Assembly: GCA_030704615.1 (NCBI GenBank)
Contig: CM060734.1
Location: 37,696,001-37,760,000 of the forward strand
DNA: 64,000 nucleotides
Source: Takakia lepidozioides
Lineage: Eukaryota; Plantae; Bryophyta
Reading direction: 5' to 3'
This document shows positions 1 through 64,000 of the stretch, one piece after another. Made by a program: the position numbers and the translations under genes. A model generated the notes under the pieces. That model was not told the DNA's origin. It searched no databases and saw only the letters and a program-made list of their open reading frames with translations. Each line of letters opens with the position of its first letter. Position 1 is the first letter of the stretch.

Positions 1-299
1 CTGAGTAACGGGCGTCTCGACAGGACAGGCCATAAATGCTATAACTTGGAAACTATGAAGGAACCTAACAGACTATACGCTCGCAATATTACTTACGCAA
101 TGGCGGAGACACGAAACGAAAGAGCAGAGCTTTTTCTCTGAACAATGCTTGCAAGCCCCGCAGGCTTACAAGAGATTACCCATAGCTTTCTGCGGCAACC
201 ATACGTTTCTGCTTTGTGCACTACAGGCATTCCTGCAGTTGTTACAGCCAAAGCAGTTCTGTGAGTCTAAGATGAAGAGAGTGAGAGGAATGGAGGAAA

Positions 300-3200
300 T
301 CAGGGTGAAGAGCACCACAATTCTGCAGAAAACAAACGATGGCTACCCCACAGGCGATAAAGATACTGAAGGAGCTGAGATTGGAAGGATTGCAAAGCAT
401 GGATTGACACTACACCATAGACAGTACATGTTACAATTTTGCAGAACTTTGAGCCAAAGACAGGAACAACAACGGTGAAGGGAGTTGAATTAATGATTAC
501 TCCCCTATACCTCCAGCAATTGTTCGATTGCCAGAAGGTCATGTGTATGTGGAGGAACACAGAGAAAGACTGCAAATAGGGGATTTATTCCAAGAAGGGA
601 GTTTCTTTAAAACTCAGGGTATGCTTGTACCAAAGCTGTGTACCCAGGGTTAAAAGACATAGGCCAAGTATTGAACGTTCTGATTGCCCTGAAACAGAAC
701 CAACAATATTTGAGCAGATCCTTCACAGAGGAAATCCTCAAAGGCTTGAAGGGACAAGAGGTACAATGGGCGGACATAATGTACAACGCACTGGTAGAGG
801 AGATGAAAAGATTACAAGGTACTACCGCAAAATCTCCTATCATAGTGTCTGGCCCAATCATTGCTCAAATAATCCTTAGTTCTGGCATACTTAATGCACA
901 AGAAAGGAAGGAAATGGGAGTGTTTGAGCCAGAAACAACTGCAATGGAAGAGCAAGGCTCTTCACACAGTGAGGGTGGACTAGCAGCACAACCCGAGACT
1001 AAGAGGCAGAGAAGGGGAAAGACTGTAGTGGCGGATCCACTGGCTTCACGGATTCCGCATGATAATGTTTCCCAAGCTCATGACCAGGAGGGGCACAGCA
1101 GCACAAAAGAATGTTATTACTGGAAGCAGGACCTTCAGAGAGGGAGGAAGAAGTTACTTCTGCATCACAACCAACACAGCCACTTGAACGACTTGTCACA
1201 AGGTCACAAGTTATCCATGCAGCTCAACCCGAAATAAAGATTTGGAAAGTGAAGGGATAGATATTCCAACTACAGAACAGATAGTGGCGAAATAGAGAAA
1301 GGGGACCTTCTCTATGAATATTCTGGTCTGGTCAAGCAGACAGAAATCCCAGAGGTGCAACAGTTGCCCAAGAAAAATCCTGAGGTACATATAATGCACA
1401 CACCTGTGTCGGAGGTACCACAGGCGGAAGGCCATGACACTGTAGCACCGTCATAATGAAGTTAGTTCAGGAAGAAATCCGGTGGGACAATGGTCTGAAT
1501 GGTTAGTGAGACATCATACTGTTGAAGATCGGGAGGAACAGCAGCAACCTCACCATGATGACCCTCAACAGGCAATGCTGATGAGTTCCATAGGCAGGAC
1601 ACTTAATTTGTTGGGGACTTATGTCAAAACCCATGTTCCAATTACCCAATTGACAGCCTTGAAAGAAGAACTCAGGAAGGAGTTTGAGGCTCGACTTGCC
1701 ACTGAGTGTTCAAACAAGGTCGAATGAAGAGGTCACTCTCAAGATGAAGCAGGACTTGGCCAATACAGAAATGGCTTTGCAATTGGCCAAGCAACAATTG
1801 ATTGAGGCAGGCCTTGCGCAAGACCAGTTGCACGAAGCACATAAGCAACAGCTATACCAAATGCAGGTGCAGCATGAAAGCAAGTTGCAAGAACTGAATG
1901 CACTACATACGGAGTTGCAGACAGTGCATAACAGGATGGAGATACAATGCGCTACATTTACAACTATGGCTTGACCAATCAACAAAAGAAATAAACAGTC
2001 AAGCGGAAAAAATGTACGAAGGCAGAAGAAGAGAAGTGGGAGCACATGAAGCTCATTGTCGATATGAAGAATACAATCTGTCGCAATGAAGATACTTTCA
2101 AGCAATACAGGCAGATGGAAGCTGAGAATGAGAAATACATCGTGGAGTTGCAACAAACCATCGTGGCAATAGAAATGAAATCGCTGGTCAGTAACAAGGC
2201 TTCGAAAGAAGCCAATAATTTACTTGCTGCCTATGCGCAATTGGTTGAGCCACAGGCGAAGCGCATGAAGCTTTACAACAGCAGTTGGAATTGTATAAGC
2301 TAAGAGAGGAGCAAACTCTCAGGGGAACCACAAGCAGCTTGGTGGATAACAGCCTTATGCAGGTCTGGTTAGCACAAGGGCCAGTAGAGGGCAAAAGCCC
2401 ACGGAAGCTCACCCAAAGCGAGATGAATGAGCTCAGACTGCAGGTGCAGAACATTGCCACAACTACTATAGACAATGTCTATAGTAGGATAGCAGAGTTA
2501 CAAGAGGATGTAGACGGACTCCAGACACAAGTGGAAGACCTCACTTCAAACATCGACCAAAGAGTCTATATCCCTCAGGAACAGCTAATGGCTTCTTATT
2601 TGCAAGCCAGAACTCTGGCTTTTCAGTCTTCACAGGAGGTGCAGGAGATGCCAATGGTACAGGAACCAGTACCACCACCACCACAACAGGTCAGTGTACC
2701 AGTAGCTGAACCTTGTGGTTATACAACCACACCACAGCCACCACAGCCGGAGGTATGGGGCAATGCAGCTTTTAACCCACCTAAAACTCCAGCTGCCAGG
2801 GAGTACAGTAGGGCTATGATTATGCCCTTCAACCAAATTCCCATCATGTTGGATTTGGCTTGGAAAGAATTTAGTCCTCCGCAGTCATTCGCACATTACT
2901 ACCAAATCATGCGTATCTGGCTGCCAGTGGCAACCAGGACTAAAGTTCTTCCAAACAATCGACATATTGAAGATCATCACTTTGCACAATACTGGCACGA
3001 GGCAGGTACCATGTTGAGGGAATTGGTTGCTTTCCAGGTTGTACATGGACTCATTTATACCAAGACCAAGGAGATAGCAAGTATTGTCATGGGGTGCGGG
3101 CTATACTACGCTGCTTGTTTTCTGATACGTTACCACATAGAGCAACAAAAGATGCAAGCACGCTTTCAAAGTTACTCCAGTGGAGATCATTGGGTATTAC

Positions 3201-3823
3201 CTTCGGTGCCACCTCATATGTACCTATATGACCCAAAAGTTATGATACAAAAGGATTCTCAAATTCGTTCATGGTTTCAAGCAGCCTGCAACAATTTGTC
3301 AACACAGAAATTCGGACTTGATGACATTTTCTATAAGGGACATATCGCATGGAAATACTTGCACGCGGCACCAGTAATTGGTACCCCACTCATCTGGACA
3401 GACAAGGAGCTCAGTGTCTACACCAATTTTGCTGTTCAACGGTTACACCAGGTTGTAAAATGCAAACTTCCAGACATGGTAGGACAGCATTGTATGCCCC
3501 AGATGATTCCACAAAAAGTTCGAAAATTAAAACACCTGAGAGGCGATGAGGATTCTGATACAACTGTTTCTTCACAAAATTCTTTTGACATGGGAGAAGA
3601 CTATGCAATTCAGATGGAAGAGAAGAAACAAAGGGATCTCCTATGCCGGAAAGATTACCTCGATATCAACCTCCAGAAGGCCTCACTTATCCAGGTAGTG
3701 ATCAACCATCTCCATCAACCAGAGACAGACCTCGGGCTCGTACACACAGCCCACCACGAAACTCTCAACGTCAACAAGGTGCTCACTTACAAAGGGTTGC
3801 TACTCGGAAACAGTAAACCGTGA
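300..3823 (+). pseudogene. Retrotransposon accessory ORF (coiled-coil, Gln/Pro-rich), fragmented; largest open piece 2285-3823 (512 aa)
   Basis: Consecutive same-strand ORFs 638-1237, 1482-1727, 1684-1974, 2046-2303 and 2285-3823 are joined by frameshifts. Heptad-rich segments are present. No RT or integrase motifs were seen. Confidence 0.55.
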
Positions 3824-3851
3824 GGACACGGCTTTTTGAGGGGGGAAGGGG
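3815..3851 (+). promoter_or_regulatory. Pre-PPT hairpin (TGAGGACA motif) and polypurine tract
   Basis: CCGTG-AGGA-CACGG stem-loop, then a T run and a G/A tract 3 nt before the TG LTR start, the usual gypsy arrangement. Confidence 0.7.
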
Positions 3852-3854
3852 TAA

Positions 3855-5189
3855 TGTTAGAGGACTGTAGGGGACTTAGACACTTATACGGGATCTGTAG
3901 GGTACCCTTAAATTTTGCACAGACTGAGACAAACAGGAACCTTAGGGGTGACAGCAGCGCACTGTAGAGGGGGTTACATAACCCACACAGCCGACACAGC
4001 AGTCACAGCCCACACAGCCAACACAGCCCGTCACAGTCGTCACAGCCCACACAGCCCACACAGTCGTCACAGCCCACACAGCCCGTCACAGTCGTCACAG
4101 CCCACACAGCCCACACAGCCAACACAGCCGTCACAGCCCACACAGCCAACACAGTTGTCACAGCCCACACAGCCAACACAGTCGTCACAGCCCACACAGC
4201 CGTCACAGCCCACACAGCCAACACAGTCGTCACAGCCCACACAGCCCACACAGCCCACACAGCCGTCACAGCCCACACAGCCAACACAGCCCGTCACAGT
4301 CGTCACAGCCCACACAGCCCACACAGCCCGTCACAGTCGTCACAGCAGACACAGCCCACACAGCCAGTCACAGCCCGACACAGCCAAACACAGCCAGTCA
4401 CGCTTGACACAGCTGTCACGATAATAGGGAACGAAGAGTAGGACAGGGAACGACTGTGGGGAACAACACCAGTGAAGGGAACATGTTAGTTCACATACGA
4501 CGGTTAGAGAGGGAAACGGTTAGAACCGCGGATAGGAGGATAAAGGGAAGAACGGGGAATAGGAAGGGATCATCATTATTCGGGGAGGACTTCGGAGACA
4601 GGCGGGAGCGGAGATCGGAGAGCACGATGAAGGAGAAAAGAGGATTAGTAGAAGCTTGTCATATGCAAAGCTAGAGTGATATTGTAGAGTAGATTAGAGA
4701 CATAATGGATTCGGCCTGATACCTGATAAATCATAATTTGATACTTATACGATACAATCACACTGTGTAGAGAGATCTGAGTGAAGCTGTGGATTGAATG
4801 GAGGAGTTAAGGAAACCGATAAATTGATGAAGCAAACTGATACTTAATTATCAATGGTAAGGTAGGAAAGATGAATGCGGAAAAGGAAACAAATAGGAAA
4901 CACCCCTATGATACACTAGCTGTAGGTCATGACTGATTGTTCTGCGCGGGCTGAGTACTTAGAGATTTCCAACTCTTCTATCTTGGAGTTTCCGCCTCGG
5001 ATAGCGAAGGGATGGGTGAGTAAAAGCCGCGCGACAGGCCATCATGAACAAAGCCGACCTTGGCCATTGTGCTGACGTGGAGCACGAAATCAACACCCAA
5101 GGGTTCCCTGCAACCAGAAAGCCAGCGAACAGACTGTCAGAATCTGAGGAGAACCTTGTATAAGAACAGATTGAAGCACTCATCTTACA
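3855..5189 (+). repeat. 3' LTR (~1.33 kb)
   Basis: TGTTAG...CTTACA imperfect inverted termini directly after the PPT. The 5' LTR and TSD partner lie outside the window. Confidence 0.55.
3983..4420. repeat. CACAGCC-based minisatellite inside the LTR
   Basis: Dozens of (ca)cacagcc / gtcacagcc units. Confidence 0.9.
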
Positions 5190-5329
5190 AGCTTGTGACC
5201 ATTTTCTCTTGCCTATAAAGTTACGCTCTGTAATGTAGACATATTCTCAGTTCCTACTACCTTTTAGTACCTACGCTCTCATGTCTGTGCCATCCAAAGC
5301 TTGCTTCATGCCTCACTCTATCATTACAG

Positions 5330-5945
5330 CTCTGTCTATTTTTCCATAGGGAATCACCCCTTCCCGCATCATTGCTCATAGGTCTCCAAAGCCTCCATCC
5401 GCGCCCTTGCTGTGCATATCTTGCAATCATCGCACTCCACGACACCACATCTAGGCTGAAATAGGTCGAAGAAGAAAATGCCCTCACCACATTGTCCTCG
5501 ACCTTGTGTCATGACCCATGGAGGATTTGACTGACCATGAACCCAAGAGGACCTCTTGTGTCTGCTGCTTGTGTCTGTAGTCTGACAATGTCGGATTGGT
5601 CAATGAGAACCACCACGGTGCAGTTGAGCGGGCAGAGATTGAAACACAGCATGCGTTAGGGTTCAACCTGTCTGGCATAATTTCCTCATATGTCTCCAAA
5701 GCCTTCGGACCACACTGTGATCATTGCATTCCACGACACGACATCTTGGCAGCCTTTCGTCGAACACACCCTTCGCATCCTTGGAAAACTCATGGCTGTT
5801 GTCTCACCATCGTGAAGGGTAAAACTCATGCCAACTCTGCTCCGTGCTGCAAATTCAGGGCCGAGTCTGATGAGAGGGCAAAACATGCTGAAATAGGTCG
5901 AAGAAGAATGTGCCCTCACCACATTGGCCTCGAGTTCCTGCTATC
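5330..5945 (-). pseudogene. PLS-class PPR fragments
   Basis: DVVSWSAMIARYAQQG and DVVSWNAMI motifs, interleaved with non-PPR pieces. Confidence 0.75.
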
Positions 5946-6054
5946 ACGATGCTTGGCACTAAGAAAGACCGGACCCCAAAAAACGCTAAGTCCCAGCCCT
6001 GCACATCGCGACCTAGCAGCCCTAAATTCGAGCCAACTTTTGAAGTTTTTGAAT

Positions 6055-6144
6055 GTTTTGCACCCTAACATTATATAAAATAATTATATGGTCCATGTAA
6101 TTATGTGATATTTTTAGCTATATATATATGTTAGGGTGCAAAAC
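6055..6144. repeat. 17-bp perfect inverted repeat around an AT-rich spacer
   Basis: GTTTTGCACCCTAACAT (6055-6071) and ATGTTAGGGTGCAAAAC (6128-6144). Confidence 0.8.
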
Positions 6145-7639
6145 GTAGCCCTGGTTAATTTATTTATTGGGTAAGGTTCATAGTCATGAAATGAGTAGTT
6201 AAAACAACTATTTCTATCTAATACTGATTTATATATTTCAATTTACATGAATTTAAAATATAATTGTGGAGTTGCTAATGAAGTTGTTGAAACCACTTAC
6301 AATTTAAAATAAATCACCTTGTATAGAAACTCACCATGCTACCCACCTAGACCTGAGTTTCTTTTTTGGTCTCTTGTTAAAATTCTATAGATTTTTTCGA
6401 AATATTCTGGTTTTTTCTTTGATGTGTGAGATGACAAAGTCCAAGCATGTCACATAAACAAGGAGTTCAACGTAAGGATGATGCAAGTGATTTGTGGCAA
6501 AAAATGTAAATCATGCCTATGCTTGTTCGTCCTAGTTGTGTCATAGGTTGCAACGGAACAAGGCCACCTTTGAATGTGATCCCATGCTCATTTCACCAAG
6601 GGCATTATAGACTTCATAATGTAGAGATTGAAAATGGGGTGTAGCAGGGGGTGATTCTTCGCTTGCTAGTAGCCCATCGTGCAAATTTCTAAACATGAAC
6701 ATGAAACTCATGATCATTTTCCAATGGCATCATTCTCAAACTCCCCATACACCACAATGTGGAAATTCTATGGTCCCATTTCACACATGTGTGTAACATG
6801 CCATGTAAACTAAGCCAACTCCCGCCACGCTCATGGCTGTTTTCACACCGTTCTTGCCTCGGGTGTGGATCACATGTGAGACACCCCACAGTTAGGGCAT
6901 ATTTTGACCCACACCTTGGCTCACTCTACAGACCCGTGATAAAAGCCGTGGAATATGCCAGGTGTGAGATGGCAGAGCCATGGAAAAAGCCGGTTTCTCT
7001 TCTAGTGAATGACAGCCTACATTTGTTCTAGGAAACACCCAACTCAGCGTAGCACACTAGTTCCTATGCTGAATTGCGTCTGCTACTCTCTGAAATGTAG
7101 CAGGCATTCACCTTTCTGCCCCGGTTGACCCATCAATGACTGGGCTCAGATAAGTATTCATTCCACAACTTCTCCTTATCTCTGTTACCTGTTTTTTGAC
7201 ACTTTCCTGTTGTCACATTGGCAGTATCATGTCAAAGTCACTCCAAACTAGATTCACTCAACCAGCTAACTTGCAAAATTGAACATGTAAATTTAGGGCC
7301 GATTTTGATAAAGAGGGAAAAACAGGGTGAAATGTGTTGAAGAAAATGCCTTCATTAGCAGTGCCTGATTTTATCACTTGTGCCGCTGCTGCCAGTTGAC
7401 CATCTACCCATGCAGGTTTCTTATAGCTATTGATCCACAGGGAATCACAGGTAATCTTGTGCTTGAAATCTGGCCCTCTTGGATGAATCTGGACCCACAC
7501 GAAATCCTTGCTCCTTCAGCTGCTTCTGTACAAATCATGCATATATCCTCACCTTGCTGCTAGCAGCTAACAATGACAGCCTAGAATTGTCAAAGCAAAC
7601 ACTAGCAGGGAAAACAGGGTGAAATATGTTGAAGAAGGT

Positions 7640-8035
7640 ACCTTCACCCCTTTCCCCATCATTTGCTTTCAGGTGTCCAAAGCCCCATCTCACGCTCCTG
7701 CTCTGCACCAAAGCAATGTTCAGGATGACATCTGGTACAATTGCAGATTTGATGATTTCACCAGGGATCTCTTTTCCCTTTTCTAGGGCTGCCGGACACA
7801 TTGCAAACACACACAAACGTTATGTCGGCGGCCTTCACCCCTTCTCCCATCATTTGCTCAAAGGTTGGAGCCTCCATCCCGCACCCCAGCTGTGCATACC
7901 CTGCAAGCATCGCACTCCACGACACCGCATCTCGTTCAGCCACAGTGTTGAACACTCCCTTGGCATCCTCGATGCACCCACATTTGGCATACATGTCCAC
8001 CAGGGCAGGGGCAGTGTTCAGAAGGACATGTGGTA
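7640..8035 (-). pseudogene. PLS-class PPR triplet fragment
   Basis: ALVDMYAKCGCIEDAKGVFNTVAERDAVSWSAMLAGYAQLG...GVKAADITFVCVCN, then a frameshift to AALEKGKEIPGEIIKSAIVPDVILN. Confidence 0.85.
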
Positions 8036-8808
8036 ATTTGACAGGCATTCACCTCCTGACTTGGCTGTTCCCAACCCATCCTGCCATTGGCAAGAGATTC
8101 CACATAAACTGATAGTTGTCTGTTTGACTGTATAACTATGTATCTCTTGCTTTCTTACAGCTTGTACTGTGACACGCGTAATGCTCTTGCTGTGTTGAAT
8201 CATTTCACGCCTTTAGGTTTCAGAACAAACATTACTGTCTTTCTTTATCAGACACGTGCACCAAGATAGAATCTCACCAAAAAACTGTTGGTGTTCAACA
8301 GTACCATACATGAAGATAACTAGCACCAAAAGGGCATATGAAGCTTACACTGCTCTCCACTGGTATTAACCTGCACTAGGACTTTCAATGGCTGTCTTCC
8401 AGTCCACCCACGGCCCGTTGTAAATGGCTGGCAACCTACGCTGATTACCATGAAAATTTCAAAACTGGCTTTACCAACCTAATAATTCAAGCATAATCAG
8501 CATTCAAGCTAAAGAAGCTTTACAAGCATCGTGTTGCGAGTAAAGCCTTGGCAATGTCACCAGGAAATCCTTGGCTGAATGGATGACACTGAAATAATGG
8601 AGCTTGAAATCCAGCCCTCTTGGACGAATCTGGGCCCACACTCTATCCCTGCTCCTTCAGCTATCTATGCCTCTGCACAAAATCATGCATACATCCTTGT
8701 CTTCCTGCTAGCAGCTGACAATGACAGCCTAGAATTGTTCCAGCAAACACCCCCAACCCTATTTATCAACGAGCAATGAGCTAAATTCAATATGCATCTC
8801 AGGGCCGA

Positions 8809-9720
8809 GTCTGATGAGAGGGCAAAACAGGCTGAAATAGGTTGAAGAAGAAGGTGCCCTCACCACACTGTCCTTGACCTTGTGTCATGACCCATGGAGG
8901 ATTTGACAGACAAAAGGACCTCTTGTGTGTGATGCTTGTGTCTGTAGTCAGGGTCGGATTGGTCAGTGAGAACCTGCACCACGGTGCAGCTGAGCAGGCA
9001 GACATTGAAACACGGCCTGCTAAGACCAAGCTGACTCTCCCAAGAACCTTGTAAACATCAGGAAGAATATCAAATCATGGTACTAACAGGAGCCAACAAC
9101 CCACATTTGCAGGATGGACAAACTTCTTCACATCGTACATTAAGAAAAAGCCACACCTTGCGATTGCGGTTGTCGAACCCTCGTGAAGGATCTTTAAAAA
9201 ACTCATGCCAGCTCTGCTCCATGATTCAAATTTAGGGCCGAGTCTGATGAGAGGGCAAAACAGGCTGAAATAGGTCTAAGAAGAAGGTGCCCTCACCTCA
9301 TGACCCATGGAGATTTGACTGACCATGAACCCAAGAGGACCTCTTGTGTGTGCTGCTTGTGTCTGTAGTTAGGTAATATCGGATTGGTCAGTGAGAACCA
9401 CCACGGTGCAGCTGAGTGGGCAGAGATTGAAACACGGCCTGCTAAGACCAAGCTAACTCTCCCAAGAACCTTGTAAACATCAGGAAGAATACCAAATCAT
9501 GGTACTAATAGGAGCCAACAACCCACATTTGCAGGATGGACAAACTTCTTCACATCGTACATTAAGAAAAAGCCACACCTTACGATTGCGGTTGTCCCAC
9601 CATCGTGAAGGATCTTTAAGAAACTCATGCCAGCTCTACTCCGTGCTGTAAAATCAGGGTCGAGCGGGTAGAGATTGAAACACGGCCTGCTAAGACGAAG
9701 CTGACTCTCCCAAGAACGGC
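8809..9720. repeat. ~425-bp tandem duplication of PPR-associated flanking sequence
   Basis: AGGGCCGAGTCTGATGAGAGGGCAAAACAGGCTGAAATAGG at ~8811 and ~9234 (variant at ~5857). The downstream blocks are near-identical. Confidence 0.85.
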
Positions 9721-9960
9721 GAGCTCCCAGCCGAAACCGCCTCGCACACATACCCTAGCGTTTCTAGGGTTGCTTGCTTCAGATGCGAACGTTGCTCCAA
9801 CTGCGGGCCTCCCATGCATGTTTGCCCTCCCTCCCGCTCACTTGCTCTAAGTCCCAGCCCTCTCTCTCTCTCTCCCTCCCGCTTGCTCTAAGTCTGCTCA
9901 CGCTACCGTGATGGGCAACTTTTTAAGTTTTTTAACCTTTTTGTAAACCCTAAAAGCCCC

Positions 9961-10171
9961 TTTTTGATTTTATTTTTATTTTTTTTCTTAAAGGAAACCA
10001 CAGGCCCTTGAGTAGGGGGAAAAATTCACCCGCCTTCATTTATGGGCCATAAGTCCTACAGGACAATCAACGCCCAGACATACCATCACGAACAATCCCA
10101 CACACGGGATAAGGGCAACGGGTTTGAACCCCAAACCACCGGGGCGACACACTGTGCACTTACCAGCCGAT
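9961..10171 (-). mobile_element. tRNA-derived SINE (5' end degenerate)
   Basis: Minus strand has a B-box GGGGTTCAAACCC (10120-10132), a partial A-box and an A-rich tail (T-rich on + at 9961-9986). Confidence 0.55.
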
Positions 10172-10904
10172 GTGTTTTTTTAAAATCTTTTTGCACTTTG
10201 TTTTTTTATTTTATTTAAAAAAAATTCATTCTAATGGTCAGAGTCTCCGTTTTTTCAAAATATAAATACTATATATAACCAGAAAAGCATGTGTCGACAC
10301 GTGCAGTCATGTAGTGATTCATCTATGTGATGTTATGGCAGAATGCATTAGAGTGAGAGTCATGAAGTCATATGTCTGTCTAGCAATATGTACACGTCAT
10401 TCCAGTGTAGCCATGACCGTGACTGGTAGTCATATCTGCCATGCCAATATTCGTGGTCAAACATGTTTGACCTGTGTTGCGCAGAGTCCGGAGCCATACA
10501 GTCGCATATACGCCTTCCCCATACCTGCATTATGACTTCAAAAGCATTTTACGACTGCAAATGGCATTTCTGCCACAAATCTGTCATGACTGCACACCCA
10601 TGGGAGTCATAAAAGCCGCAATCTATTGTAGTGCACGGTGTTGCTCCTACAAGGACATCCCAGCCCAAACCCGGACTGACTCTTGCCTCCACCTACGGAA
10701 AGGTCTTGGCCTAATGAGAGGGTGGAAAAGTACGAGGAAGAGAAGCTAAAGCAATGCCTAACCCCAACATGCCCTCATCCCAACACTCTTTTTCTCATCT
10801 CTTCCCTCACTTGCATGACCATGGGAATATCATGAAGATACTCCTCAAACCGCCCTCCACGAGCTTCAAAATTCGGCCTTCAAGACCACATGCCAGTCCT
10901 TAGG

Positions 10905-11395
10905 CAGTCCACCAGTGCCTCCACGAGTCAGCACAGGCCGTCCACAGGTCAACACGGGCCACCACAGACCAGCACAGGCCCACACAGATCACTGGTCACA
11001 GCCGTCACAGCCCCACACAGGCCACAGCCTGTCACAGCACATCACAACCCCAAAGGCCATAGGCACAGCCTGTCACAGCCCTACAAAGGTCACAGGGGTC
11101 ACAACCCCAAAGGCCACAGGCACAGCCTATCACAGCCCTACAAAGGTCACAGGGGTCACAGCCCCAAAGGCCACAGTCTGTCACAGCCCCTCACAGCTCG
11201 TCACAGCTTGTCACAGCCCTACACAGGTCACAGGGGTCACAGCCCCACAGGGCACAGCCCGTCACAGCCCCACAGGCCACAGGGCACAGCCTGTCACAGC
11301 CCGCCACAGCCCATCACAGCCCATCACAGCCTGTCACAGCTCGCCATAGCCTCTCACAGCCCCTCACAGCCCCACAAGCCACATGGCACAGTTTA
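10905..11395. repeat. Degenerate CACAGCC/GTCACAG minisatellite
   Basis: Repeated gtcacagccc and cacagg units, including ~60-bp higher-order copies. Confidence 0.85.
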
Positions 11396-11856
11396 GCCAC
11401 GCCAAGCTAGGGTTTGTGTCTCTTGGACTCTAGGCTTCTTTGCACCGAGCTATGGCGGCTGTGAAGAAATCAGCAAGGTATTCTTGCTCTTTCGGCTCCC
11501 ACACACCACCAATAGTAGCCCTAAGCCATGAGGAAGATGGTTGCCACAAACCAAGCTTTCTTTCTCATTTAGACTCCCCAAACACGCCACTAAACTCAAT
11601 GGCAAACAACCAAGCCTTGCTGGTTTCCAGCCCTTGTGAGCACTCATTCAAGCGTTTTCCTTGGCCATAGCATCTGTCTTAGAGCCTATTCCAGCCCCCT
11701 ACACCTGCCACTTCAAGAGCCATGCTCTATCTAGGCTTGAGGTCGAAACCCCAACTCAGAACACACTCTACAAGTGTCGGACTGTCACATAAGAGCAGAT
11801 CGGCCCCTTACCTTCTATTCTAGTTCTCTAAAGCTTGAAAACAAAAGCCCAATGGA

Positions 11857-12120
11857 CTGAAGGCATTCTCCACACATGCCCCACTCTCACCACAAGAGAA
11901 TCAGCCCCTTTGCTTCCTTTCTTGCACCCACCAACTTGAAAATACAAGCTTCAGCGGGCTGAAAGCATGCTCCACACATGCATTGCCCTCACATAAGGGA
12001 AGTCAGCCCTTCCCTCTTCCTTGCTTGCCCTCCAAGCTTGAAGATGGAAGCTTCAATGAGCTGAATACATGCTCCACACATGCAACCCCTTCACACAAGA
12101 GGTATCAGCTCCCTATCTTG
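11857..12120. repeat. About three diverged 102-bp tandem units
   Basis: ctgaa..cat.ctccacacatgc at ~11857, ~11959 and 12061. Confidence 0.75.
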
Positions 12121-13396
12121 GCTCCTTGGCTCCTTGATGCTCTCTAAGACAAGACTAAACACTCCACAGCCTTTGCCAAGCTCCTGAAACCCCAAGGCTT
12201 ACATTTCCAGCCACAAGACACTTCTCTTGTGGTGCAAGAACTCTTCTTCCAAGCTCTGAAACCCTAGGTGCACATTCCATGGCCTTGCCGCACCTCTTAG
12301 CTCCTGTTCCAGCCCTGCTCTTGCCATGACAAGAGCCCTCTCAATGCTGAAGCTCGAGATTGAAACCCAATCTCACCATACTCCACAAAGTGCACTGATT
12401 TGCCCCAAGCCAAATCAGCCCTTTCGCTTAGTCTTGCAATCCTCCACACAATGAAAGCTCGCATTCCCAAGTCCAGTTCTCAGCTTTGCCACCAAAGCCA
12501 CTATAACCTGCTCTTGATTGGTCCTCTTCCCAATCGTGTTTGCTCATGCATGTACACAATCTGAAACCATCAAGGTGCTCTGGAATTACATGCAGCATGG
12601 TGCTTTTATCTTTGAAGCTGAATGCCAAGGTCTATCACCTCGTAACCCACATCGCCTCCGCTTCTAACAACCAAGGGCTCCACGGTGCTCCTTGCATAAC
12701 AACCTGGTTTCTCTCATCCTCAAGCAAAAACCACAAGTGCTACAACTAACTCGTGTCTGGCACTCACAGATACGAGTTCATCTTTCTCGAGTGATAAAGA
12801 GGAAGAATACAAGCACAAGCTCATGCGAGCTCACAAAGCTGAAGCATAAACTCATGCATATATAACCTCATCACTCAAATACAAGTCAAGCCAAGTGCAC
12901 CCCACGCCATGGGGAATCCACACTACGGCGCCATAGCTAGGCGCGGTGAGGCTCAACTCGAGAAAGATGAGCCTCCCGCGCTTGCCGTGAAGATAACCAC
13001 TCCAGGGCCTAAATCTGCCTTGACCCCTGGATTGACGCTTTGGCCAATCCCAAATGTCAATATGTAAAAGCTAGCTATTTCCTAGCTAGTTTCACACTAG
13101 TGATAAAATAACTTGACAACGTTACTTGTATTGGTCTATGCCGCATGGGGCGAGACTTACTCAAATTGACATGATTCTGAAATAAAACCTGGTTGTTTAT
13201 CATCAATGTCTCCCCATTGTCTTTCATTTCATGGTATTGTGTCATTGTGCCATGTTTTGTTTATATATTTGATTGATTTGTCTTGTATGCTACATAGTAA
13301 CGGCCTTCGTAATCTCAGTCGCGGTTACGAATATGACTGGTGCTCCAATCATCCATCAGGCCGCGGATCATGAGACGAGTTACCACCTGACACCCG

Positions 13397-13610
13397 TTTT
13401 TATTTATTTATTTTTTAATGTAATGGAAACACCTGGGAGCGACAGCTCACAAATCAGGCCCCCTTAATAGTATAACCTCTTTCACAGTAACCCCGCCATG
13501 TGGCGTTGGAATGGGACACCACCCAGGAACATATCACACTCGTCAGTAGCATTTGACCCCATCATCATCTTGGTGGCACTAAGTGCACTTCACCAACTGA
13601 GCTACTGACT
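13397..13610 (-). mobile_element. tRNA-derived SINE
   Basis: Minus strand has an A-box TAGCTCAGTTGG (13593-13604), a B-box-like GGGGTCAAATGC (13549-13560) and an (AAAT)n/A tail at 13397-13417. Confidence 0.65.
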
Positions 13611-13889
13611 GTTGGTATCTCATTCAACTCTTACTAAACGTCAAGTGAACAGTGGAACTTGCTTTATGAGCCAAATAGAAACTGTTTTTTCTCCTGAAGT
13701 TTATACATAATGTTTCTTTATTGCTCATATTGTATATTAATAGACAAACAATTATATATATATATATATATATATTTAAAATGATCCATTTAAATTCATT
13801 TAAATGATTTAAAAAATACATATTCAGATATTTCTCCTTATTTCTGGACCAAACTTTAGTCCAGATTTACTTAAAACTGTGTGTTTCAA

Positions 13890-16739
13890 GCCGTCGTAAG
13901 AGAAATTTATGGATGTGCCAGACGGCATGGTTGTGTCGAGTAATACGAAGGTCATGAATAACGGGATGTGTGCATTGGCTAAGCAGGTGAAGCCAAGTGT
14001 TGCGGGTCGAGTGGGTGCTAGTACATAGCGGACAATTTGAGGAGGGGAAAATGTGGGGCTAGAAGGTGTGTTTCCGCTGGTGGCCCATGTACTGTGCATA
14101 TCTGAATTTAAGGGTCTGTTTTATTTGAGCGTCAGTTGCAAGATATGTGTGCCAGAAATGATTAGATAGTTTATGGTTCAGTACTGAGGATTGTGTCCAT
14201 TTCTGGATATGTAGTTTAGTGTGGCTAGCGGAAGTTGAGGCTTGTTTGTTAGTTTTTCGAGTAAGGGAGGTAAAGAGGTTCCGGATAAGACAAGGTTCCG
14301 GGGGGCCAGGAACGGGGTGGATGAACCAGAATGGATGGGCATGGGCAACATGGATGGGGTCTGGAGTGGGATCCACCGGGGGCCGGGTGGCCCCGCATTG
14401 GGCAAAGAGGTCAGCCATTTCGTTGCCAATGATACGGCCAGTGTGCGAGCGAACTTTGAAAGGATGGGTTGGTTCAGGGAGATATCAAGATGGACGATGG
14501 CGGCGATGAGGTTCTGATCAAGGTGGTGGTGGTGCGAGGAAGGGTGGGAGAGGTGGTTACGGATGAGAAATAGTGAGGTAAGGCTATTGGTAAAGATATA
14601 GTGGGGTGGGGGGGGAGTGAGGGGAGTTGGATGAGGGCATCATGGATGGCCATGAGTTCAGCACGAAGGATGTTGGCGGCCGGGAAGGCACAGGGCAAGC
14701 CCTTGGTTGGTAGCGGCATGGTAAATATCGTATCTAGCCCTAGGGCCCGCTATGAGGGATCCATCAGTGTAGTGCGAGTGGGCAGGTGGGTACTTAAGAG
14801 GTAGAACCTGTTGGGATACCGGGGGTTCACTATGAGCGGGCATAATAAATGAGATAGGGGGGTAGGGTAGCGCTTTAGACCATGTTTTACCTGGGTTTAT
14901 TCTGAGGTAAGGGCTGGGAGTAGCGGGTTGGGGCGGGGGGATAGGAAATGTAGTTGCTTTTATGCCATGCATGTCAGTTAGGAGGCGAGTAAGGCGGGAA
15001 GGAAAGTCGGTGGGTATGGTGGCAGCGGTGGGGGTGCGATGGACAAGCAATATTAGGGTTAGGGTGGGTTCCCCGTGTTTTAGGTATTTGGGAAGGGGCA
15101 GGGTGCGGGATTATTTGATCTGGTTTGGATCAATAGCAGGTAAAGGTGTGACCTCAGGGGGGAGGTGGAGGAGAGGGTGCCTAGAGGTTGGCAGTTGTTG
15201 GTGTGTTAGAAGAAAGATGGTGGCGGCGGAGGAGGGGGAGGATTGGGCCGCGAGGCGAGCCCATTGGAGAGCTTCATGCGCGAATAGCCTAGGGGGTGGA
15301 TGTGCAAGCCCGCGACCAGTCCATGTATGTTGTGTGGCAAAGCCGGAGGCTCCAAATATGCAATCCCGGGGGTGGGGGCTAGAGTATGACAAGAGCTCCA
15401 TCGGGCATGTGAGCGGGCTAGAGTAATAAGAGTGTGTGATTTGAAAAGAGGTTATAAGAAATGCTAGGATGTCAGGTGGGAGGGTGGTGTGAGAGTAGGC
15501 TTGGGTTAGCTTGTGGGAGATGCTCGGTTTTTTTGGGGGGGTATCACCTAAGTAGCGGTCAACAAGTCAGCAAACTTCTGTAGCAAAGTCTTGCCTAGGG
15601 GGCAGTAGCTGACTGGGTAACGGGTTGGAGTTTGAGAATCTGTGCCATAGCCAAGTGAGTCTGTCATTGGAGATGAGTCCATTGTAGCGGCCATAAAGAG
15701 CGTATAGACTGGACATACGTTTGCCAGAGCGTATTATGGGGGGGATGTGCATGATATCTTTGTCAGGGTTGCATTCCGTTATGCATACATGCACCTCAGG
15801 AGCAACTAGGGGGTTATGGACATATCGGGCGTCCAACAACTGGGTTTGGGAAGTATGTTGTTGGTGTATATGAGCTAGGTAGTTGGTAGTAGTTGTTTTA
15901 TGGAATGCGGTGAGAAGGTCAAGGTTATGGGCCGGGTCACAGTCGTCATGGGACCCAAAAAGGTCATCCTCTGTTTGCCAGGTGTTGTCTTCTGGTGGGT
16001 AGCTAGCCCATTTACATAGATAGAAAGTGTCAAGGCATGTGGCGTCAAACTCATCGGTAGAGGTTTGAGTTTTGATCCCTAAAATAGCTTCAATAATGGA
16101 GGCTTCCGGATTGTCATGATTGGTAGAGTGTGGGGTTAGGAGTGAAGGCGGGTGAGCTCTAGGGACAACGGGGTGTGTGGGGTAGCCGGGCCGGAAGAGG
16201 TGGGTGTGGTCAAGATTGACCCTGTCTCATGGATGGGGGCGGGGTGATAGAGTGGAGGGGGAGGGGGGGGGGGGGGGGGGTCGGTAGTTGTAGGATCTAT
16301 GTTAGTCATAGAAGCTTTGAGCTTATGGAGAATAGAAGAGGCTGGGGTTGTTCTATATTGAGGGTGGAGATCTTGTTTGTTATGGGGGAAGAGTGTGCAG
16401 GGTAGGTCACACTCAAGTGTGCAGGAAGTGGTCATATGGCAGAAAAGAGAACGAAGGTGGGATAGGTATCGGCAAGTTTTGACGGTAGCTCTGGAATATT
16501 TGAGGGTGAACTCGTTAGGAGTGAGTAGTCTGTAGCTAGAGGCTGTGGTGAGTTGGGCAAGTGTCATGATGTGCTGTACTTTAAAGTAAGCAAGGATGGG
16601 CAATTTTTGGCGGGGGTGTAGTTCCTTGAATGCAGAGAGGAGTGGACTGTCAAGCCAAGCTTGTTCCGGGGTGAGGTGGTGTTAGGATAGCCGGGGAGAT
16701 CGGTTTGTATGCTAATGTTCATTTGACGTAGGATGTATA
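13890..16739 (-). mobile_element. LINE 3' half: chromodomain, Dam-like methylase remnant, RNase H, CCHC knuckle + RHN motif; 3'-truncated and degenerate
   Basis: Chromodomain FYLCKWASYPPEDNTWQTEDDL (~15960-16030). Dam-like SSPLTCP...RDCIFGA...WTGRGLAHPP (~15290-15425). RNase H HYTDGS, ILRAELMAI and IIGNEMAD (14410-14780). CPLC..WLHLLSQC..RITRHNHAV (13920-14036). Confidence 0.85.
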
Positions 16740-17318
16740 CTCCAGTCTGTGAGGTCCACAAAACATCAAATAGATTGAAGGAACAATCCAGGCAGTCCAT
16801 GCAACCCCCATCTCCAACAACAGTTTGTAACCATGAATGTGAATTCCACGCACACATTGCAAACAGGACAACAAGGACACACAACCATCCCATTTCAAAT
16901 TTGGCCCAGAATTAAACCAAAAGAAAACTTCATATCAAGTGTCGCAGTCATCACAATCAGTGTCCACCTCCTGTGCTATGTCATCTACAAAGATTCTGGC
17001 CCCAACACCACGTGTTCTACGAAGGCCGTCGTAAGGTGGACTCGGAGTGCCATGAATGGACATGCTTGCTGCGAGTGCCTCCGCATAGACAAGTAGCACG
17101 CAAGACCGAGGAGGACTGCAAACAAGTCCAAATAGGTGTGATAGCCCTGGAGGGCAAGTGGAAGCACGCGGACTCCTGCGCATGTCCACAAAACCCCATT
17201 TTTAACACAATGATGCAATGCACAAGTCCAACAAAGAGGATGTCTCCCATGTGCACTTTGCCTGAAGAACAGCGACTCTCGATATTGAAACAACAATGAA
17301 AGCATGCACAGGTTGAAC

Positions 17319-17639
17319 TTACTCACAGGCAAAGTCGGAGTCCAGCTCCTTGTCAGAAGTCTCCTCTGTATCAGTATCAACGGGACGGGGCTTCGGAAGG
17401 ACTTGAGAAGTGTGTCCACCCAAACCCATCAGGAGGTTCTTGTAAATCTCAGCATCCCCTTCAATCCAAAAGACATGTCGCGCACTGGCCTTGCAAGCGT
17501 GGTAAGAAGCACCTGCAATGGAATAGAATGAATGAAGAAGACATTGAAGACACATTCGGAACGGTGGGAAGTGCTGAAAGTGCAAGCTCAATCAAACCTC
17601 ATGAAATGTGAATGTTGAAGAGACGAACCTGTGCCCATC
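17319..17639 (-). pseudogene. Inverted C-terminal part of the DNA methyltransferase gene (end of motif I onward)
   Basis: MGT|G-ASYHACKASARHVFWIEGDAEIYKNLL, with a phase-consistent GT-AG intron at 17628-17513. Confidence 0.7.
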
Positions 17640-20600
17640 TTGGTGTTAAATTTGGACTTCCAGGGCAGGTTTATGATGATGAAATAACCATTCAGTGGCA
17701 GCTCAAACAGTGTGCGCCAACGCACAATGTTTGAGCTGAACATGTAAGTGTTTTTTCAGATTGAAATTCGGCATTTAGGGCACGTTTCTGAGGATGAAAT
17801 AACCCCTCACTGGCAGCTCAAACAGTGTGCGCCAACGCACACTGTTTGAGCTGTACATGTCACTGCTTTTTTGGTGTTAAATTCGGACTAACAGGGCACG
17901 TTTATGATAATGAAATAACCATTCACTGGCAGCTCAAACAGTGTGCGTTGGCGCACACTGTTTGAGCTGAACATGTAAGTGTTTTTTCAGATTGAAATTC
18001 AGCATTTAGGGCACGTTTCTGAGGATGAAATAATCCCTCACTGGCAGCTCAAACAGTGTGCGCCAACGCACACTGTTTGAGCTGTACATGTCACTGCTTT
18101 TTTGGTGTTAAATTCGGACTTCCAGGGCAGGTTTATGATGATGAAATAACCATTCAGTGGCAGCTCAAACAGTGTGCGTTGGCGCACACTCTTTGAGCTA
18201 AACATATAAGTGTTTTTTCCGATTGAAATTTGGCATTTAGGGCACGTTTCTGAGGATGAAATAACCATTCAGTGGCAGCTCAAACAGTGTGCGCCAACGC
18301 ACACTGTTTCAGGTGAACATGTAAGTGTTTTTTCCGATTGAAATTCGGCATTTAGGGCACGTTTCTGAGGATGAAATAACCATTCAGTGGCAGCTCAAAC
18401 AGTGTGCGCCAACGCACACTGTTTGAGCTGTACATGTTACTGCTTTTTTGGTGTTAAAATCGGACTTCCAGGGCAGGTTTATGATGATGAAATAACCATT
18501 CAGTGGCAGCTCAAAGAGTGTGCACCAACACACACTGTTTGAGCTGATCATGTAAGTGTTTTTTCCGATTGAAATTCGGACTTCCAGGGCAGGTTTATGA
18601 TGATGAAATAACCATTCAGTGGCAGCTCAAACAATGTGCGTTGGCGCACACTGTTTGAGCTGAACATGTAAGTGTTTTTTCCGATTGAAATTCGGCATTT
18701 TGGGCACGTTTTTGAGGATGAAATAACCATTCAGTGGCAGCTCAAATAGTGTGCGCCAACGCACACTGTTTGAGCTGAACATGTAAGTGTTTTTTCCGAT
18801 TGAAATTCGGCATTTAGGGCACGGTTCTGAGGATGAAATAACAATTTAGTGGCAGCTCAAACAGTGTGCGCCAACGCACACTGTTTGAGCTGTACATGTC
18901 ACTGCTTTTTTGGTGTTAAATTTGGACTTCCACGGCAGGTTTATGATGATGAAATAACCATCTAGTGGCAGCTCAAACAGTGTGCGCCAACGCACACTGT
19001 TTGAGCTGTACATGTCACTGCTTTTTTGGTGTTAAATTCGGACTTCCAGGGCACGTTTATGATGATGAAATAACCATTCAGTGGCAGCTCAAACAGTGTG
19101 CGTTGGCGCACAATGTTTGAGCTGAACATGTAAGTGTTTTTTCAGATTGAAATTCGGCATTTAGGGCACGTTTCTGAGGATGAAATAACCCCTCACTGGC
19201 AGCTCAAACAGTGTGCGCCAACGCACACTGTTTGAGCTGTACATGTCACTGCTTTTTTGGTGTTAAATTCGGACTTCCAGGGCACGTTTATGATAATGAA
19301 ATAACCATTCAGTGGCAGCTCAAACAGTGTGCGTTGGCGCACACTGTTTGAGCTGAACATGTAAGTGTTTTTTCAGATTGAAATTCGGCATTTAGGGCAC
19401 GTTTCTGAGGATGAAATAATCCCTCACTGGCAGCTAAAACAGTGTGCGCCAACGCACACTGTTTCAGGTGAACATGTAAGTGTTTTTTCCGATTGAAATT
19501 CGGCATTTAGGGCTTGTTTCTGAGGATGAAATAACCATTCAGTGGCAGCTCAAACAGTGTGCGCCAACGCACACTGTTTGAGCTGTACATGTTACTGCTT
19601 TTTTGGTGTTAAAATCGGACTTCCAGGGCAGGTTTATGATGATGAAATAACCATTCAGTGGCAGCTCAAAGAGTGTGAGCCAACACAAACTGTTTGAGCT
19701 GATCATGTAAGTGTTTTTTCCGAATGAAATTCGGACTTCGAGGGCAGGTTTATAATGATGAAATAACCATTCAGTGGCAGCTCAAACAATGTGCGTTGGC
19801 GCACACTGTTTGAGCTGAACATGTAAGTGTTTTTTCCGATTGAAATTCGGCATTTTGGGCACGTTTTTGAGAATGAAATAACCATTCAGTGGCAGCTCAA
19901 ATAGTGTGCGCCAACGCACACTGTTTGAGGTGAACATGTAAGTGTTTTTTCCGATTGAAATTCGGCATTTAGGGCACGTTTCTGAGGATGAAATAACCAT
20001 TTAGTGGCAGCTCAAACAGTGTGCGCCAACGCACACTGTTTGAGCTGTACATGTCACTGCTTTTTTGGTGTTAAATTTTGACTTCCTGGGCAGGTTTATG
20101 ATGATGAAATAACCATTCAGTGGCAGCTCAAACAGTGTGCGCCAACGCACAATGTTTGAGCTGAACATGTAAGTGTTTTTTCATATTGAAATTCGGCATT
20201 TAGGGCACGTTTCTGAGGATGAAATAACCCCTCACCGGCAGTTTAAACAGTGTGCGCCAACGCACACTGTTTGAGCTGTACATGTCACTGCTTTTTTGGT
20301 GTTAAATTCGGACTTCCAGGGCAGGTTTATGATGATGAAATAACCATTCAGTGGCAGCTCTAACAGTGTGCGTTGGCGCACACTGTTTGAGTTGAACATG
20401 TTAGTGTTTTTTCAGATTGAAATTCGGCATTTAGGGCACGTTTCTGAGGATGAAATTATCCCTCACTGGCAGCTCAAACAGTGTGCGCCAACGCACACTG
20501 TTTGAGCTGTACATGTCACTGCTTTTTCGGTGTTAAATTTGGACTTCCAGGGCAGGTTAATGATGATGAAATAACCATCTAGTGGCAGCTCAAACAGTGT

Positions 20601-23600
20601 GCGCCAACGCACACTGTTTGAGCTGTACATGTCACTGCTTTTTTGGTGTTAAATTCGGACTTCCAGGGCATGTTTATGATGATGAAATAACCATTCAGTG
20701 GCAGCTCAAACAGTGTGCGTTGGCGCACAATGTTTGAGCTGAACATGTAAGAGTTTTTTCAGATTGAAATTCGGCATTTACGGCACGTTTCTGAGGATGA
20801 AATAACCCCTCACTGGCAGCTCAAACAGTGTGCGCCAACGCACACTGTTTGAGCTGTACATGTCACTACTTTTTTGGTGTTAAATTCGGACTTCCAGGGC
20901 ACGTTTATGATAATGAAATAACCATTCAGTGGCAGCTCAAACAGTGTCCGTTGGCGCACACTGTTTGAGCTGAACATGTAAGTGTTTTTTCAGATTGAAA
21001 TTCGGCATTTAGGGCACGTTTCTGAGGATGAAATAATCCCTCACTGGCAGCTCAAACAGTGTGCGCCAACGCACACTGTTTGAGCTGTACATGTCACTGC
21101 TTTTCTGGTGTTAAATTCGGACTTCCAGGGCAGGTTTATGATGATGAAATAACCATTCAGTGGCAGCTCAAACAGTGTGCGTTGGCGCACACTCTTTGAG
21201 CTAAACATATAAGTGTTTTTTCCGATTGAAATTTGGCATTTAGGGCACGTTTCTGAGGATGAAATAACCATTCAGTGGCAGCTCACACAGTGTGCGCCAA
21301 CGCACACTGTTTCAGGTGAACATGTAAGTGTTTTTTCCGATTGAAATTCGGTATTAAGGGCACGTTTCTGAGGATGAAATAACCATTCAGTGGCAGCTCA
21401 AACAGTGTGCGCCAACGCACACAATTTGAGCTCATGTTACTGCTTTTTTGGTGTTAAAATCGGACTTCCAGGGCAGGTTTATGATGATGAAATAACCATT
21501 CAGTGGCACCTCAAAGAGTGTGCGCCAACACACACTGTTTGAGCTGAACATGTAAGTGTTTTTTTCCGATTGAAATTCGGCATTAAGGGCATGTTTCTGA
21601 GGATGAAATAACCATTCAGTGGCAGCTCAAATAGTGTGCGCCAACGCACACTGTTTGAGCTGTACATGTCACTGCTTTTTTGGTGGTAAATTCGGACTTC
21701 CAGGGCAGGTTTATGATGATAAAATAACCATTCAGTGGCAGCTCAAACAGTGTGCATTGGCGCACACTGTTTGAGCTGAACATATAAGTGTTTTTTCCGA
21801 TTGAAATTCGGCATTTAGGGCACGTTTCTGAGGATGAAATAACCATTCAGTGGCAGCTCAAACAATGTGCGTTGGCCGACAATGTTTGAGCTGAACATGT
21901 AAGTGTTTTTTCAGATTGAAGTTCGGCATTTAGGGCACGTTTCTGAGGATGAAATAATCCCTCACTGGCAGCTCAAACAGTGTGCGCCAACACACACTGT
22001 TTGAGCTTTACATGTCACTGCTTTTTTGGTGTTAAATTCGGACTTACAGGGCACGTTTATGATAATGAAATAACCATTCAGTAGCAGCTCAAAGAGTGTG
22101 CGCCAACGCACACTGTTTGAGGTGAACATGTAAGTGTTTTTTCCGATTGAAATTCGGCATTTAGGGCACGTTTCTGAGGATGAAATAACCATTTAGTGGC
22201 AGCTCAAACAGTGTGCGCCAACGCACACTGTTTGAGCTATACATGTCACTGCTTTTTTGGTGTTAAATTTCGACTTCCAGGGCAGGTTTATGATGATGAA
22301 ATAACCATTCAGTGGCAGCTCAAACAGTGTGCGCCAACGCACACTGTTTGAGCTTTACATGTCACTGCTTTTTTGGTGTTAAATTCGGACTTCCAGGGCA
22401 GGTTTATGATGATGAAATAACCATTCAGTGGCAGCTCAAACCGTATGCGTTGGCGCACAATGTTTGAGCTGAACATGTAAGTGTTTTTTCAGATTGAAAT
22501 TCGGCATTTAGGGCACGTTTCTGAGGATGAAATAACCCCTCACTGGCAGCTCAAACAGTGTGCGCCAACGCACACTGTTTGAGCTGTACATGTCACTGCT
22601 TTTTTGGTGTTAAATTCGGACTTACAGGGCACGTTTATGATAATGAAATAACCATTCAGTGGCAGCTCAAACAGTGTGCGTTGGCGCACACTGTTTGAGC
22701 TGAACATGTAAGTGTTTTTTCAGATTGAAATTCGGCATTTAGGGCACGTTTCTGAGGATGAAATAATCCCTCACTGGCAGCTAAAACAGTGTGCGCCAAC
22801 GCACACTGTTTCATGTGACATGTAAGTGTTTTTTCCGATTGAAATTCGGCATTTAGGGCTCGTTTCTGAGGATGAAATAACCATTCAGTGGGAGCTCAAA
22901 TAGTGTGCGCCAACGCACACTGTTTGAGTTGTACATGTTACTGCTTTTTTGGTGTTAAAATCGTACTTCCAGGGCAGGTTTATGATGATGAAATAACCAT
23001 TCAGTGGCAGCTCAAAGAGTGTGCGCCAACACACACTGTTTGAGCTGATCATGTAAGTGTTTTTTCCGATTGAAATTCGGACTTCAAGGGAGGTTTATGA
23101 TGATGAAATAACCATTCAGTGGCAGCTCAACCAATGTGCGTTGGCGCACACTGTTTGAGCTGAACATGTAAGTGTTTTTTCCGATTGAAATTCGGCATTT
23201 TGGGCACGTTTTTGAGGATGAAATAACCATTCAGTGGCAGCTCAAATAGTGTGCGCCAACGCACACTGTTTGAGGTGAACATGTAAGTGTTTTTTCCGAT
23301 TGAAATTCGGCATTGAGGGCACGTTTCTGAGGATGAAATAACCATTTAGTGGCAGCTCAATCAGTGTGCGCCAACGCACAATGTTTGAGCTGTACATGTC
23401 ACTGCTTTTTTGGTGTTAAATTTGGACTTCCAGGGCAGGTTTATGATGATGAAATAACCATTCAGTGGCAGCTCAAACAGTGTGCGTTGGCGCACACTGT
23501 TTGAGCTGAACATGTAAGTGTTTTTTCATATTGAAATTCGGCATTTAGGGCACGTTTCTGAGGATGAAATAATCCCTCACTGGCAGGTCAAACAGTGTGC

Positions 23601-26600
23601 GCCAACGCACACTGTTTGAGCTGTACATGTCACTGCTTTTTTGGTGGTAAATTCGGACTTCCAGGGCAGGTTTATGATGATAAAATAACCATTCAGTGGC
23701 AGCTCAAACAGTGTGCATTGGCGCACACTGTTTGAGCTGAACATATAAGTGTTTTTTCCGATTGAAATTCGGCATTTAGGGCACGTTTCTGAGGATGAAA
23801 TAACCATTCAGTGGCAGCTCAAACAGTGTGCGTTGGCCGACAATGTTTCAGCTGGACATGTAAGTGTTTTTTCAGATTGAAATTCGGCATTTAGGGCACG
23901 TTTCTGAGGATGAAATTATCCCTCACTGGCAGGTCAAACAGTGTACGCCAACGCACACTGTTTGAGCTGTACATGTCACTGCTTTTTTGGTGTTAAATTC
24001 GGACTTACAGGGCACGTTTATGATAATGAAATAACCATTCAGTGGCAGCTCAAACAGTGTGCGTTGGCGCACACTGTTTGAGCTGAACATGTAAGTGTTT
24101 TTTCAGATTGAAATTCGGCATTTAGGGCACGTTTCTTAGGATGAAATAACCCCTCACCGGCAGTTCAAACAGTGTGCGCCAACGCACACTGTTTGAGCTG
24201 TACATGTCATTGCTTTTTTGGTGTTAAATTCGGACTTCCAGGGCACGTTTATGATGATGAAATAACCATTCAGTGGCAGCTCAAACAGTGTGCGTTGGCG
24301 CACAATCTTTGAGCTGAACATGTAAGTGTTTTTTCAGATTGAAATTCGGCATTTAGGGCACGTTTCTGAGGATGAAATAACCCCTCACTGGCAGCTCAAA
24401 CAGTGTGCGCCAACGCACACTGTTTGAGCTGTACATGTCACTGCTTTTTTGGTGTTAAATTCGGACTTACAGGGCACGTTTATGATAATGAAATAACCAT
24501 TCAGTGGCAGCTCAAACAGTGTGCGTTGGCGCACACTGTTTGAGCTGAACATGTAAGTGTTTTTTCAGATTGAAATTCGGCATTTAGGGCACGTTTCTTA
24601 GGATGAAATAACCCCTCACCGGCAGTTCAAACAGTGTGCGCCAACGCACACTGTTTGAGCTGTACATGTCACTGCTTTTTTGGTGTTAAATTCGGACTTC
24701 CAGGGCACGTTTCTGAGGATGAAATAACCATTCAGTGGCAGCTCAAACAGTGTGCGTTGGCGCACAATCATTGAGCTGAACATGTAAGTGTTTTTTCAGA
24801 TTGAAATTCGGCATTTAGGGCACGTTTCTGAGAATGAAATAACCCCTCACTGGCAGCTCAAATAGTGTGCGCCAACACACACTGTTTGAGCTGTACATGT
24901 CACTGCTTTTTTGGTGTTAAATTCGGACTTACAGGGCACGTTTATGATTATGAAATAACCATTTAGTGGCAGCTCAAACAGTGTGCGATGGCGCACAATC
25001 TTTGAGCTAAACATATACGTGTTTTTTCCGATTGAAATTTGGCATTTAGGGCACGTTTTTGAGGATGAAATAACCATTCAGTGGCAGCTCAAACAGTGTG
25101 CGCCAACGCACACTGTTTCAGGTGAACATGTAAGTGTTTTTTCCGATTGAAATTCGGCATTTAGGGCACGTTTCTGAGGATGAAATAACCATTCAGTGGC
25201 AGCTCAAACAGTGTACGCCAACGCACACTGTTTGAGCTGTACATGTTCTTGCTTTTTTGGTGTTAAAATCGGACTTCCAGGGCAGGTTTATGATGATGAA
25301 ATAACCATTCAGTGGCAGCTCAAAGAGTGTGCACCAACACACACTGTTTGAGCTGAACATGTAAGTGTTTTTTCAGATTGAAATTCGGCATTTAGGGCAC
25401 GTTTCTGAGGATGAAATAATCCCTCACTAGCAACCCAAACAGTGTGCGCCAACACACACTGTTTGAGCTGTACATGTCACTGCTTTTTTGGTGTTAAATA
25501 TGGACTTACAGGGCACGTTTATGATAATGAAATAACCATTCAGTGGCAGCTCAAACAGTGTGCGTTGGCGCACACTGCTTGAGCTGAACATGTAAGTGTT
25601 TTTTCAGATTGAAATTCGGCATTTAGGGCACGTTTCTGAGGATGAAATAATCCCTCACTAGCAGCTCAAACAGTGTGCGCCAACACACACTGTTTGAGCT
25701 GTACATGTCACTGCTTTTTTGGTGTTAAATTTGGACTTCCAGGGCAGGTTTATGATGATGAAATAACCATTCAGTGGCAGCTCAAATAGTGTGCGCCAAC
25801 ACACACTGTTTGAGCTGATCATGTAAGTGTTTTTTCCGATTGAAATTCGGACTTCCAGGGCAGGTTTATGATGATGAAATAACCATTCAGTGGCAGCTCA
25901 ACCAATGTGCGTTGGCGCACACTGTTTGAGCTGAACATGTAAGTGTTTTTTCCGATTGAAATTCGGCATTTTGGGCACGTTTTTGAGGATGAAATATCCA
26001 TTCAGTGGCAGCTCAAATAGTGTGCGCCAACGCACACTGTTTGAGGTGAACATGTAAGTGTTTTTTCCGATTGAAATTCGGCATTGAGGGCACGTTTCTG
26101 AGGATGAAATAACCATTTAGTGGCAGCTCAATCAGTGTGCGCCAACGCACACTGTTTGAGCTGTACATGTCACTGCTTTTTTGGTGTTAAATTTGGACTT
26201 CCAGGGCAGGTTTATGACGATGAAATAACCATTCGGTGGCAGCTCAAACAGTGTGCGTTGGCGCACACTGTTTGAGCTGAACATGTAAGGGTTTTTTCAT
26301 ATTGAAATTCGGCATTTCGGGCACGTTTTTGAGGGTGAAATAATCCCTCACTGGCAGGTCAAACAGTGTGCGCCAATGCACACTGTTTGAGCTGTACATG
26401 TCACTGCTTTTTTGGTGGTAAATTCGGACTTCCAGGGCAGGTTTATGATGATAAAATAACCATTCAGTGGCAGCTCAAACAGTGTGCATTGGCGCACACT
26501 GTTTGAGCTGAACATATAAGTGTTTTTTCGATTGAAATTCAGCATTTAGGGCACGTTTCTGAGGATGAAATAACCATTCAGTGGCAGCTCAAACAGTGTG

Positions 26601-29600
26601 CGTTGGCCGACAATGTTTGAGCTGAACATGTAAGTGTTTTTTCAGATTGAAATTCGGCATTTGGGGCACGTTTCTGAGGATGAAATAATCCCTCACTGGC
26701 AGCTCAAACAGTGTGCGCCAACACACACTGTTTGAGCTGTACATGTCACTGCTTTTTTGGTGTTAAATTCGGACTTACAGGGCACGTTTATGATAATGAA
26801 ATAACCATTCAGTGGCAGCTCAAAGAGTGTGCGCCAACGCACACTGTTTGAGGTGAACATGTAAGTGTTTTTTCCGATTGAAATTTGGCATTTAGGGCAC
26901 GTTTCTGAGGATGAAATAACCATTTAGTGGCAGCTCAAACAGTGTGCGTTGGCGCACACTGTTTGAGCTATACATGTCACTGCTTTTTTGGTGTTAAATT
27001 TCGACTTCCAGGGCAGGTTTATGATGATGAAATAACCATTCAATGGCAGCTCAAACAGTGTGCGCCAACGCACACTGTTTGAGCTTTACATGTCACTGCT
27101 TTTTTGGTGTTAAATTCGGACTTCCAGGGCAGGTTTATGATGATGAAATAACCATTCAGTGGCAGCTCAAACAGTGTGCGTTGGCGCACAATGTTTGAGC
27201 TGAACATGTAAGTGTTTTTTCAGATTGAAATTCGGCATTTAGGGCACGTTTCTGAGGATGAAATAATCCCTCACTAGCAGCTCAAACAGTGTGCGCCAAC
27301 ACACACTGTTTGAGCTGTACATGTCACTGCTTTTTTGGTGTTAAATTTGGACTTCCAGGGCAGGTTTATGATGATGAAATAACCATTCAGTGGCAGCTCA
27401 AATAGTGTGCGCCAACACACACTGTTTGAGCTGATCATGTAAGTGTTTTTTCCGATTGAAATTCGGACTTCCAGGGCAGGTTTATGATGATGAAATAACC
27501 ATTCAGTGGCAGCTCAACCAATGTGCGTTGGCGCACACTGTTTGAGCTGAACATGTAAGTGTTTTTTCCGATTGAAATTCGGCATTTTGGGCACGTTTTT
27601 GAGGATGAAATAACCATTCAGTGGCAGCTCAAATAGTGTGCGCCAACGCACACTGTTTGAGGTGAACATGTAAGTGTTTTTTCCGATTGAAATTCGGCAT
27701 TGAGGGCACGTTTCTGAGGATGAAATAACCATTTAGTGGCAGCTCAATCAGTGTGCGCCAACGCACACTGTTTGAGCTGTACATGTCACTGCTTTTTTGG
27801 TGTTAAATTTGGACTTCCAGGGCAGGTTTATGACGATGAAATAACCATTCGGTGGCAGCTCAAACAGTGTGCGTTGGCGCACACTGTTTGAGCTGAACAT
27901 GTAAGGGTTTTTTCATATTGAAATTCGGCATTTCGGGCACGTTTTTTAGGGTGAAATAATCCCTCACTGGCAGGTCAAACAGTTTGCGCCAATGCACACT
28001 GTTTGAGCTGTACATGTCACTGCTTTTTTGGTGGTAAATTCGGACTTCCAGGGCAGGTTTATGATGATAAAATAACCATTCAGTGGCAGCTCAAACAGTG
28101 TGCATTGGCGCACACTGTTTGAGCTGAACATATAAGTGTTTTTTCCGATTGAAATTCAGCATTTAGGGCACGTTTCTGAGGATGAAATAACCATTCAGTG
28201 GCAGCTCAAACAGTGTGCGTTGGCCGACAATGTTTGAGCTGAACATGTAAGTGTTTTTTTCAGATTGAAATTCGGCATTTGGGGCACGTTTCTGAGGATG
28301 AAATAATCCCTCACTGGCAGCTCAAACAGTGTGCGCCAACACACACTGTTTGAGCTGTACATGTCACTGCTTTTTTGGTGTTAAATTCGGACTTACAGGG
28401 CACGTTTATGATAATGAATAACCATTCAGTGGCAGCTCAAAGAGTGTGCGCCAACGCACACTGTTTGAGGTGAACATGTAAGTGTTTTTTTCCGATTGAA
28501 ATTTGGCATTTAGGGCACGTTTCTGAGGATGAAATAACCATTTAGTGGCAGCTCAAACAGTGTGCGTTGGCGCACACTGTTTGAGCTATACATGTCACTG
28601 CTTTTTTTGGTGTTAAATTTCGACTTCCAGGGCAGGTTTATGATGATGAAATAACCATTCAATGGCAGCTCAAACAGTGTGCGCCAACGCACACTGTTTG
28701 AGCTTTACATGTCACTGCTTTTTTGGTGTTAAATTCGGACTTCCAGGGCAGGTTTATGATGATGAAATAACCATTCAGTGGCAGCTCAAACATTGTGCGT
28801 TGGCGCACAATGTTTGAGCTGAACATGTAAGTGTTTTTTCAGATTGAAATTCGGCATTTAGGGCACGTTTCTGAGGATGAAATAACCCCTCACTGGCAGC
28901 TCAAACAGTGTGCGCCAACGCACACTGTTTGAGCTGTACATGTCACTGCTTTTTTGGTGTTAAATTCGGACTTACAGGGCACGTTTATGATAATGAAATA
29001 ACCATTCAGTGGCAGCTCAAACAGTGTGCGTTGGCGCACACTGTTTGAGCTGAACATGTAAGTGTTTTTTCAGATTGAAATTCGGCATTTAGGGCACGTT
29101 TCTGAGGATGAAATAATCCCTCACTGGCTGCTAAAACAGTGTGCGCCAACGCACACTGTTTCAGGTGAACATGTAAGTGGTTTTTCCGATTGAAATTCGG
29201 CATTTAGGGCTCGTTTCTGAGGATGAAATAACCATTCAGTGGCAGCTCAAACAGTGTGCGCCAACGCACACTGTTTGAGCTGTACATGTTACTGCTCTTT
29301 TGTTGTTAAAATCGGACTTCCAGGGCAGGTTTATGATGATGAAATAACCATTTAGTTGCAGCTCAAAGAGTGTGCGCCAACACACACTGTTTGAGCTGAT
29401 CATGTAAGTGTTTTTTCCGATTGAAATTCGGACTTCCAGGGCAGGTTTATGATGATGAAATAACCATTCAGTGGCAGCTCAAACAATGTGCGTTGGCGCA
29501 CACTGTTTGAGCTGAACATGTAAGTGTTTTTTCCGATTGAAATTCGGCATTTTGGGCACGTTTTTGAGAATGAAATAACCATTCAGTGGCAGCTCAAATA

Positions 29601-32600
29601 GTGTGCGCCAACGCACACTGTTTGAGGTGAACATGTAAGTGTTTTTTCCGATTGAAATTCGGCATTTAGGGCACGTTTCTGAGGATGAAATAACCATTTA
29701 GTGGCAGCTCAAAGAGTGTGCGCCAACGCACACTGTTTGTGCTGTACATGTCACTGCTTTTTTGGTGTTAAATTTTGACTTCGTGGGCAGGTTTATGATG
29801 ATGAAATAACCATTCAGTGGCAGCTCAAACAGTGTGCGCCAACGCACAATGTTTGAGCTGAACATGTAAGTGTTTTTTCATATTGAAATTCGGCATTTAG
29901 GGCACGTTTCTTAGGATGAAATAACCCCTCACCGGCAGTTCAAACAGTGTGCGCCAACGCACACTGTTTGAGCTGTACATGTCACTGCTTTTTTGGTGTT
30001 AAATTCGGACTTCCAGGGCACGTTTATGATGATGAAATAACCATTCAGTGGCAGCTCAAACAGTGTGCGTTGGCGCACAATGTTTGAGCTGAACATGTAA
30101 GTGTTTTTTCAGATTGAAATTCGGCATTTAGGGCACGTTTCTGAGGATGAAATAACCCCTCACTGGCAGCTCAAACAGTGTGCGTTGGCGCACACTGTTT
30201 GAGCTGTACATGTCACTGCTTTTTTGGTGTTAAATTCGGACTTACAGGGCACGTTTATGATAATGAAATAACCATTCAGTGGCAGCTCAAACAGTGTGCG
30301 TTGGCGCACAATGTTTGAGCTGAACATGTAAGTGTTTTTATAAATTGAAATTCGGCATTTAGGGCACGTTTCTGAGGATGAAATAATCCCTCACTGGCAG
30401 CTCAAACAGTGTGCGCCAACGCACACTGTTTGAGCTGTACATGTCACTGCTTTTTTGGTGTTAAATTCGGACTTCCAGGGCAGGTTTATGATGATGAAAT
30501 AACCATTCAGTGGCAGGTCAAACAGTGTGCGTTGGCGCACACTCTTTGAGCTAAACATATAAGTGTTTTTTCCGATTGAAATTTGGCATTTAGGGCACGT
30601 TTTTGAGGATGAAATAACCATTCAGTGGCAGCTCAAACAGTGTGCGCCAACGCACACTGTTTGAGGTGAACATCTAAGTGTTTTTTCCGATTGAAATTCG
30701 GCATTTAGGGCACGTTTTTGAGGATGAAATAACCATTTAGTGGCAGCTCAAACAGTGTGCGCCAACGCACACTTTTTGAGCTATACATGTCACTGCTTTT
30801 TTGGTGTTAAATTTCGACTTCCAGGGCAGGTTTATGATGATGAATACCATTCAATGGCAGCTCAAACAGTGTGCGCCAACGCACACTGTTTGAGCTTTAC
30901 ATGTCACTGCTTTTTTGGTGTTAAATTCGGACTTCAGGGCAGGTTGATGATGAAATAATAACCATTCAGTGGCAGCTCAAACAGTGTGCGTTGGCGCACA
31001 CTGCTTGAGCTGAACATGTAAGTGTTTTTTCAGATTGAAATTCTGCATTTAGGGCACGTTTCTGAGGATGAAATAATCCCTCACTAGCAGCTCAAACAGT
31101 GTGCGCCAACACACACTGTTTGAGCTTTACATGTCACTGTGCTTTTTTTGTGTTAAATTTGGACTTCCAGGGCAGGTTTATGATGATGAAATAACCATTC
31201 AGTGGCAGCTCAAAAAGTGTGCACCAACGCACACTGTTTGAGCTGAACATGTAAGTGTTTTTTCAGATTGAAATTCGGCATTTAGGGCACGTTTCTGAGG
31301 ATGAAATAACCCCTCACTGGCAGCTCAAACAGTGTGCGCCAACGCACACTGTTTGAGCTGTACATGTAACTGCTTTTTTTGGTTTTAATTTCGGACTTCC
31401 AGGGCACGTTTATGATAATGAAAAATAACCATTCAGTGGCAGCTCAAACAGTGTGCGTTGGCGCACAATGTTTAGCTGAACATGTAGTGTTTTTTCAGAT
31501 TGAAATTCGGTATTTAGGGCACGCTTCTGAGGATGAAATAACCCCTCACTGGCAGCTCAAACAGTGTGCGCCAACACACACTGTTTGAGCTGTACATGTC
31601 ACTACTTTTTTGGTGTTAAGTTCGGACTTACAGGGCACGTTTATGATAATGAATAACCATTCAGTGGCAGCTCAAACAGTGTGCGTTGGCGCACACTGTT
31701 TGAGCTGAACATGTAAGTGTTTTTTCAGATTGAAATTCGGCATTTAGGGCACGTTTCTGAGGATGAAATAATCCCTCACTGGCAGCTCAAACAGTGTGCG
31801 CCAACGCACACTGTTTGAGCTGTACATGTCACTGTTTTTTTGGTGTGTAATTTCGGACTTCCAGGGCAGGTTTATGATGATGAAATAACCATATCAGTGG
31901 CAGGTCAAACATGTGTGTTGGCGCACACTCTTTGAGCTAACATATAAGTGTTTTTTCCGATTGAAATTTGGCATTTTACGGCACGTTTCTGAGGATGAAA
32001 TAACCATTCAGTGGCCTCAAACAGTGTGCGCCAACGCACACTGTTTCAGGTGACATGTATTGTTTTTTCCGATTGAAATTCGGGCATTTAAGGGCACGTT
32101 TCTGAGGATGAAATAACCATTCAGTGGCAGCTCAAACAGTGTGCGCCAACGCACACTGTTTGAGCTGTACATGTTACTCTACTGCTTTTTTTGGTGTTAA
32201 AATCGGACTTCCAGGGCAGATTTATGATGATGAAATAACACATTCAGTGGCAGCTCAAAGAGTGTGCGCCAACACACACTGTTTGAGCTGAACATGTAAG
32301 TGTTTTTTCCGATTGAAATTCGGACTTCCAGGGCAGGTTTATGATGATGAAATAACCATTTAGTGGCCTCAAACAATGTGCGTTGGCGCACACTGTTTGA
32401 GCTGAACATGTAAGTGTTTTTTTTTTCCGATTGAAATTCGGCATTTTGGGCACGTTGTGAGGATGAAATAACCATTCAGTGGCAGCTCAAATAGTGTCGC
32501 CAATGCACACTCCTTTGAGCTGTACATGTCACTTCTCCACTGCTTTTTTGGTGTTAAATTCGGACTTCCAGGGCACGTTTATATAATGAAATAACCATTC

Positions 32601-33516
32601 AGTGGCAAGCTCAAACAGTGTGCGTTGGCGCACAAGTTTGAGCTGAACATGTAAGTGTTTTTTTTTCAGATTGAAATTCGGCATTTAGGGCACGTTTCTG
32701 AGATGACATAATCCCTCACTGGCAGCTCAAACAGTGTGCGCCAATTGCACACTCTTGAGATGTTACATGTCCTTGCTTTTTGGTGTTAATTCGGAGTTCC
32801 ATCCAGGGCACGTTTATGATATGAATAACCTTCATGGCAAGCTCAACCAGTGTGCGTTGGCGCACACTTTTGAGCTGAACATTTAAGTGTTTTTTCAGAT
32901 TGAAATTCGGCATTGAGGGCACTTTCTGAGGATGAAATAATCCCATCACACTGGCAGGAGGTCCAAACAGTGTGCGCCAACGTCACACTGTTTGATGATG
33001 AAATAACCATTAAGTGGCAGCTCAAACAGTGTGCGGTTGGCGCACACTGTTTGAGCTGAACATATAAGTGTTTTTCGATTGAAATTCGGCATTTAGGGCA
33101 CGTTTCTGAGGATGAAATAACCATTCAGTGGCAGCTCAAACAGTGGTGCGCCAACGCACACTGTTTGAGGTGACATAGTGTTTTTTTTCCGATTGAAATT
33201 CGGCATTTAGGGCCGTTTCTGAGGATGAAAATACCATTCAGTGGCAGCTCAAACAGTGTGCACCAACGCACACTGTTTGAGGTGAACATGTAAGTGTTTT
33301 TTTCCGATTGAAATTGGGCATTTAGGGCACGTTTCTGAGGATGAATAACCATTTAGTTGCAGCTCAAACAGTTTTGCGCCAACGCACACTGTTTGAGCTG
33401 TACATGTCACTGCTTTTTTGATGTTAAATTTGGACTTCCAGGGCAGGTTTATGATGATGAAATAACCATTCAGTGGCAGCTCAAACAGTGTGCGCCAACG
33501 CACACTGTTCGAGCTG
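17640..33516. repeat. Satellite array of ~137 monomers, 115 bp (type A) and 116 bp (type B), each with a 40-bp palindrome; higher-order repeats present
   Basis: Type A reads gagctgaacatgtaagtgttttttc(c/a)gattgaaattcggcatttagggcacgtttctgaggatgaaataa.... Type B reads gagctgtacatgtcactgcttttttggtgttaaattcggacttccagggcaggtttatgatgatgaaataa.... Both share cagctcaaacagtgtgcg-NNNN-cgcacactgtttgagctg. Confidence 0.98.
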
Positions 33517-33519
33517 CAA

Positions 33520-36500
33520 AGTGTGGCAGATGAGGTCCCTTCGGGTCAGGAGAGGAGATAATTGTTGATGTGGACGATGAGTTCTATGAAAGCAAAGCCG
33601 CTGAGATGCTGGGGGGTCAGAAGGTAAACTCTCAGCTTGTGGTGCAAAGTATGCTTGCCCCGGGTGGGAGGTTGAAGATTCCCCGTGTGTAGGTTGGTTT
33701 CCATGCCCGTCGTTCGTACACCCCTCGTCAAGGACATTCTCAAGCTGGAGGCCAAGTTTGTGCATGGGTATTTGGATGGATCCGCAGTCTTTTACGTTTC
33801 TACTAGGGATTCCAAAGGTAATGAGCTCCTCGTGGATCAGTCAATCGTGGACTCCTGGGACCCCATTTGGAGACAGCTGAAAGATGTTGCACGTTTGGGA
33901 TGGGACCACCGCTTGCTTGCATGGATGGCTGTCATTGGGAGGCTGCACTCACATGAGGAAGAGTGGCATTACTCTGTTCGATCGTGGTGCGGATTGTGAC
34001 GGGAACATGTGGGTCTTCTGACGGCAATGAAATGTGAACAGGTTGGTTTCCTCATTCTACATGTTCACTTGTGGTTCCATTCTTCTTTGATTGAAGACCT
34101 TGAATTTCATTCTGACTTACAGATATCATTCTGCAGAGGAACGGAGACATCGCATGTCAAAACGAGTTTGGTTCACACACTGTATAGGATACAAAGGATA
34201 GGCAGATGCCCTTTACCAACTTCAAGACCATCCTTTCAGCAGAGTGTACAAGAAGTGCGAAATCTCCAAGACATCGGAAACGTGGTACTCGTTGACCCGA
34301 GGCTTTCATGGAGTACATGTACACGGTGAGATACATCTTCCTTCATCTGGTCTTCCATATTCCACATGGTTTATTTCTGTTTGTTTCCCTTGACCTTGTG
34401 CTGATGCAACTCTCTTGCATTCCCTTGCAGCAAGACATTGCAGATGTAGGGGAGCGTGGCAAACTGGAATACTACAGCTCTACCTCTGAGGAGAGAAGGA
34501 CAGCAAGGGGGTTGAGAGTCGCATCCAGAAAGAGATGACCGCTACAAGAAGGACTATAATGAGTGCTTTCGTGAAGCAGTTGAGAATTGCCGACCCATCA
34601 TTCGGACCGCAGTTTCTCCTGGAGATAAAAACCATTATAACAAGCCAGGCAAGCCAGAAATGGCCCAGGAGAAGTTGCACAGGCTGTCTACCGCCGTTGT
34701 GTCTCCAGAACAAAAGGTGAAGTGGCTGCAGATATGGAACTCCGATCCCACAGTTAGGGATACCCACATGTTCCCAAGGCCGGAGAAAGAGAAGAAGACC
34801 CAGCGTGTCATTCTTGTCAGTGACAATGTGCTGGACACCTGGCTTCACAAGGCCACTTACTGGAGCCAGGTGTGATGTCCTTCCCTGTGTCACTGTCTTT
34901 TCTCTTTTCCTGTCCTTATCTTTCTATTGCCTCTTACATTTGCTGTGATTGCTTTTGGTTTCATTCTTGCATTTGTATTGTTTTGCAGTTGGAAGAAAGG
35001 GCCAGATCGGTTCTGCATACTCACTGGCTGACTATGGCATCAGTATGATAGCACCGAAGGTGTCCTTCAAAGCATACATGAGGAAATGGAGAGCCACAGT
35101 GTGGCACTCTTGTTTCTTTAGAGAGTTCAGCAAGGAGGGTGGCATCAGTCGAACAAATGAGCTGGACCAGCAAGAAAAAGGAGAGGAAGCCTGGAAACGA
35201 TGCCTTTACAGGTGCACACTCTTGCACTACTTATTTGTGCTGTGGTTGCAATGTGTTGTGTGGCATACTGTTTAAGGGGGTCTTCCTGGTGTGATGGAAA
35301 AGTTGCCACACAATATTTCCATTGTAAAATGAGGCTGTCTCTGTTGCTGCAGGTACATAAAGTTTGTTCTCCTGGAAGAGAATTGCCTGGACAAACATCC
35401 AGATTTCGTGGACCTGTGGCTTGTCCCTGCTGGCAACCAGACCATGTTCACTACTGGGATCTTGCATGACTGGGGCCAAGACCATCTTTCTTCTTGTGGT
35501 TGGTATTTGGATTGCCCTCCTTCTGAGACCCCAGCTCCAGAGGTGTCTTTGAGGAGAGAGAATGACCGTATTGCAGCCACTGCCGCAGCAACCGACCTCG
35601 ACATTCATGAACGAAATTTGAGGACTCTTGCAGAGAAGGAGCCTCCCGCTCACGATACCCCAGGTAGAGGAAGAAAGGCAAAGGGAAAAGATGTTGCTGG
35701 TGTTGTGGGGAAGGGAAGGGGTAGAGGGAAGGTGGCACAAGGGCAGGGAAGTGTTGCAGATATTGGGCCCTATGGAGCATGTCCAGCAGACTCCACCGCA
35801 TGGTAGGGGATCCGGGAGAAAAAACAAGGGGGTGGTTGATCCCAAGGACCCGTACCATGCAGTGGAACATCCCACGAGGGTCATTCGCCCAACCAGGTTG
35901 GAGATGGCCAACGTCGGGTTCCTTGCCATGATGGAGTCGAAGAATCTGATTACAAGGGCGAGCCATCACCAGTGTGGGACAGGATTGTGCAGTTCCTCAG
36001 CACGGTGCGTGTTCTCTTTGGGTTCTGTGGCTTCTGTTGTTTTTGTCTGCTGTGGGCATGGATCGTTTCTAAACTTGTGAGAATTCCATTGTATTTTTGT
36101 TTGCAGGCTAAAATGACCAAATCCTGGGTGAACGGGAAGGAAAAGCCATATGCAGCCGAACTCATCATCTTGGACATCCCTGATGGGTTGGCAGTCCCGG
36201 ATATCCCTCCATCGGTGCTTGTCCGGGTTGGAATGCTTTTGATGAGCGCTACTGGCGGTGGGTTTTCTCCTTTTGCACCTTCTTCCTGTCCGATGCAGGT
36301 GTTTTGGTGCTCATCCAGTCCATCGACAGTCGGTGTCGCCGTGCACTTTCCAGCTATTTGAAAGCCTCGGGCATGAGAGTCGTGAAGACATGGAATTGTG
36401 TGAACAGCATGTACCTTACGAAGGGGATCGCCCGGGAGAGATGGTGAGTTTGCCTTCTTCTTCCTCTTCTTGGTTGTTCTCCGATGGGGTTGTATAGGTC

Positions 36501-36836
36501 GCTCGAACTCATATGTAGGGGCCCGATTTTTTTTTGCTTCTTAGTTCCTTGTGGATGTCATGTTCGCAGACTCGTCTGTTTGAAGCTGTTTGTCTCGTCC
36601 GGGTGCATCCACAAACGACTCCGGCCGGCATTACCGAGTTTGCCATCACTCATGGGGCCAAGTTCATAGATGACAGGACAGATCCCCCCACGGATGACAT
36701 GCATCACAACTACGTCGACAGCAACGTGTGCTTGCGAAGGGAGAATGGGTTCCTTGGAGAGGGGCGAGGGAGAGGAGTCCAGCTTTCATTCAAACGATTG
36801 TGGAGTGCTGCACCTACACAGACGCCAGAGTTCTGG
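33520..36836 (+). pseudogene. Multi-exon ParB-like domain + beta-class N4C/N6A DNA methyltransferase gene (N-terminal part, ends in motif I)
   Basis: ParB-like CRLVSMPVVRTPL..GY..GSAVFYVS..VWDG[N]HRLLAW (~33690-33930, frameshifted). Motif IV-like AELIILDIPDGL (~36155-36190). WRGARERSPAFIQTIVECCTYTDARVL (36755-36835) leads into motif I. Several GT-AG introns. Confidence 0.65.
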
Positions 36837-39800
36837 TTCTTGCAGTGGGGGAGTGGCGGCAAGATTGGGGATATAGGGTTGGGAGGGAGTATAGGCCATT
36901 GTATTTAGTAGCTAGGAATTTGAGGAGACCCCTATAGATAAGGCCTAATCGTCCGGGGTCATTGAGAGCTTTTTGTAGCTGTATGCCAAGGGTACGAGCG
37001 TAGGAGGTAATTAGTTAGTAGGTACCAACGTCATAGCTGTCAGTTGGGAGCGGGATGAAGGCGTTGGGGGTGTTGGTGGGAAGGCCACAGATACGTTTGG
37101 TGAGTTGAATGAAGTTCTTGTCAATTAGTTTGATGTCAGGGAGGGAGAAGGGTGCAGCATGAAAGGAATATTGGACTTGTGGTTTGAGTACCAATTGAAC
37201 GAAAGAGAGTTTGTGTCGCACACCTCACTTCGGTAAGCTCCCCTTCAAGTCATAGTTACTCGCTTTGATGCGCGCGCCTAATTCCCAAACTGGCCGCCGG
37301 GCCAACTCGGAGCTTCGGCTGCTCGCCGGGACATAACGGTCCCATTTTGCTTCTCCACAAGACCCTCTCTCATTTTGGGCCTAGTGGAAATTCCCTTTGG
37401 TTGTTGGTAATCCGGAACAGCTCCCCACACCTTGGTCGCTTTCCGGCTCGCACGCTTGCTCACTAGTTTTTGGTCACCAACGGGCTTGCACCGTTCTCGG
37501 GGTTACTACTTCCTATATATACTTCTGTGACTATACGCGGGGGTTTCACAAACAACCCAGTCATTTTATGGCGAACCACCACGAAGACCCTCCATTCCTG
37601 GTGATGAGTCGCGGTGAGTCTTGGCCCACCTACCACGGCCCCATTGGACCGTGATGAGTCCCAAGACTCCCCACGACTCCCACCACAAGGTCTCCGCCCC
37701 ATGGTGAGTCCTATGCCACCCCCACTAAGACCCACTAAGCTACCACCACCCCTCGTGGAACCACCCCCACCGCAACCCAGTGTGCTGGGCTCCACCTAGT
37801 GTGTGCCTCCGCCTCCTTGAGTGCCTTGGGCACTCAAGGGTGCTTCAGCCCCCGTACCTATTGTTGCCACTGCCCCCACCACAGGGGCAGCCCCCCTGCC
37901 CTCAAGGCAAAGGGCCGCGACAGTTTGGGACGGATGGAGACTGGAGATTTGAGGAGGGCCAAGCTTCTATCGGTTAGTTTAGAGAGCGTGGTGCTTTTTT
38001 GTAAGTGCCATGTAAGTGAGGGAACAAGTTGTATACCTAGGTAGGTGTAGGGTTTGTTTGGGCCTAAGAATGGGAAGTTTTTGTTTCGGTAGTGGATGTG
38101 TAGCTGACAATGTGAGGCAATAGTGGTTTTAGTAAGCTTGTTGTGGTGGGTAGCTGCAGTGACAACACATTTGTGCAGACTTAGCTCCATGCCCGACCAT
38201 TGATTGAATCAAAATAATTTGTCCACTTGTCGATTAAGGTGTTGAGGTTTGTGGGCTAGGATGGCTAGATCGTTGGCATATGCTGCAACAGAGATTTCAT
38301 TAGGGGAGGTTTTGTAGCGGTAGCCTAATTTTCCACGGTCAATCCATCTTAAGAGTGGTTCTAAAAAGATGATAAAGAGATAGGGGCTTAAGGTGTCACC
38401 TTAAATGGTACCTCGCAGGATTGGGATAGAAGGGGTGGAGCCGTAGTATGAGCCAGAGTATTCCGTGGTACTACCGGTATAGATGTTGCCTATGAGTTGA
38501 ATGACATTGGTTGGGTATCCTAGGTCCGTCATAATGGCAAGGAGCCGAGCATGATCCAGGGATCCGAAGGCATTCTTAAAGTCAATGTATAAGAGATAGA
38601 TGTCTTGTTTGGCATCTTCTAGAGCGGAGAGTACATATTGTATTTGGCGGGTGGTACTTCGGGTGGCCCGGAAACCTTCTTGGGGGTCACTAAGAATGCG
38701 GTGGTGTTCCCTGTAGCTTGAGAGCATCGTGGTCAGTGTACTAGTGAAGAGTTTATATATAGTGTTCGCCAGTGCAATAGGGCGGTAGTTGCCAAGATCA
38801 GTGGGGTCCCCCTTTTTATATAGGAGAATGGTGCGGCTATGCTTCCATGATGGGGGGATACGACATAGACGGTAACAAAGTTGAAAGAATTTAAATAGAA
38901 GAGATGGAATTGGGGATTGAGTGCTTGGAGAATGACATTGGGGATGAGGTCCGGGCCGGGGGCCTTGGCTTTGGAGAGGGATTTAAGGCATGAGTCATAT
39001 AGGGCTTTAGTAAAAAAATCTATCGTCGGGAGAGCCCCGTTTATCAAGAGAGAATCCGTCAAGGTCGTGCCACAGGTAGTGTTTGGCTTTACACAAGCAA
39101 TCTGGAGTATGCTTATTGGGATAGAGACAGTTCAGGACTGTAGGTGTGTAAGATGCCGAGGCTTGAGCCCATATTTCATTTATGATATCATCAGGTTTGG
39201 TTAACAGGTGGCCAAGTCGGTGACGTAGACAGTCAATGGGGGGGTTGAGAGCAGGGTTGAAGATGGCTTTGTGGGCACGTTTAGGATGGTCATGCAAGAG
39301 TTGTCCAAAGGAAGAGATGAATTTCTTATGATTGGTAGTAGCTTTTTGTTTTGTAATATTATAGGCCGTTTTTTCCGCGTCTCTGCCTACTTTGGATAGG
39401 GTAGCAATCCATTTAGGTAAAGTGGAGGGATTAGTAGTGGGGGGGGGGGATTGACATGTCGGGATAGCGTGTAGGCACGAGATACAACGGTCACTTGTTG
39501 AAATGATTGGTGGTGGAAAGGACGTTGGGGATAATAGTGAGAGCTCGGCGTATAGTGTGGTATGTGTTAAGGTGGGAGGTCCATTCCCGTTTTTGGGTTC
39601 GGGTGAGGTATCCCCCGTTCTGTTTTGAACGTGTGGTCTGAGGGATTTATGGAGGGGCAGAGCAGGTGGCTAATACATTGGTGGTCATTAATTGTTGGAT
39701 GGATGTGAGGGTGAGTTCGGCTTCAAGTCAGGTAGTGTCTGGGTGTTGAGAAATGTTTGAATCGGAGAGTATGTAGGAAAGTTGTAGTATTAGAGCGGAA

Positions 39801-41312
39801 GTGATGGGTTGAAAGTGAGTTTGGAAGGCGACGATATTGCGTTGGGGTATGGGGGAGAGGAGGCGTGGTTGGGGAGGGGGTATGTGTACATCAGGGATGG
39901 GTCGAAAGGGAATAAGCGATGGAGGGAGGGAGACAGATATATGGTAGTGGTCAGAGTTGCATAGACTATCTATGTGTATGCGGCTCATAAGATATAGGGG
40001 GATATCCTCATTAGTTTTGAGGTAAAATCCATCTATGAGGCTTAGTGAGGAGTAATTGAGTCCTCCTTGTCTAGAATAGTGATGGTCCGTGGGGATATAT
40101 TTGAGAAGGTGTCGTGACGTGAACCGAGCCCAGTCACGATCAACTTGCGTAGGGGGTTTATGCGTGCCATTGAAGGTATGGCCAAGTAGAGCAATGTCCC
40201 TGTTGAAGTCTCCTGCTAATATGATGTGGTATTGTAGATGATCGGGGTTGGTCATTGTGTTGGATATGGTGTTTAGTATATCGGGTATAAGTGGTAGGTC
40301 CTCCGCATGGGATGAAGACAATGGGGCATAGTGCTGACGGATGTAGTTGGACGATTTGGAGGTGAGATCAAAGATGAATGGGTAGAGTTATTTTAGTGGT
40401 GGTGCTTGGTGAGTGATGTGAACATAGGATGCCGAGTGCAACACCGCCCCTAGTGGGTTTGTATGGTGCGGAGCGCCTGAGGAGACATTGTGGGGCGGTG
40501 AGGGGGTTACTGTATAAGAGGCAGTAGTCCGAAAGGAGTTTCTTGATGTATGAGCTATTAGTGTTGCTAGTGTGCAGCTTGGTTTCTTGTAGTAGTATGA
40601 TATGGGGGGAGGTGGAGTCAGTAAGGAGGTGGATGAGGCTCTGGATACTAGTAGCGAGAGAACTGACGTTCCAGGAGGTGATTATGAATGAATTGGTGTT
40701 ACTTTCGGATATAGAAATAGGATCAGTTGTGTTGGGTTGAAAGGGTGCGGGTGGTGGTGGGGAGGGGGGTGTAGTGCTGGTGGTGGCGGGGAGAACCCAA
40801 GGAGGGGGGTAATGGCTTTTAGTGTGGCAGCGAGGGTGTCTTGGGAGATGAAGGGAAATTTGTTAGTGGTTTCCAGAAGGTATGGGTCGGGAATGGTTAT
40901 GGTGGCTAGGTGGTCACCGAGAATCTTATGCACGGCGCCTGGTTGGGTTTGCAACAGATTTAGAGATGAGTGAAGAGTTAGATAGGTAGTGAGGTGGGGC
41001 CAAGTAATTATGGGGGAGCAACGGTAGGCTTTGTATTTTGTGGAGAAAGGTACGTATTTGGGAGATTGAGTGAGAGTGAAGATAACCATTACATGTTTCA
41101 GGCAGCAGGGAGATGATGATTATAACGGAGATTAAAAGAAGATGGGTCTTGGGGAAGGTTTTGAATTTTTGCAGGGCTTTGGAAAGTGCTGGGTAGCGAC
41201 TGGGGGGGAGTCCAAAATTTGTGACGTATTGCGTGGGCGTATGGTCGGGAGGTGGGACGTGCGGGAAGAATGGTGTGAAGTGGTCAGAGATATGGCGGTA
41301 GTTGTGCCTGAG
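36834..41312 (-). mobile_element. LINE 5' half: AP endonuclease and reverse transcriptase, degenerate
   Basis: APE motifs ITSWNV, IILLQETK, ILAGDFN, IDGF and SDHY (39940-40685). RT motifs KAPGPD, NYRPIAL, QEGFR, YIDFKNAFGS, RGTI*GDTLSP, YAND and YTYLGI (38030-38970). Confidence 0.92.
37214..37922. mobile_element. Solo LTR (709 bp) nested in the LINE
   Basis: TGTCGC...GCGACA termini and a perfect 5-bp TSD GTTTG (37209-37213, 37923-37927). Removing it restores the LINE frame SPVSIRPKLSFVQ. Confidence 0.92.
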
Positions 41313-42773
41313 ATGGTTGCATCGCGAAAGCTGGAATTGTACCACATGTCATTCTGAACTCTACCCTCGCGGACATGTATACCAAATGTGGGAGGCATTT
41401 CAGCAGATTCGAATACGTTTGTCTGTCTCTTGCTTAAGTGCATCAAGATGAAAGGTCTGGAAACTGGAAAGCAGGTGAACACACACATTATCCAAAGTGG
41501 ATTCAAGCCAAGGATGCGAAGGGAGTTCTCAACACTATGCAAAATGTGGGTGCATCGAGGATGCGGAGGGAGTGTTTGACAGTATGGCTGAATGAGATTT
41601 GGTGTGACCGTGGAGTGCGATGATTGCAGGGTATGCACAACAAGGGCGCGAGATGGAGGCTTTGGAGACCTATGAGCAAATGATGGGGGAAGGGGTGAAG
41701 CCTGACCACATCACGTTTGTTTCCGTTTGCAATGCGTGTGCAAGCCTGGCAGCCCTGGAAAAGGGCAAAGAGGTCCATGGTGACATCGTCAAAGCTGGAA
41801 TTGTACACTGCCTTGGTGAACATGTATGCCAAATGTGGGTGCATTGAGGATGCGAAGGGAGTGTTTGACAATATGGCCGAACGAAATGTGGTGTCGTGGA
41901 ACGCGATGATCGCAAGATATGCCCAGCATGATTGTCATAGGGAGGTCCTGCAACTATTTAAAGGAATACAAAAGAATGGCTTGAAGCCAGACAATCTCAC
42001 CTTTATATGTGTTCTCTCTGCATGCAGCCACACTAGCCTACTGAATGAAGAAAATCAAGATCATGGTGTCACTCCAACAGTAAAGATCTTTGGCTGTATG
42101 GTGGACCTTCTTGGACAACTGGATGAGGCAGTGGATCTGATTAATAAGATGCCAATCAATCCAGATGTTGTGGTGTGGAAGGCCTTGCTTGGTGTCTGCA
42201 AAATCCATGGCAATGTGGAGATGGCTGAACGTGCGGCGACATCTATCCTCAAATAGGATGAACAGGATGCCGCAACTTATGTGTTGCTATGCTTGCAGGT
42301 GGGATGATACTGCAAAGGAGAGAAGAATGCTGAAGGTCAGAGGGGTTAGAAAGGAGCCAAGTCGCTGCTGCATTGAGGTTGGCAACAGGGTGCACACCTT
42401 CGCTGTAGATGACAAGTTGCATCCCAGAATTAAGGAAATCCAGGCTGAGCTGAGCAGTGAGAAGATTGTCTGGGCAGATGAAAGGAGGCGGGGTATGTGC
42501 CTGACACGTATTTTGTATTGCATGATGTGGGGGAGGAGGAAAAGGAATTTTGTGTTTGCCACCACAGTGAGAAGCTGGCCATTGGTTTTTGGGCTGATCA
42601 GCACGACCCCTAGGACACCTCTCCGTCTCATCAAGAATCTTCGAGTGTGTGGTGACTGCCACACCTCCACCAAATTCATCTCAAAGATTGTTGGCCGAGC
42701 AATTGTTGTATGCTACGCTAACCGCTTTCACCACTTTGAAGATGGGATTTGTTCTTGTGGTGATTACTGGTGA
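41313..42773 (+). pseudogene. PLS-PPR protein with E and DYW deaminase domains (organellar C-to-U editing factor type), frameshifted
   Basis: PPR motifs, then [41 protein letters not shown] and [15 protein letters not shown]. Confidence 0.9.
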
Positions 42774-42929
42774 AAGGATGTTTTCTTAGCAAGATGCAAG
42801 TGTCTTGCTTCATTCATTGATCTATGTAGCTACTCAGACCATCCACCATTTCCTGAGAGTCTTGACCATCATGTACTGTCAGAGAGGGCTGGAGGATCAG
42901 ATGAGGGTTTGACAGATTCAACATCATGG

Positions 42930-45900
42930 ATGCTCACCAAGTGTTCAACAGAATGCCTCAACATCTTTGATCACGTGGAATATAATGTTGGCAGGATTTA
43001 CCAAGCATGGGTGTGGTAGGAATGCTTTGGAGACCTATGAGAAAATGTTGTGTGAAGGGGTGAAGCCCAGCCACATCACATTTGTTTGTGTTTGCAATGC
43101 GTGTGCAAGCCTGGGAGCTTTGGAGAAGGGGAAAGAGGTCCATGGTGACATTGTCAAAGCTGGAATTGTACCAGTTGTCATTCTGAACACTACCCTGGTG
43201 GACATGTATGCCAAATGTGGGTGCATTAAGGATGCAAAGGGAGTTTTCAAGGATTTACCAAACATGGGTGTGGTAGGAATGCTTTGGAGACCTATGAGCA
43301 AATGCTGCACGAAGGGGTGAAGCCCAACCACATCACATTTGTTTGTGTTTGCAATGCGTGTGCAAGCCTGGGAGCTCTGGAAAAGCGGAGAGAGGTCCAT
43401 GGTGACATCACCAAAGCTGGAATTGTACCAGATGTGATTATGAACAATACCCTCGTGGACATGTATGCCAAATGTGGGAGCATTGAGGATGTGGAGGGAG
43501 TGTTCAACACTATGGCTGAACAAGATGTGGCACGGTTTGGAGTGGACACATCGTCACGTGTAGCACAGGTTGTTTCTGTGGAGCGACGGACTAAACAGCA
43601 CATCAAGTGTTTGACAAGAAGGCTGAACAAGATGTGGTCTCACGGACCACAATAATTGCAGGATATGCACAACATGGGAGTGGCAGGGAGGTGTTTGAGA
43701 TATATGAGCAAATGATTCAAAAAAGGTGTGACACCCAACAAGATCACATTTGTTTGCCTTCTCACCGCATGTGCCAACTTGGCAGCCCTGGCTGACATTA
43801 TCAAAGTTGGAATTGCACGAGATATCATTATGGAGACAACCCTCCTTGACATGTATGCCAGATGCAGGATAATGAAGGATGTCCGTGAAGTGTTTGACAA
43901 AATGGACAAAATGGACATCACGTTTGTGTGTGATTGCAATGCTTGTGCAAGTCTGGCAGCCCTGGAAAAGGGCAAAGAGGTGATCAAATGATGGGGGAAG
44001 GGGTGAAGCCCAACCACATCACGTTTGTGTGTGCATTTGCAATGCATATGCAAGCCTGGCAGCCCTAGAAAAGGGCAAAGAGGTGCATGGTGACATCGCG
44101 AAAGGTTGAATTGTACCATATGTCGTTCTGAACAATACCCTCGTGGACATGTATGCCAATTAATGTGGGAGGCATTTCAGCAGATTCACATACGTTTGTC
44201 TGTCTCTTGCTTAAGTGCATCAAGATGAAAGGTCTGGAAGCTGGAAAACAGGTGCACACTCACATTATCCAAAGTGGATTCATGCCAAGGATGCAAAGGG
44301 AGTTTTCAACACTATGGCTGAACAAGATGTGGTGTCGTGGCACGCTATGCTTGCAGGGTATGCACAACAGGGATGTGGGTTGGTGGCTTTGGAAACCTAA
44401 GATCAATTGATGGGGGAAGGGGTGAAGCCCAACCACATCACGTTTGTTTGTGATTCCAATGCTTGTGCAAGCCTGACAGCCTTGGAAAAGGGTAAAGAGG
44501 TCCATGGTGACATTTTCAAAGCTGGGATTGTACTAGATGTCATTCTGAACTGTGCCCTGGTGGACATGTATGCCAAATGTGGGTGCATTGAGGATGCAAA
44601 GCAAGGAACTTATGTGTACTCTGCGAAGGGGTGAAGCCCAACCACATCACCCTAGTTTGTGTTTGCAATGCATGTGCAAGCTTGGGAGCCCTGGAAAAGG
44701 GGAAAGAGGTCATGGTGACATCGTCAAAGCTGGATTGTATCCGATGTTATTCTGAACAATGCCCTCGTGGACATGTATGCCAAATGTGGGAGCATTGAGG
44801 ATGCGCCTGAATGAAATGTGTTGTCGTGGAATGCGATGCTTGCAGGGTATGCACAGCAAGGGCGTGGGATGGAGGCTTTGGAGACCTATGAGCAAATGAT
44901 GGGGGAAGGGGTGAAGCCCGACCACATCACGTCTGTGTGTTTGCAAGCATGGCAGCCCTGGAAATGAGCGAAGGGGTGCATGGTTGCATCGTAAAAGCAA
45001 GAGTTGGTGAGAAGAATGATGAAGGCCAGAGGGGTTAGAAAGGAGCCAGGTCGCTGCTGCATTGAGATTTGCAACAGGGTGCACATCTTCGCTGTAGATG
45101 ACAGGTTGCATCCCAGAATTAAGGAAATCCATGCTGAGCTGAGAAGATTGTCTAGGCAGATGAAAGGAGGCGGGGTATGTGCGTGACATGCGCTTTGTAT
45201 TTCATGATGTGGGGAAGGAGGAAAAGGAATTTTCTCTTTGCCACCACAGTGAGAAGCTGGCCATTGGTTTTGGACTGATCAGGTTTGTGTGTGTTTGCAG
45301 TGCGTGTGCAAGCCTAGCAGCCCTGGAGAAGGGCATGCAATTTTCATATTTCTGCAAGTTACTGGTTGAGTGAACCTTTGATAGTTTGCAATGCGTGTGC
45401 AAACCTGGCAGCTCTGGAGAAGGGCAAAGAGGTCCATGGCGACATTGTCAGAGCTGCAATTGTACCACATGTCATTCTGAACAATACCCTCATGGACATG
45501 TATGAAGAGAACAGTATGGCTGAACGAGATGTGGTGTCGTGGAACTCGATGCTTGCAGGGTATGCATAGCAGGGGCATTAGATGGAGGCTTTGGCACTAG
45601 ATGTTGTGCTTGGCACACTATGTAAACCCAGTAAGACCAGGGAGTAGTTGAGCAGCTCAGTCTCAACCCTTTTCTAGTGCCAACAAACTCTGATGTGGAT
45701 TCACGCCAAGAAAAGTCTGGAAGCTGGAAAGCAGGTGCACACTCACAAGCATCGCAGGGTATGCACAGCAGGGACGTGGGATGATGGATTTGGAGACCTA
45801 TGATCAAATTATGGGGGAAGGGGTGAAGCCCAACCACGTCATGTTTTTGTGTGATTGCAATGCTTGTGCAAGCTGGCAGCCCTGGAAAAGGTCAAAAGAG

Positions 45901-45990
45901 GTCTATGGTGACATTGTCAAAGCTGAAATTGTACCAGATGTCATTCTGAACTCTGCCCTGGTGACATATATGCCCAATGTGGGTGCATTC
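42930..45990 (+). pseudogene. Tandem mosaic of PLS-PPR triplets with a second partial E/DYW piece (45004-45280)
   Basis: Repeated [36 protein letters not shown]...LVDMYAKCG; KEPGRCCIEI and [14 protein letters not shown]; many stops and frameshifts. Confidence 0.88.
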
Positions 45991-46623
45991 AGGATGCAAA
46001 GCAAGCAACTTATGTGTAATATGTTTCTGTACTGGGTGTGGTAGGGAGGCTTTGGAGATTGTGAATGGGTTATGCCTGGTAGGTGAACCTCATGTGTATT
46101 CAGATGCCCGTGCCAGTCTTTGAGCACTGAAAAAGTGGAAATGGATCTGTGTGTATTTGTAAGCCTATACGTTCTGATGTGAGGTTCTCTGGTTTTATGA
46201 CAGGAACAAAACAATTGTGAGTAGGAAATGAAGGGCCATCTCCTATTGGAATTCCTCAATTAGCATAGCTGGGCCTGAATCAAACATCAATGGACTAGGC
46301 CTTTCATCTTCACTAGGTGTTGTTGCTAAGAAAATAACCCATTGTGAGAGGGTCCCTAATCGAATGATGCTTCCAGGTACAGGTGAAGCAGAGGAATATA
46401 ACATACTGTTACATCGCACTTTGTACCTAACTTCCCAGCAAAGCGGTGTAGCATCAACCTCGGTTTGAGAGAGAAAGCCACCGTTCTATAGATTACCGTG
46501 ATTAATTTTAAAGTCACACTTTTAGCGTTTGATTCTCCTAAAAAACCCACCGATATATACTTTCATCTGCCCCTGCCTCTCTCTCTCTCTCTCTCTCTCT
46601 CTCCACCATACATACAAACAACC

Positions 46624-47346
46624 ATGTCAACGTCGGAAATAGCCAACACAATAGACACTGTAAAGGACCAACAAATCCAGGAAATAACCCACCAAGACAT
46701 GACAAACGTAATATATGACAGTTTCATGTCCAATGACCATCATGCCCTAAAGGTGGGGAACACATGGAAGCGCCTGCCCTACAGTACAAACTTCACAGTG
46801 CCTTGTGGAATGTCCCTCCAGACCGTGAAGACCGTGAAGAAATAGCAATCTTCGTAGGTATTGCAAAAATTCCCCTACCTTGGCAAAATCGGGAATTACA
46901 GATTCGTGACTTTCACCGAAGAACTAAAAGACGCAAAATTCATACTATTGATAGAAGACAACCATTACTTGTTCAATCACGTAAATACAATACAAAATGG
47001 TTCGATAATTGGAGGAGGAGAGGCGAGGACATGACGTGGATGGGTGGAAACAACATGAGCTTCACGAAAAAGCTCCTAAAAACTAACGCAAACAACTCTG
47101 GCTCGACGTCCGGTAACAACAAACGTCAAAAAACAAACAACGATGTACAATACAATAGAAGTCCTTAACGAAAATGACCAAAAAATGGATGGAGAATCCG
47201 TACGTTCAAGGGATCTCGTTGCAGTCAAGTGTAACATCCGATACTGGATGAATTTCTGTCACAAGAAACACAGGCTTTCATTCCAACTAAAAGGGGTCAA
47301 GACTCAAACTGTTGGCCAAAGCACGAGAGGAGACAAAGTCGAATGA
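46624..47346 (+). pseudogene. Intronless orphan ORF with two apparent frameshifts; C-terminus resembles an OB-fold ssDNA-binding protein
   Basis: Overlapping ORFs 46624-46845, 46764-47168 and 47143-47346 follow a (CT)n leader. C-terminal segment IEVLNENDQKMDGESVRSRDLVAVKCNIRYW..RLSFQLKGVK. Confidence 0.35.
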
Positions 47347-47760
47347 CGACATCTGGAGCAAAAGCATAGCTTGGTAGAGCTTAAATTAGACAACGTTCCA
47401 TGTAAGGGCTACCATATTTTATAAAGACCATCCTCTTTCTCCTCTTCAAAAAGTCTATGTTTTGTCCCAATGCATGCTCACAACAGATAATAAAAAAATA
47501 CTGATTTATCATAGTCCAAATCTACTTGTTGTACCAAGACGACCCATGGAAAACCCCTCCAACTCCCTTCCCCCCCCCCCACCAATTGGAACTGCGTGAC
47601 CGACATTTTGGCAGGCTGCATGAGCCGTACTCTCTCTCATGATCCTCGAGTATGGCCCATCCGTCTGGACGTCCTTCTCAGAAGTCGTCGCTAGTAGTGT
47701 GGAGCAACGCGAAGCCCTAGTCAATATATAACGATCATTGTAAAATGGAATGCTGTGCAA

Positions 47761-47765
47761 GCGGG

Positions 47766-47808
<43 letters not shown>

Positions 47809-47833
47809 GCGTGTTCGATCCACGCTCACCGCA
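47761..47833 (+). tRNA. trnF-GAA: Cytosolic tRNA-Phe (GAA)
   Basis: GCGGGGATAGCTCAGTTGGGAGAGCGTCAGACTGAAGATCTGAAGGTCGCGTGTTCGATCCACGCTCACCGCA, with an upstream CAA and a downstream T-run. Confidence 0.98.
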
Positions 47834-47959
47834 TGCTCCAACGGTAGAATTTTTATGGGTTTGTTTGCCAGCTTTTTTTGCCGTATGTCTGTTATGCTTG
47901 TTAGTTTGGAGATACTGAAGTGGAAGGAAGGCTTCATTTTTGCTGGCTTCGCTGCTTCC

Positions 47960-50900
47960 ATGGATGACGGCAGCAGCCATGGCGGAGCTTGTGGTGGACA
48001 AATCTCTGGTGGTGCAATTGTAGTTGGGCAGATTCCAAGGTGTGAAGAGATCAGAAGTTATCCAGCATGTGGTACAGAGGAACGGGATGGAGGTGCTGGG
48101 AGTGGACACTTGGAGAGTGGCCCCCTCATTGATAGAGATGATTGCTCAGGTATTTGTCATGTTGATTTCCCCTATGTTGTGTCACTCTTTTCCTACTACT
48201 GATGGCCACCAAAAAGCCATGCAATGTCTCCACATAACAGTTGGAGCTGGTTCTCAGCTTAACTCCTTTCGCATCAGATGTTAAATTTCTATGTTTCCTG
48301 GAATTCGCTTGGATAATTTGTACTCTGATTGGATATATCCGTTTTTTTTTCAAGACATTCCTTTCTGGTCTTCTTTTTTGCTGCTTTGCTCTCTTTTGCC
48401 ACAGAAAGATAATTTCTGAGCAAAGTGGTGTACAATGCTGTAGAAGAAGTGGATACTGCAAGATAACTATGAATGCGTGCAGAAAGCTTGTGGGCAACAT
48501 GAGACACAAGTGAGGCATATAAGACTGTCTTAACAGTGTGAATATTTCTGTAATTTTTCCTTCATCTTTTATCGTTGTTGATATCCAAGAATGACTATGA
48601 TGAGTAATACATCAGATAGTATGTTTTAGTGTGTAATATTGGTTTATTTGATTTGTGGAAATCCATGTTCACTTCAAGAGCCTTTGAACCCAAGCCACAT
48701 TCATGAAATTTTCACCGTAACCAAGTTCCTTTGAGATTTCATGTGCCTAAAATCACAGAAAAAGTCACTTACGCAATGTCAAGTTCTGATTGCCTTGTGA
48801 CAGTTGTAGTGTTAAAAAGTATGTCATCATATTGGCAGCACAACCGGGTTCCAAGATCAAGGGACCCTTCATCAAGTTAGTAAGTGAGGGTGTTGGATGT
48901 TGCGACAGCAGGACATATGAGCAAGGAGGAGGGGCCTTTGAAGCCATGGTTTGTTGGCCCAATCCTGGTGTGTGCTATATTGGCTGTTTCTTCTGCTGGA
49001 GCTGTATGTCACTCACATTCAACCTTCAAGTTTTCTGGGTAACGTTTTGATTATGAAACTGTATGTGCTATTTGTGTGAAATAATGAAAAGACGGAGAGA
49101 GGGAGAGAGAGAGAGCATGTCATTTATGACCTTAGTCTTGTAGCAGAATAAGGAGGAGCTAGAGGGACAGTCATTATCAGCCTTTCGGCCACTATAGGCC
49201 CCACACCCCATCTGGACTGTAAAGAAAAGTGGAACATAGAATCCAGAAAGGGCCTGACCACTATGGCAATATGCTTGCTCTAGTAGTGGGATGTGCCTTC
49301 GAAATGAAGTTACCCAAAGAAAGAAACTGGACCTTGTGGGTGGGGCAGCTGGGAGCGAAGCAATGTGCTCCTGAGTCAAAGGTCTCCCTTGAGTAGTGCA
49401 TCCTTTTTTTCTTCCTTGGTGTGCTGATTCTGATCTATGCTTCCAGGTAACAAAGATGATGGTGGAAGCGGCACCAGTATTGAATGCTGGGTGGCGTCTT
49501 CAGGTCACCTCTTTGATTTTACTGCCTGGATTCATATGGCAGTGGTGGTTTCTGCCAGTATTAACACACCAGCGAACATTATCATCAGTGAATGTCACCA
49601 TAGTTGCACTTAGTGCTTCAGCTCTTGCTCTCCATTTTGGTCTCTGGGTGAGTGTTCTCTGTTTCATGAGTGTTTGACAATATTTGTTGTCTTTTCCTGT
49701 CTCCTCCTTGAACTGTACAAGTGCTTTGGCAGTTTGAGCAATGATGCTGCTTGATTCTATTGACCTTCCAAGCTGGTGAATGCAGGTTTGGTCGCTTGAT
49801 CACACATCATTGCCCCACAGTTTGTTGTTTATTTCGACCCCTCCAATAATTTTGGCAGTTCGAGCTTTCGTTCAGGGGCAGCCATTATCCAGAGGAGAGT
49901 TGGTTGGAGTAGTCCTGGGGATGGGAGGGATGGGAGTAGTAGCAGCAGGCTCCTATGTTGAGAATGATAATGAAGTTACATGGTTGGGTGATTTTGCTTT
50001 CTAAAGGGGTATCTCTAAACCTCTCAACAATCAAACCGAGGAAAGAGATGTCAAAGCATAGCTCTGGGCCTGCAATTTACCTCTAAGATGGCGCCCGGCA
50101 GAAATGTGTACTACATGTCATAAATGAGATCTACCAGTCCGAACACATCAGTGGTATCTTGAATGACTCTTTGCATTTCATCTGAAGTCCTCATCTTCAG
50201 GTATGGGGAGGGAACCCACTACCGTTCACAAATAAAAAGACTGCCTTTTGCAATTACTTATCATGTTTTCAAGAGGGACCAGAAGTTGGCAGCTCTTGGA
50301 TCTTGCTAAATCTAGGGCTTCATGTAGTTATGATTTGGACTGAAGTTTAGTGGATTGTTCTGTCTATTAGATGTATTAATTTAGGTGGTAATGTCAACTA
50401 AGGTGGTGTCTCAATTACAATGACTATTTTCTGGGGGTTAGTCTGGCTTCAGCAATCTCTTTAACTTCAGTGGATCTCCTCGATCTTTTCCCAGACTTGC
50501 TGGTTAAAGTACCTAGTCTGTGGATGTTATGAAGTTCCCTCCTTGCTTTTTATCTGTACAGCTGATGATATCTGCATGAGCAGGCTGGATGCCCCTATAT
50601 GTGTACGCATTACCGGTGACAGCTGTTGCGGCTCTTCAATTGAGTCTAGCAGGCATGATCCTGGAGGGCATCTTACAATCTTCCACAGGACAAATCAGTG
50701 GCCCTTTTGCTTGGGTTAGAAATGGTGAGGTTTGATTGAACACGTGTAACTCAACTGACAATGGGAGTGAGATTGAGATTGCAGTCCTAATGAACATTAG
50801 AAGGTGTAACGTCATAGATGATGCAAAGTGATATGAGCAATAGTAGTTGGACACTAGTTGGCTTTTTTAACTTTGCTTGGAGGCTTTGTGGGTGAGTGCA

Positions 50901-51938
50901 GAATTTTGGCTGCCTACCTTGTATTTGGCAATGGTCCCAGGTTTTGTGGGTCACACAGGGCTCAATGCACTCTTACGATACTCCACCCCACTGATGATTG
51001 CAATGGCCGTCACTTTAGAGCCTCCTATTGGAACCGTTGTTGGTTGGGCCCTTAATGTGACTCCCACGCCCGGGTACAGGGAGCTCCACCTGGTCTTTCT
51101 GGTTTAATCATCAAATTCTTTGGACAAGGACTGAAGGCAAGTAGAATGTCATCCACTTATGCATCAGGTCTGGTTGGGTCTTCTTTGCTCCTCTTGTCTG
51201 CTATTACAGCCATATGGATGTTTGTAACAACAAGATTTAGAGATTGAATTCAAGCAATAGCTGCAGCGCATTCCATTATTTATCTCAAATACTTTTCCAG
51301 AGTGATTTTGTAACAATGCTTGTTTTCTGGCCTGTAGCATTTGGACATGTGTGGGTGGGGTGCTGCTGCTGCTAGGAACAATGTGGGTGAACTACACCAG
51401 CGAGCAACGAAAGGTGCCTTATGTGGATATACACAGCACTTCCTCTAATCTTACCGTCTCTATCATTCCTCACTGTACTGCCTTGTATCTTCTTGCTGGC
51501 AGAATGTAAATTCCAGCCCTTAAATCATGAATTCCCAACCAAATTGTCAGTGGCTGAGCAGGGGTGTAATGGACATTTTTAGGTTGAGCTTCATGGAAGC
51601 TCCATGAACTGCTGCAGGACAGTCCGTATGCAAGCAGAATTTGCCTTACCTTACTTCGTAAACTTTTCTCTAGGTTTACTTTTTCATCTAGTGTATTTCA
51701 AATTGCTTTGCCTGGCAGAGGTGTGCATCAATCAAGCTAGTAGTTATTCCAGTGATACTGGTCTGGTCCGTACTCTCATCGGTTAATCTAACAAGCATTG
51801 GGCCAGGTGAGCAAGGAGATGGAGTATTTGAGTCTTGGGGACGATGACGAAGATGGCGCTGATCTTCACAGCCAAAGCCACCAAGAAGACAACCCTAGGA
51901 AGGGAGATGATCATACTAATCTACTGTCAGCATCTTGA
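47960..51938 (+). CDS. EamA/DMT-family transporter, multi-exon, probably with an internal lesion near 50000
   Basis: Exons AVSSAGA | ..AGWRLQ..HFGLW | VWSLDHTSLPHSLLF..WLGD | WMPLYVY | PGFVGHTGLN..TLEPPIG | GGVLLLLG. The segment expected after GD is not found. Confidence 0.75.
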
Positions 51939-53488
51939 AGTGCTCCTGCAATGGTATAGCTCTACGAATCCCCCATTCACCAACATACTTTTCTCAGCAC
52001 CTCAGCCACTAAAGAGTAGTCAAGTTAGCTGCTGAAACCCCTACTGAAGTCAATCTGGTTAAATAAGCATAAACAAAGAAAGCAAGCTGAAGTTTTAGCA
52101 CCCCAAATTTTAGCACCCTGAAAGCTTTTGCACCAAAGAATAGATTGTAACAAAATGCAGCATGGTTGCAGATGTAGGCTAGGCAGTTCACCCTCCGCCC
52201 AGAAAGTGCAATCTTGTCAATGAGCTCATCATATGGACGGTGAGAGAAGAGAGTGATATTGGGGACGGACACCTGTGGAAATGGTCAGTTAGGCCAAAAT
52301 TTTGATGTGCTGCAATGCCCTGCACTTTGGGAGCCACAAAGACAGCCTGCAAGACTTTGAGGAATGACTGAAGATTACCTTGTAGTGGAGGATGTTGTGG
52401 TTGTACGGACCAGAAAGTCTGTTGTTGGCCACTAAAGTTTTTATTCTGCGAGAATTGACCACTCTATGCGCCAGTGGAGGGAAAGCAGATGGTGGAACAG
52501 GACAGTTGCTGTGGGCAGAGTGGCCAAGTCGGATATATCCAAAAACCCAATACTTTGTTCACCCTTGAGAGATCGACCACTCTATGCGCCAGTTGAAGGA
52601 AAGCAGATGGTGGAACAGGACAAACAGTCAGCTCATGCTTGCAGTCAGCTCATGCTGCAAAGGCAAAGGTTGCACCTGAACTCATGGTGACCTTATTGCT
52701 TCAGGCTTGCACACTGAAGACGTGATAAGCAGAGCAAAGCAAACTTGCAGGTTCACAAGTAACACTCAACCTTAGACACAGGCAGGCGGTTGGCAGCTCA
52801 AGAGATCACCTGGAGATGGGATGTCTGGGACCCAATAGGACAACAGAGCCAGTCACTCCCGAAGTTTCTTCATGACAGTATTACATAGCCAGATTTCAAA
52901 AGTTTTCCTGATGGTCCACCTCCTTTAACCCTTGCGCGCAGTTGATTGTAACACCACCTAATCTTGCTCACCATTGTCAACTCCTACACGTTCTTTAACC
53001 ATCCAGTCTTCCTAAGGGCTGTAACATGATTTGCCGATGCTCCTATAACCCATTTCGTAAGTACAGACTGTTTCCACAATTAGGTCTCCTTTTTGCATCC
53101 AGGTGGACATCGTCTGTTCCTTGCAAGATCCAATATGATACTGATCCTTCCACAAGAATTAGGAATGACTAACTCATTGCTTGAATTGCAAAGCCCATTC
53201 CCTAATGAAGCCAAAGGAGTTTGCAAGACTGAGATCTTCATAGATAGTCACTCCAGGCATGTTCAAAAGGTCTCCAGTTTTTTATAAGCCAGTTACTCAG
53301 TGACACCAGTGATTACACGCTGCCCAGGCCAACAACCTCATGGAATTTTTTAGGGTCAAAAAACAGTTCTGAATCTTATATCCCAGGCGGTTTGGTTGAG
53401 TGGGGAATTTGATTTGCTTGTTTAACCGCACCCCTCTCTGTCTGCCCTCTTCAAGGCTGCCTATCACGGCCGACTGAATGGAACCGTC

Positions 53489-54076
53489 CTACACTTCTGG
53501 GACAGCTCCAGTACGGAGCAAGCTCTGGGATGGATGACCCACGACTGCACAGAGGGCAGCCCAAATGGGTAAAAGCATGGACAGAGGCGGGCGGATGTGC
53601 AGGAAGGTGAGGGTAAGGCGGGCGTCATCACGCAAAAGCAATGCCAGATAGCAATAGCAGGTGGTGGGCGTTACCGCCTCATTAATTACTGGCCATAATA
53701 AGCGATGGAGAGGCACAAACCGCCGCAGCACAGCCTTGTTGTGGTACACAGTCTCCAACTGGATTCCCAGAGTGGGCATCACGACTACTGCCTCCTGCTC
53801 CACCCCACACCTTTGCCACTGGACGAAGACGAGTAACCCAAGCACCAGCATCCATTGCAAACTATCTAGTTTCTGGACCAGGAAAAAGCGAAGAGAGCCC
53901 AAGAACAAGCAAGCCAGGATAAAGAGACCCAATTGCATGCGGCTATCCAGGCCCCTTTGCTTCACAAAAATGCGGTGAGTGTGTAGAAGAGGAAACCCAT
54001 GTTCCTCCTGCCGCTCACACACATAACGATAGCATGGGTGGTTTGGTGGAGACTGCTGTGTTCCCTGCTCTCGCAT
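53489..54076 (-). CDS. PIGH: GPI-GlcNAc transferase subunit H
   Basis: Two TM segments, then EAVVVMPTLGIQLET..RRFVP..PVINEAVTPTTCYCYLAL..F..IRPP. Confidence 0.85.
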   Translation of the reverse strand: MREQGTQQSPPNHPCYRYVCERQEEHGFPLLHTHRIFVKQRGLDSRMQLGLFILACLFLGSLRFFLVQKLDSLQWMLVLGLLVFVQWQRCGVEQEAVVVMPTLGIQLETVYHNKAVLRRFVPLHRLLWPVINEAVTPTTCYCYLALLLRDDARLTLTFLHIRPPLSMLLPIWAALCAVVGHPSQSLLRTGAVPEV

Positions 54077-54499
54077 CTCGCTGTGCCTACATCTGATCTG
54101 CCATTGGGGTTGTTAGGAACCTGGACCCTTGCCTACACCAAGAGATACCACATGTTGTACAGCCAGTATATGAAGAGAGGCCCTAGAACACAACAACAGA
54201 AAGAAAGGCTGCCAGTAACAAGCAAGCAACACCTTAGTTCTAGGGAATAAGGATATCTACAGCTTTTGCAATACTTGTAACATGCTTAGGTCTCAGTTTC
54301 TCCATATCAGCCAAAGAGAAGACAAAGCCAGAGTAGCTGGCAACCTGTCACACAGAAACTTAAGATTAATATGTATCTTGTTGAGATGATTGAGGTTCAT
54401 GCTGTCCTTGCCAAGTGTTAAGACCTGAAACCATTTATCTGTGAGATTGTTGGGTACGCAAAAAAGACGGGAGAGAGAAAGACACCTTCTAAGCCAGAG

Positions 54500-56822
54500 T
54501 ACCAAATGCAATTTACTGGATTGGAAAAGGTCGAGGAAGTACTTGATAGCATCGGCTTTGTTTTGCTGACAGGTATCACCAGGAATCCGTGTATCAACCA
54601 CAGAATGTTCTGGAAAGTCGAAGTCCATAGTATCAGCACTTAAAAAATGTGGAAAACCTCCCAAAACCTGACAAGCTCCTCCAAGACAACTGAGTTGCCT
54701 TCAGGTGTCAGGTGAAGGCCATCACTGCAGCCAACAAAATCACACACCCTATCAAATCTTCCCCCTCAAAAACCCTCCAGGGAGGTCAACACATGCATAG
54801 CAGAGTACCGCTCTCAATGTCTTGCAGCCTCTCGATGCAACAAACCATACATGAAAATAGTTCTCAAAGCCATGTCATCTAAACGCAGTGGAAGAGGAAG
54901 TCCAGTTGCCACACTTCTGAAGATCATCTCCTGAGAGACTACAGGTCTCAATTGCCACATTGACCTACACATGCACTTCTTCAGCTCAGAATCAAAACGG
55001 ACTTTTCAAAGTATTCAGTATACATCAGAACAATAACATTCGGATGTCAACTCTTCACCGTAGAGTGCATTTGCACTGACCTGAGATAAGTCTGCTGCCA
55101 GTTGGGCCTCTGCTGAAAGATGAACCAGAGGTCAATGACAGGCACACATGCCTCCTTGCTCAACTCTTTGCATGCCTTGGCATATTGCCCTCTCACTTCA
55201 TTAGTTCGCTCTGGAGCCTCCTCTGCCTTGTCACCGTATGTTGCCCTGTCAAAGAGTCATGAGCTATCAGCTTTCCATATTTTCTTCTCATGCAAATCAC
55301 TGGCATGTAGCATAAGGCAGACCGATAAAGTTCCTGAACCTGGTATATGTGCGGCGCCCAACCTCGTCGATGGGAGGGGGTGCAATCAGCACCACAAGTG
55401 TTGTTTTTGCAAGGCCCTGCACAGAGGATATGCAGTTGTACGAAAGCCTTCTTCCTGTATAAGTGAAAATATAACATGGCCAGTGTATCTGTTGTCCTAC
55501 AATCTCGGCGTTACGGCAGAGTAACATCTTGGCCAACACTCAAACCTAGAATAACCACGCCATGACCGTTTCTCACAAAAGGAGTCCCAAGAACTTCCCA
55601 GTTTCCGAGTAAAGGAACTTCAACCCTTGATGCTGTCGAACACCACATTAGACTAACGAAGTGAAACAGTTCATGTATCAACTTAATTGGGCCGAGAAAG
55701 TCACTTGCAAATGAATTTGATGGGCCTCACAAACCTCCCACCCTGCTCACACTAACCACTCTAGGAAGCTAGCTCCGTTAACACTGTCCCCACAAGAAAG
55801 AACTGGAGTGCGCTATCCTCACAGTGCCTCCTCTTAAGGCACTTTGCAGCCCAGCCAGTATTAAGGAATTTGCGGGCACATCATAGCTTCATAAAAGGCA
55901 GGAAACAAAGAGATAATGTGTCAGGGAATAGTTGGAAAGGCATCTTCACATTTGCAGACCTTGAATATGCGAGATTATATGATGGAGATTGGCCTTAAAC
56001 TCAGGAATAGGTACATGCTGCCGCTGGCTGCGTGCGTCAGGTAGTGCTGCATCATTTGCACCAAAAAACACGAGAGAGAAGAAAGATCACCGCGCCTGTT
56101 CGGTCTATTCATTATCTCTAATTCTAAACCATCCAGAACCCAGCAATAGCTACATAGAAACCTATCAAGACTGAAGCCCCATGACATGAACACACGGGAT
56201 GTCTTTCTTGACTTTCCATATGCGTGAATAGACAAGGTGGACATGCACAGAGGAATCCCTTGCCTCATCATGACGGGGTATCCGGGGAAGCAACACTACC
56301 TTCGGAAATATTTTATCCAGTAGAAAGACTGCACATCGCGTGTTGTACCCACTATATCCTCGCAACACCACATCTGCCTGCACTCCAGGACACGCTTGCT
56401 ATCACTGCCCTCTTGTGAGAGAGATTTCTGAGCATACCTTCCGTAAGACTTTTCTAAGACATCAATCGTCGTGACTAATTTTTGAAGCTGGTCCCGTGGT
56501 ATAATGAAATCTAAAACCTTCAGATCATCCATAGGCAACTATCCAATAAGAAAAGGCAATGCGCCACAAGCATCCTCAGTGTTCAGCACTACTGACGACT
56601 CAACATTCGATGCGATTCTCTTAGTGGGTCTGTGCAAAGTTGTGGTTACAGAAACCAAGCAGAGGCCAGGGTTGTAAAACTATGTGCCGGATGGAGGAAA
56701 CAGAAAAGGGAGGAGTAAACACCTTCCTGGCATAGCGGTCAGCGAGACCAGCTCCCCACCCCCCCGACCGAAAGGACCACTGAGTGATGGAATCGCCAAA
56801 CAGCACAAATTCGGGGCGCATG
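54500..56822 (-). CDS. GDSL/SGNH esterase of the IAH1/CPRD49 type, 6 exons, with apparent lesions
   Basis: FVLFGDSITQ..GGWG | ADVVLRGYSGYNTR | FFGANDA..QHVP | LIAPPPIDE | PERTNE..IDLW | DGLHLT. Frameshift near 54665; 3' boundary approximate. Confidence 0.85.
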
Positions 56823-57159
56823 CTGGCGGCACGAGACGCTCTACAAGAAAACAGACACGCCATCGCCATCCATCGGACGTGCTCCGCTGGACGTCGACGA
56901 CCGCAGTACTATAAGCAGAGGGCGCCGTCTGTTAGACGTCGATCGCCGTGCAAAAAAACTTTTCTCGTCTCCTTTCCTTCATCTCAATCGTCAGAAGTCG
57001 TGTCGCTGAGGTTTGTGGGCACAAATGCTGGCGCTGGGAGTGCAAAAAGGGTGATTTGCACTTCAATATTCGTCTCAGTCTGTGCCTCTCTGTCCTCCGT
57101 TGGCACTGTTTGGGTTGGTGCCATCCCTGTTACTTCCAGCCAGGAACCGATTGATGAAA

Positions 57160-58516
57160 ATGTCGTCAGTGGACGTTCTCGAGCCACCACAAAAGGCAAG
57201 GTGCTGCTCAACACTACGCGCGGTCCCCTCGACATCGAGTTGTGGCCCAAAGAGGCCCTAAAGCTGTATGCTGCGCTCCATCTTTCTTTCTCTCACCTGG
57301 GGAGTGTTTTGTTTTCAGAAGCTTCGTTGAGTATTGAGCTTTGGAAAGTATACCGCTTTTTGTCTTTCTGATGGGTTGCCAGAGACGATTCTGTCGAATG
57401 TTGGGGGATGGGGAGGAAGGGAGGGTTACAGATCAATTATTAGCAATATGTTTAGGTGGGGGACTGGAAGCCGTCTTCCACCACAGGTCTCAGGTTCTGG
57501 ATTTAGGCTACATTTGTCACCAATTGCCTGGAGGTGTTGTTGTGCTTTGTTTTGTAATGATTTGATTTGATTGCTTACATTGCAAATCCTTGGGTGGTGG
57601 ACGATCAGGTGCGCAATTTTGTGCAGCTTTGCTTAGATGACTACTACAATACCACCATATTCCACCGGATCTCGCAGACCTTCATAGAGCAAGGGGGTGA
57701 CCCAACAGGAACTGGGACAGGCATGAATATTTTCCAACCTTTCATTGCAATTTTGTGTGCCTAAATTTCTAAATCATGAATATCAAGCAAACTTGCAGCA
57801 GTGATGAATGAAATGTTCACACTTTCCAAAAGAATCTTTTGTCTTGACAATTTGGTTGGGGTTTTTAGGATCACTATCTGATATAGTGCCTTTTTGTACA
57901 AGGAAGAGATCTGACCTTGGAAGCTTTCCGGTTGATTATTCTGTTCTTGGAAAATACAACCAGGAGGGGATACCATATATGGAGGACCATTTCCTGATGA
58001 GTTTCACTCTCATCTACGATTCAATCACAGGGGTCTGGTGGCCTGTGCCAATGCTGGGTCCCCTAATTCGAACAACAGTCAGTTCTTTATCACCTTGGAC
58101 CGCTGCGATTGGCTTGATAAGAAGAGTACCATATTTGGAAAGGTATGATCATTTTACACCTTGGGATCCATTGTCTTGTGTTAGACTCTTTTACCTTGCT
58201 CACCAAGCTCACAACGAATAATATGGCAGGGCTTGTAGGGATTACATGCATTTGTTTAGAATTACTAGGGGGAAAACACAGGATTTTCCGTATGAGCTCT
58301 TAGTTGCCACCGACTGCAAATGGCATGTCATATTTTATTTCAAATCAATCTTGCATGCATGTTTGCTCTCAAGGCCCAATTTGTGGGCTCAAAATTTCCA
58401 TGCGAGACACTGGCAGTAGACTTGAGACCTGGCCCCTGTAGACTCTTTCTTTAACACAAGATCCAACATCTGTGAAACATGAATAAAAAATCACTTGTCT
58501 GGTTGCCAGGTTACAA
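57160..58516 (+). pseudogene. CWC27: Cyclophilin CWC27/CYP57 5' fragment
   Basis: MSSV.VLEPPTKGKVLLNTTRGPLDIELWPKEAPKA (two 1-bp deletions) | [18 protein letters not shown] | FPDEFHSHLRFNHRGLVACAN..SQFFITLDRCDWLD..TIFGK | VT, then homology is lost. Confidence 0.85.
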
Positions 58517-60216
58517 TCTCCACGTCTGTTATTGCAGCCTGCCTTCACTTCTGTTTGGATCTTCTGTCAGTTGGCATCCAGAAGATGATATGCCTCTAAT
58601 TGTATGGCTGCCCATGCGGCTTTCACATGTCGCCGCTGTGTTTGAGAAGCCCCAACAGCAAAGCGCACAGTGTACACACCCCCTAACACCTGCATATTAC
58701 CACCACTCCTCAATCCCTTCACAAGGCCTATTGCCTATGACCACACATATAAGCACAATTGCAAATGCTGTTCCCTTTTGACAGGGAAGAAAAAGCCCAG
58801 TCCCCCTCGATGCCCAGGAGTTTTAAGTAGCTGAATCTCTCTCCCAATCTCGTGTCCCTTGGGCACTTTGGGGGACCCGAAGTCTTGTAAATATCTATCC
58901 CATTCTTTCTGTCTCCCTCCCTCCACCCACTCCCAGAAGGTCTGAGGTTAGGTTGCAAATCTGAGTCATGTCACATTCACTAAAAAATACTCCTTGACAG
59001 CTCCAACTATTACAGAACAAATCTTGCTAGTAGCCTTTGAACTTCCAATATTGCAAAGGTGAGGAGTCTACCGTGTGGGTTAGGAAGATGCTGCCTTTTC
59101 TGTTCAAAGCTTCTACCAAAGTCGAATTGAGAGTGTAGCCATTGTCTGGATCACTTGCAGGAGGTTTGAGACGGAAGCACACTAACGAAAATGTTCGAGG
59201 TACCACGATCTACCCTCCCAGGACCCAGGAAGATGTATTATTTCCCTTTTGTAATCACATCCACACAAATGAATTACTTCTGCTTGAACATGGGATATGA
59301 GGAAATGATCACCTCCTATTTCAAGTGCTGACATCCCTCAATATTATTTCCTCTTTCAGTTGAGAATACTTGGGCCGATCTAGCATTTATGTCGAAAGAA
59401 GCTTCCAGTCCGTTGCTCTTGTGGAAAGCTCCATGGGATTGGGGGCATGATGCAAACAAAATCTAATAACCCAGTCATGGACCCATTGGTATTTTCTCCT
59501 TGATATATCCACCCAGTCTTACAATCTTGTAGCGCATTTATGGTTTTTAACTTGTCAGTGTTAGTGACAGAATGGGCAGGCAAGAAAGAACCTCATATCT
59601 GGAGTCTGCCCGCACAAGGCCTTCGAAATACTCGGCGTTGTTTATGTGATCTCTGATGTAAGACCGCAAGCCTGATACGCCATGAAGACGCAATACCATC
59701 CACAGCTTTAGAGACCTGTATCAACAGTCTTAGCCAGTTGTTCAGACGGGGTCAGAGTCTTTTCTGGGAATTATTTTGGCCACTGGTCGCAGCATTACAT
59801 GTTCAAATGGGCTTGCTGGATGTGTTGGCAAGGAGTATGGGGTAAGGATCAAATCAGGGAAGCAAATTAAGCATGAGAAAAAAGAAGTTACAACTCTTGG
59901 AGAGAGAGGCCAATATGATGTAAACCTGAAACGGTGACCTAGTGGAATTTGCCAGTCTTTGTAATCCACAACCAGGTTTTCGTCTGATGCCTGCATCATA
60001 ATGTTATGTAGCAAAAGTGTTACATGGCACATCCACAGAAGTTCATCTATAGAGGTACTGAGTAAAAACTCCATATAGACATGAAAATGTAACCCCAGCT
60101 ATTCTAATCCAAGTTCAAACTTAAACGAGCACAACATAGAGAGTGCAGTCTTGACATTGTGACAAGCTGCCATCACACACTTTCTGAATGTGTCCAGAAA
60201 ACTCAGCCATAATGTC

Positions 60217-60329
60217 GGCTAGCACTCAGGAGGCAAAAGGACATCCACACATACTGTTAACATTTAAGGAGGTGGCTAGCACTCAGGAGGCAAAAGGACA
60301 TCCACACATACTGTTAACATTTAAGGAGG
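60217..60329. repeat. 57-bp tandem duplication in an intron
   Basis: ggctagcactcaggaggcaaaaggacatccacacatactgttaacatttaaggagg at 60217 and 60274. Confidence 0.9.
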
Positions 60330-60989
60330 CGACGCAGCAGGAATGGAGGAGAAAGACATCCCACCATGCATACCTTATTCCGCAAATACTCTGGGTTGGT
60401 AGAGAGAGCTGCTACGAGCAGACTTGGATCCTGCAATGGATGGACATCAGAACTTTTTCTGGATGGATAAAAAAAGTGTAACCTAAGCAAAAGCTGCTGA
60501 CTATCAGTCCTCGAAATGTTGTCACTGGCTTCCTCCGTATTGACAGGCAGAGGATTGAGGGGACTGCGTGATAACAGTGCAGCAGAATTATGATCACTGG
60601 AGTTACATTTCGAGGTGATGGCATACACATGCATGGGAAGGGCCAAAAAGAGGAGCAAGGAGTACAGGTCATGTGTTCAGGCAAGGTTATTGAGACACAC
60701 CTTGACCCACAGTGTGGAGCAATCAAAGTTGGTGAGCAGCATCTTGTGTGGATTCATGTTGTATGAGTTGGCCTTCTCTAGGCCATTCAGATGGTGCCGA
60801 AACTCTGGGCAGATGCATGCATTTCCTGCGAATGCTGCATCTACATGGAACCACATCCCATAGTCCTGCCAATACCATCCCACAGATCGGTATTGAAGTC
60901 CATCAGGATTGAGGAGAAAGCTATAAAATCACCAAAGGCATGCTGGTAAGCTGAATTCATCAACTTGCAATAGAATGTACTCAGAAGAC

Positions 60990-62400
60990 GTTGTTTGCCA
61001 TAGCCTTGTGGCCGTAGACCCCATGCCCAGTTTGGATGGAACAAAAGGGACCAGAAACTACCTTGTGAGGGGCTCACTCCGGTAGTGTGCAACTCACCTT
61101 GGCGTAAACAAATAGTTTGGCCAGATATCCTCTAGAATGCCCTTCACACAAGCATCAATCTGTTGGTAGACCCCAACAGGGGCCAGGGATTTAGGCTCAG
61201 CCTCAAGATGTTTTAAGTTGGTGAACAAAGGTGCAGGGACAATGTTCTTGATCGTCCTAAACAGAGTCATTCTATGGCGAAAATACCCCAGACAATGTAT
61301 CAGGCCCACAACATCAGGCAATTACAATCTCCTCTTCCTCTCTACATCTGTTATTGTTCAAAGGTAGGGTTCCCGCCCTGAGTTTAAATTTCAGTCTAGT
61401 GCCAAGGGTAGATAGGCCCTTGAGATCATCCTTAAGGTCCTCGCCCATGTCATGGACTGGAACCAAGTTTAGGGAAGTTTTATACCTAACTACATTCAAC
61501 TTGCTTTAGATAGAGCAGGAGAGGCTCAATGTGTGAACCTGTCACATATCATGGCATCCATCAGTTCGAAGAACTATGTGCATTCTATATCATGTCAAGT
61601 GACTTGAGGAGCTCCTTCAAGGCTTTGACACAGTTTTTCACTGCAACACAGCAGTATCGAATATAATATGGGAACAAGGGAAGTCTTTTGGAGTATCTCA
61701 GCTTATGTGTGGACACTCAGAACACCTACCTGGTAGGCAAGCTAGTGCGCACCGCCCTCATAATCATAGGTAGAGAATGTACTCATAAGATGTTTGCTGT
61801 AGCCTTGTGGCCATAGACCCCACACCGAGTTTGGGCGGAACTAAAGGGAACAGACAGTTCCTTTGTGTAGACAATTAGCTCTAGAGAGCCCTTCACACAT
61901 GCATCAACCTGATGTGTGTGACCTGCCCGGCAATTAGACCCCCAACAGGGCCATGGCTTTAGGCTCAGCCTCAAAAATTTCAAAGTTGGTGAACAGAGGT
62001 GCAGGGACAATGTTCTTGATATTCCTGAAAAGAGTGATTCTCTGGTGAGAATATCCCGGACAGTGTACCAGAAAATGAATATTGTCTTCAGGCGCCTGCA
62101 CATCGGGCAATTACAATCTCCTTTCCTATCTGCATCTTTGTATTGTTGAAAGGTAGGCTTTCCCACCCTGGGTTTAAATTTCAGTCTAGTGCTGAGGGTA
62201 GGTAGGCTCTTCAGATCATTCTTAAGGTCCTCACCCATGTCACAGTCTGGAAACAAGTTCAGGGAAGGTTTATGCCCAACTTCATTTCCATTGGACAGTC
62301 TTTGGGCATCCAACGTGGCCTTAGACACTGCAAACTTCAGGTCAGCTTCATCTAGCAAGGTCAATTCTTCTGGGCTAATATTCAGTTACTTGCATATCTC
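60990..62400 (-). mobile_element. Two diverged 5'-truncated LINE 3'-end remnants (~60990-61500 and ~61790-62400) in the decarboxylase intron
   Basis: Both encode TRLKFK(L/P)R.G followed by a Cys-containing segment, and both share the 3' end ggggtcta(c/t)ggccacaaggcta..gcaaaca. Confidence 0.6.
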
Positions 62401-64000
62401 TTCTACCCTTGTCAGCCAGGACTTAGCCTGTTCTACAGGACTGTCTTGCTTCCAAGAAATAGAGTCGACTATCTTAAGGTATCCAGTATTAGTCATACGA
62501 GTATTAGCCATAGGTGGAGAGTCGCTGGGATAGATACCAGAGGACAGAAATGCATTTGGAAGCTGCAAAAGCTTGCCGAGCCAGTCTAGCACAATGGTTT
62601 CCAGTTCTGTTACAGCTGGGGATGCAATCCAACTGAAGCCAAGCACATTGAAGCCACCACTGAGAAACTCTCCTAGCAAACCTGCTGTGCTACCGTTGAT
62701 CGGGAAATAGCCAAAAAAATTGGGGCTTTGCCAATGCGTGACCCCGGGCAAGATCTTGCTCTGCAAATCTGCACACATCAAGCATTGAGATATTCTCAGG
62801 GTAACAAACTTCACAATGATGCCACAATCATGAAGTTGTGTGGGCAGGCTTAGAAGCTAAGACTTGGCATCCTTCCTGTGAGTAAACTTGGTTTTAATGG
62901 CAATGCTGAAAAATACACTTCAGACCTACGTGTGGCATACATGAAGGGCGGGTATCGAGTCAACACAAGCGTTCCTACCAGCCACCACCCAGTCGACATT
63001 TGATTCCATATCATATTACAGATCAGAAACACCCTCCTTTTGGACGTGGGGACAAACATGAGTTATGACAGCTTGCCAGGAGTGGGAAGAGAGGATTAGT
63101 GACAGCAGGAAATTACCAGAGAAGACATCGTCCACAGTTTCTGGCTCTGCTGGAGCACAGCCAGGTAAAAGTGACCGCAGATATCCAGGCTGGAGATACA
63201 CACAAATCAGATAAAGCGACAATCATTAAATCAGTGAACCTGGTAGCAGCTAAGTTAAACAGACTCTCGAGAACAACTCTCCGGTCTCGGAAATGTTGTA
63301 GAAAGTCGAAAAGAGGGCACAAAGATTGAAACTTAGACTGGACTCCCCAAATAATTCTTCAGCAGTGCATTGCGCATCATGGGTAGACACTGAGATCGAC
63401 AGTGCTGAGACTATCCTCAATTGTTTGGAGGAACTTGATGGCCATGCTTCCAGTAGAGAGTAGGGCGGGTAAGTAATGCAAATAGTTGTCCTCTTCACCA
63501 GCTAATTCCTGTGGTTATCTGCATTGTAATCAGCCTTTCCTGACCAGTAGCCAGAGGTGGTAAGTTAGTTGAACCCAGAGTCATGTGCATATAAGAGTAC
63601 TATGAGAGCGCCTTAGTGTTGGTGTACCTTCACTTGGCTGCGCACTGGGAAATTCTCAATGTCACGGTGATAATCAGCAATGAAGTCAACCATTCTGTGT
63701 GCATGCTTCCTAAACTCTTCCACATCGAACGGTTTGGTGAGCCGTGACCCTGCTCCTGATCCTTCGCTTCCCCTGTCACACGTCAAACTATCAGTAAGCA
63801 ACCGTCCTCTCCTTTGTGTCAAATACTATCGACGTACGTACTCACCACCAACTTTTCTTCCAGTCTGCTCTTACATTGTGTGCGAAAAACCGCAGGCGCG
63901 CCGCCTCCCCAACGATCAGTTAGTCCTCTCACGGATACTGTGGCTTACTAGCACAAAGCTGTTTGGCTGAGGTCTAATACCTCACAACCTGCGGAGGCTT

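Follow-up and report, generated by a model that had tools for sequence, protein, structure and literature searches.

Introduction

Plant break repair by end joining captures filler and extrachromosomal DNA, and retroelements also insert at breaks independently of their endonuclease. In replicative template switching (FoSTeS/MMBIR), the target sequence is usually duplicated or deleted. Twin priming of L1 elements is recognized by flanking TSDs and by the poly(A) of the RNA template (PMC2837659). Among DNA transposons, Plavaka of red algae has a ParB-like accessory gene (PAG3) immediately adjoining an array of tandem inverted repeats (bioRxiv 10.1101/2025.02.11.637652).

Here, a 64,000-nucleotide stretch of Takakia lepidozioides DNA (the window) was analysed, in which a LINE is interrupted by a palindrome array and a split ParB-methyltransferase gene. 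As in a 5'-inverted L1, two pieces of one template are present, the 5' piece being inverted with its break facing the target and the 3' piece direct, and few bases were lost at the inversion junction. Unlike the products of L1 twin priming, the insert lacks a TSD and poly(A), contains introns and a transposon repeat array, and has a template that is not the LINE itself. As with Plavaka PAG3, the array in the window directly adjoins a ParB-like gene, but here the ParB part is paired with a domain that resembles beta-class N4/N6 methyltransferases and whose motif IV region is altered; moreover, in contrast to Plavaka/CACTA, the donor superfamily is probably Mutator-like, and the window copy is a broken pseudogene. 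The absence of a TSD, the donor patchwork in either orientation and the microhomology of 0–3 nt are all reminiscent of filler capture, although the insert, at 20 kb (at least 4.2 kb with the array discounted), greatly exceeds the usual filler and no target sequence was lost. FoSTeS/MMBIR is a further parallel, in that one donor supplied segments in both orientations, with short microhomology at a join; template run-off at the broken donor end would account for two junctions at one site, whereas the intact target sets the locus apart from such events.

Results

Three relatives of the LINE, taken from other assemblies (L012, L013-15 and L016; RT 60–68% identical), showed that positions 16740–36833 are a true insert within a Dualen-type LINE. 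Across the join, the window reads '...SPTART|IYILRQ' and the relatives read '...SPTTRN|LFLIKK', '...SLITRT|LYLFKT' and '...SPITRS|LFLLKK', respectively. Since the relatives are continuous over the join, the LINE halves abut to the codon, with no residue missing or repeated, and the TGG at 36834–36836 is the LINE's. This confirmed the proposal of the initial annotation that removal of the insert rejoins the minus-strand LINE in frame. The same annotation considered the TGG probably common to LINE and gene, and the residue count against the LINE relatives places it in the LINE. The triplet corresponds to the LINE codon ACC of '..ART' and to the gene sequence 'CTG G..', which makes a 3-nt microhomology at the right junction; at this site the gene relatives have L, M, V or A, followed by D (GAY).

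The 5' half of the LINE (36834–41100, minus strand; 5' limit undefined) contains an AP endonuclease, a reverse transcriptase and a thumb, with minus-strand Pfam matches to the right of the insert (Exo_endo_phos_2 for the endonuclease/EEP region, and RVT_1), and its alignment to L012–L016 extends to the final residue ahead of the join. Three in-frame stops were found in its RT/thumb region (38401, 38209 and 37015). The decayed 3' half (13890–16739, minus strand), to the left of the insert, comprises a linker, a chromodomain (Pfam Chromo, E = 2.6e-8), a PCIF1-like domain (PCIF1_WW, E = 1.2e-4), RNase H and a C-terminal Cys/His region, and is colinear with L013 and L016 beyond the join. The assignment to the Dualen type follows from an AP endonuclease, an RT and an RNase H on one strand, the RNase H-like stretch being a reading of the translation that carries no Pfam score. 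The GC skew of the 3' half is +0.455, and equally strong skew occurs in both flanks. No repeat of at least 11 nt was found as a TSD around the whole LINE, whose ends are undefined. No locus was confirmed when relatives of the LINE thumb piece were sought, and a word-based protein search with the chromodomain piece returned nothing. Separate from the 20-kb insert, a nested insert of ~640 nt with opposite base skew lies in the RT/thumb region (37225–37860); it is bordered by a diverged ~40-nt duplication, and both of its flanks match one 'IKQKIKMVDTVIRAG' stretch of the relatives.

The ends of the 20-kb insert were then compared with each other and with their flanks. The flanks share no repeat, and by comparison with the LINE relatives the target is neither duplicated nor deleted; in addition, no A/T run was detected at 16740–16800, downstream of the gene's stop codon or at 36833. 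The absence of a TSD and of poly(A) reported before was thus upheld at the junctions. TIRs had likewise been described as absent, and none is convincing, but a weak inverted similarity of the ends, dependent on scoring, was seen. Over the last ~75–130 nt of the insert ends, the p value of this similarity ranged from <0.001 to 0.36 according to the scoring scheme. It relates the tail segment (R2, 16740–16870, minus strand) to the part of the gene that immediately precedes the break (R1); local alignment of the two gave z = 5.7 (1/-1/-2/-1), z = 4.0 (5/-4/-10/-0.5) and z = 1.6 (blastn defaults). Identity was about 66% when gaps were allowed and about 52% codon by codon, and no similarity was detected at the protein level. 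R2 as a conserved feature downstream of the gene was rejected, as it was not seen in the four gene relatives (L004, L006, L007 and L008). R2 as a copy of R1 made during the event was also rejected, being too diverged when set against zero stops in 589 gene codons. Furthermore, mimicry of the LINE's own 3' end by the insert ends, as for RT recognition, was not supported (p = 0.4–0.9).

The ParB-methyltransferase gene is present in two parts. The N-terminal part (33517–36833, plus strand; identified by phmmer and by alignments to P0001–P0170 and L002–L011) reads '...TDARVL', ending at 36835, and the C-terminal part (16740–17639, minus strand; tblastn against the same four relatives) starts on the opposite strand at 17638 with 'MGTG|ASYHACKASARH'. 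In L004, L006, L007 and L008, the sequence at the break is '..GD-h-h-h-D-x-x-[AT]S[TC]G | G/A...AC...RH', so the two halves are neighbouring parts of one exon and three residues (D-x-x, 7–11 nt) are missing directly ahead of motif I. This agrees with the earlier view that the methylase was cut at motif I with the loss of a few bases. In the C-terminal part, the end of the motif-I exon (17639–17629) is followed by an intron, then by an exon 'ASYHACKASARHVFWIEGD...' at about 17526–17330 and by the last exon with the stop codon (17201–16935), which matches L007 at 11516–11683; about 195 nt remain thereafter. The retention of introns noted previously was corroborated, the intron after motif I having the position and phase found in L004, L006 and L007. 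The N-terminal part is also unspliced and keeps further non-coding spacers.

The inserted gene copy is a pseudogene. Frameshifts occur near 33683, 33895 (within the DGNHR box) and 36725, and the ParB domain has a gap of ~17 residues; no in-frame stop was found in the 589 aligned codons of both gene parts. A beta-class fusion was defined by a motif IV of the form (D/S)PP(Y/F) followed by a C-terminal motif I FxGxG, together with a ParB GxxR/DGNHR box. The motif-I context 'GD.V.D..[AT]S.G' is kept among the relatives, and the window has 'LVPAGNQ' at the position of motif IV. A phmmer search with the ParB piece gave 195 hits, whereas a word-based protein search with this piece returned nothing; Pfam gave no domain match on ten stop-free gene pieces, and homologues were used instead.

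The palindrome array (17640–33516, plus strand; 15.9 kb), defined by TRF, monomer anchoring and the inverted repeat I1, is built of a 115-bp unit within a 231-bp A/B dimer (period 115/231). About 133 monomers of uniform orientation are present, each with a palindrome of 18-bp arms, the final one ending at 33517. The monomers are about 80–85% alike, and no large high-identity higher-order repeat was found. Only 12 nt separate the array end from the candidate start codon of the gene. When JGI metagenomes were scanned, the satellite palindrome had no match. In-situ growth of the array from one unit, which was considered in view of a special edge variant in the first and last monomers, was rejected, as this variant also occurs frequently in interior monomers.

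As judged from its relatives, the gene together with the palindrome array is the internal part of a putative family of TIR DNA transposons, and the insert is the inner part of such an element. In a related element (L004/L003), an 11.1-kb unit with ~37-nt TIRs and TSDs of 9–10 bp, palindromes lie upstream of the same gene and the order array, N-part, C-part is colinear. The initial annotation had expected a donor with the satellite and both gene parts in this colinear order, which related elements do have; the transposon-interior nature of the insert, by contrast, is missing from it. An ORF neighbouring the gene in L005 gave weak atlas leads to GCM/MULE/SWIM (score <0.9), and Pfam on candidate transposase ORFs of the relatives gave no match. 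These weak leads for a transposase suggest that the donor was a Mutator-like transposon. The combination of a Mutator-like TSD (9–11 bp) and TIRs was not found at the insert's own ends.

Discussion

We consider a single DNA-level break repair, using DNA of one transposon copy broken in the motif-I exon, to have about an even chance of being the correct explanation. A double-strand break would have occurred within an already dead Dualen-type LINE and been repaired at the DNA level; the three LINE stops in the RT/thumb region, compared with none in 589 gene codons, fit insertion into an older, dead LINE. The repair would have taken up, from one Mutator-like transposon copy, the palindrome array together with the ParB-methyltransferase accessory gene next to it; that copy was itself presumably broken in the exon for methyltransferase motif I. 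In this scheme, one LINE end meets the broken end of the piece made up of array and N-part, and the C-part fills the remaining gap, its broken end meeting the far side of the array and its 3' end meeting the second LINE end. We infer that all junctions arose in one event. The joining may have been fragment end joining or microhomology-primed copying (SDSA/MMBIR-type), as the sequence fits both; the template-switching repair raised in the initial annotation is therefore compatible with the data, as is end-joining capture. Support for a repair reading comes from the exactly kept target, the single split gene, the kept introns, the junctions free of duplication and A-runs, the TGG overlap at one of them and the transposon-derived donor. 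However, 19 kb is large for a captured piece of filler DNA, and error-prone repair does not usually leave a target perfectly preserved while creating three novel junctions. Neither one inversion nor a reciprocal LINE–transposon exchange was accepted as the origin, because neither can leave both LINE halves in one orientation and place the tail of the C-part, rather than its break, against the LINE.

The geometry first described (target-5', inverted array and N-part, direct C-part, target-3') was confirmed, as was the near-clean break in motif I. The mechanism proposed from this geometry, L1-type twin priming, was only partly supported: the insert does consist of two fragments of one template in mutually opposite orientation, from which a short internal stretch (7–11 nt) between '..ARVL' and 'MGTG' has been lost, but three hallmarks (flanking TSDs, a 3' poly(A) and a spliced RNA template) are lacking. 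In that model, both 3' ends of the broken LINE would have annealed to one single-stranded sense template of array, N-part and C-part, one at the 3' end of the gene and one at motif I; synthesis from each would have run toward the 5' end of the template, with the inversion arising on resolution. The template may have been ssDNA, or a LINE reverse transcriptase may have used an unspliced read-through transcript, as in true twin priming. The layout is of the twin-priming class, with the break of the inverted 5' part facing outward and a small junction loss, and a 3-nt overlap exists at the internal priming site. Nevertheless, the TSD and poly(A) named as L1 hallmarks (PMC2837659) are missing, the motif-I intron and other spacers are retained, and the insert ends do not resemble the 3' end of the LINE itself. 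Moreover, an RNA template would have to span the 15.9-kb array, the monomers of which are too diverged for growth after the event. The claim that both broken ends primed on one single strand did not hold up as a deduction from geometry, given that the layout is one of four equiprobable arrangements; with this prior of 1/4 under random ligation of two pieces, the inverted-plus-direct layout carries little weight. Taken together, two-ended priming is unlikely, and its particular form in which an RT or other polymerase copied an unspliced array-containing transposon transcript as a free single strand primed from both break ends is very improbable.

Insertion in two steps, in which a colinear array, N-part and C-part entered the LINE and the array with the N-part was later inverted with a breakpoint in motif I, would start from the order that is natural in the relatives, and inversions are common. 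This sequence of events is quite unlikely, however, because, with the LINE intact to the codon, the second breakpoint must match the earlier LINE/array junction exactly, and no inverted repeat able to drive the inversion was detected. Aberrant transposition by the element's own transposase, acting on a cryptic end in the motif-I exon and a look-alike second end and then integrating the rearranged segment, would account for the inverted similarity of ~75–130 nt at the insert ends, which are each other's best match and score significantly with lenient gaps. With stricter scoring (p = 0.10–0.36) and at the protein level the similarity vanishes, its mismatch of at least about 34% is too diverged for the event given zero stops in 589 codons, the LINE target is intact, and the 9–10 bp TSD that the related element makes is absent, so that we regard this route as decidedly improbable. 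A false join within the satellite, uniting two unrelated loci, is conceivable for a 15.9-kb array of monomers 80–85% alike, which is hard to assemble. Such an artefact is the least probable of the explanations considered, since unique sequence contains or borders each of the three novel junctions and the breakpoints are complementary on both sides (the LINE to the codon, the gene within three residues); a misjoin can affect only the length of the array.

The insert is best read as a clean but ordinary case of break repair that captured foreign DNA, and it points to no new system. It represents an unusually well-resolved fossil of complex repair, in which relatives allow a check to the codon for the target LINE as well as for the donor gene; this check revealed zero target loss, one break site common to both donor pieces, and kept introns. 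A layout like that of L1 twin priming can arise without the hallmarks of retrotransposition, which calls for caution in classification by geometry only; if priming from both ends were nevertheless true, the locus would be a case of twin priming in a non-seed plant, with a template other than a LINE and with neither TSD nor poly(A). The locus also illustrates that the interior of a ParB-methyltransferase transposon, together with its palindrome array, can move without transposase or TIRs and persist as a 16-kb satellite.

The interrupted LINE

Removal of 16740–36833 had been proposed in the initial annotation to rejoin a minus-strand LINE in frame. This argument was weak on its own because long open frames occur in every phase of the C-rich LINE sense strand, and relatives were therefore fetched. 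Pfam searches placed an AP-type endonuclease and RVT_1 in the right-hand flank of the insert and a chromodomain and a PCIF1_WW-like domain in the left-hand flank, with an RNase H-like stretch after them in the translation, all on the minus strand. Both LINE flanks show strongly positive GC skew (0.43–0.46), and the insert has no such skew.

The RT piece matched 398 fragments with identity of up to 70%, and sequences were read at five loci, two of them in separate ENA assemblies (L012 and L016) and three in JGI contigs (L013–L015). All five are colinear with both LINE halves across the RT, thumb, linker, chromodomain and PCIF1-like region. At the join, the window reads ...SPTART before and IYILRQ.. 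after, compared with ...SPTTRN and LFLIKK.. in L012, ...SLITRT and LYLFKT.. in L013, and ...SPITRS and LFLLKK.. in L016. The similarity runs on at both sides with zero residues lost or doubled; therefore, 16740–36833 (20,094 bp) is an insertion into one LINE copy, and the rejoining in frame holds. Judged from these alignments, the target was neither duplicated nor shortened. The right junction has a 3-nt TGG overlap (36834–36836), which is assigned to the LINE because the residue count relative to the relatives must be kept. TSD and poly(A) were sought at the junctions and neither was found, nor was a clear TIR, in agreement with the original description.

The RT/thumb region contains three in-frame stops, whereas the inserted gene copy has none among 589 aligned codons, a weak sign that the LINE was dead before the insert came. 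A second insert of ~640 nt (37225–37860), in which the base skew is reversed and no coding sequence is recognisable, lies between RT and thumb. The LINE on either side of it aligns with one 15-residue stretch of the relatives, and a diverged duplication of ~40 nt therefore flanks it, in contrast to the 20-kb insert without TSD. In addition, tandem-like repeats of ~230–260 bp (80–90% identity) occupy 41313–46018, directly upstream of the LINE endonuclease region and on its strand, and other copies are dispersed through the window (also 5354–5452 and 7642–8035); these may represent 5' monomers of the LINE or an independent satellite.

The split putative methyltransferase gene

The insert consists of the 3' part of a putative ParB-methyltransferase gene (16740–17639, minus strand), a 15.9-kb array (17640–33516) and the 5' part of the gene (33517–36836, plus strand). 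The array repeats a 115-bp unit (231-bp dimer) ~133 times, in one orientation throughout. Each unit contains a palindrome with 18-bp arms, and monomers differ by 15–20%; the 4-nt palindrome centre is CCAA or TTGG depending on the monomer (17928, 33016 and others), with unchanged arms. The junction at 33516/17 is probably the natural array–gene border, since the final palindrome stops at 33517 and is followed by a candidate ATG at 33529.

A library of 1.84 billion proteins contains 195 relatives of the ParB-like piece. The contigs of several of these were retrieved, and the window gene was searched as separate stop-free pieces. Coding blocks in L004, L006, L007 and L008 follow the order N-part then C-part in all four. 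Across the break, these relatives read '..PWRG.RE....F.Q.L.EA....GD-h-h-h-D-x-x-[AT]-S-[TC]-G' and then 'G/A...AC...RH......E', with an intron between in three of the four. The window reads '..PWRGARERSPAFIQTIVECCTYTDARVL' to 36835, and 'MGTG', an intron and 'ASYHACKASARHVFWIEGD' from 17638 downwards. The shortfall is exactly three residues (D-x-x), equal to 7 to 11 nt depending on the ownership of G17639 and TGG 36834–36. On this comparison the two pieces belong to one internally split exon, which bears out the earlier claim that the gene was cut at motif I with few bases lost.

The intron after 'TG-G' matches that of L004 in position and phase, and the N-part keeps a spacer not found in the continuous ORF of L002. 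The introns were thus retained, as initially annotated, and the template was unspliced. Moreover, the last exon and stop codon (17201–16935) are conserved with L007, and the C-part therefore contains the whole 3' end of the gene. Frameshifts near 33683, 33895 (DGNHR box) and 36725 and the absence of ~17 residues of the ParB domain mark the inserted copy as a pseudogene. At 35390–35420, the window reads 'DLWLVPAGNQ' where beta-class methyltransferases have the catalytic (D/S)PP(Y/F); the relatives are non-canonical too, which suggests a binding module rather than an active methylase.

Origin of the donor

L003 and L004, both from one ENA assembly, share a block at 96% identity, which represents an 11.1-kb TIR element carrying the gene (L004 3488–14596). 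The L003 copy has an additional 2-kb insert inside the gene (12069–14107). The block edges carry ~37-nt inverted ends and 9–10 bp direct repeats that differ at each locus, and three 62-nt palindromes lie upstream of the gene. These palindromes indicate that array–N–C is the natural order, so the colinear donor order sought by the initial annotation is seen in related elements. A further long palindrome with 75-nt arms lies near 4220–4370 in each element.

Large ORFs adjoining the gene in the relatives gave no Pfam match. For the 427-aa ORF of L005, a language-model atlas gave leads to GCM/MULE/SWIM transposase families, all below 0.9, the score above which a match is more than a lead. L005 also contains two 211-residue ORFs in tandem, 2.4 kb apart (7018–7653 and 9385–10020), of the size of the ParB-like query ORF, with ParB-like character shown for 9385–10020 alone. 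Upstream of them are two large ORFs of 427 and 435 aa on the minus strand, neither with a Pfam match. A red-alga transposon has the same design, a ParB-like accessory gene adjoining tandem inverted repeats, but belongs to another superfamily (bioRxiv 10.1101/2025.02.11.637652).

Similarity between the insert ends

The last ~75–130 nt at the insert ends (16740–16870 vs. 36700–36833) show weak inverted similarity, which in gene orientation is a direct repeat of R1, just upstream of the break, and R2, the tail of the C-part. R1 and R2 are reciprocal best matches and share the blocks 'TTGGAGA.GGG', 'TTC.TTCAA.C.ATT' and 'CCT.CACAGAC'; at each end of the insert the similarity stops 5–13 nt from the junction. 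The significance varies with the scoring scheme, and p ranges from <0.001 to 0.36: lenient gaps give z = 5.7, 5/-4/-10/-0.5 gives 4.0, and z falls, under stricter schemes, to 1.6 with blastn defaults and 0.6 with 1/-2/-3/-1. No similarity was detected at the protein level, and no counterpart was found in four gene relatives. Mismatches affect roughly one third or more of the aligned positions (~66% identity in gapped local alignment, ~52% codon by codon). Formation of R1/R2 during the event was rejected, as they are too diverged beside near-intact exons.

Mechanism of insertion

Insertions formed by L1 twin priming contain two mutually inverted fragments of a single RNA, flanked by TSD and with poly(A) (PMC2837659). 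The insert shares the two inverted fragments of one template, but lacks TSD and poly(A), and its template had kept introns. The template also held the heterogeneous array, as monomer divergence of 15–20% cannot postdate the event. Furthermore, ligation of two pieces from a single donor into a break has four distinguishable outcomes, so the prior for the observed layout is one in four, and by itself this layout is no proof of priming. Two-ended priming on one single strand is unlikely in our estimate, and its RNA version highly improbable.

Transposase-mediated integration was rejected since the 9–10 bp TSD is missing. A single inversion or reciprocal exchange was also rejected, as neither can yield the observed layout. 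In a later inversion of a colinear insert, one breakpoint would have to match the older junction exactly. Misassembly could place unrelated pieces side by side, but no misjoin can leave two unrelated elements with complementary breakpoints, and the assembly bears on the array length alone.

A single repair event at the DNA level is the most economical explanation, and we give it an even chance. The LINE would have been broken and its break ends protected, while a transposon copy, itself broken in the motif-I exon, would have supplied pieces joined to the LINE break, either by direct end joining or by microhomology-primed copying that ran off the donor where it was broken. Taken together, the original observation is confirmed and sharpened, and its twin-priming interpretation is partly supported. 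Events of this type are already known, and the 20-kb insert is a fresh instance.

Follow-up and report, generated by a model that had tools for sequence, protein, structure and literature searches.

Tandem inverted-repeat arrays lie beside ParB-domain genes in the Plavaka transposons of red algae (PAG3, Bostrychia), and the ParB-domain protein has been proposed to bind and mark its own element (10.1101/2025.02.11.637652). An accessory gene combining ParB with a methyltransferase is also carried by the Sola1 element of Ectocarpus (PMC12477816). At a much smaller scale, template switching and hairpins are established causes of inversion of the spacer in an inverted repeat (PMC8604942, PMC5453318, PMC2903610, PMC3123225). 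Minute hairpin inversions of plastid DNA convert the spacer between inverted repeats of ~18 bp into its exact reverse complement (Kelchner & Wendel 1996; trnH-psbA, PMC2903610), and they recur, with both states found in close relatives (PMC2903610). Template switching achieves a comparable multinucleotide inversion of nuclear DNA in a single event in yeast (PMC8604942) and human (PMC5453318; see PMC8794818 for hairpin maintenance).

The locus described here, in a 64-kb stretch of the nuclear genome of the bryophyte Takakia lepidozioides (hereafter, the window), resembles both groups of systems. As in the giant algal transposons (10.1101/2025.02.11.637652; PMC12477816), a ParB-fronted gene stands beside tandem inverted repeats, but the host is a land plant, the array reaches the satellite scale of 16 kb, the gene copy is a dead one whose halves stand on either side of the array, this window yielded neither transposase nor terminal repeats, and the likeness to methyltransferases is at the level of motifs. 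As in plastid minute inversions, a spacer between ~18-bp inverted repeats occurs as two exact reverse complements; unlike them, it is a 4-bp loop repeated 138 times in a nuclear satellite, whose internal genealogy allows events to be counted, whereas recurrence is less certain here, patch conversion between copies being possible.

The array comprises 138 co-oriented monomers of 115/116 bp, assigned to two subtypes, A and B (positions 17637-33516, plus strand; TRF, monomer table and alignment/consensus). TRF describes a single array at 17662-33516 with a period of 115 (132.6 + 4.6 copies) plus a 231-bp dimer period, and the monomer alignment reveals higher-order repeats longer than this dimer. 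A monomer is made up of a 40-bp palindrome and a 75/76-bp non-palindromic part. An earlier sequence-only reading of the locus had placed a perfect hairpin with 18-bp arms in essentially every monomer. The hairpin is indeed present throughout (n = 138), but perfection of the arms did not hold: only 31 of the 138 palindromes are perfect, most others carry one to three arm mismatches, and 126 have at most three substitutions per arm. A fuzzy search assigned all 138 to the array and found no other palindrome of this kind, not even a single copy, in the rest of the 64-kb window. The same reading was right that the array stops at 33516, at the end of a right arm, and that the remainder of the monomer is constant in direction; all 75-bp parts share one orientation, with no minus-strand match of at least 30 nt among them. 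The possibility that the array is coding, the 231-bp dimer corresponding to 77 codons, was rejected, as no ORF of at least 150 aa exists inside it. Neither blastn of a monomer dimer against 82 related metagenome loci nor an exact-pattern palindrome scan of JGI metagenome contigs returned any match. The array edge beside the gene start is degenerate and indel-rich (30858-33516, plus strand; difference and indel-column counts). In this final ~2.5 kb (about 30.9-33.5 kb), a monomer shows 14-27 differences from its type consensus, up from ~5, and indel columns climb to 8-24; either the monomers there are old, or the assembly contains consensus errors in homopolymers.

The 18-bp arms are stem-loop-forming inverted repeats that flank a core of two predominant forms: CCAA in 88 monomers and TTGG in 48, the remaining two being ATGG and an indel variant. 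Perfect examples of each are found at 17814-17853 (CCAA at 17832-17835) and 17930-17969 (TTGG at 17948-17951), exactly where the sequence-only reading had put them. The two palindromes are exact isomers, the minus strand of the CCAA form being, letter for letter, the plus strand of the TTGG form, and their DNA hairpins are almost equally stable (-23.1 and -23.0 kcal/mol, respectively; z ~ -9.5). No stepwise intermediate between CCAA and TTGG occurs among the 138 cores; ATGG is derived from TTGG. The change thus involves four simultaneous substitutions that yield the exact reverse complement, which bears out the view of TTGG as a true loop inversion, and the template switching at a hairpin invoked for it is a sound, if here putative, mechanism. 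Both cores occur with both subtypes, TTGG chiefly before A, as had been noticed (A/TTGG, 47; B/TTGG, 3; A/CCAA, 36; B/CCAA, 52). One inversion of the hairpin loop is the minimum, and there may have been several.

Mapping of core orientation on a tree of monomers, a check proposed together with the original observation, was carried out with the core left out of the tree. Orientation changes 8 times by parsimony, compared with ~39 times (range, 29-46) when the labels are shuffled, and the retention index of the core (~0.85, calculated by hand from the counts) is similar to that of other polymorphic columns. Orientation is therefore mostly inherited, like any other variant. The core changes ~2.5-5 times as frequently as one site is substituted, in line with its 8 tree steps against 2.4 per column.

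Some of these changes can be located precisely. Monomer m80 (26931-26970; triplet comparison, alignment A4) has a TTGG core in a B-type monomer, as does its duplicate m94 (28549-28588), whereas the orthologue m39 (22200-22239) carries CCAA. Across 347 bp, the triplets m38-40 and m79-81 differ in the 4-bp core and two substitutions, to which the m93-95 copy adds two 1-bp changes in T-run length; the state of m80 and m94 is common to a duplicated 14-monomer block. The second case, m108 (30167-30206; alignment A5), is again a TTGG core in a B-type monomer that outside the core is identical to the CCAA monomers m97, m42 and m58, and both of its neighbors are orthologous to theirs. In both cases the 347-bp triplets are ~99% identical to their CCAA orthologues on both sides, and because both flanks are retained, single crossovers are ruled out. 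Descent of all TTGG cores from one inversion through amplification of whole monomers, the scenario that had been set against independent flips, consequently fails for m80/m94 and m108, which keep the flanks of their CCAA orthologues. At least two secondary core swaps have thus taken place, each being either a new loop inversion or a patch conversion spanning no more than 28-40 bp within the palindrome.

The arms behave very differently from the rest of the monomer. The A and B consensus sequences differ at 0 of 36 arm positions, versus 18 of 75 positions elsewhere (Fisher p = 6e-4), and the arms are also less diverse within each subtype. Constraint falls on the 18-bp arms, the 4-bp loop being free, and the complete conservation of the former across diverged subtypes points to a sequence-specific constraint. 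Compensatory changes affect only 2 of 2484 arm cells, so that covariation gives no evidence of selection on pairing as such. Template switching is expected to homogenize the arms, and against this expectation the scarcity of compensated pairs would limit any tracts to the loop plus the few base pairs next to it. We infer that the arms either are candidate sites for recognition by a dimeric protein that the element encodes or form a structure driving its own homogenization. Inverted copying between monomers, considered in view of mirror-image variants in the adjacent m75 and m76, was dropped, since the variants, which occupy symmetric sites, are both CpG transitions.

The array had been reported to adjoin a ParB-type gene, and the flanks go further, as pieces of such a gene bracket it. 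To the right, a decayed spliced gene whose N-terminal domain has the ParB/Srx fold is represented by its front and middle exons (33585-36841, plus strand; 109 homologues, alignment A1, AF2), colinear with positions 462-3811 of the homologous locus L001. A 57-bp in-frame deletion has removed the conserved FFVxDGN of the DGNHR motif, which is present in the homologue family (alignment A1) and of which the window copy lacks the DGN part; an apparent +1 shift is also seen in a C-run near 33683. The AF2 model of this family (pLDDT 84) matches sulfiredoxin, ParB, KorB and PadC structures in the PDB with probabilities reaching 0.98 and, less strongly, Noc; the E values, 0.009 or worse throughout, make these weak matches. 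Apart from a few low-probability rows, the matches are folds of the ParB/Srx superfamily. According to the model, the gene family therefore has a ParB/Srx-fold front. To the left, on the minus strand, the final exon(s) of this gene family occupy 17218-17591 and match positions 3904-4193 of L001 by tblastx; BLASTP gave 40% identity over 43 aa (E 2e-11). In L001, an exon of this type comes after the previous exon across a GT..AG intron. Homology to the gene starts at ~33545-33585, close to the array end at 33516, and 45-115 bp separate the last exon from the array's left end, with both gene halves directed away from the array. Judged from their sequence, the flanks are the halves of one dead gene with a deleted key motif, split by an inversion whose breakpoints fall within the last intron and at the array's far end.

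The methyltransferase likeness of the last exon(s) was recognized by eye at the motif level: a motif-I-like stretch reads LTASTG/ASVHAC...GKHLFAMEAD, and DLPEG replaces DPPY. In database searches, for which the exons were used separately rather than as a joined spliced protein model, Pfam returned nothing for any stop-to-stop ORF of the right-flank gene and nothing relevant for the homologues or the L001 exons, including their methyltransferase part; no helix-turn-helix family was found by Pfam in any exon or homologue. A profile of alignment A1 gave only a chance match against PDB sequences, a protein atlas search gave no usable match, and a search for homologous proteins yielded no candidate.

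No transposase, recombinase or replication-initiator gene was detected in the window, and no terminal inverted repeats were found in it between the flanks; the copy in the window is truncated or rearranged. The earlier notion of an amplified hairpin origin, terminus or resolution site finds no support, since the palindromes are internal tandem units rather than termini, in a window in which no recombinase, transposase or terminal inverted repeat was found. A putative transposon origin of the array is suggested by the homology of its flanks. Among related loci, short palindromes were seen upstream of flank-gene homologues on two metagenome contigs (L002 and L032), and no perfect-palindrome family with arms of at least 9 was found near the homologues on the 82 metagenome loci. 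Less stringent scans of these loci by k-mers and TRF revealed many short arrays, whose enrichment within 3 kb of a homologue is only 1.4-fold; those near homologues have 3-20 copies.

Bacterial ParB-parS systems also consist of palindromic, often clustered sites near a ParB/Srx-fold gene. This locus differs from them in that its arms, read directly, show no resemblance to the 16-bp parS consensus, no helix-turn-helix was found by Pfam, we know of no ParA partner, and the setting here is eukaryotic and transposon associated. The ParB/Srx-fold domain is the nucleotide-binding part of ParB, not its DNA-reading helix-turn-helix; therefore, its presence does not imply binding to the palindrome. A parS-like array of candidate binding sites, as the sequence-only reading had envisaged, nevertheless fits the gene context and the published precedent in algal transposons. 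One may go further and see in the arms the putative cognate site of a transposon-encoded ParB/Srx-methyltransferase-like protein. The locus would then be a eukaryotic, transposon-borne ParB/parS-like module for self-recognition or self-marking in a land plant, the array its amplified landing pad and the repeated loop inversions a trace of hairpin or cruciform extrusion in vivo; taken as a whole, this extension is speculative and rather unlikely.

Other accounts of the locus deserve consideration. Exact hairpin-loop isomers recall parvovirus termini and invertase sites, as is generally known, and an active flip/flop might operate through hairpin-transfer replication of linear termini, cruciform resolution or a site-specific invertase. 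Parvoviruses and AAV indeed share with the array two reverse-complement hairpin isomers, but theirs cap linear replicons and are re-randomized at each replication, whereas the hairpins of the array are internal, inherited and rarely changed. The 8 orientation changes, against ~39 if orientation were random, therefore largely refute both hairpin-transfer replication and an active invertase, and a rate of only ~2.5-5 times that of point substitution speaks against them too. None of the 88 adjacent pairs of opposite cores, which form inverted repeats of up to 40 bp, has inverted its 76-bp spacer, and the genes that such systems would require were not detected. An actively flipping locus is thus exceedingly improbable, and the parvovirus-like flip/flop that had been suggested finds no support, nor does an invertase target; the loop variation looks like ordinary hairpin mutation. 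A second account, possible but in our view doubtful, admits a single ancestral loop inversion and explains the later "flips" as inter-monomer conversion patches no longer than 28-40 bp, each with both ends inside the invariant arms, the same patches homogenizing the arms of A and B. Because almost every monomer has the same arms, only the core would reveal such patches, and the identity of A and B arms would be an outcome of palindrome-centered conversion. Other columns (10, 78 and 90, with 8-12 steps) are about as homoplastic as the core, and m108 lies between two TTGG monomers. Against it, extremely short tracts would be necessary. Both neighbors of m108 carry an A at column 29 that m108 lacks, and m0, m21 and m105 retain this A just 6 bp from their changed core; one true inversion would still be required.

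Isolated core states could also be artefacts of assembly or polishing, arising from misplaced reads of near-identical monomers. The singleton m108, flanked as it is by TTGG monomers, would suit this explanation, and the right part of the array is rich in homopolymer-length anomalies typical of long-read consensus errors. However, m80 and m94 show the same state across the duplicated block, and the association of A with TTGG and of B with CCAA is systematic array-wide, which leaves the artefact very unlikely. Finally, the array might be a chromosomal satellite unrelated to the gene, e.g., a pericentromeric one in which dyad symmetry favors non-B DNA, the ParB-like fragments having come to lie beside it by chance or by transposon insertion. 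Dyad-symmetric satellites are common, 16 kb far exceeds the 3-20-copy arrays near the metagenome homologues, and no similarity to the monomer was found in the 82 related loci or the JGI metagenome contigs. Yet each end of the array lies within ~50-70 bp of a part of one gene, the 5' start being on the right and the last exon on the left, an arrangement hardly expected by chance, and we regard an unrelated satellite as improbable.

Taken together, the locus is probably a transposon-derived dyad satellite in the nuclear genome of a land plant, with hairpin-loop micro-inversions of a known type. The satellite would most likely have arisen as an over-amplified cluster of the inverted-repeat sites that giant DNA transposons carry together with ParB/Srx-(methyltransferase-like) accessory genes. 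The present locus is dead, its gene having lost the key motif and been split by an inversion, and the array endures, turning over by unequal exchange. The two loop states go back to inversion of the spacer, putatively through template switching inside the hairpin during replication or through recombination between the arms, a mutation class to which the minute plastid inversions and the spacer inversions of yeast also belong. Once made, an orientation is passed on, and further changes are rare, at about the frequency of a hot point mutation. Binding of a protein to the arms is a putative component of this model.

The array amounts to a natural experiment: it provides 138 copies of one 18-bp-arm hairpin, with a genealogy legible in the 75 bp that flank each, so that the rate of spacer inversion or ultra-short conversion in a plant nucleus can be estimated relative to substitution, here ~2.5-5 times. 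It would also extend to a land plant the association between ParB-domain accessory genes and inverted-repeat arrays described in 2025 for giant transposons of algae. A site cluster of such an element may thus expand into a 16-kb satellite, which would provide one concrete route from a transposon to satellite DNA.

A single tandem array with a period of 115/116 bp and a 231-bp dimer period occupies positions 17637-33516 (15.9 kb), and a fuzzy search placed every one of the window's 138 copies of the 18+4+18 palindrome within it. The coordinates quoted in the sequence-only reading were correct on direct check, and the array and the palindrome in every monomer are both there; the claimed perfection is not general, as only 31/138 palindromes are perfect and most carry 1-3 arm mismatches (≤3 substitutions per arm in 126/138). 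The final ~2.5 kb is degenerate and rich in indels. The core reads CCAA in 88 copies, TTGG in 48, ATGG in one, and an indel variant in one, with no intermediates between CCAA and TTGG among the 138. The CCAA and TTGG forms of the palindrome are each the exact reverse complement of the other and fold into equally stable DNA hairpins (-23.1 and -23.0 kcal/mol; z ~ -9.5), and the non-palindromic 75-bp parts all share one direction. Opposite cores occur in 88/137 neighboring pairs (64 ± 5 by chance), an excess due to the A/B dimer structure. In each such pair, the two palindromes make up an inverted repeat, as long as 40 bp, around a 76-nt spacer (folded dimer, -63 kcal/mol; z -10.5); no inverted 76-bp spacer between opposite-core neighbors was found in the array.

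Monomer subtypes A and B differ at 18/75 non-palindromic positions and at 0/36 arm positions (Fisher p = 6e-4), and diversity is lower in the arms than in the rest within both A (0.055 versus 0.090) and B (0.030 versus 0.040). CCAA predominates in B (52 monomers against 3 with TTGG), and A is divided between TTGG (47) and CCAA (36). Arm pairing is rarely restored by a second change, as 2 cells are compensated and 192 are non-complementary (167 mismatches and 25 G-T pairs). In the neighbors m75/m76 (26351-26510; monomers numbered from m0 along the array), the arm variants GCGCCAATGC and GCATTGGCGC mirror each other as reverse complements, and m89/m90 (27968-28126) have the same mirror-image pair; the variants reflect either a pair of CpG transitions at symmetrically placed sites or a copy made from the neighbor's opposite strand.

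On a maximum-likelihood tree of 136 monomers, built from all columns except the core and without the partial monomers m132 and m137, the core state changes 8 times, compared with 39 (range, 29-46) for shuffled labels. Orientation has therefore mostly been inherited via amplification. Other columns average 2.4 steps, and column 10 alone exceeds the core. The firmest secondary changes are placed by synteny. The triplets m38-40 (m39, CCAA) and m79-81 (m80, TTGG) differ by the 4-bp core and 2 substitutions in 347 bp, with two further 1-bp T-run length differences in the m93-95 copy (m94, TTGG); likewise, m108 (TTGG) equals m97, m42, and m58 (all CCAA) apart from the core, and the monomers on either side are orthologous. 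Since both flanks are retained, neither whole-monomer amplification nor a single unequal crossover can explain m80/m94 and m108. CCAA monomers inside the TTGG 'a' clade (m21/m105, m0, m117, and m66) are less firm candidates for further changes. Among monomer pairs with near-identical neighbors, the core differs in 4-7% and the focal monomer at 1.3-2.3% of sites, which makes a core change ~2.5-5x as likely as a single-site substitution.

Whether the later changes were new inversions or ultra-short conversions is a close call, with new inversions marginally the more probable and conversions nearly as probable. A conversion patch of ≤28-40 bp lying wholly within the invariant arms would be indistinguishable from a flip, and the core retention index (~0.85, calculated by hand from counts) resembles that of other polymorphic columns, so that homoplasy on the tree alone is no proof of recurrent inversion. 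The A at column 29 is absent from m108 and present in both its neighbors, and m0, m21, and m105 keep it merely 6 bp from the changed core; by inversion or conversion alike, tracts must have been very short. The near-absence of compensated arm pairs likewise indicates that events seldom reach into the stem.

Core flipping is mutation rather than switching: flips are inherited, rare, and confined to the tight 4-nt loop. These properties, together with the larger 40-bp/76-nt repeats never having been inverted, argue against hairpin-transfer replication, terminal resolution, and an invertase, and the proposal of a hairpin terminus or resolution site is not sustained. They favor template switching within the hairpin or a very short exchange between its arms, either of which would invert the 4-nt loop. 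The arms are read as the constrained element of the palindrome and the loop as free, with two states because inversion is its only frequent route of change. That the spacer separating short inverted repeats can invert is already established: hairpin inversions with 18-bp arms recur in plastid DNA (PMC2903610, PMC3123225), and in nuclear DNA such inversion proceeds through polymerase template switching (PMC8604942, PMC5453318, PMC8794818).

The ParB-like gene noted beside the array was recovered, with protein-family homology starting ~30-70 bp past the last palindrome. A 1.8-billion-protein library contains 109 relatives of its 33700-33996 exon, mainly short gene-model fragments, and their alignment shows a conserved FFVxDGNHRLxAW motif. 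The AlphaFold model of one relative, P0012 (pLDDT, 84; pTM, 0.72), matched ParB/Srx-superfamily structures in the PDB (sulfiredoxin, ParB, KorB, PadC, SbnI, and a serine kinase, with Noc more weakly) and otherwise a few low-probability entries; probabilities reach 0.98, yet all E-values are 0.009 or worse. As tested here by structural modeling, the family is predicted to carry a ParB/Srx-superfamily fold at its front. The copy in the window has decayed: FFVxDGN is lost to a 57-bp in-frame deletion, and a C-run near 33683 shows an apparent +1 shift, which may instead reflect an error in the consensus. Its front and middle exons (33585-36841, + strand) are colinear with the closest related locus, L001, a 5.3-kb metagenome contig, and its next and last exon lies immediately left of the array on the - strand (17218-17591; L001 match, 17522-17218). 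In L001 the exons are contiguous, the left-flank exon following a GT..AG intron and containing a stretch that resembles methyltransferase motif I; methyltransferase identity found no Pfam support in the flank-gene exons, each searched individually, or their relatives. The array is therefore bracketed by broken halves of one gene pointing apart, an arrangement that needs at least one inversion, with breakpoints in the last intron and at the array's far end.

The surrounding DNA is eukaryotic nuclear, of plant type, and searches of the window detected neither a transposase nor terminal inverted repeats. Tandemly duplicated fragments of PPR genes cluster at ~41.3-46 kb (41300-46000) and ~5.3-9.7 kb (5350-9720); the two clusters share 78-92% DNA identity, are inverted relative to each other, and contain stop codons in many fragments. 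A LINE (non-LTR retrotransposon) with reverse transcriptase (PF00078, E 2.5e-15) and endonuclease (38404-40862, - strand) sits ~1.5 kb right of the ParB-like gene; its endonuclease match is weak and falls short of the curated cut-off (PF14529, apurinic type; E 7.7e-4). Within 15114-16226 on the - strand lies a chromodomain ORF (~15.6-16.2 kb; PF00385, E 2.6e-8), and an adjoining ORF has a weak PCIF1_WW-like match (E 1.2e-4). Other repeats comprise a microsatellite of 45 copies of the 9-bp unit CCCACACAG (3982-4395), a CACAG-rich minisatellite block with periods of 10-81 bp (10917-11372), and a perfect 57-bp tandem duplication (60217-60329; 2.0 copies, 100% identity). A lone perfect palindrome (37815-37839; arms, 11 bp; spacer, 3 bp), ~1 kb past the last mapped exon on the right flank, is unrelated in sequence to that of the satellite.

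Among 80 further loci encoding relatives of the gene, taken from JGI metagenome contigs, GGCGCC-centered palindromes of the TTCGGCGCCGAA type form 3-4 repeats upstream of ParB-like homologues in two (L002, 870-1557; L032, 1562-2437), and arrays of 114 bp (L021) and 57 bp (L080) lie 393 bp and 2 kb upstream of the gene, respectively. The satellite monomer is absent from all fetched loci, across which arrays no more than 3 kb from the gene show an overall enrichment of just 1.4-fold. In red-algal Plavaka transposons, inverted-repeat tandem arrays adjoin a ParB-domain accessory gene, whose product was suggested to bind its own element (10.1101/2025.02.11.637652), and the Ectocarpus Sola1 element has an accessory gene that is ParB-like with a DNA methyltransferase (PMC12477816). 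The DNA-reading part of ParB is distinct from the ParB/Srx domain identified in the flank gene. The best reading of the array is that of a dyad satellite derived from a transposon, at a locus now dead, and its context and these precedents make the arms a plausible binding site of the ParB-like protein.
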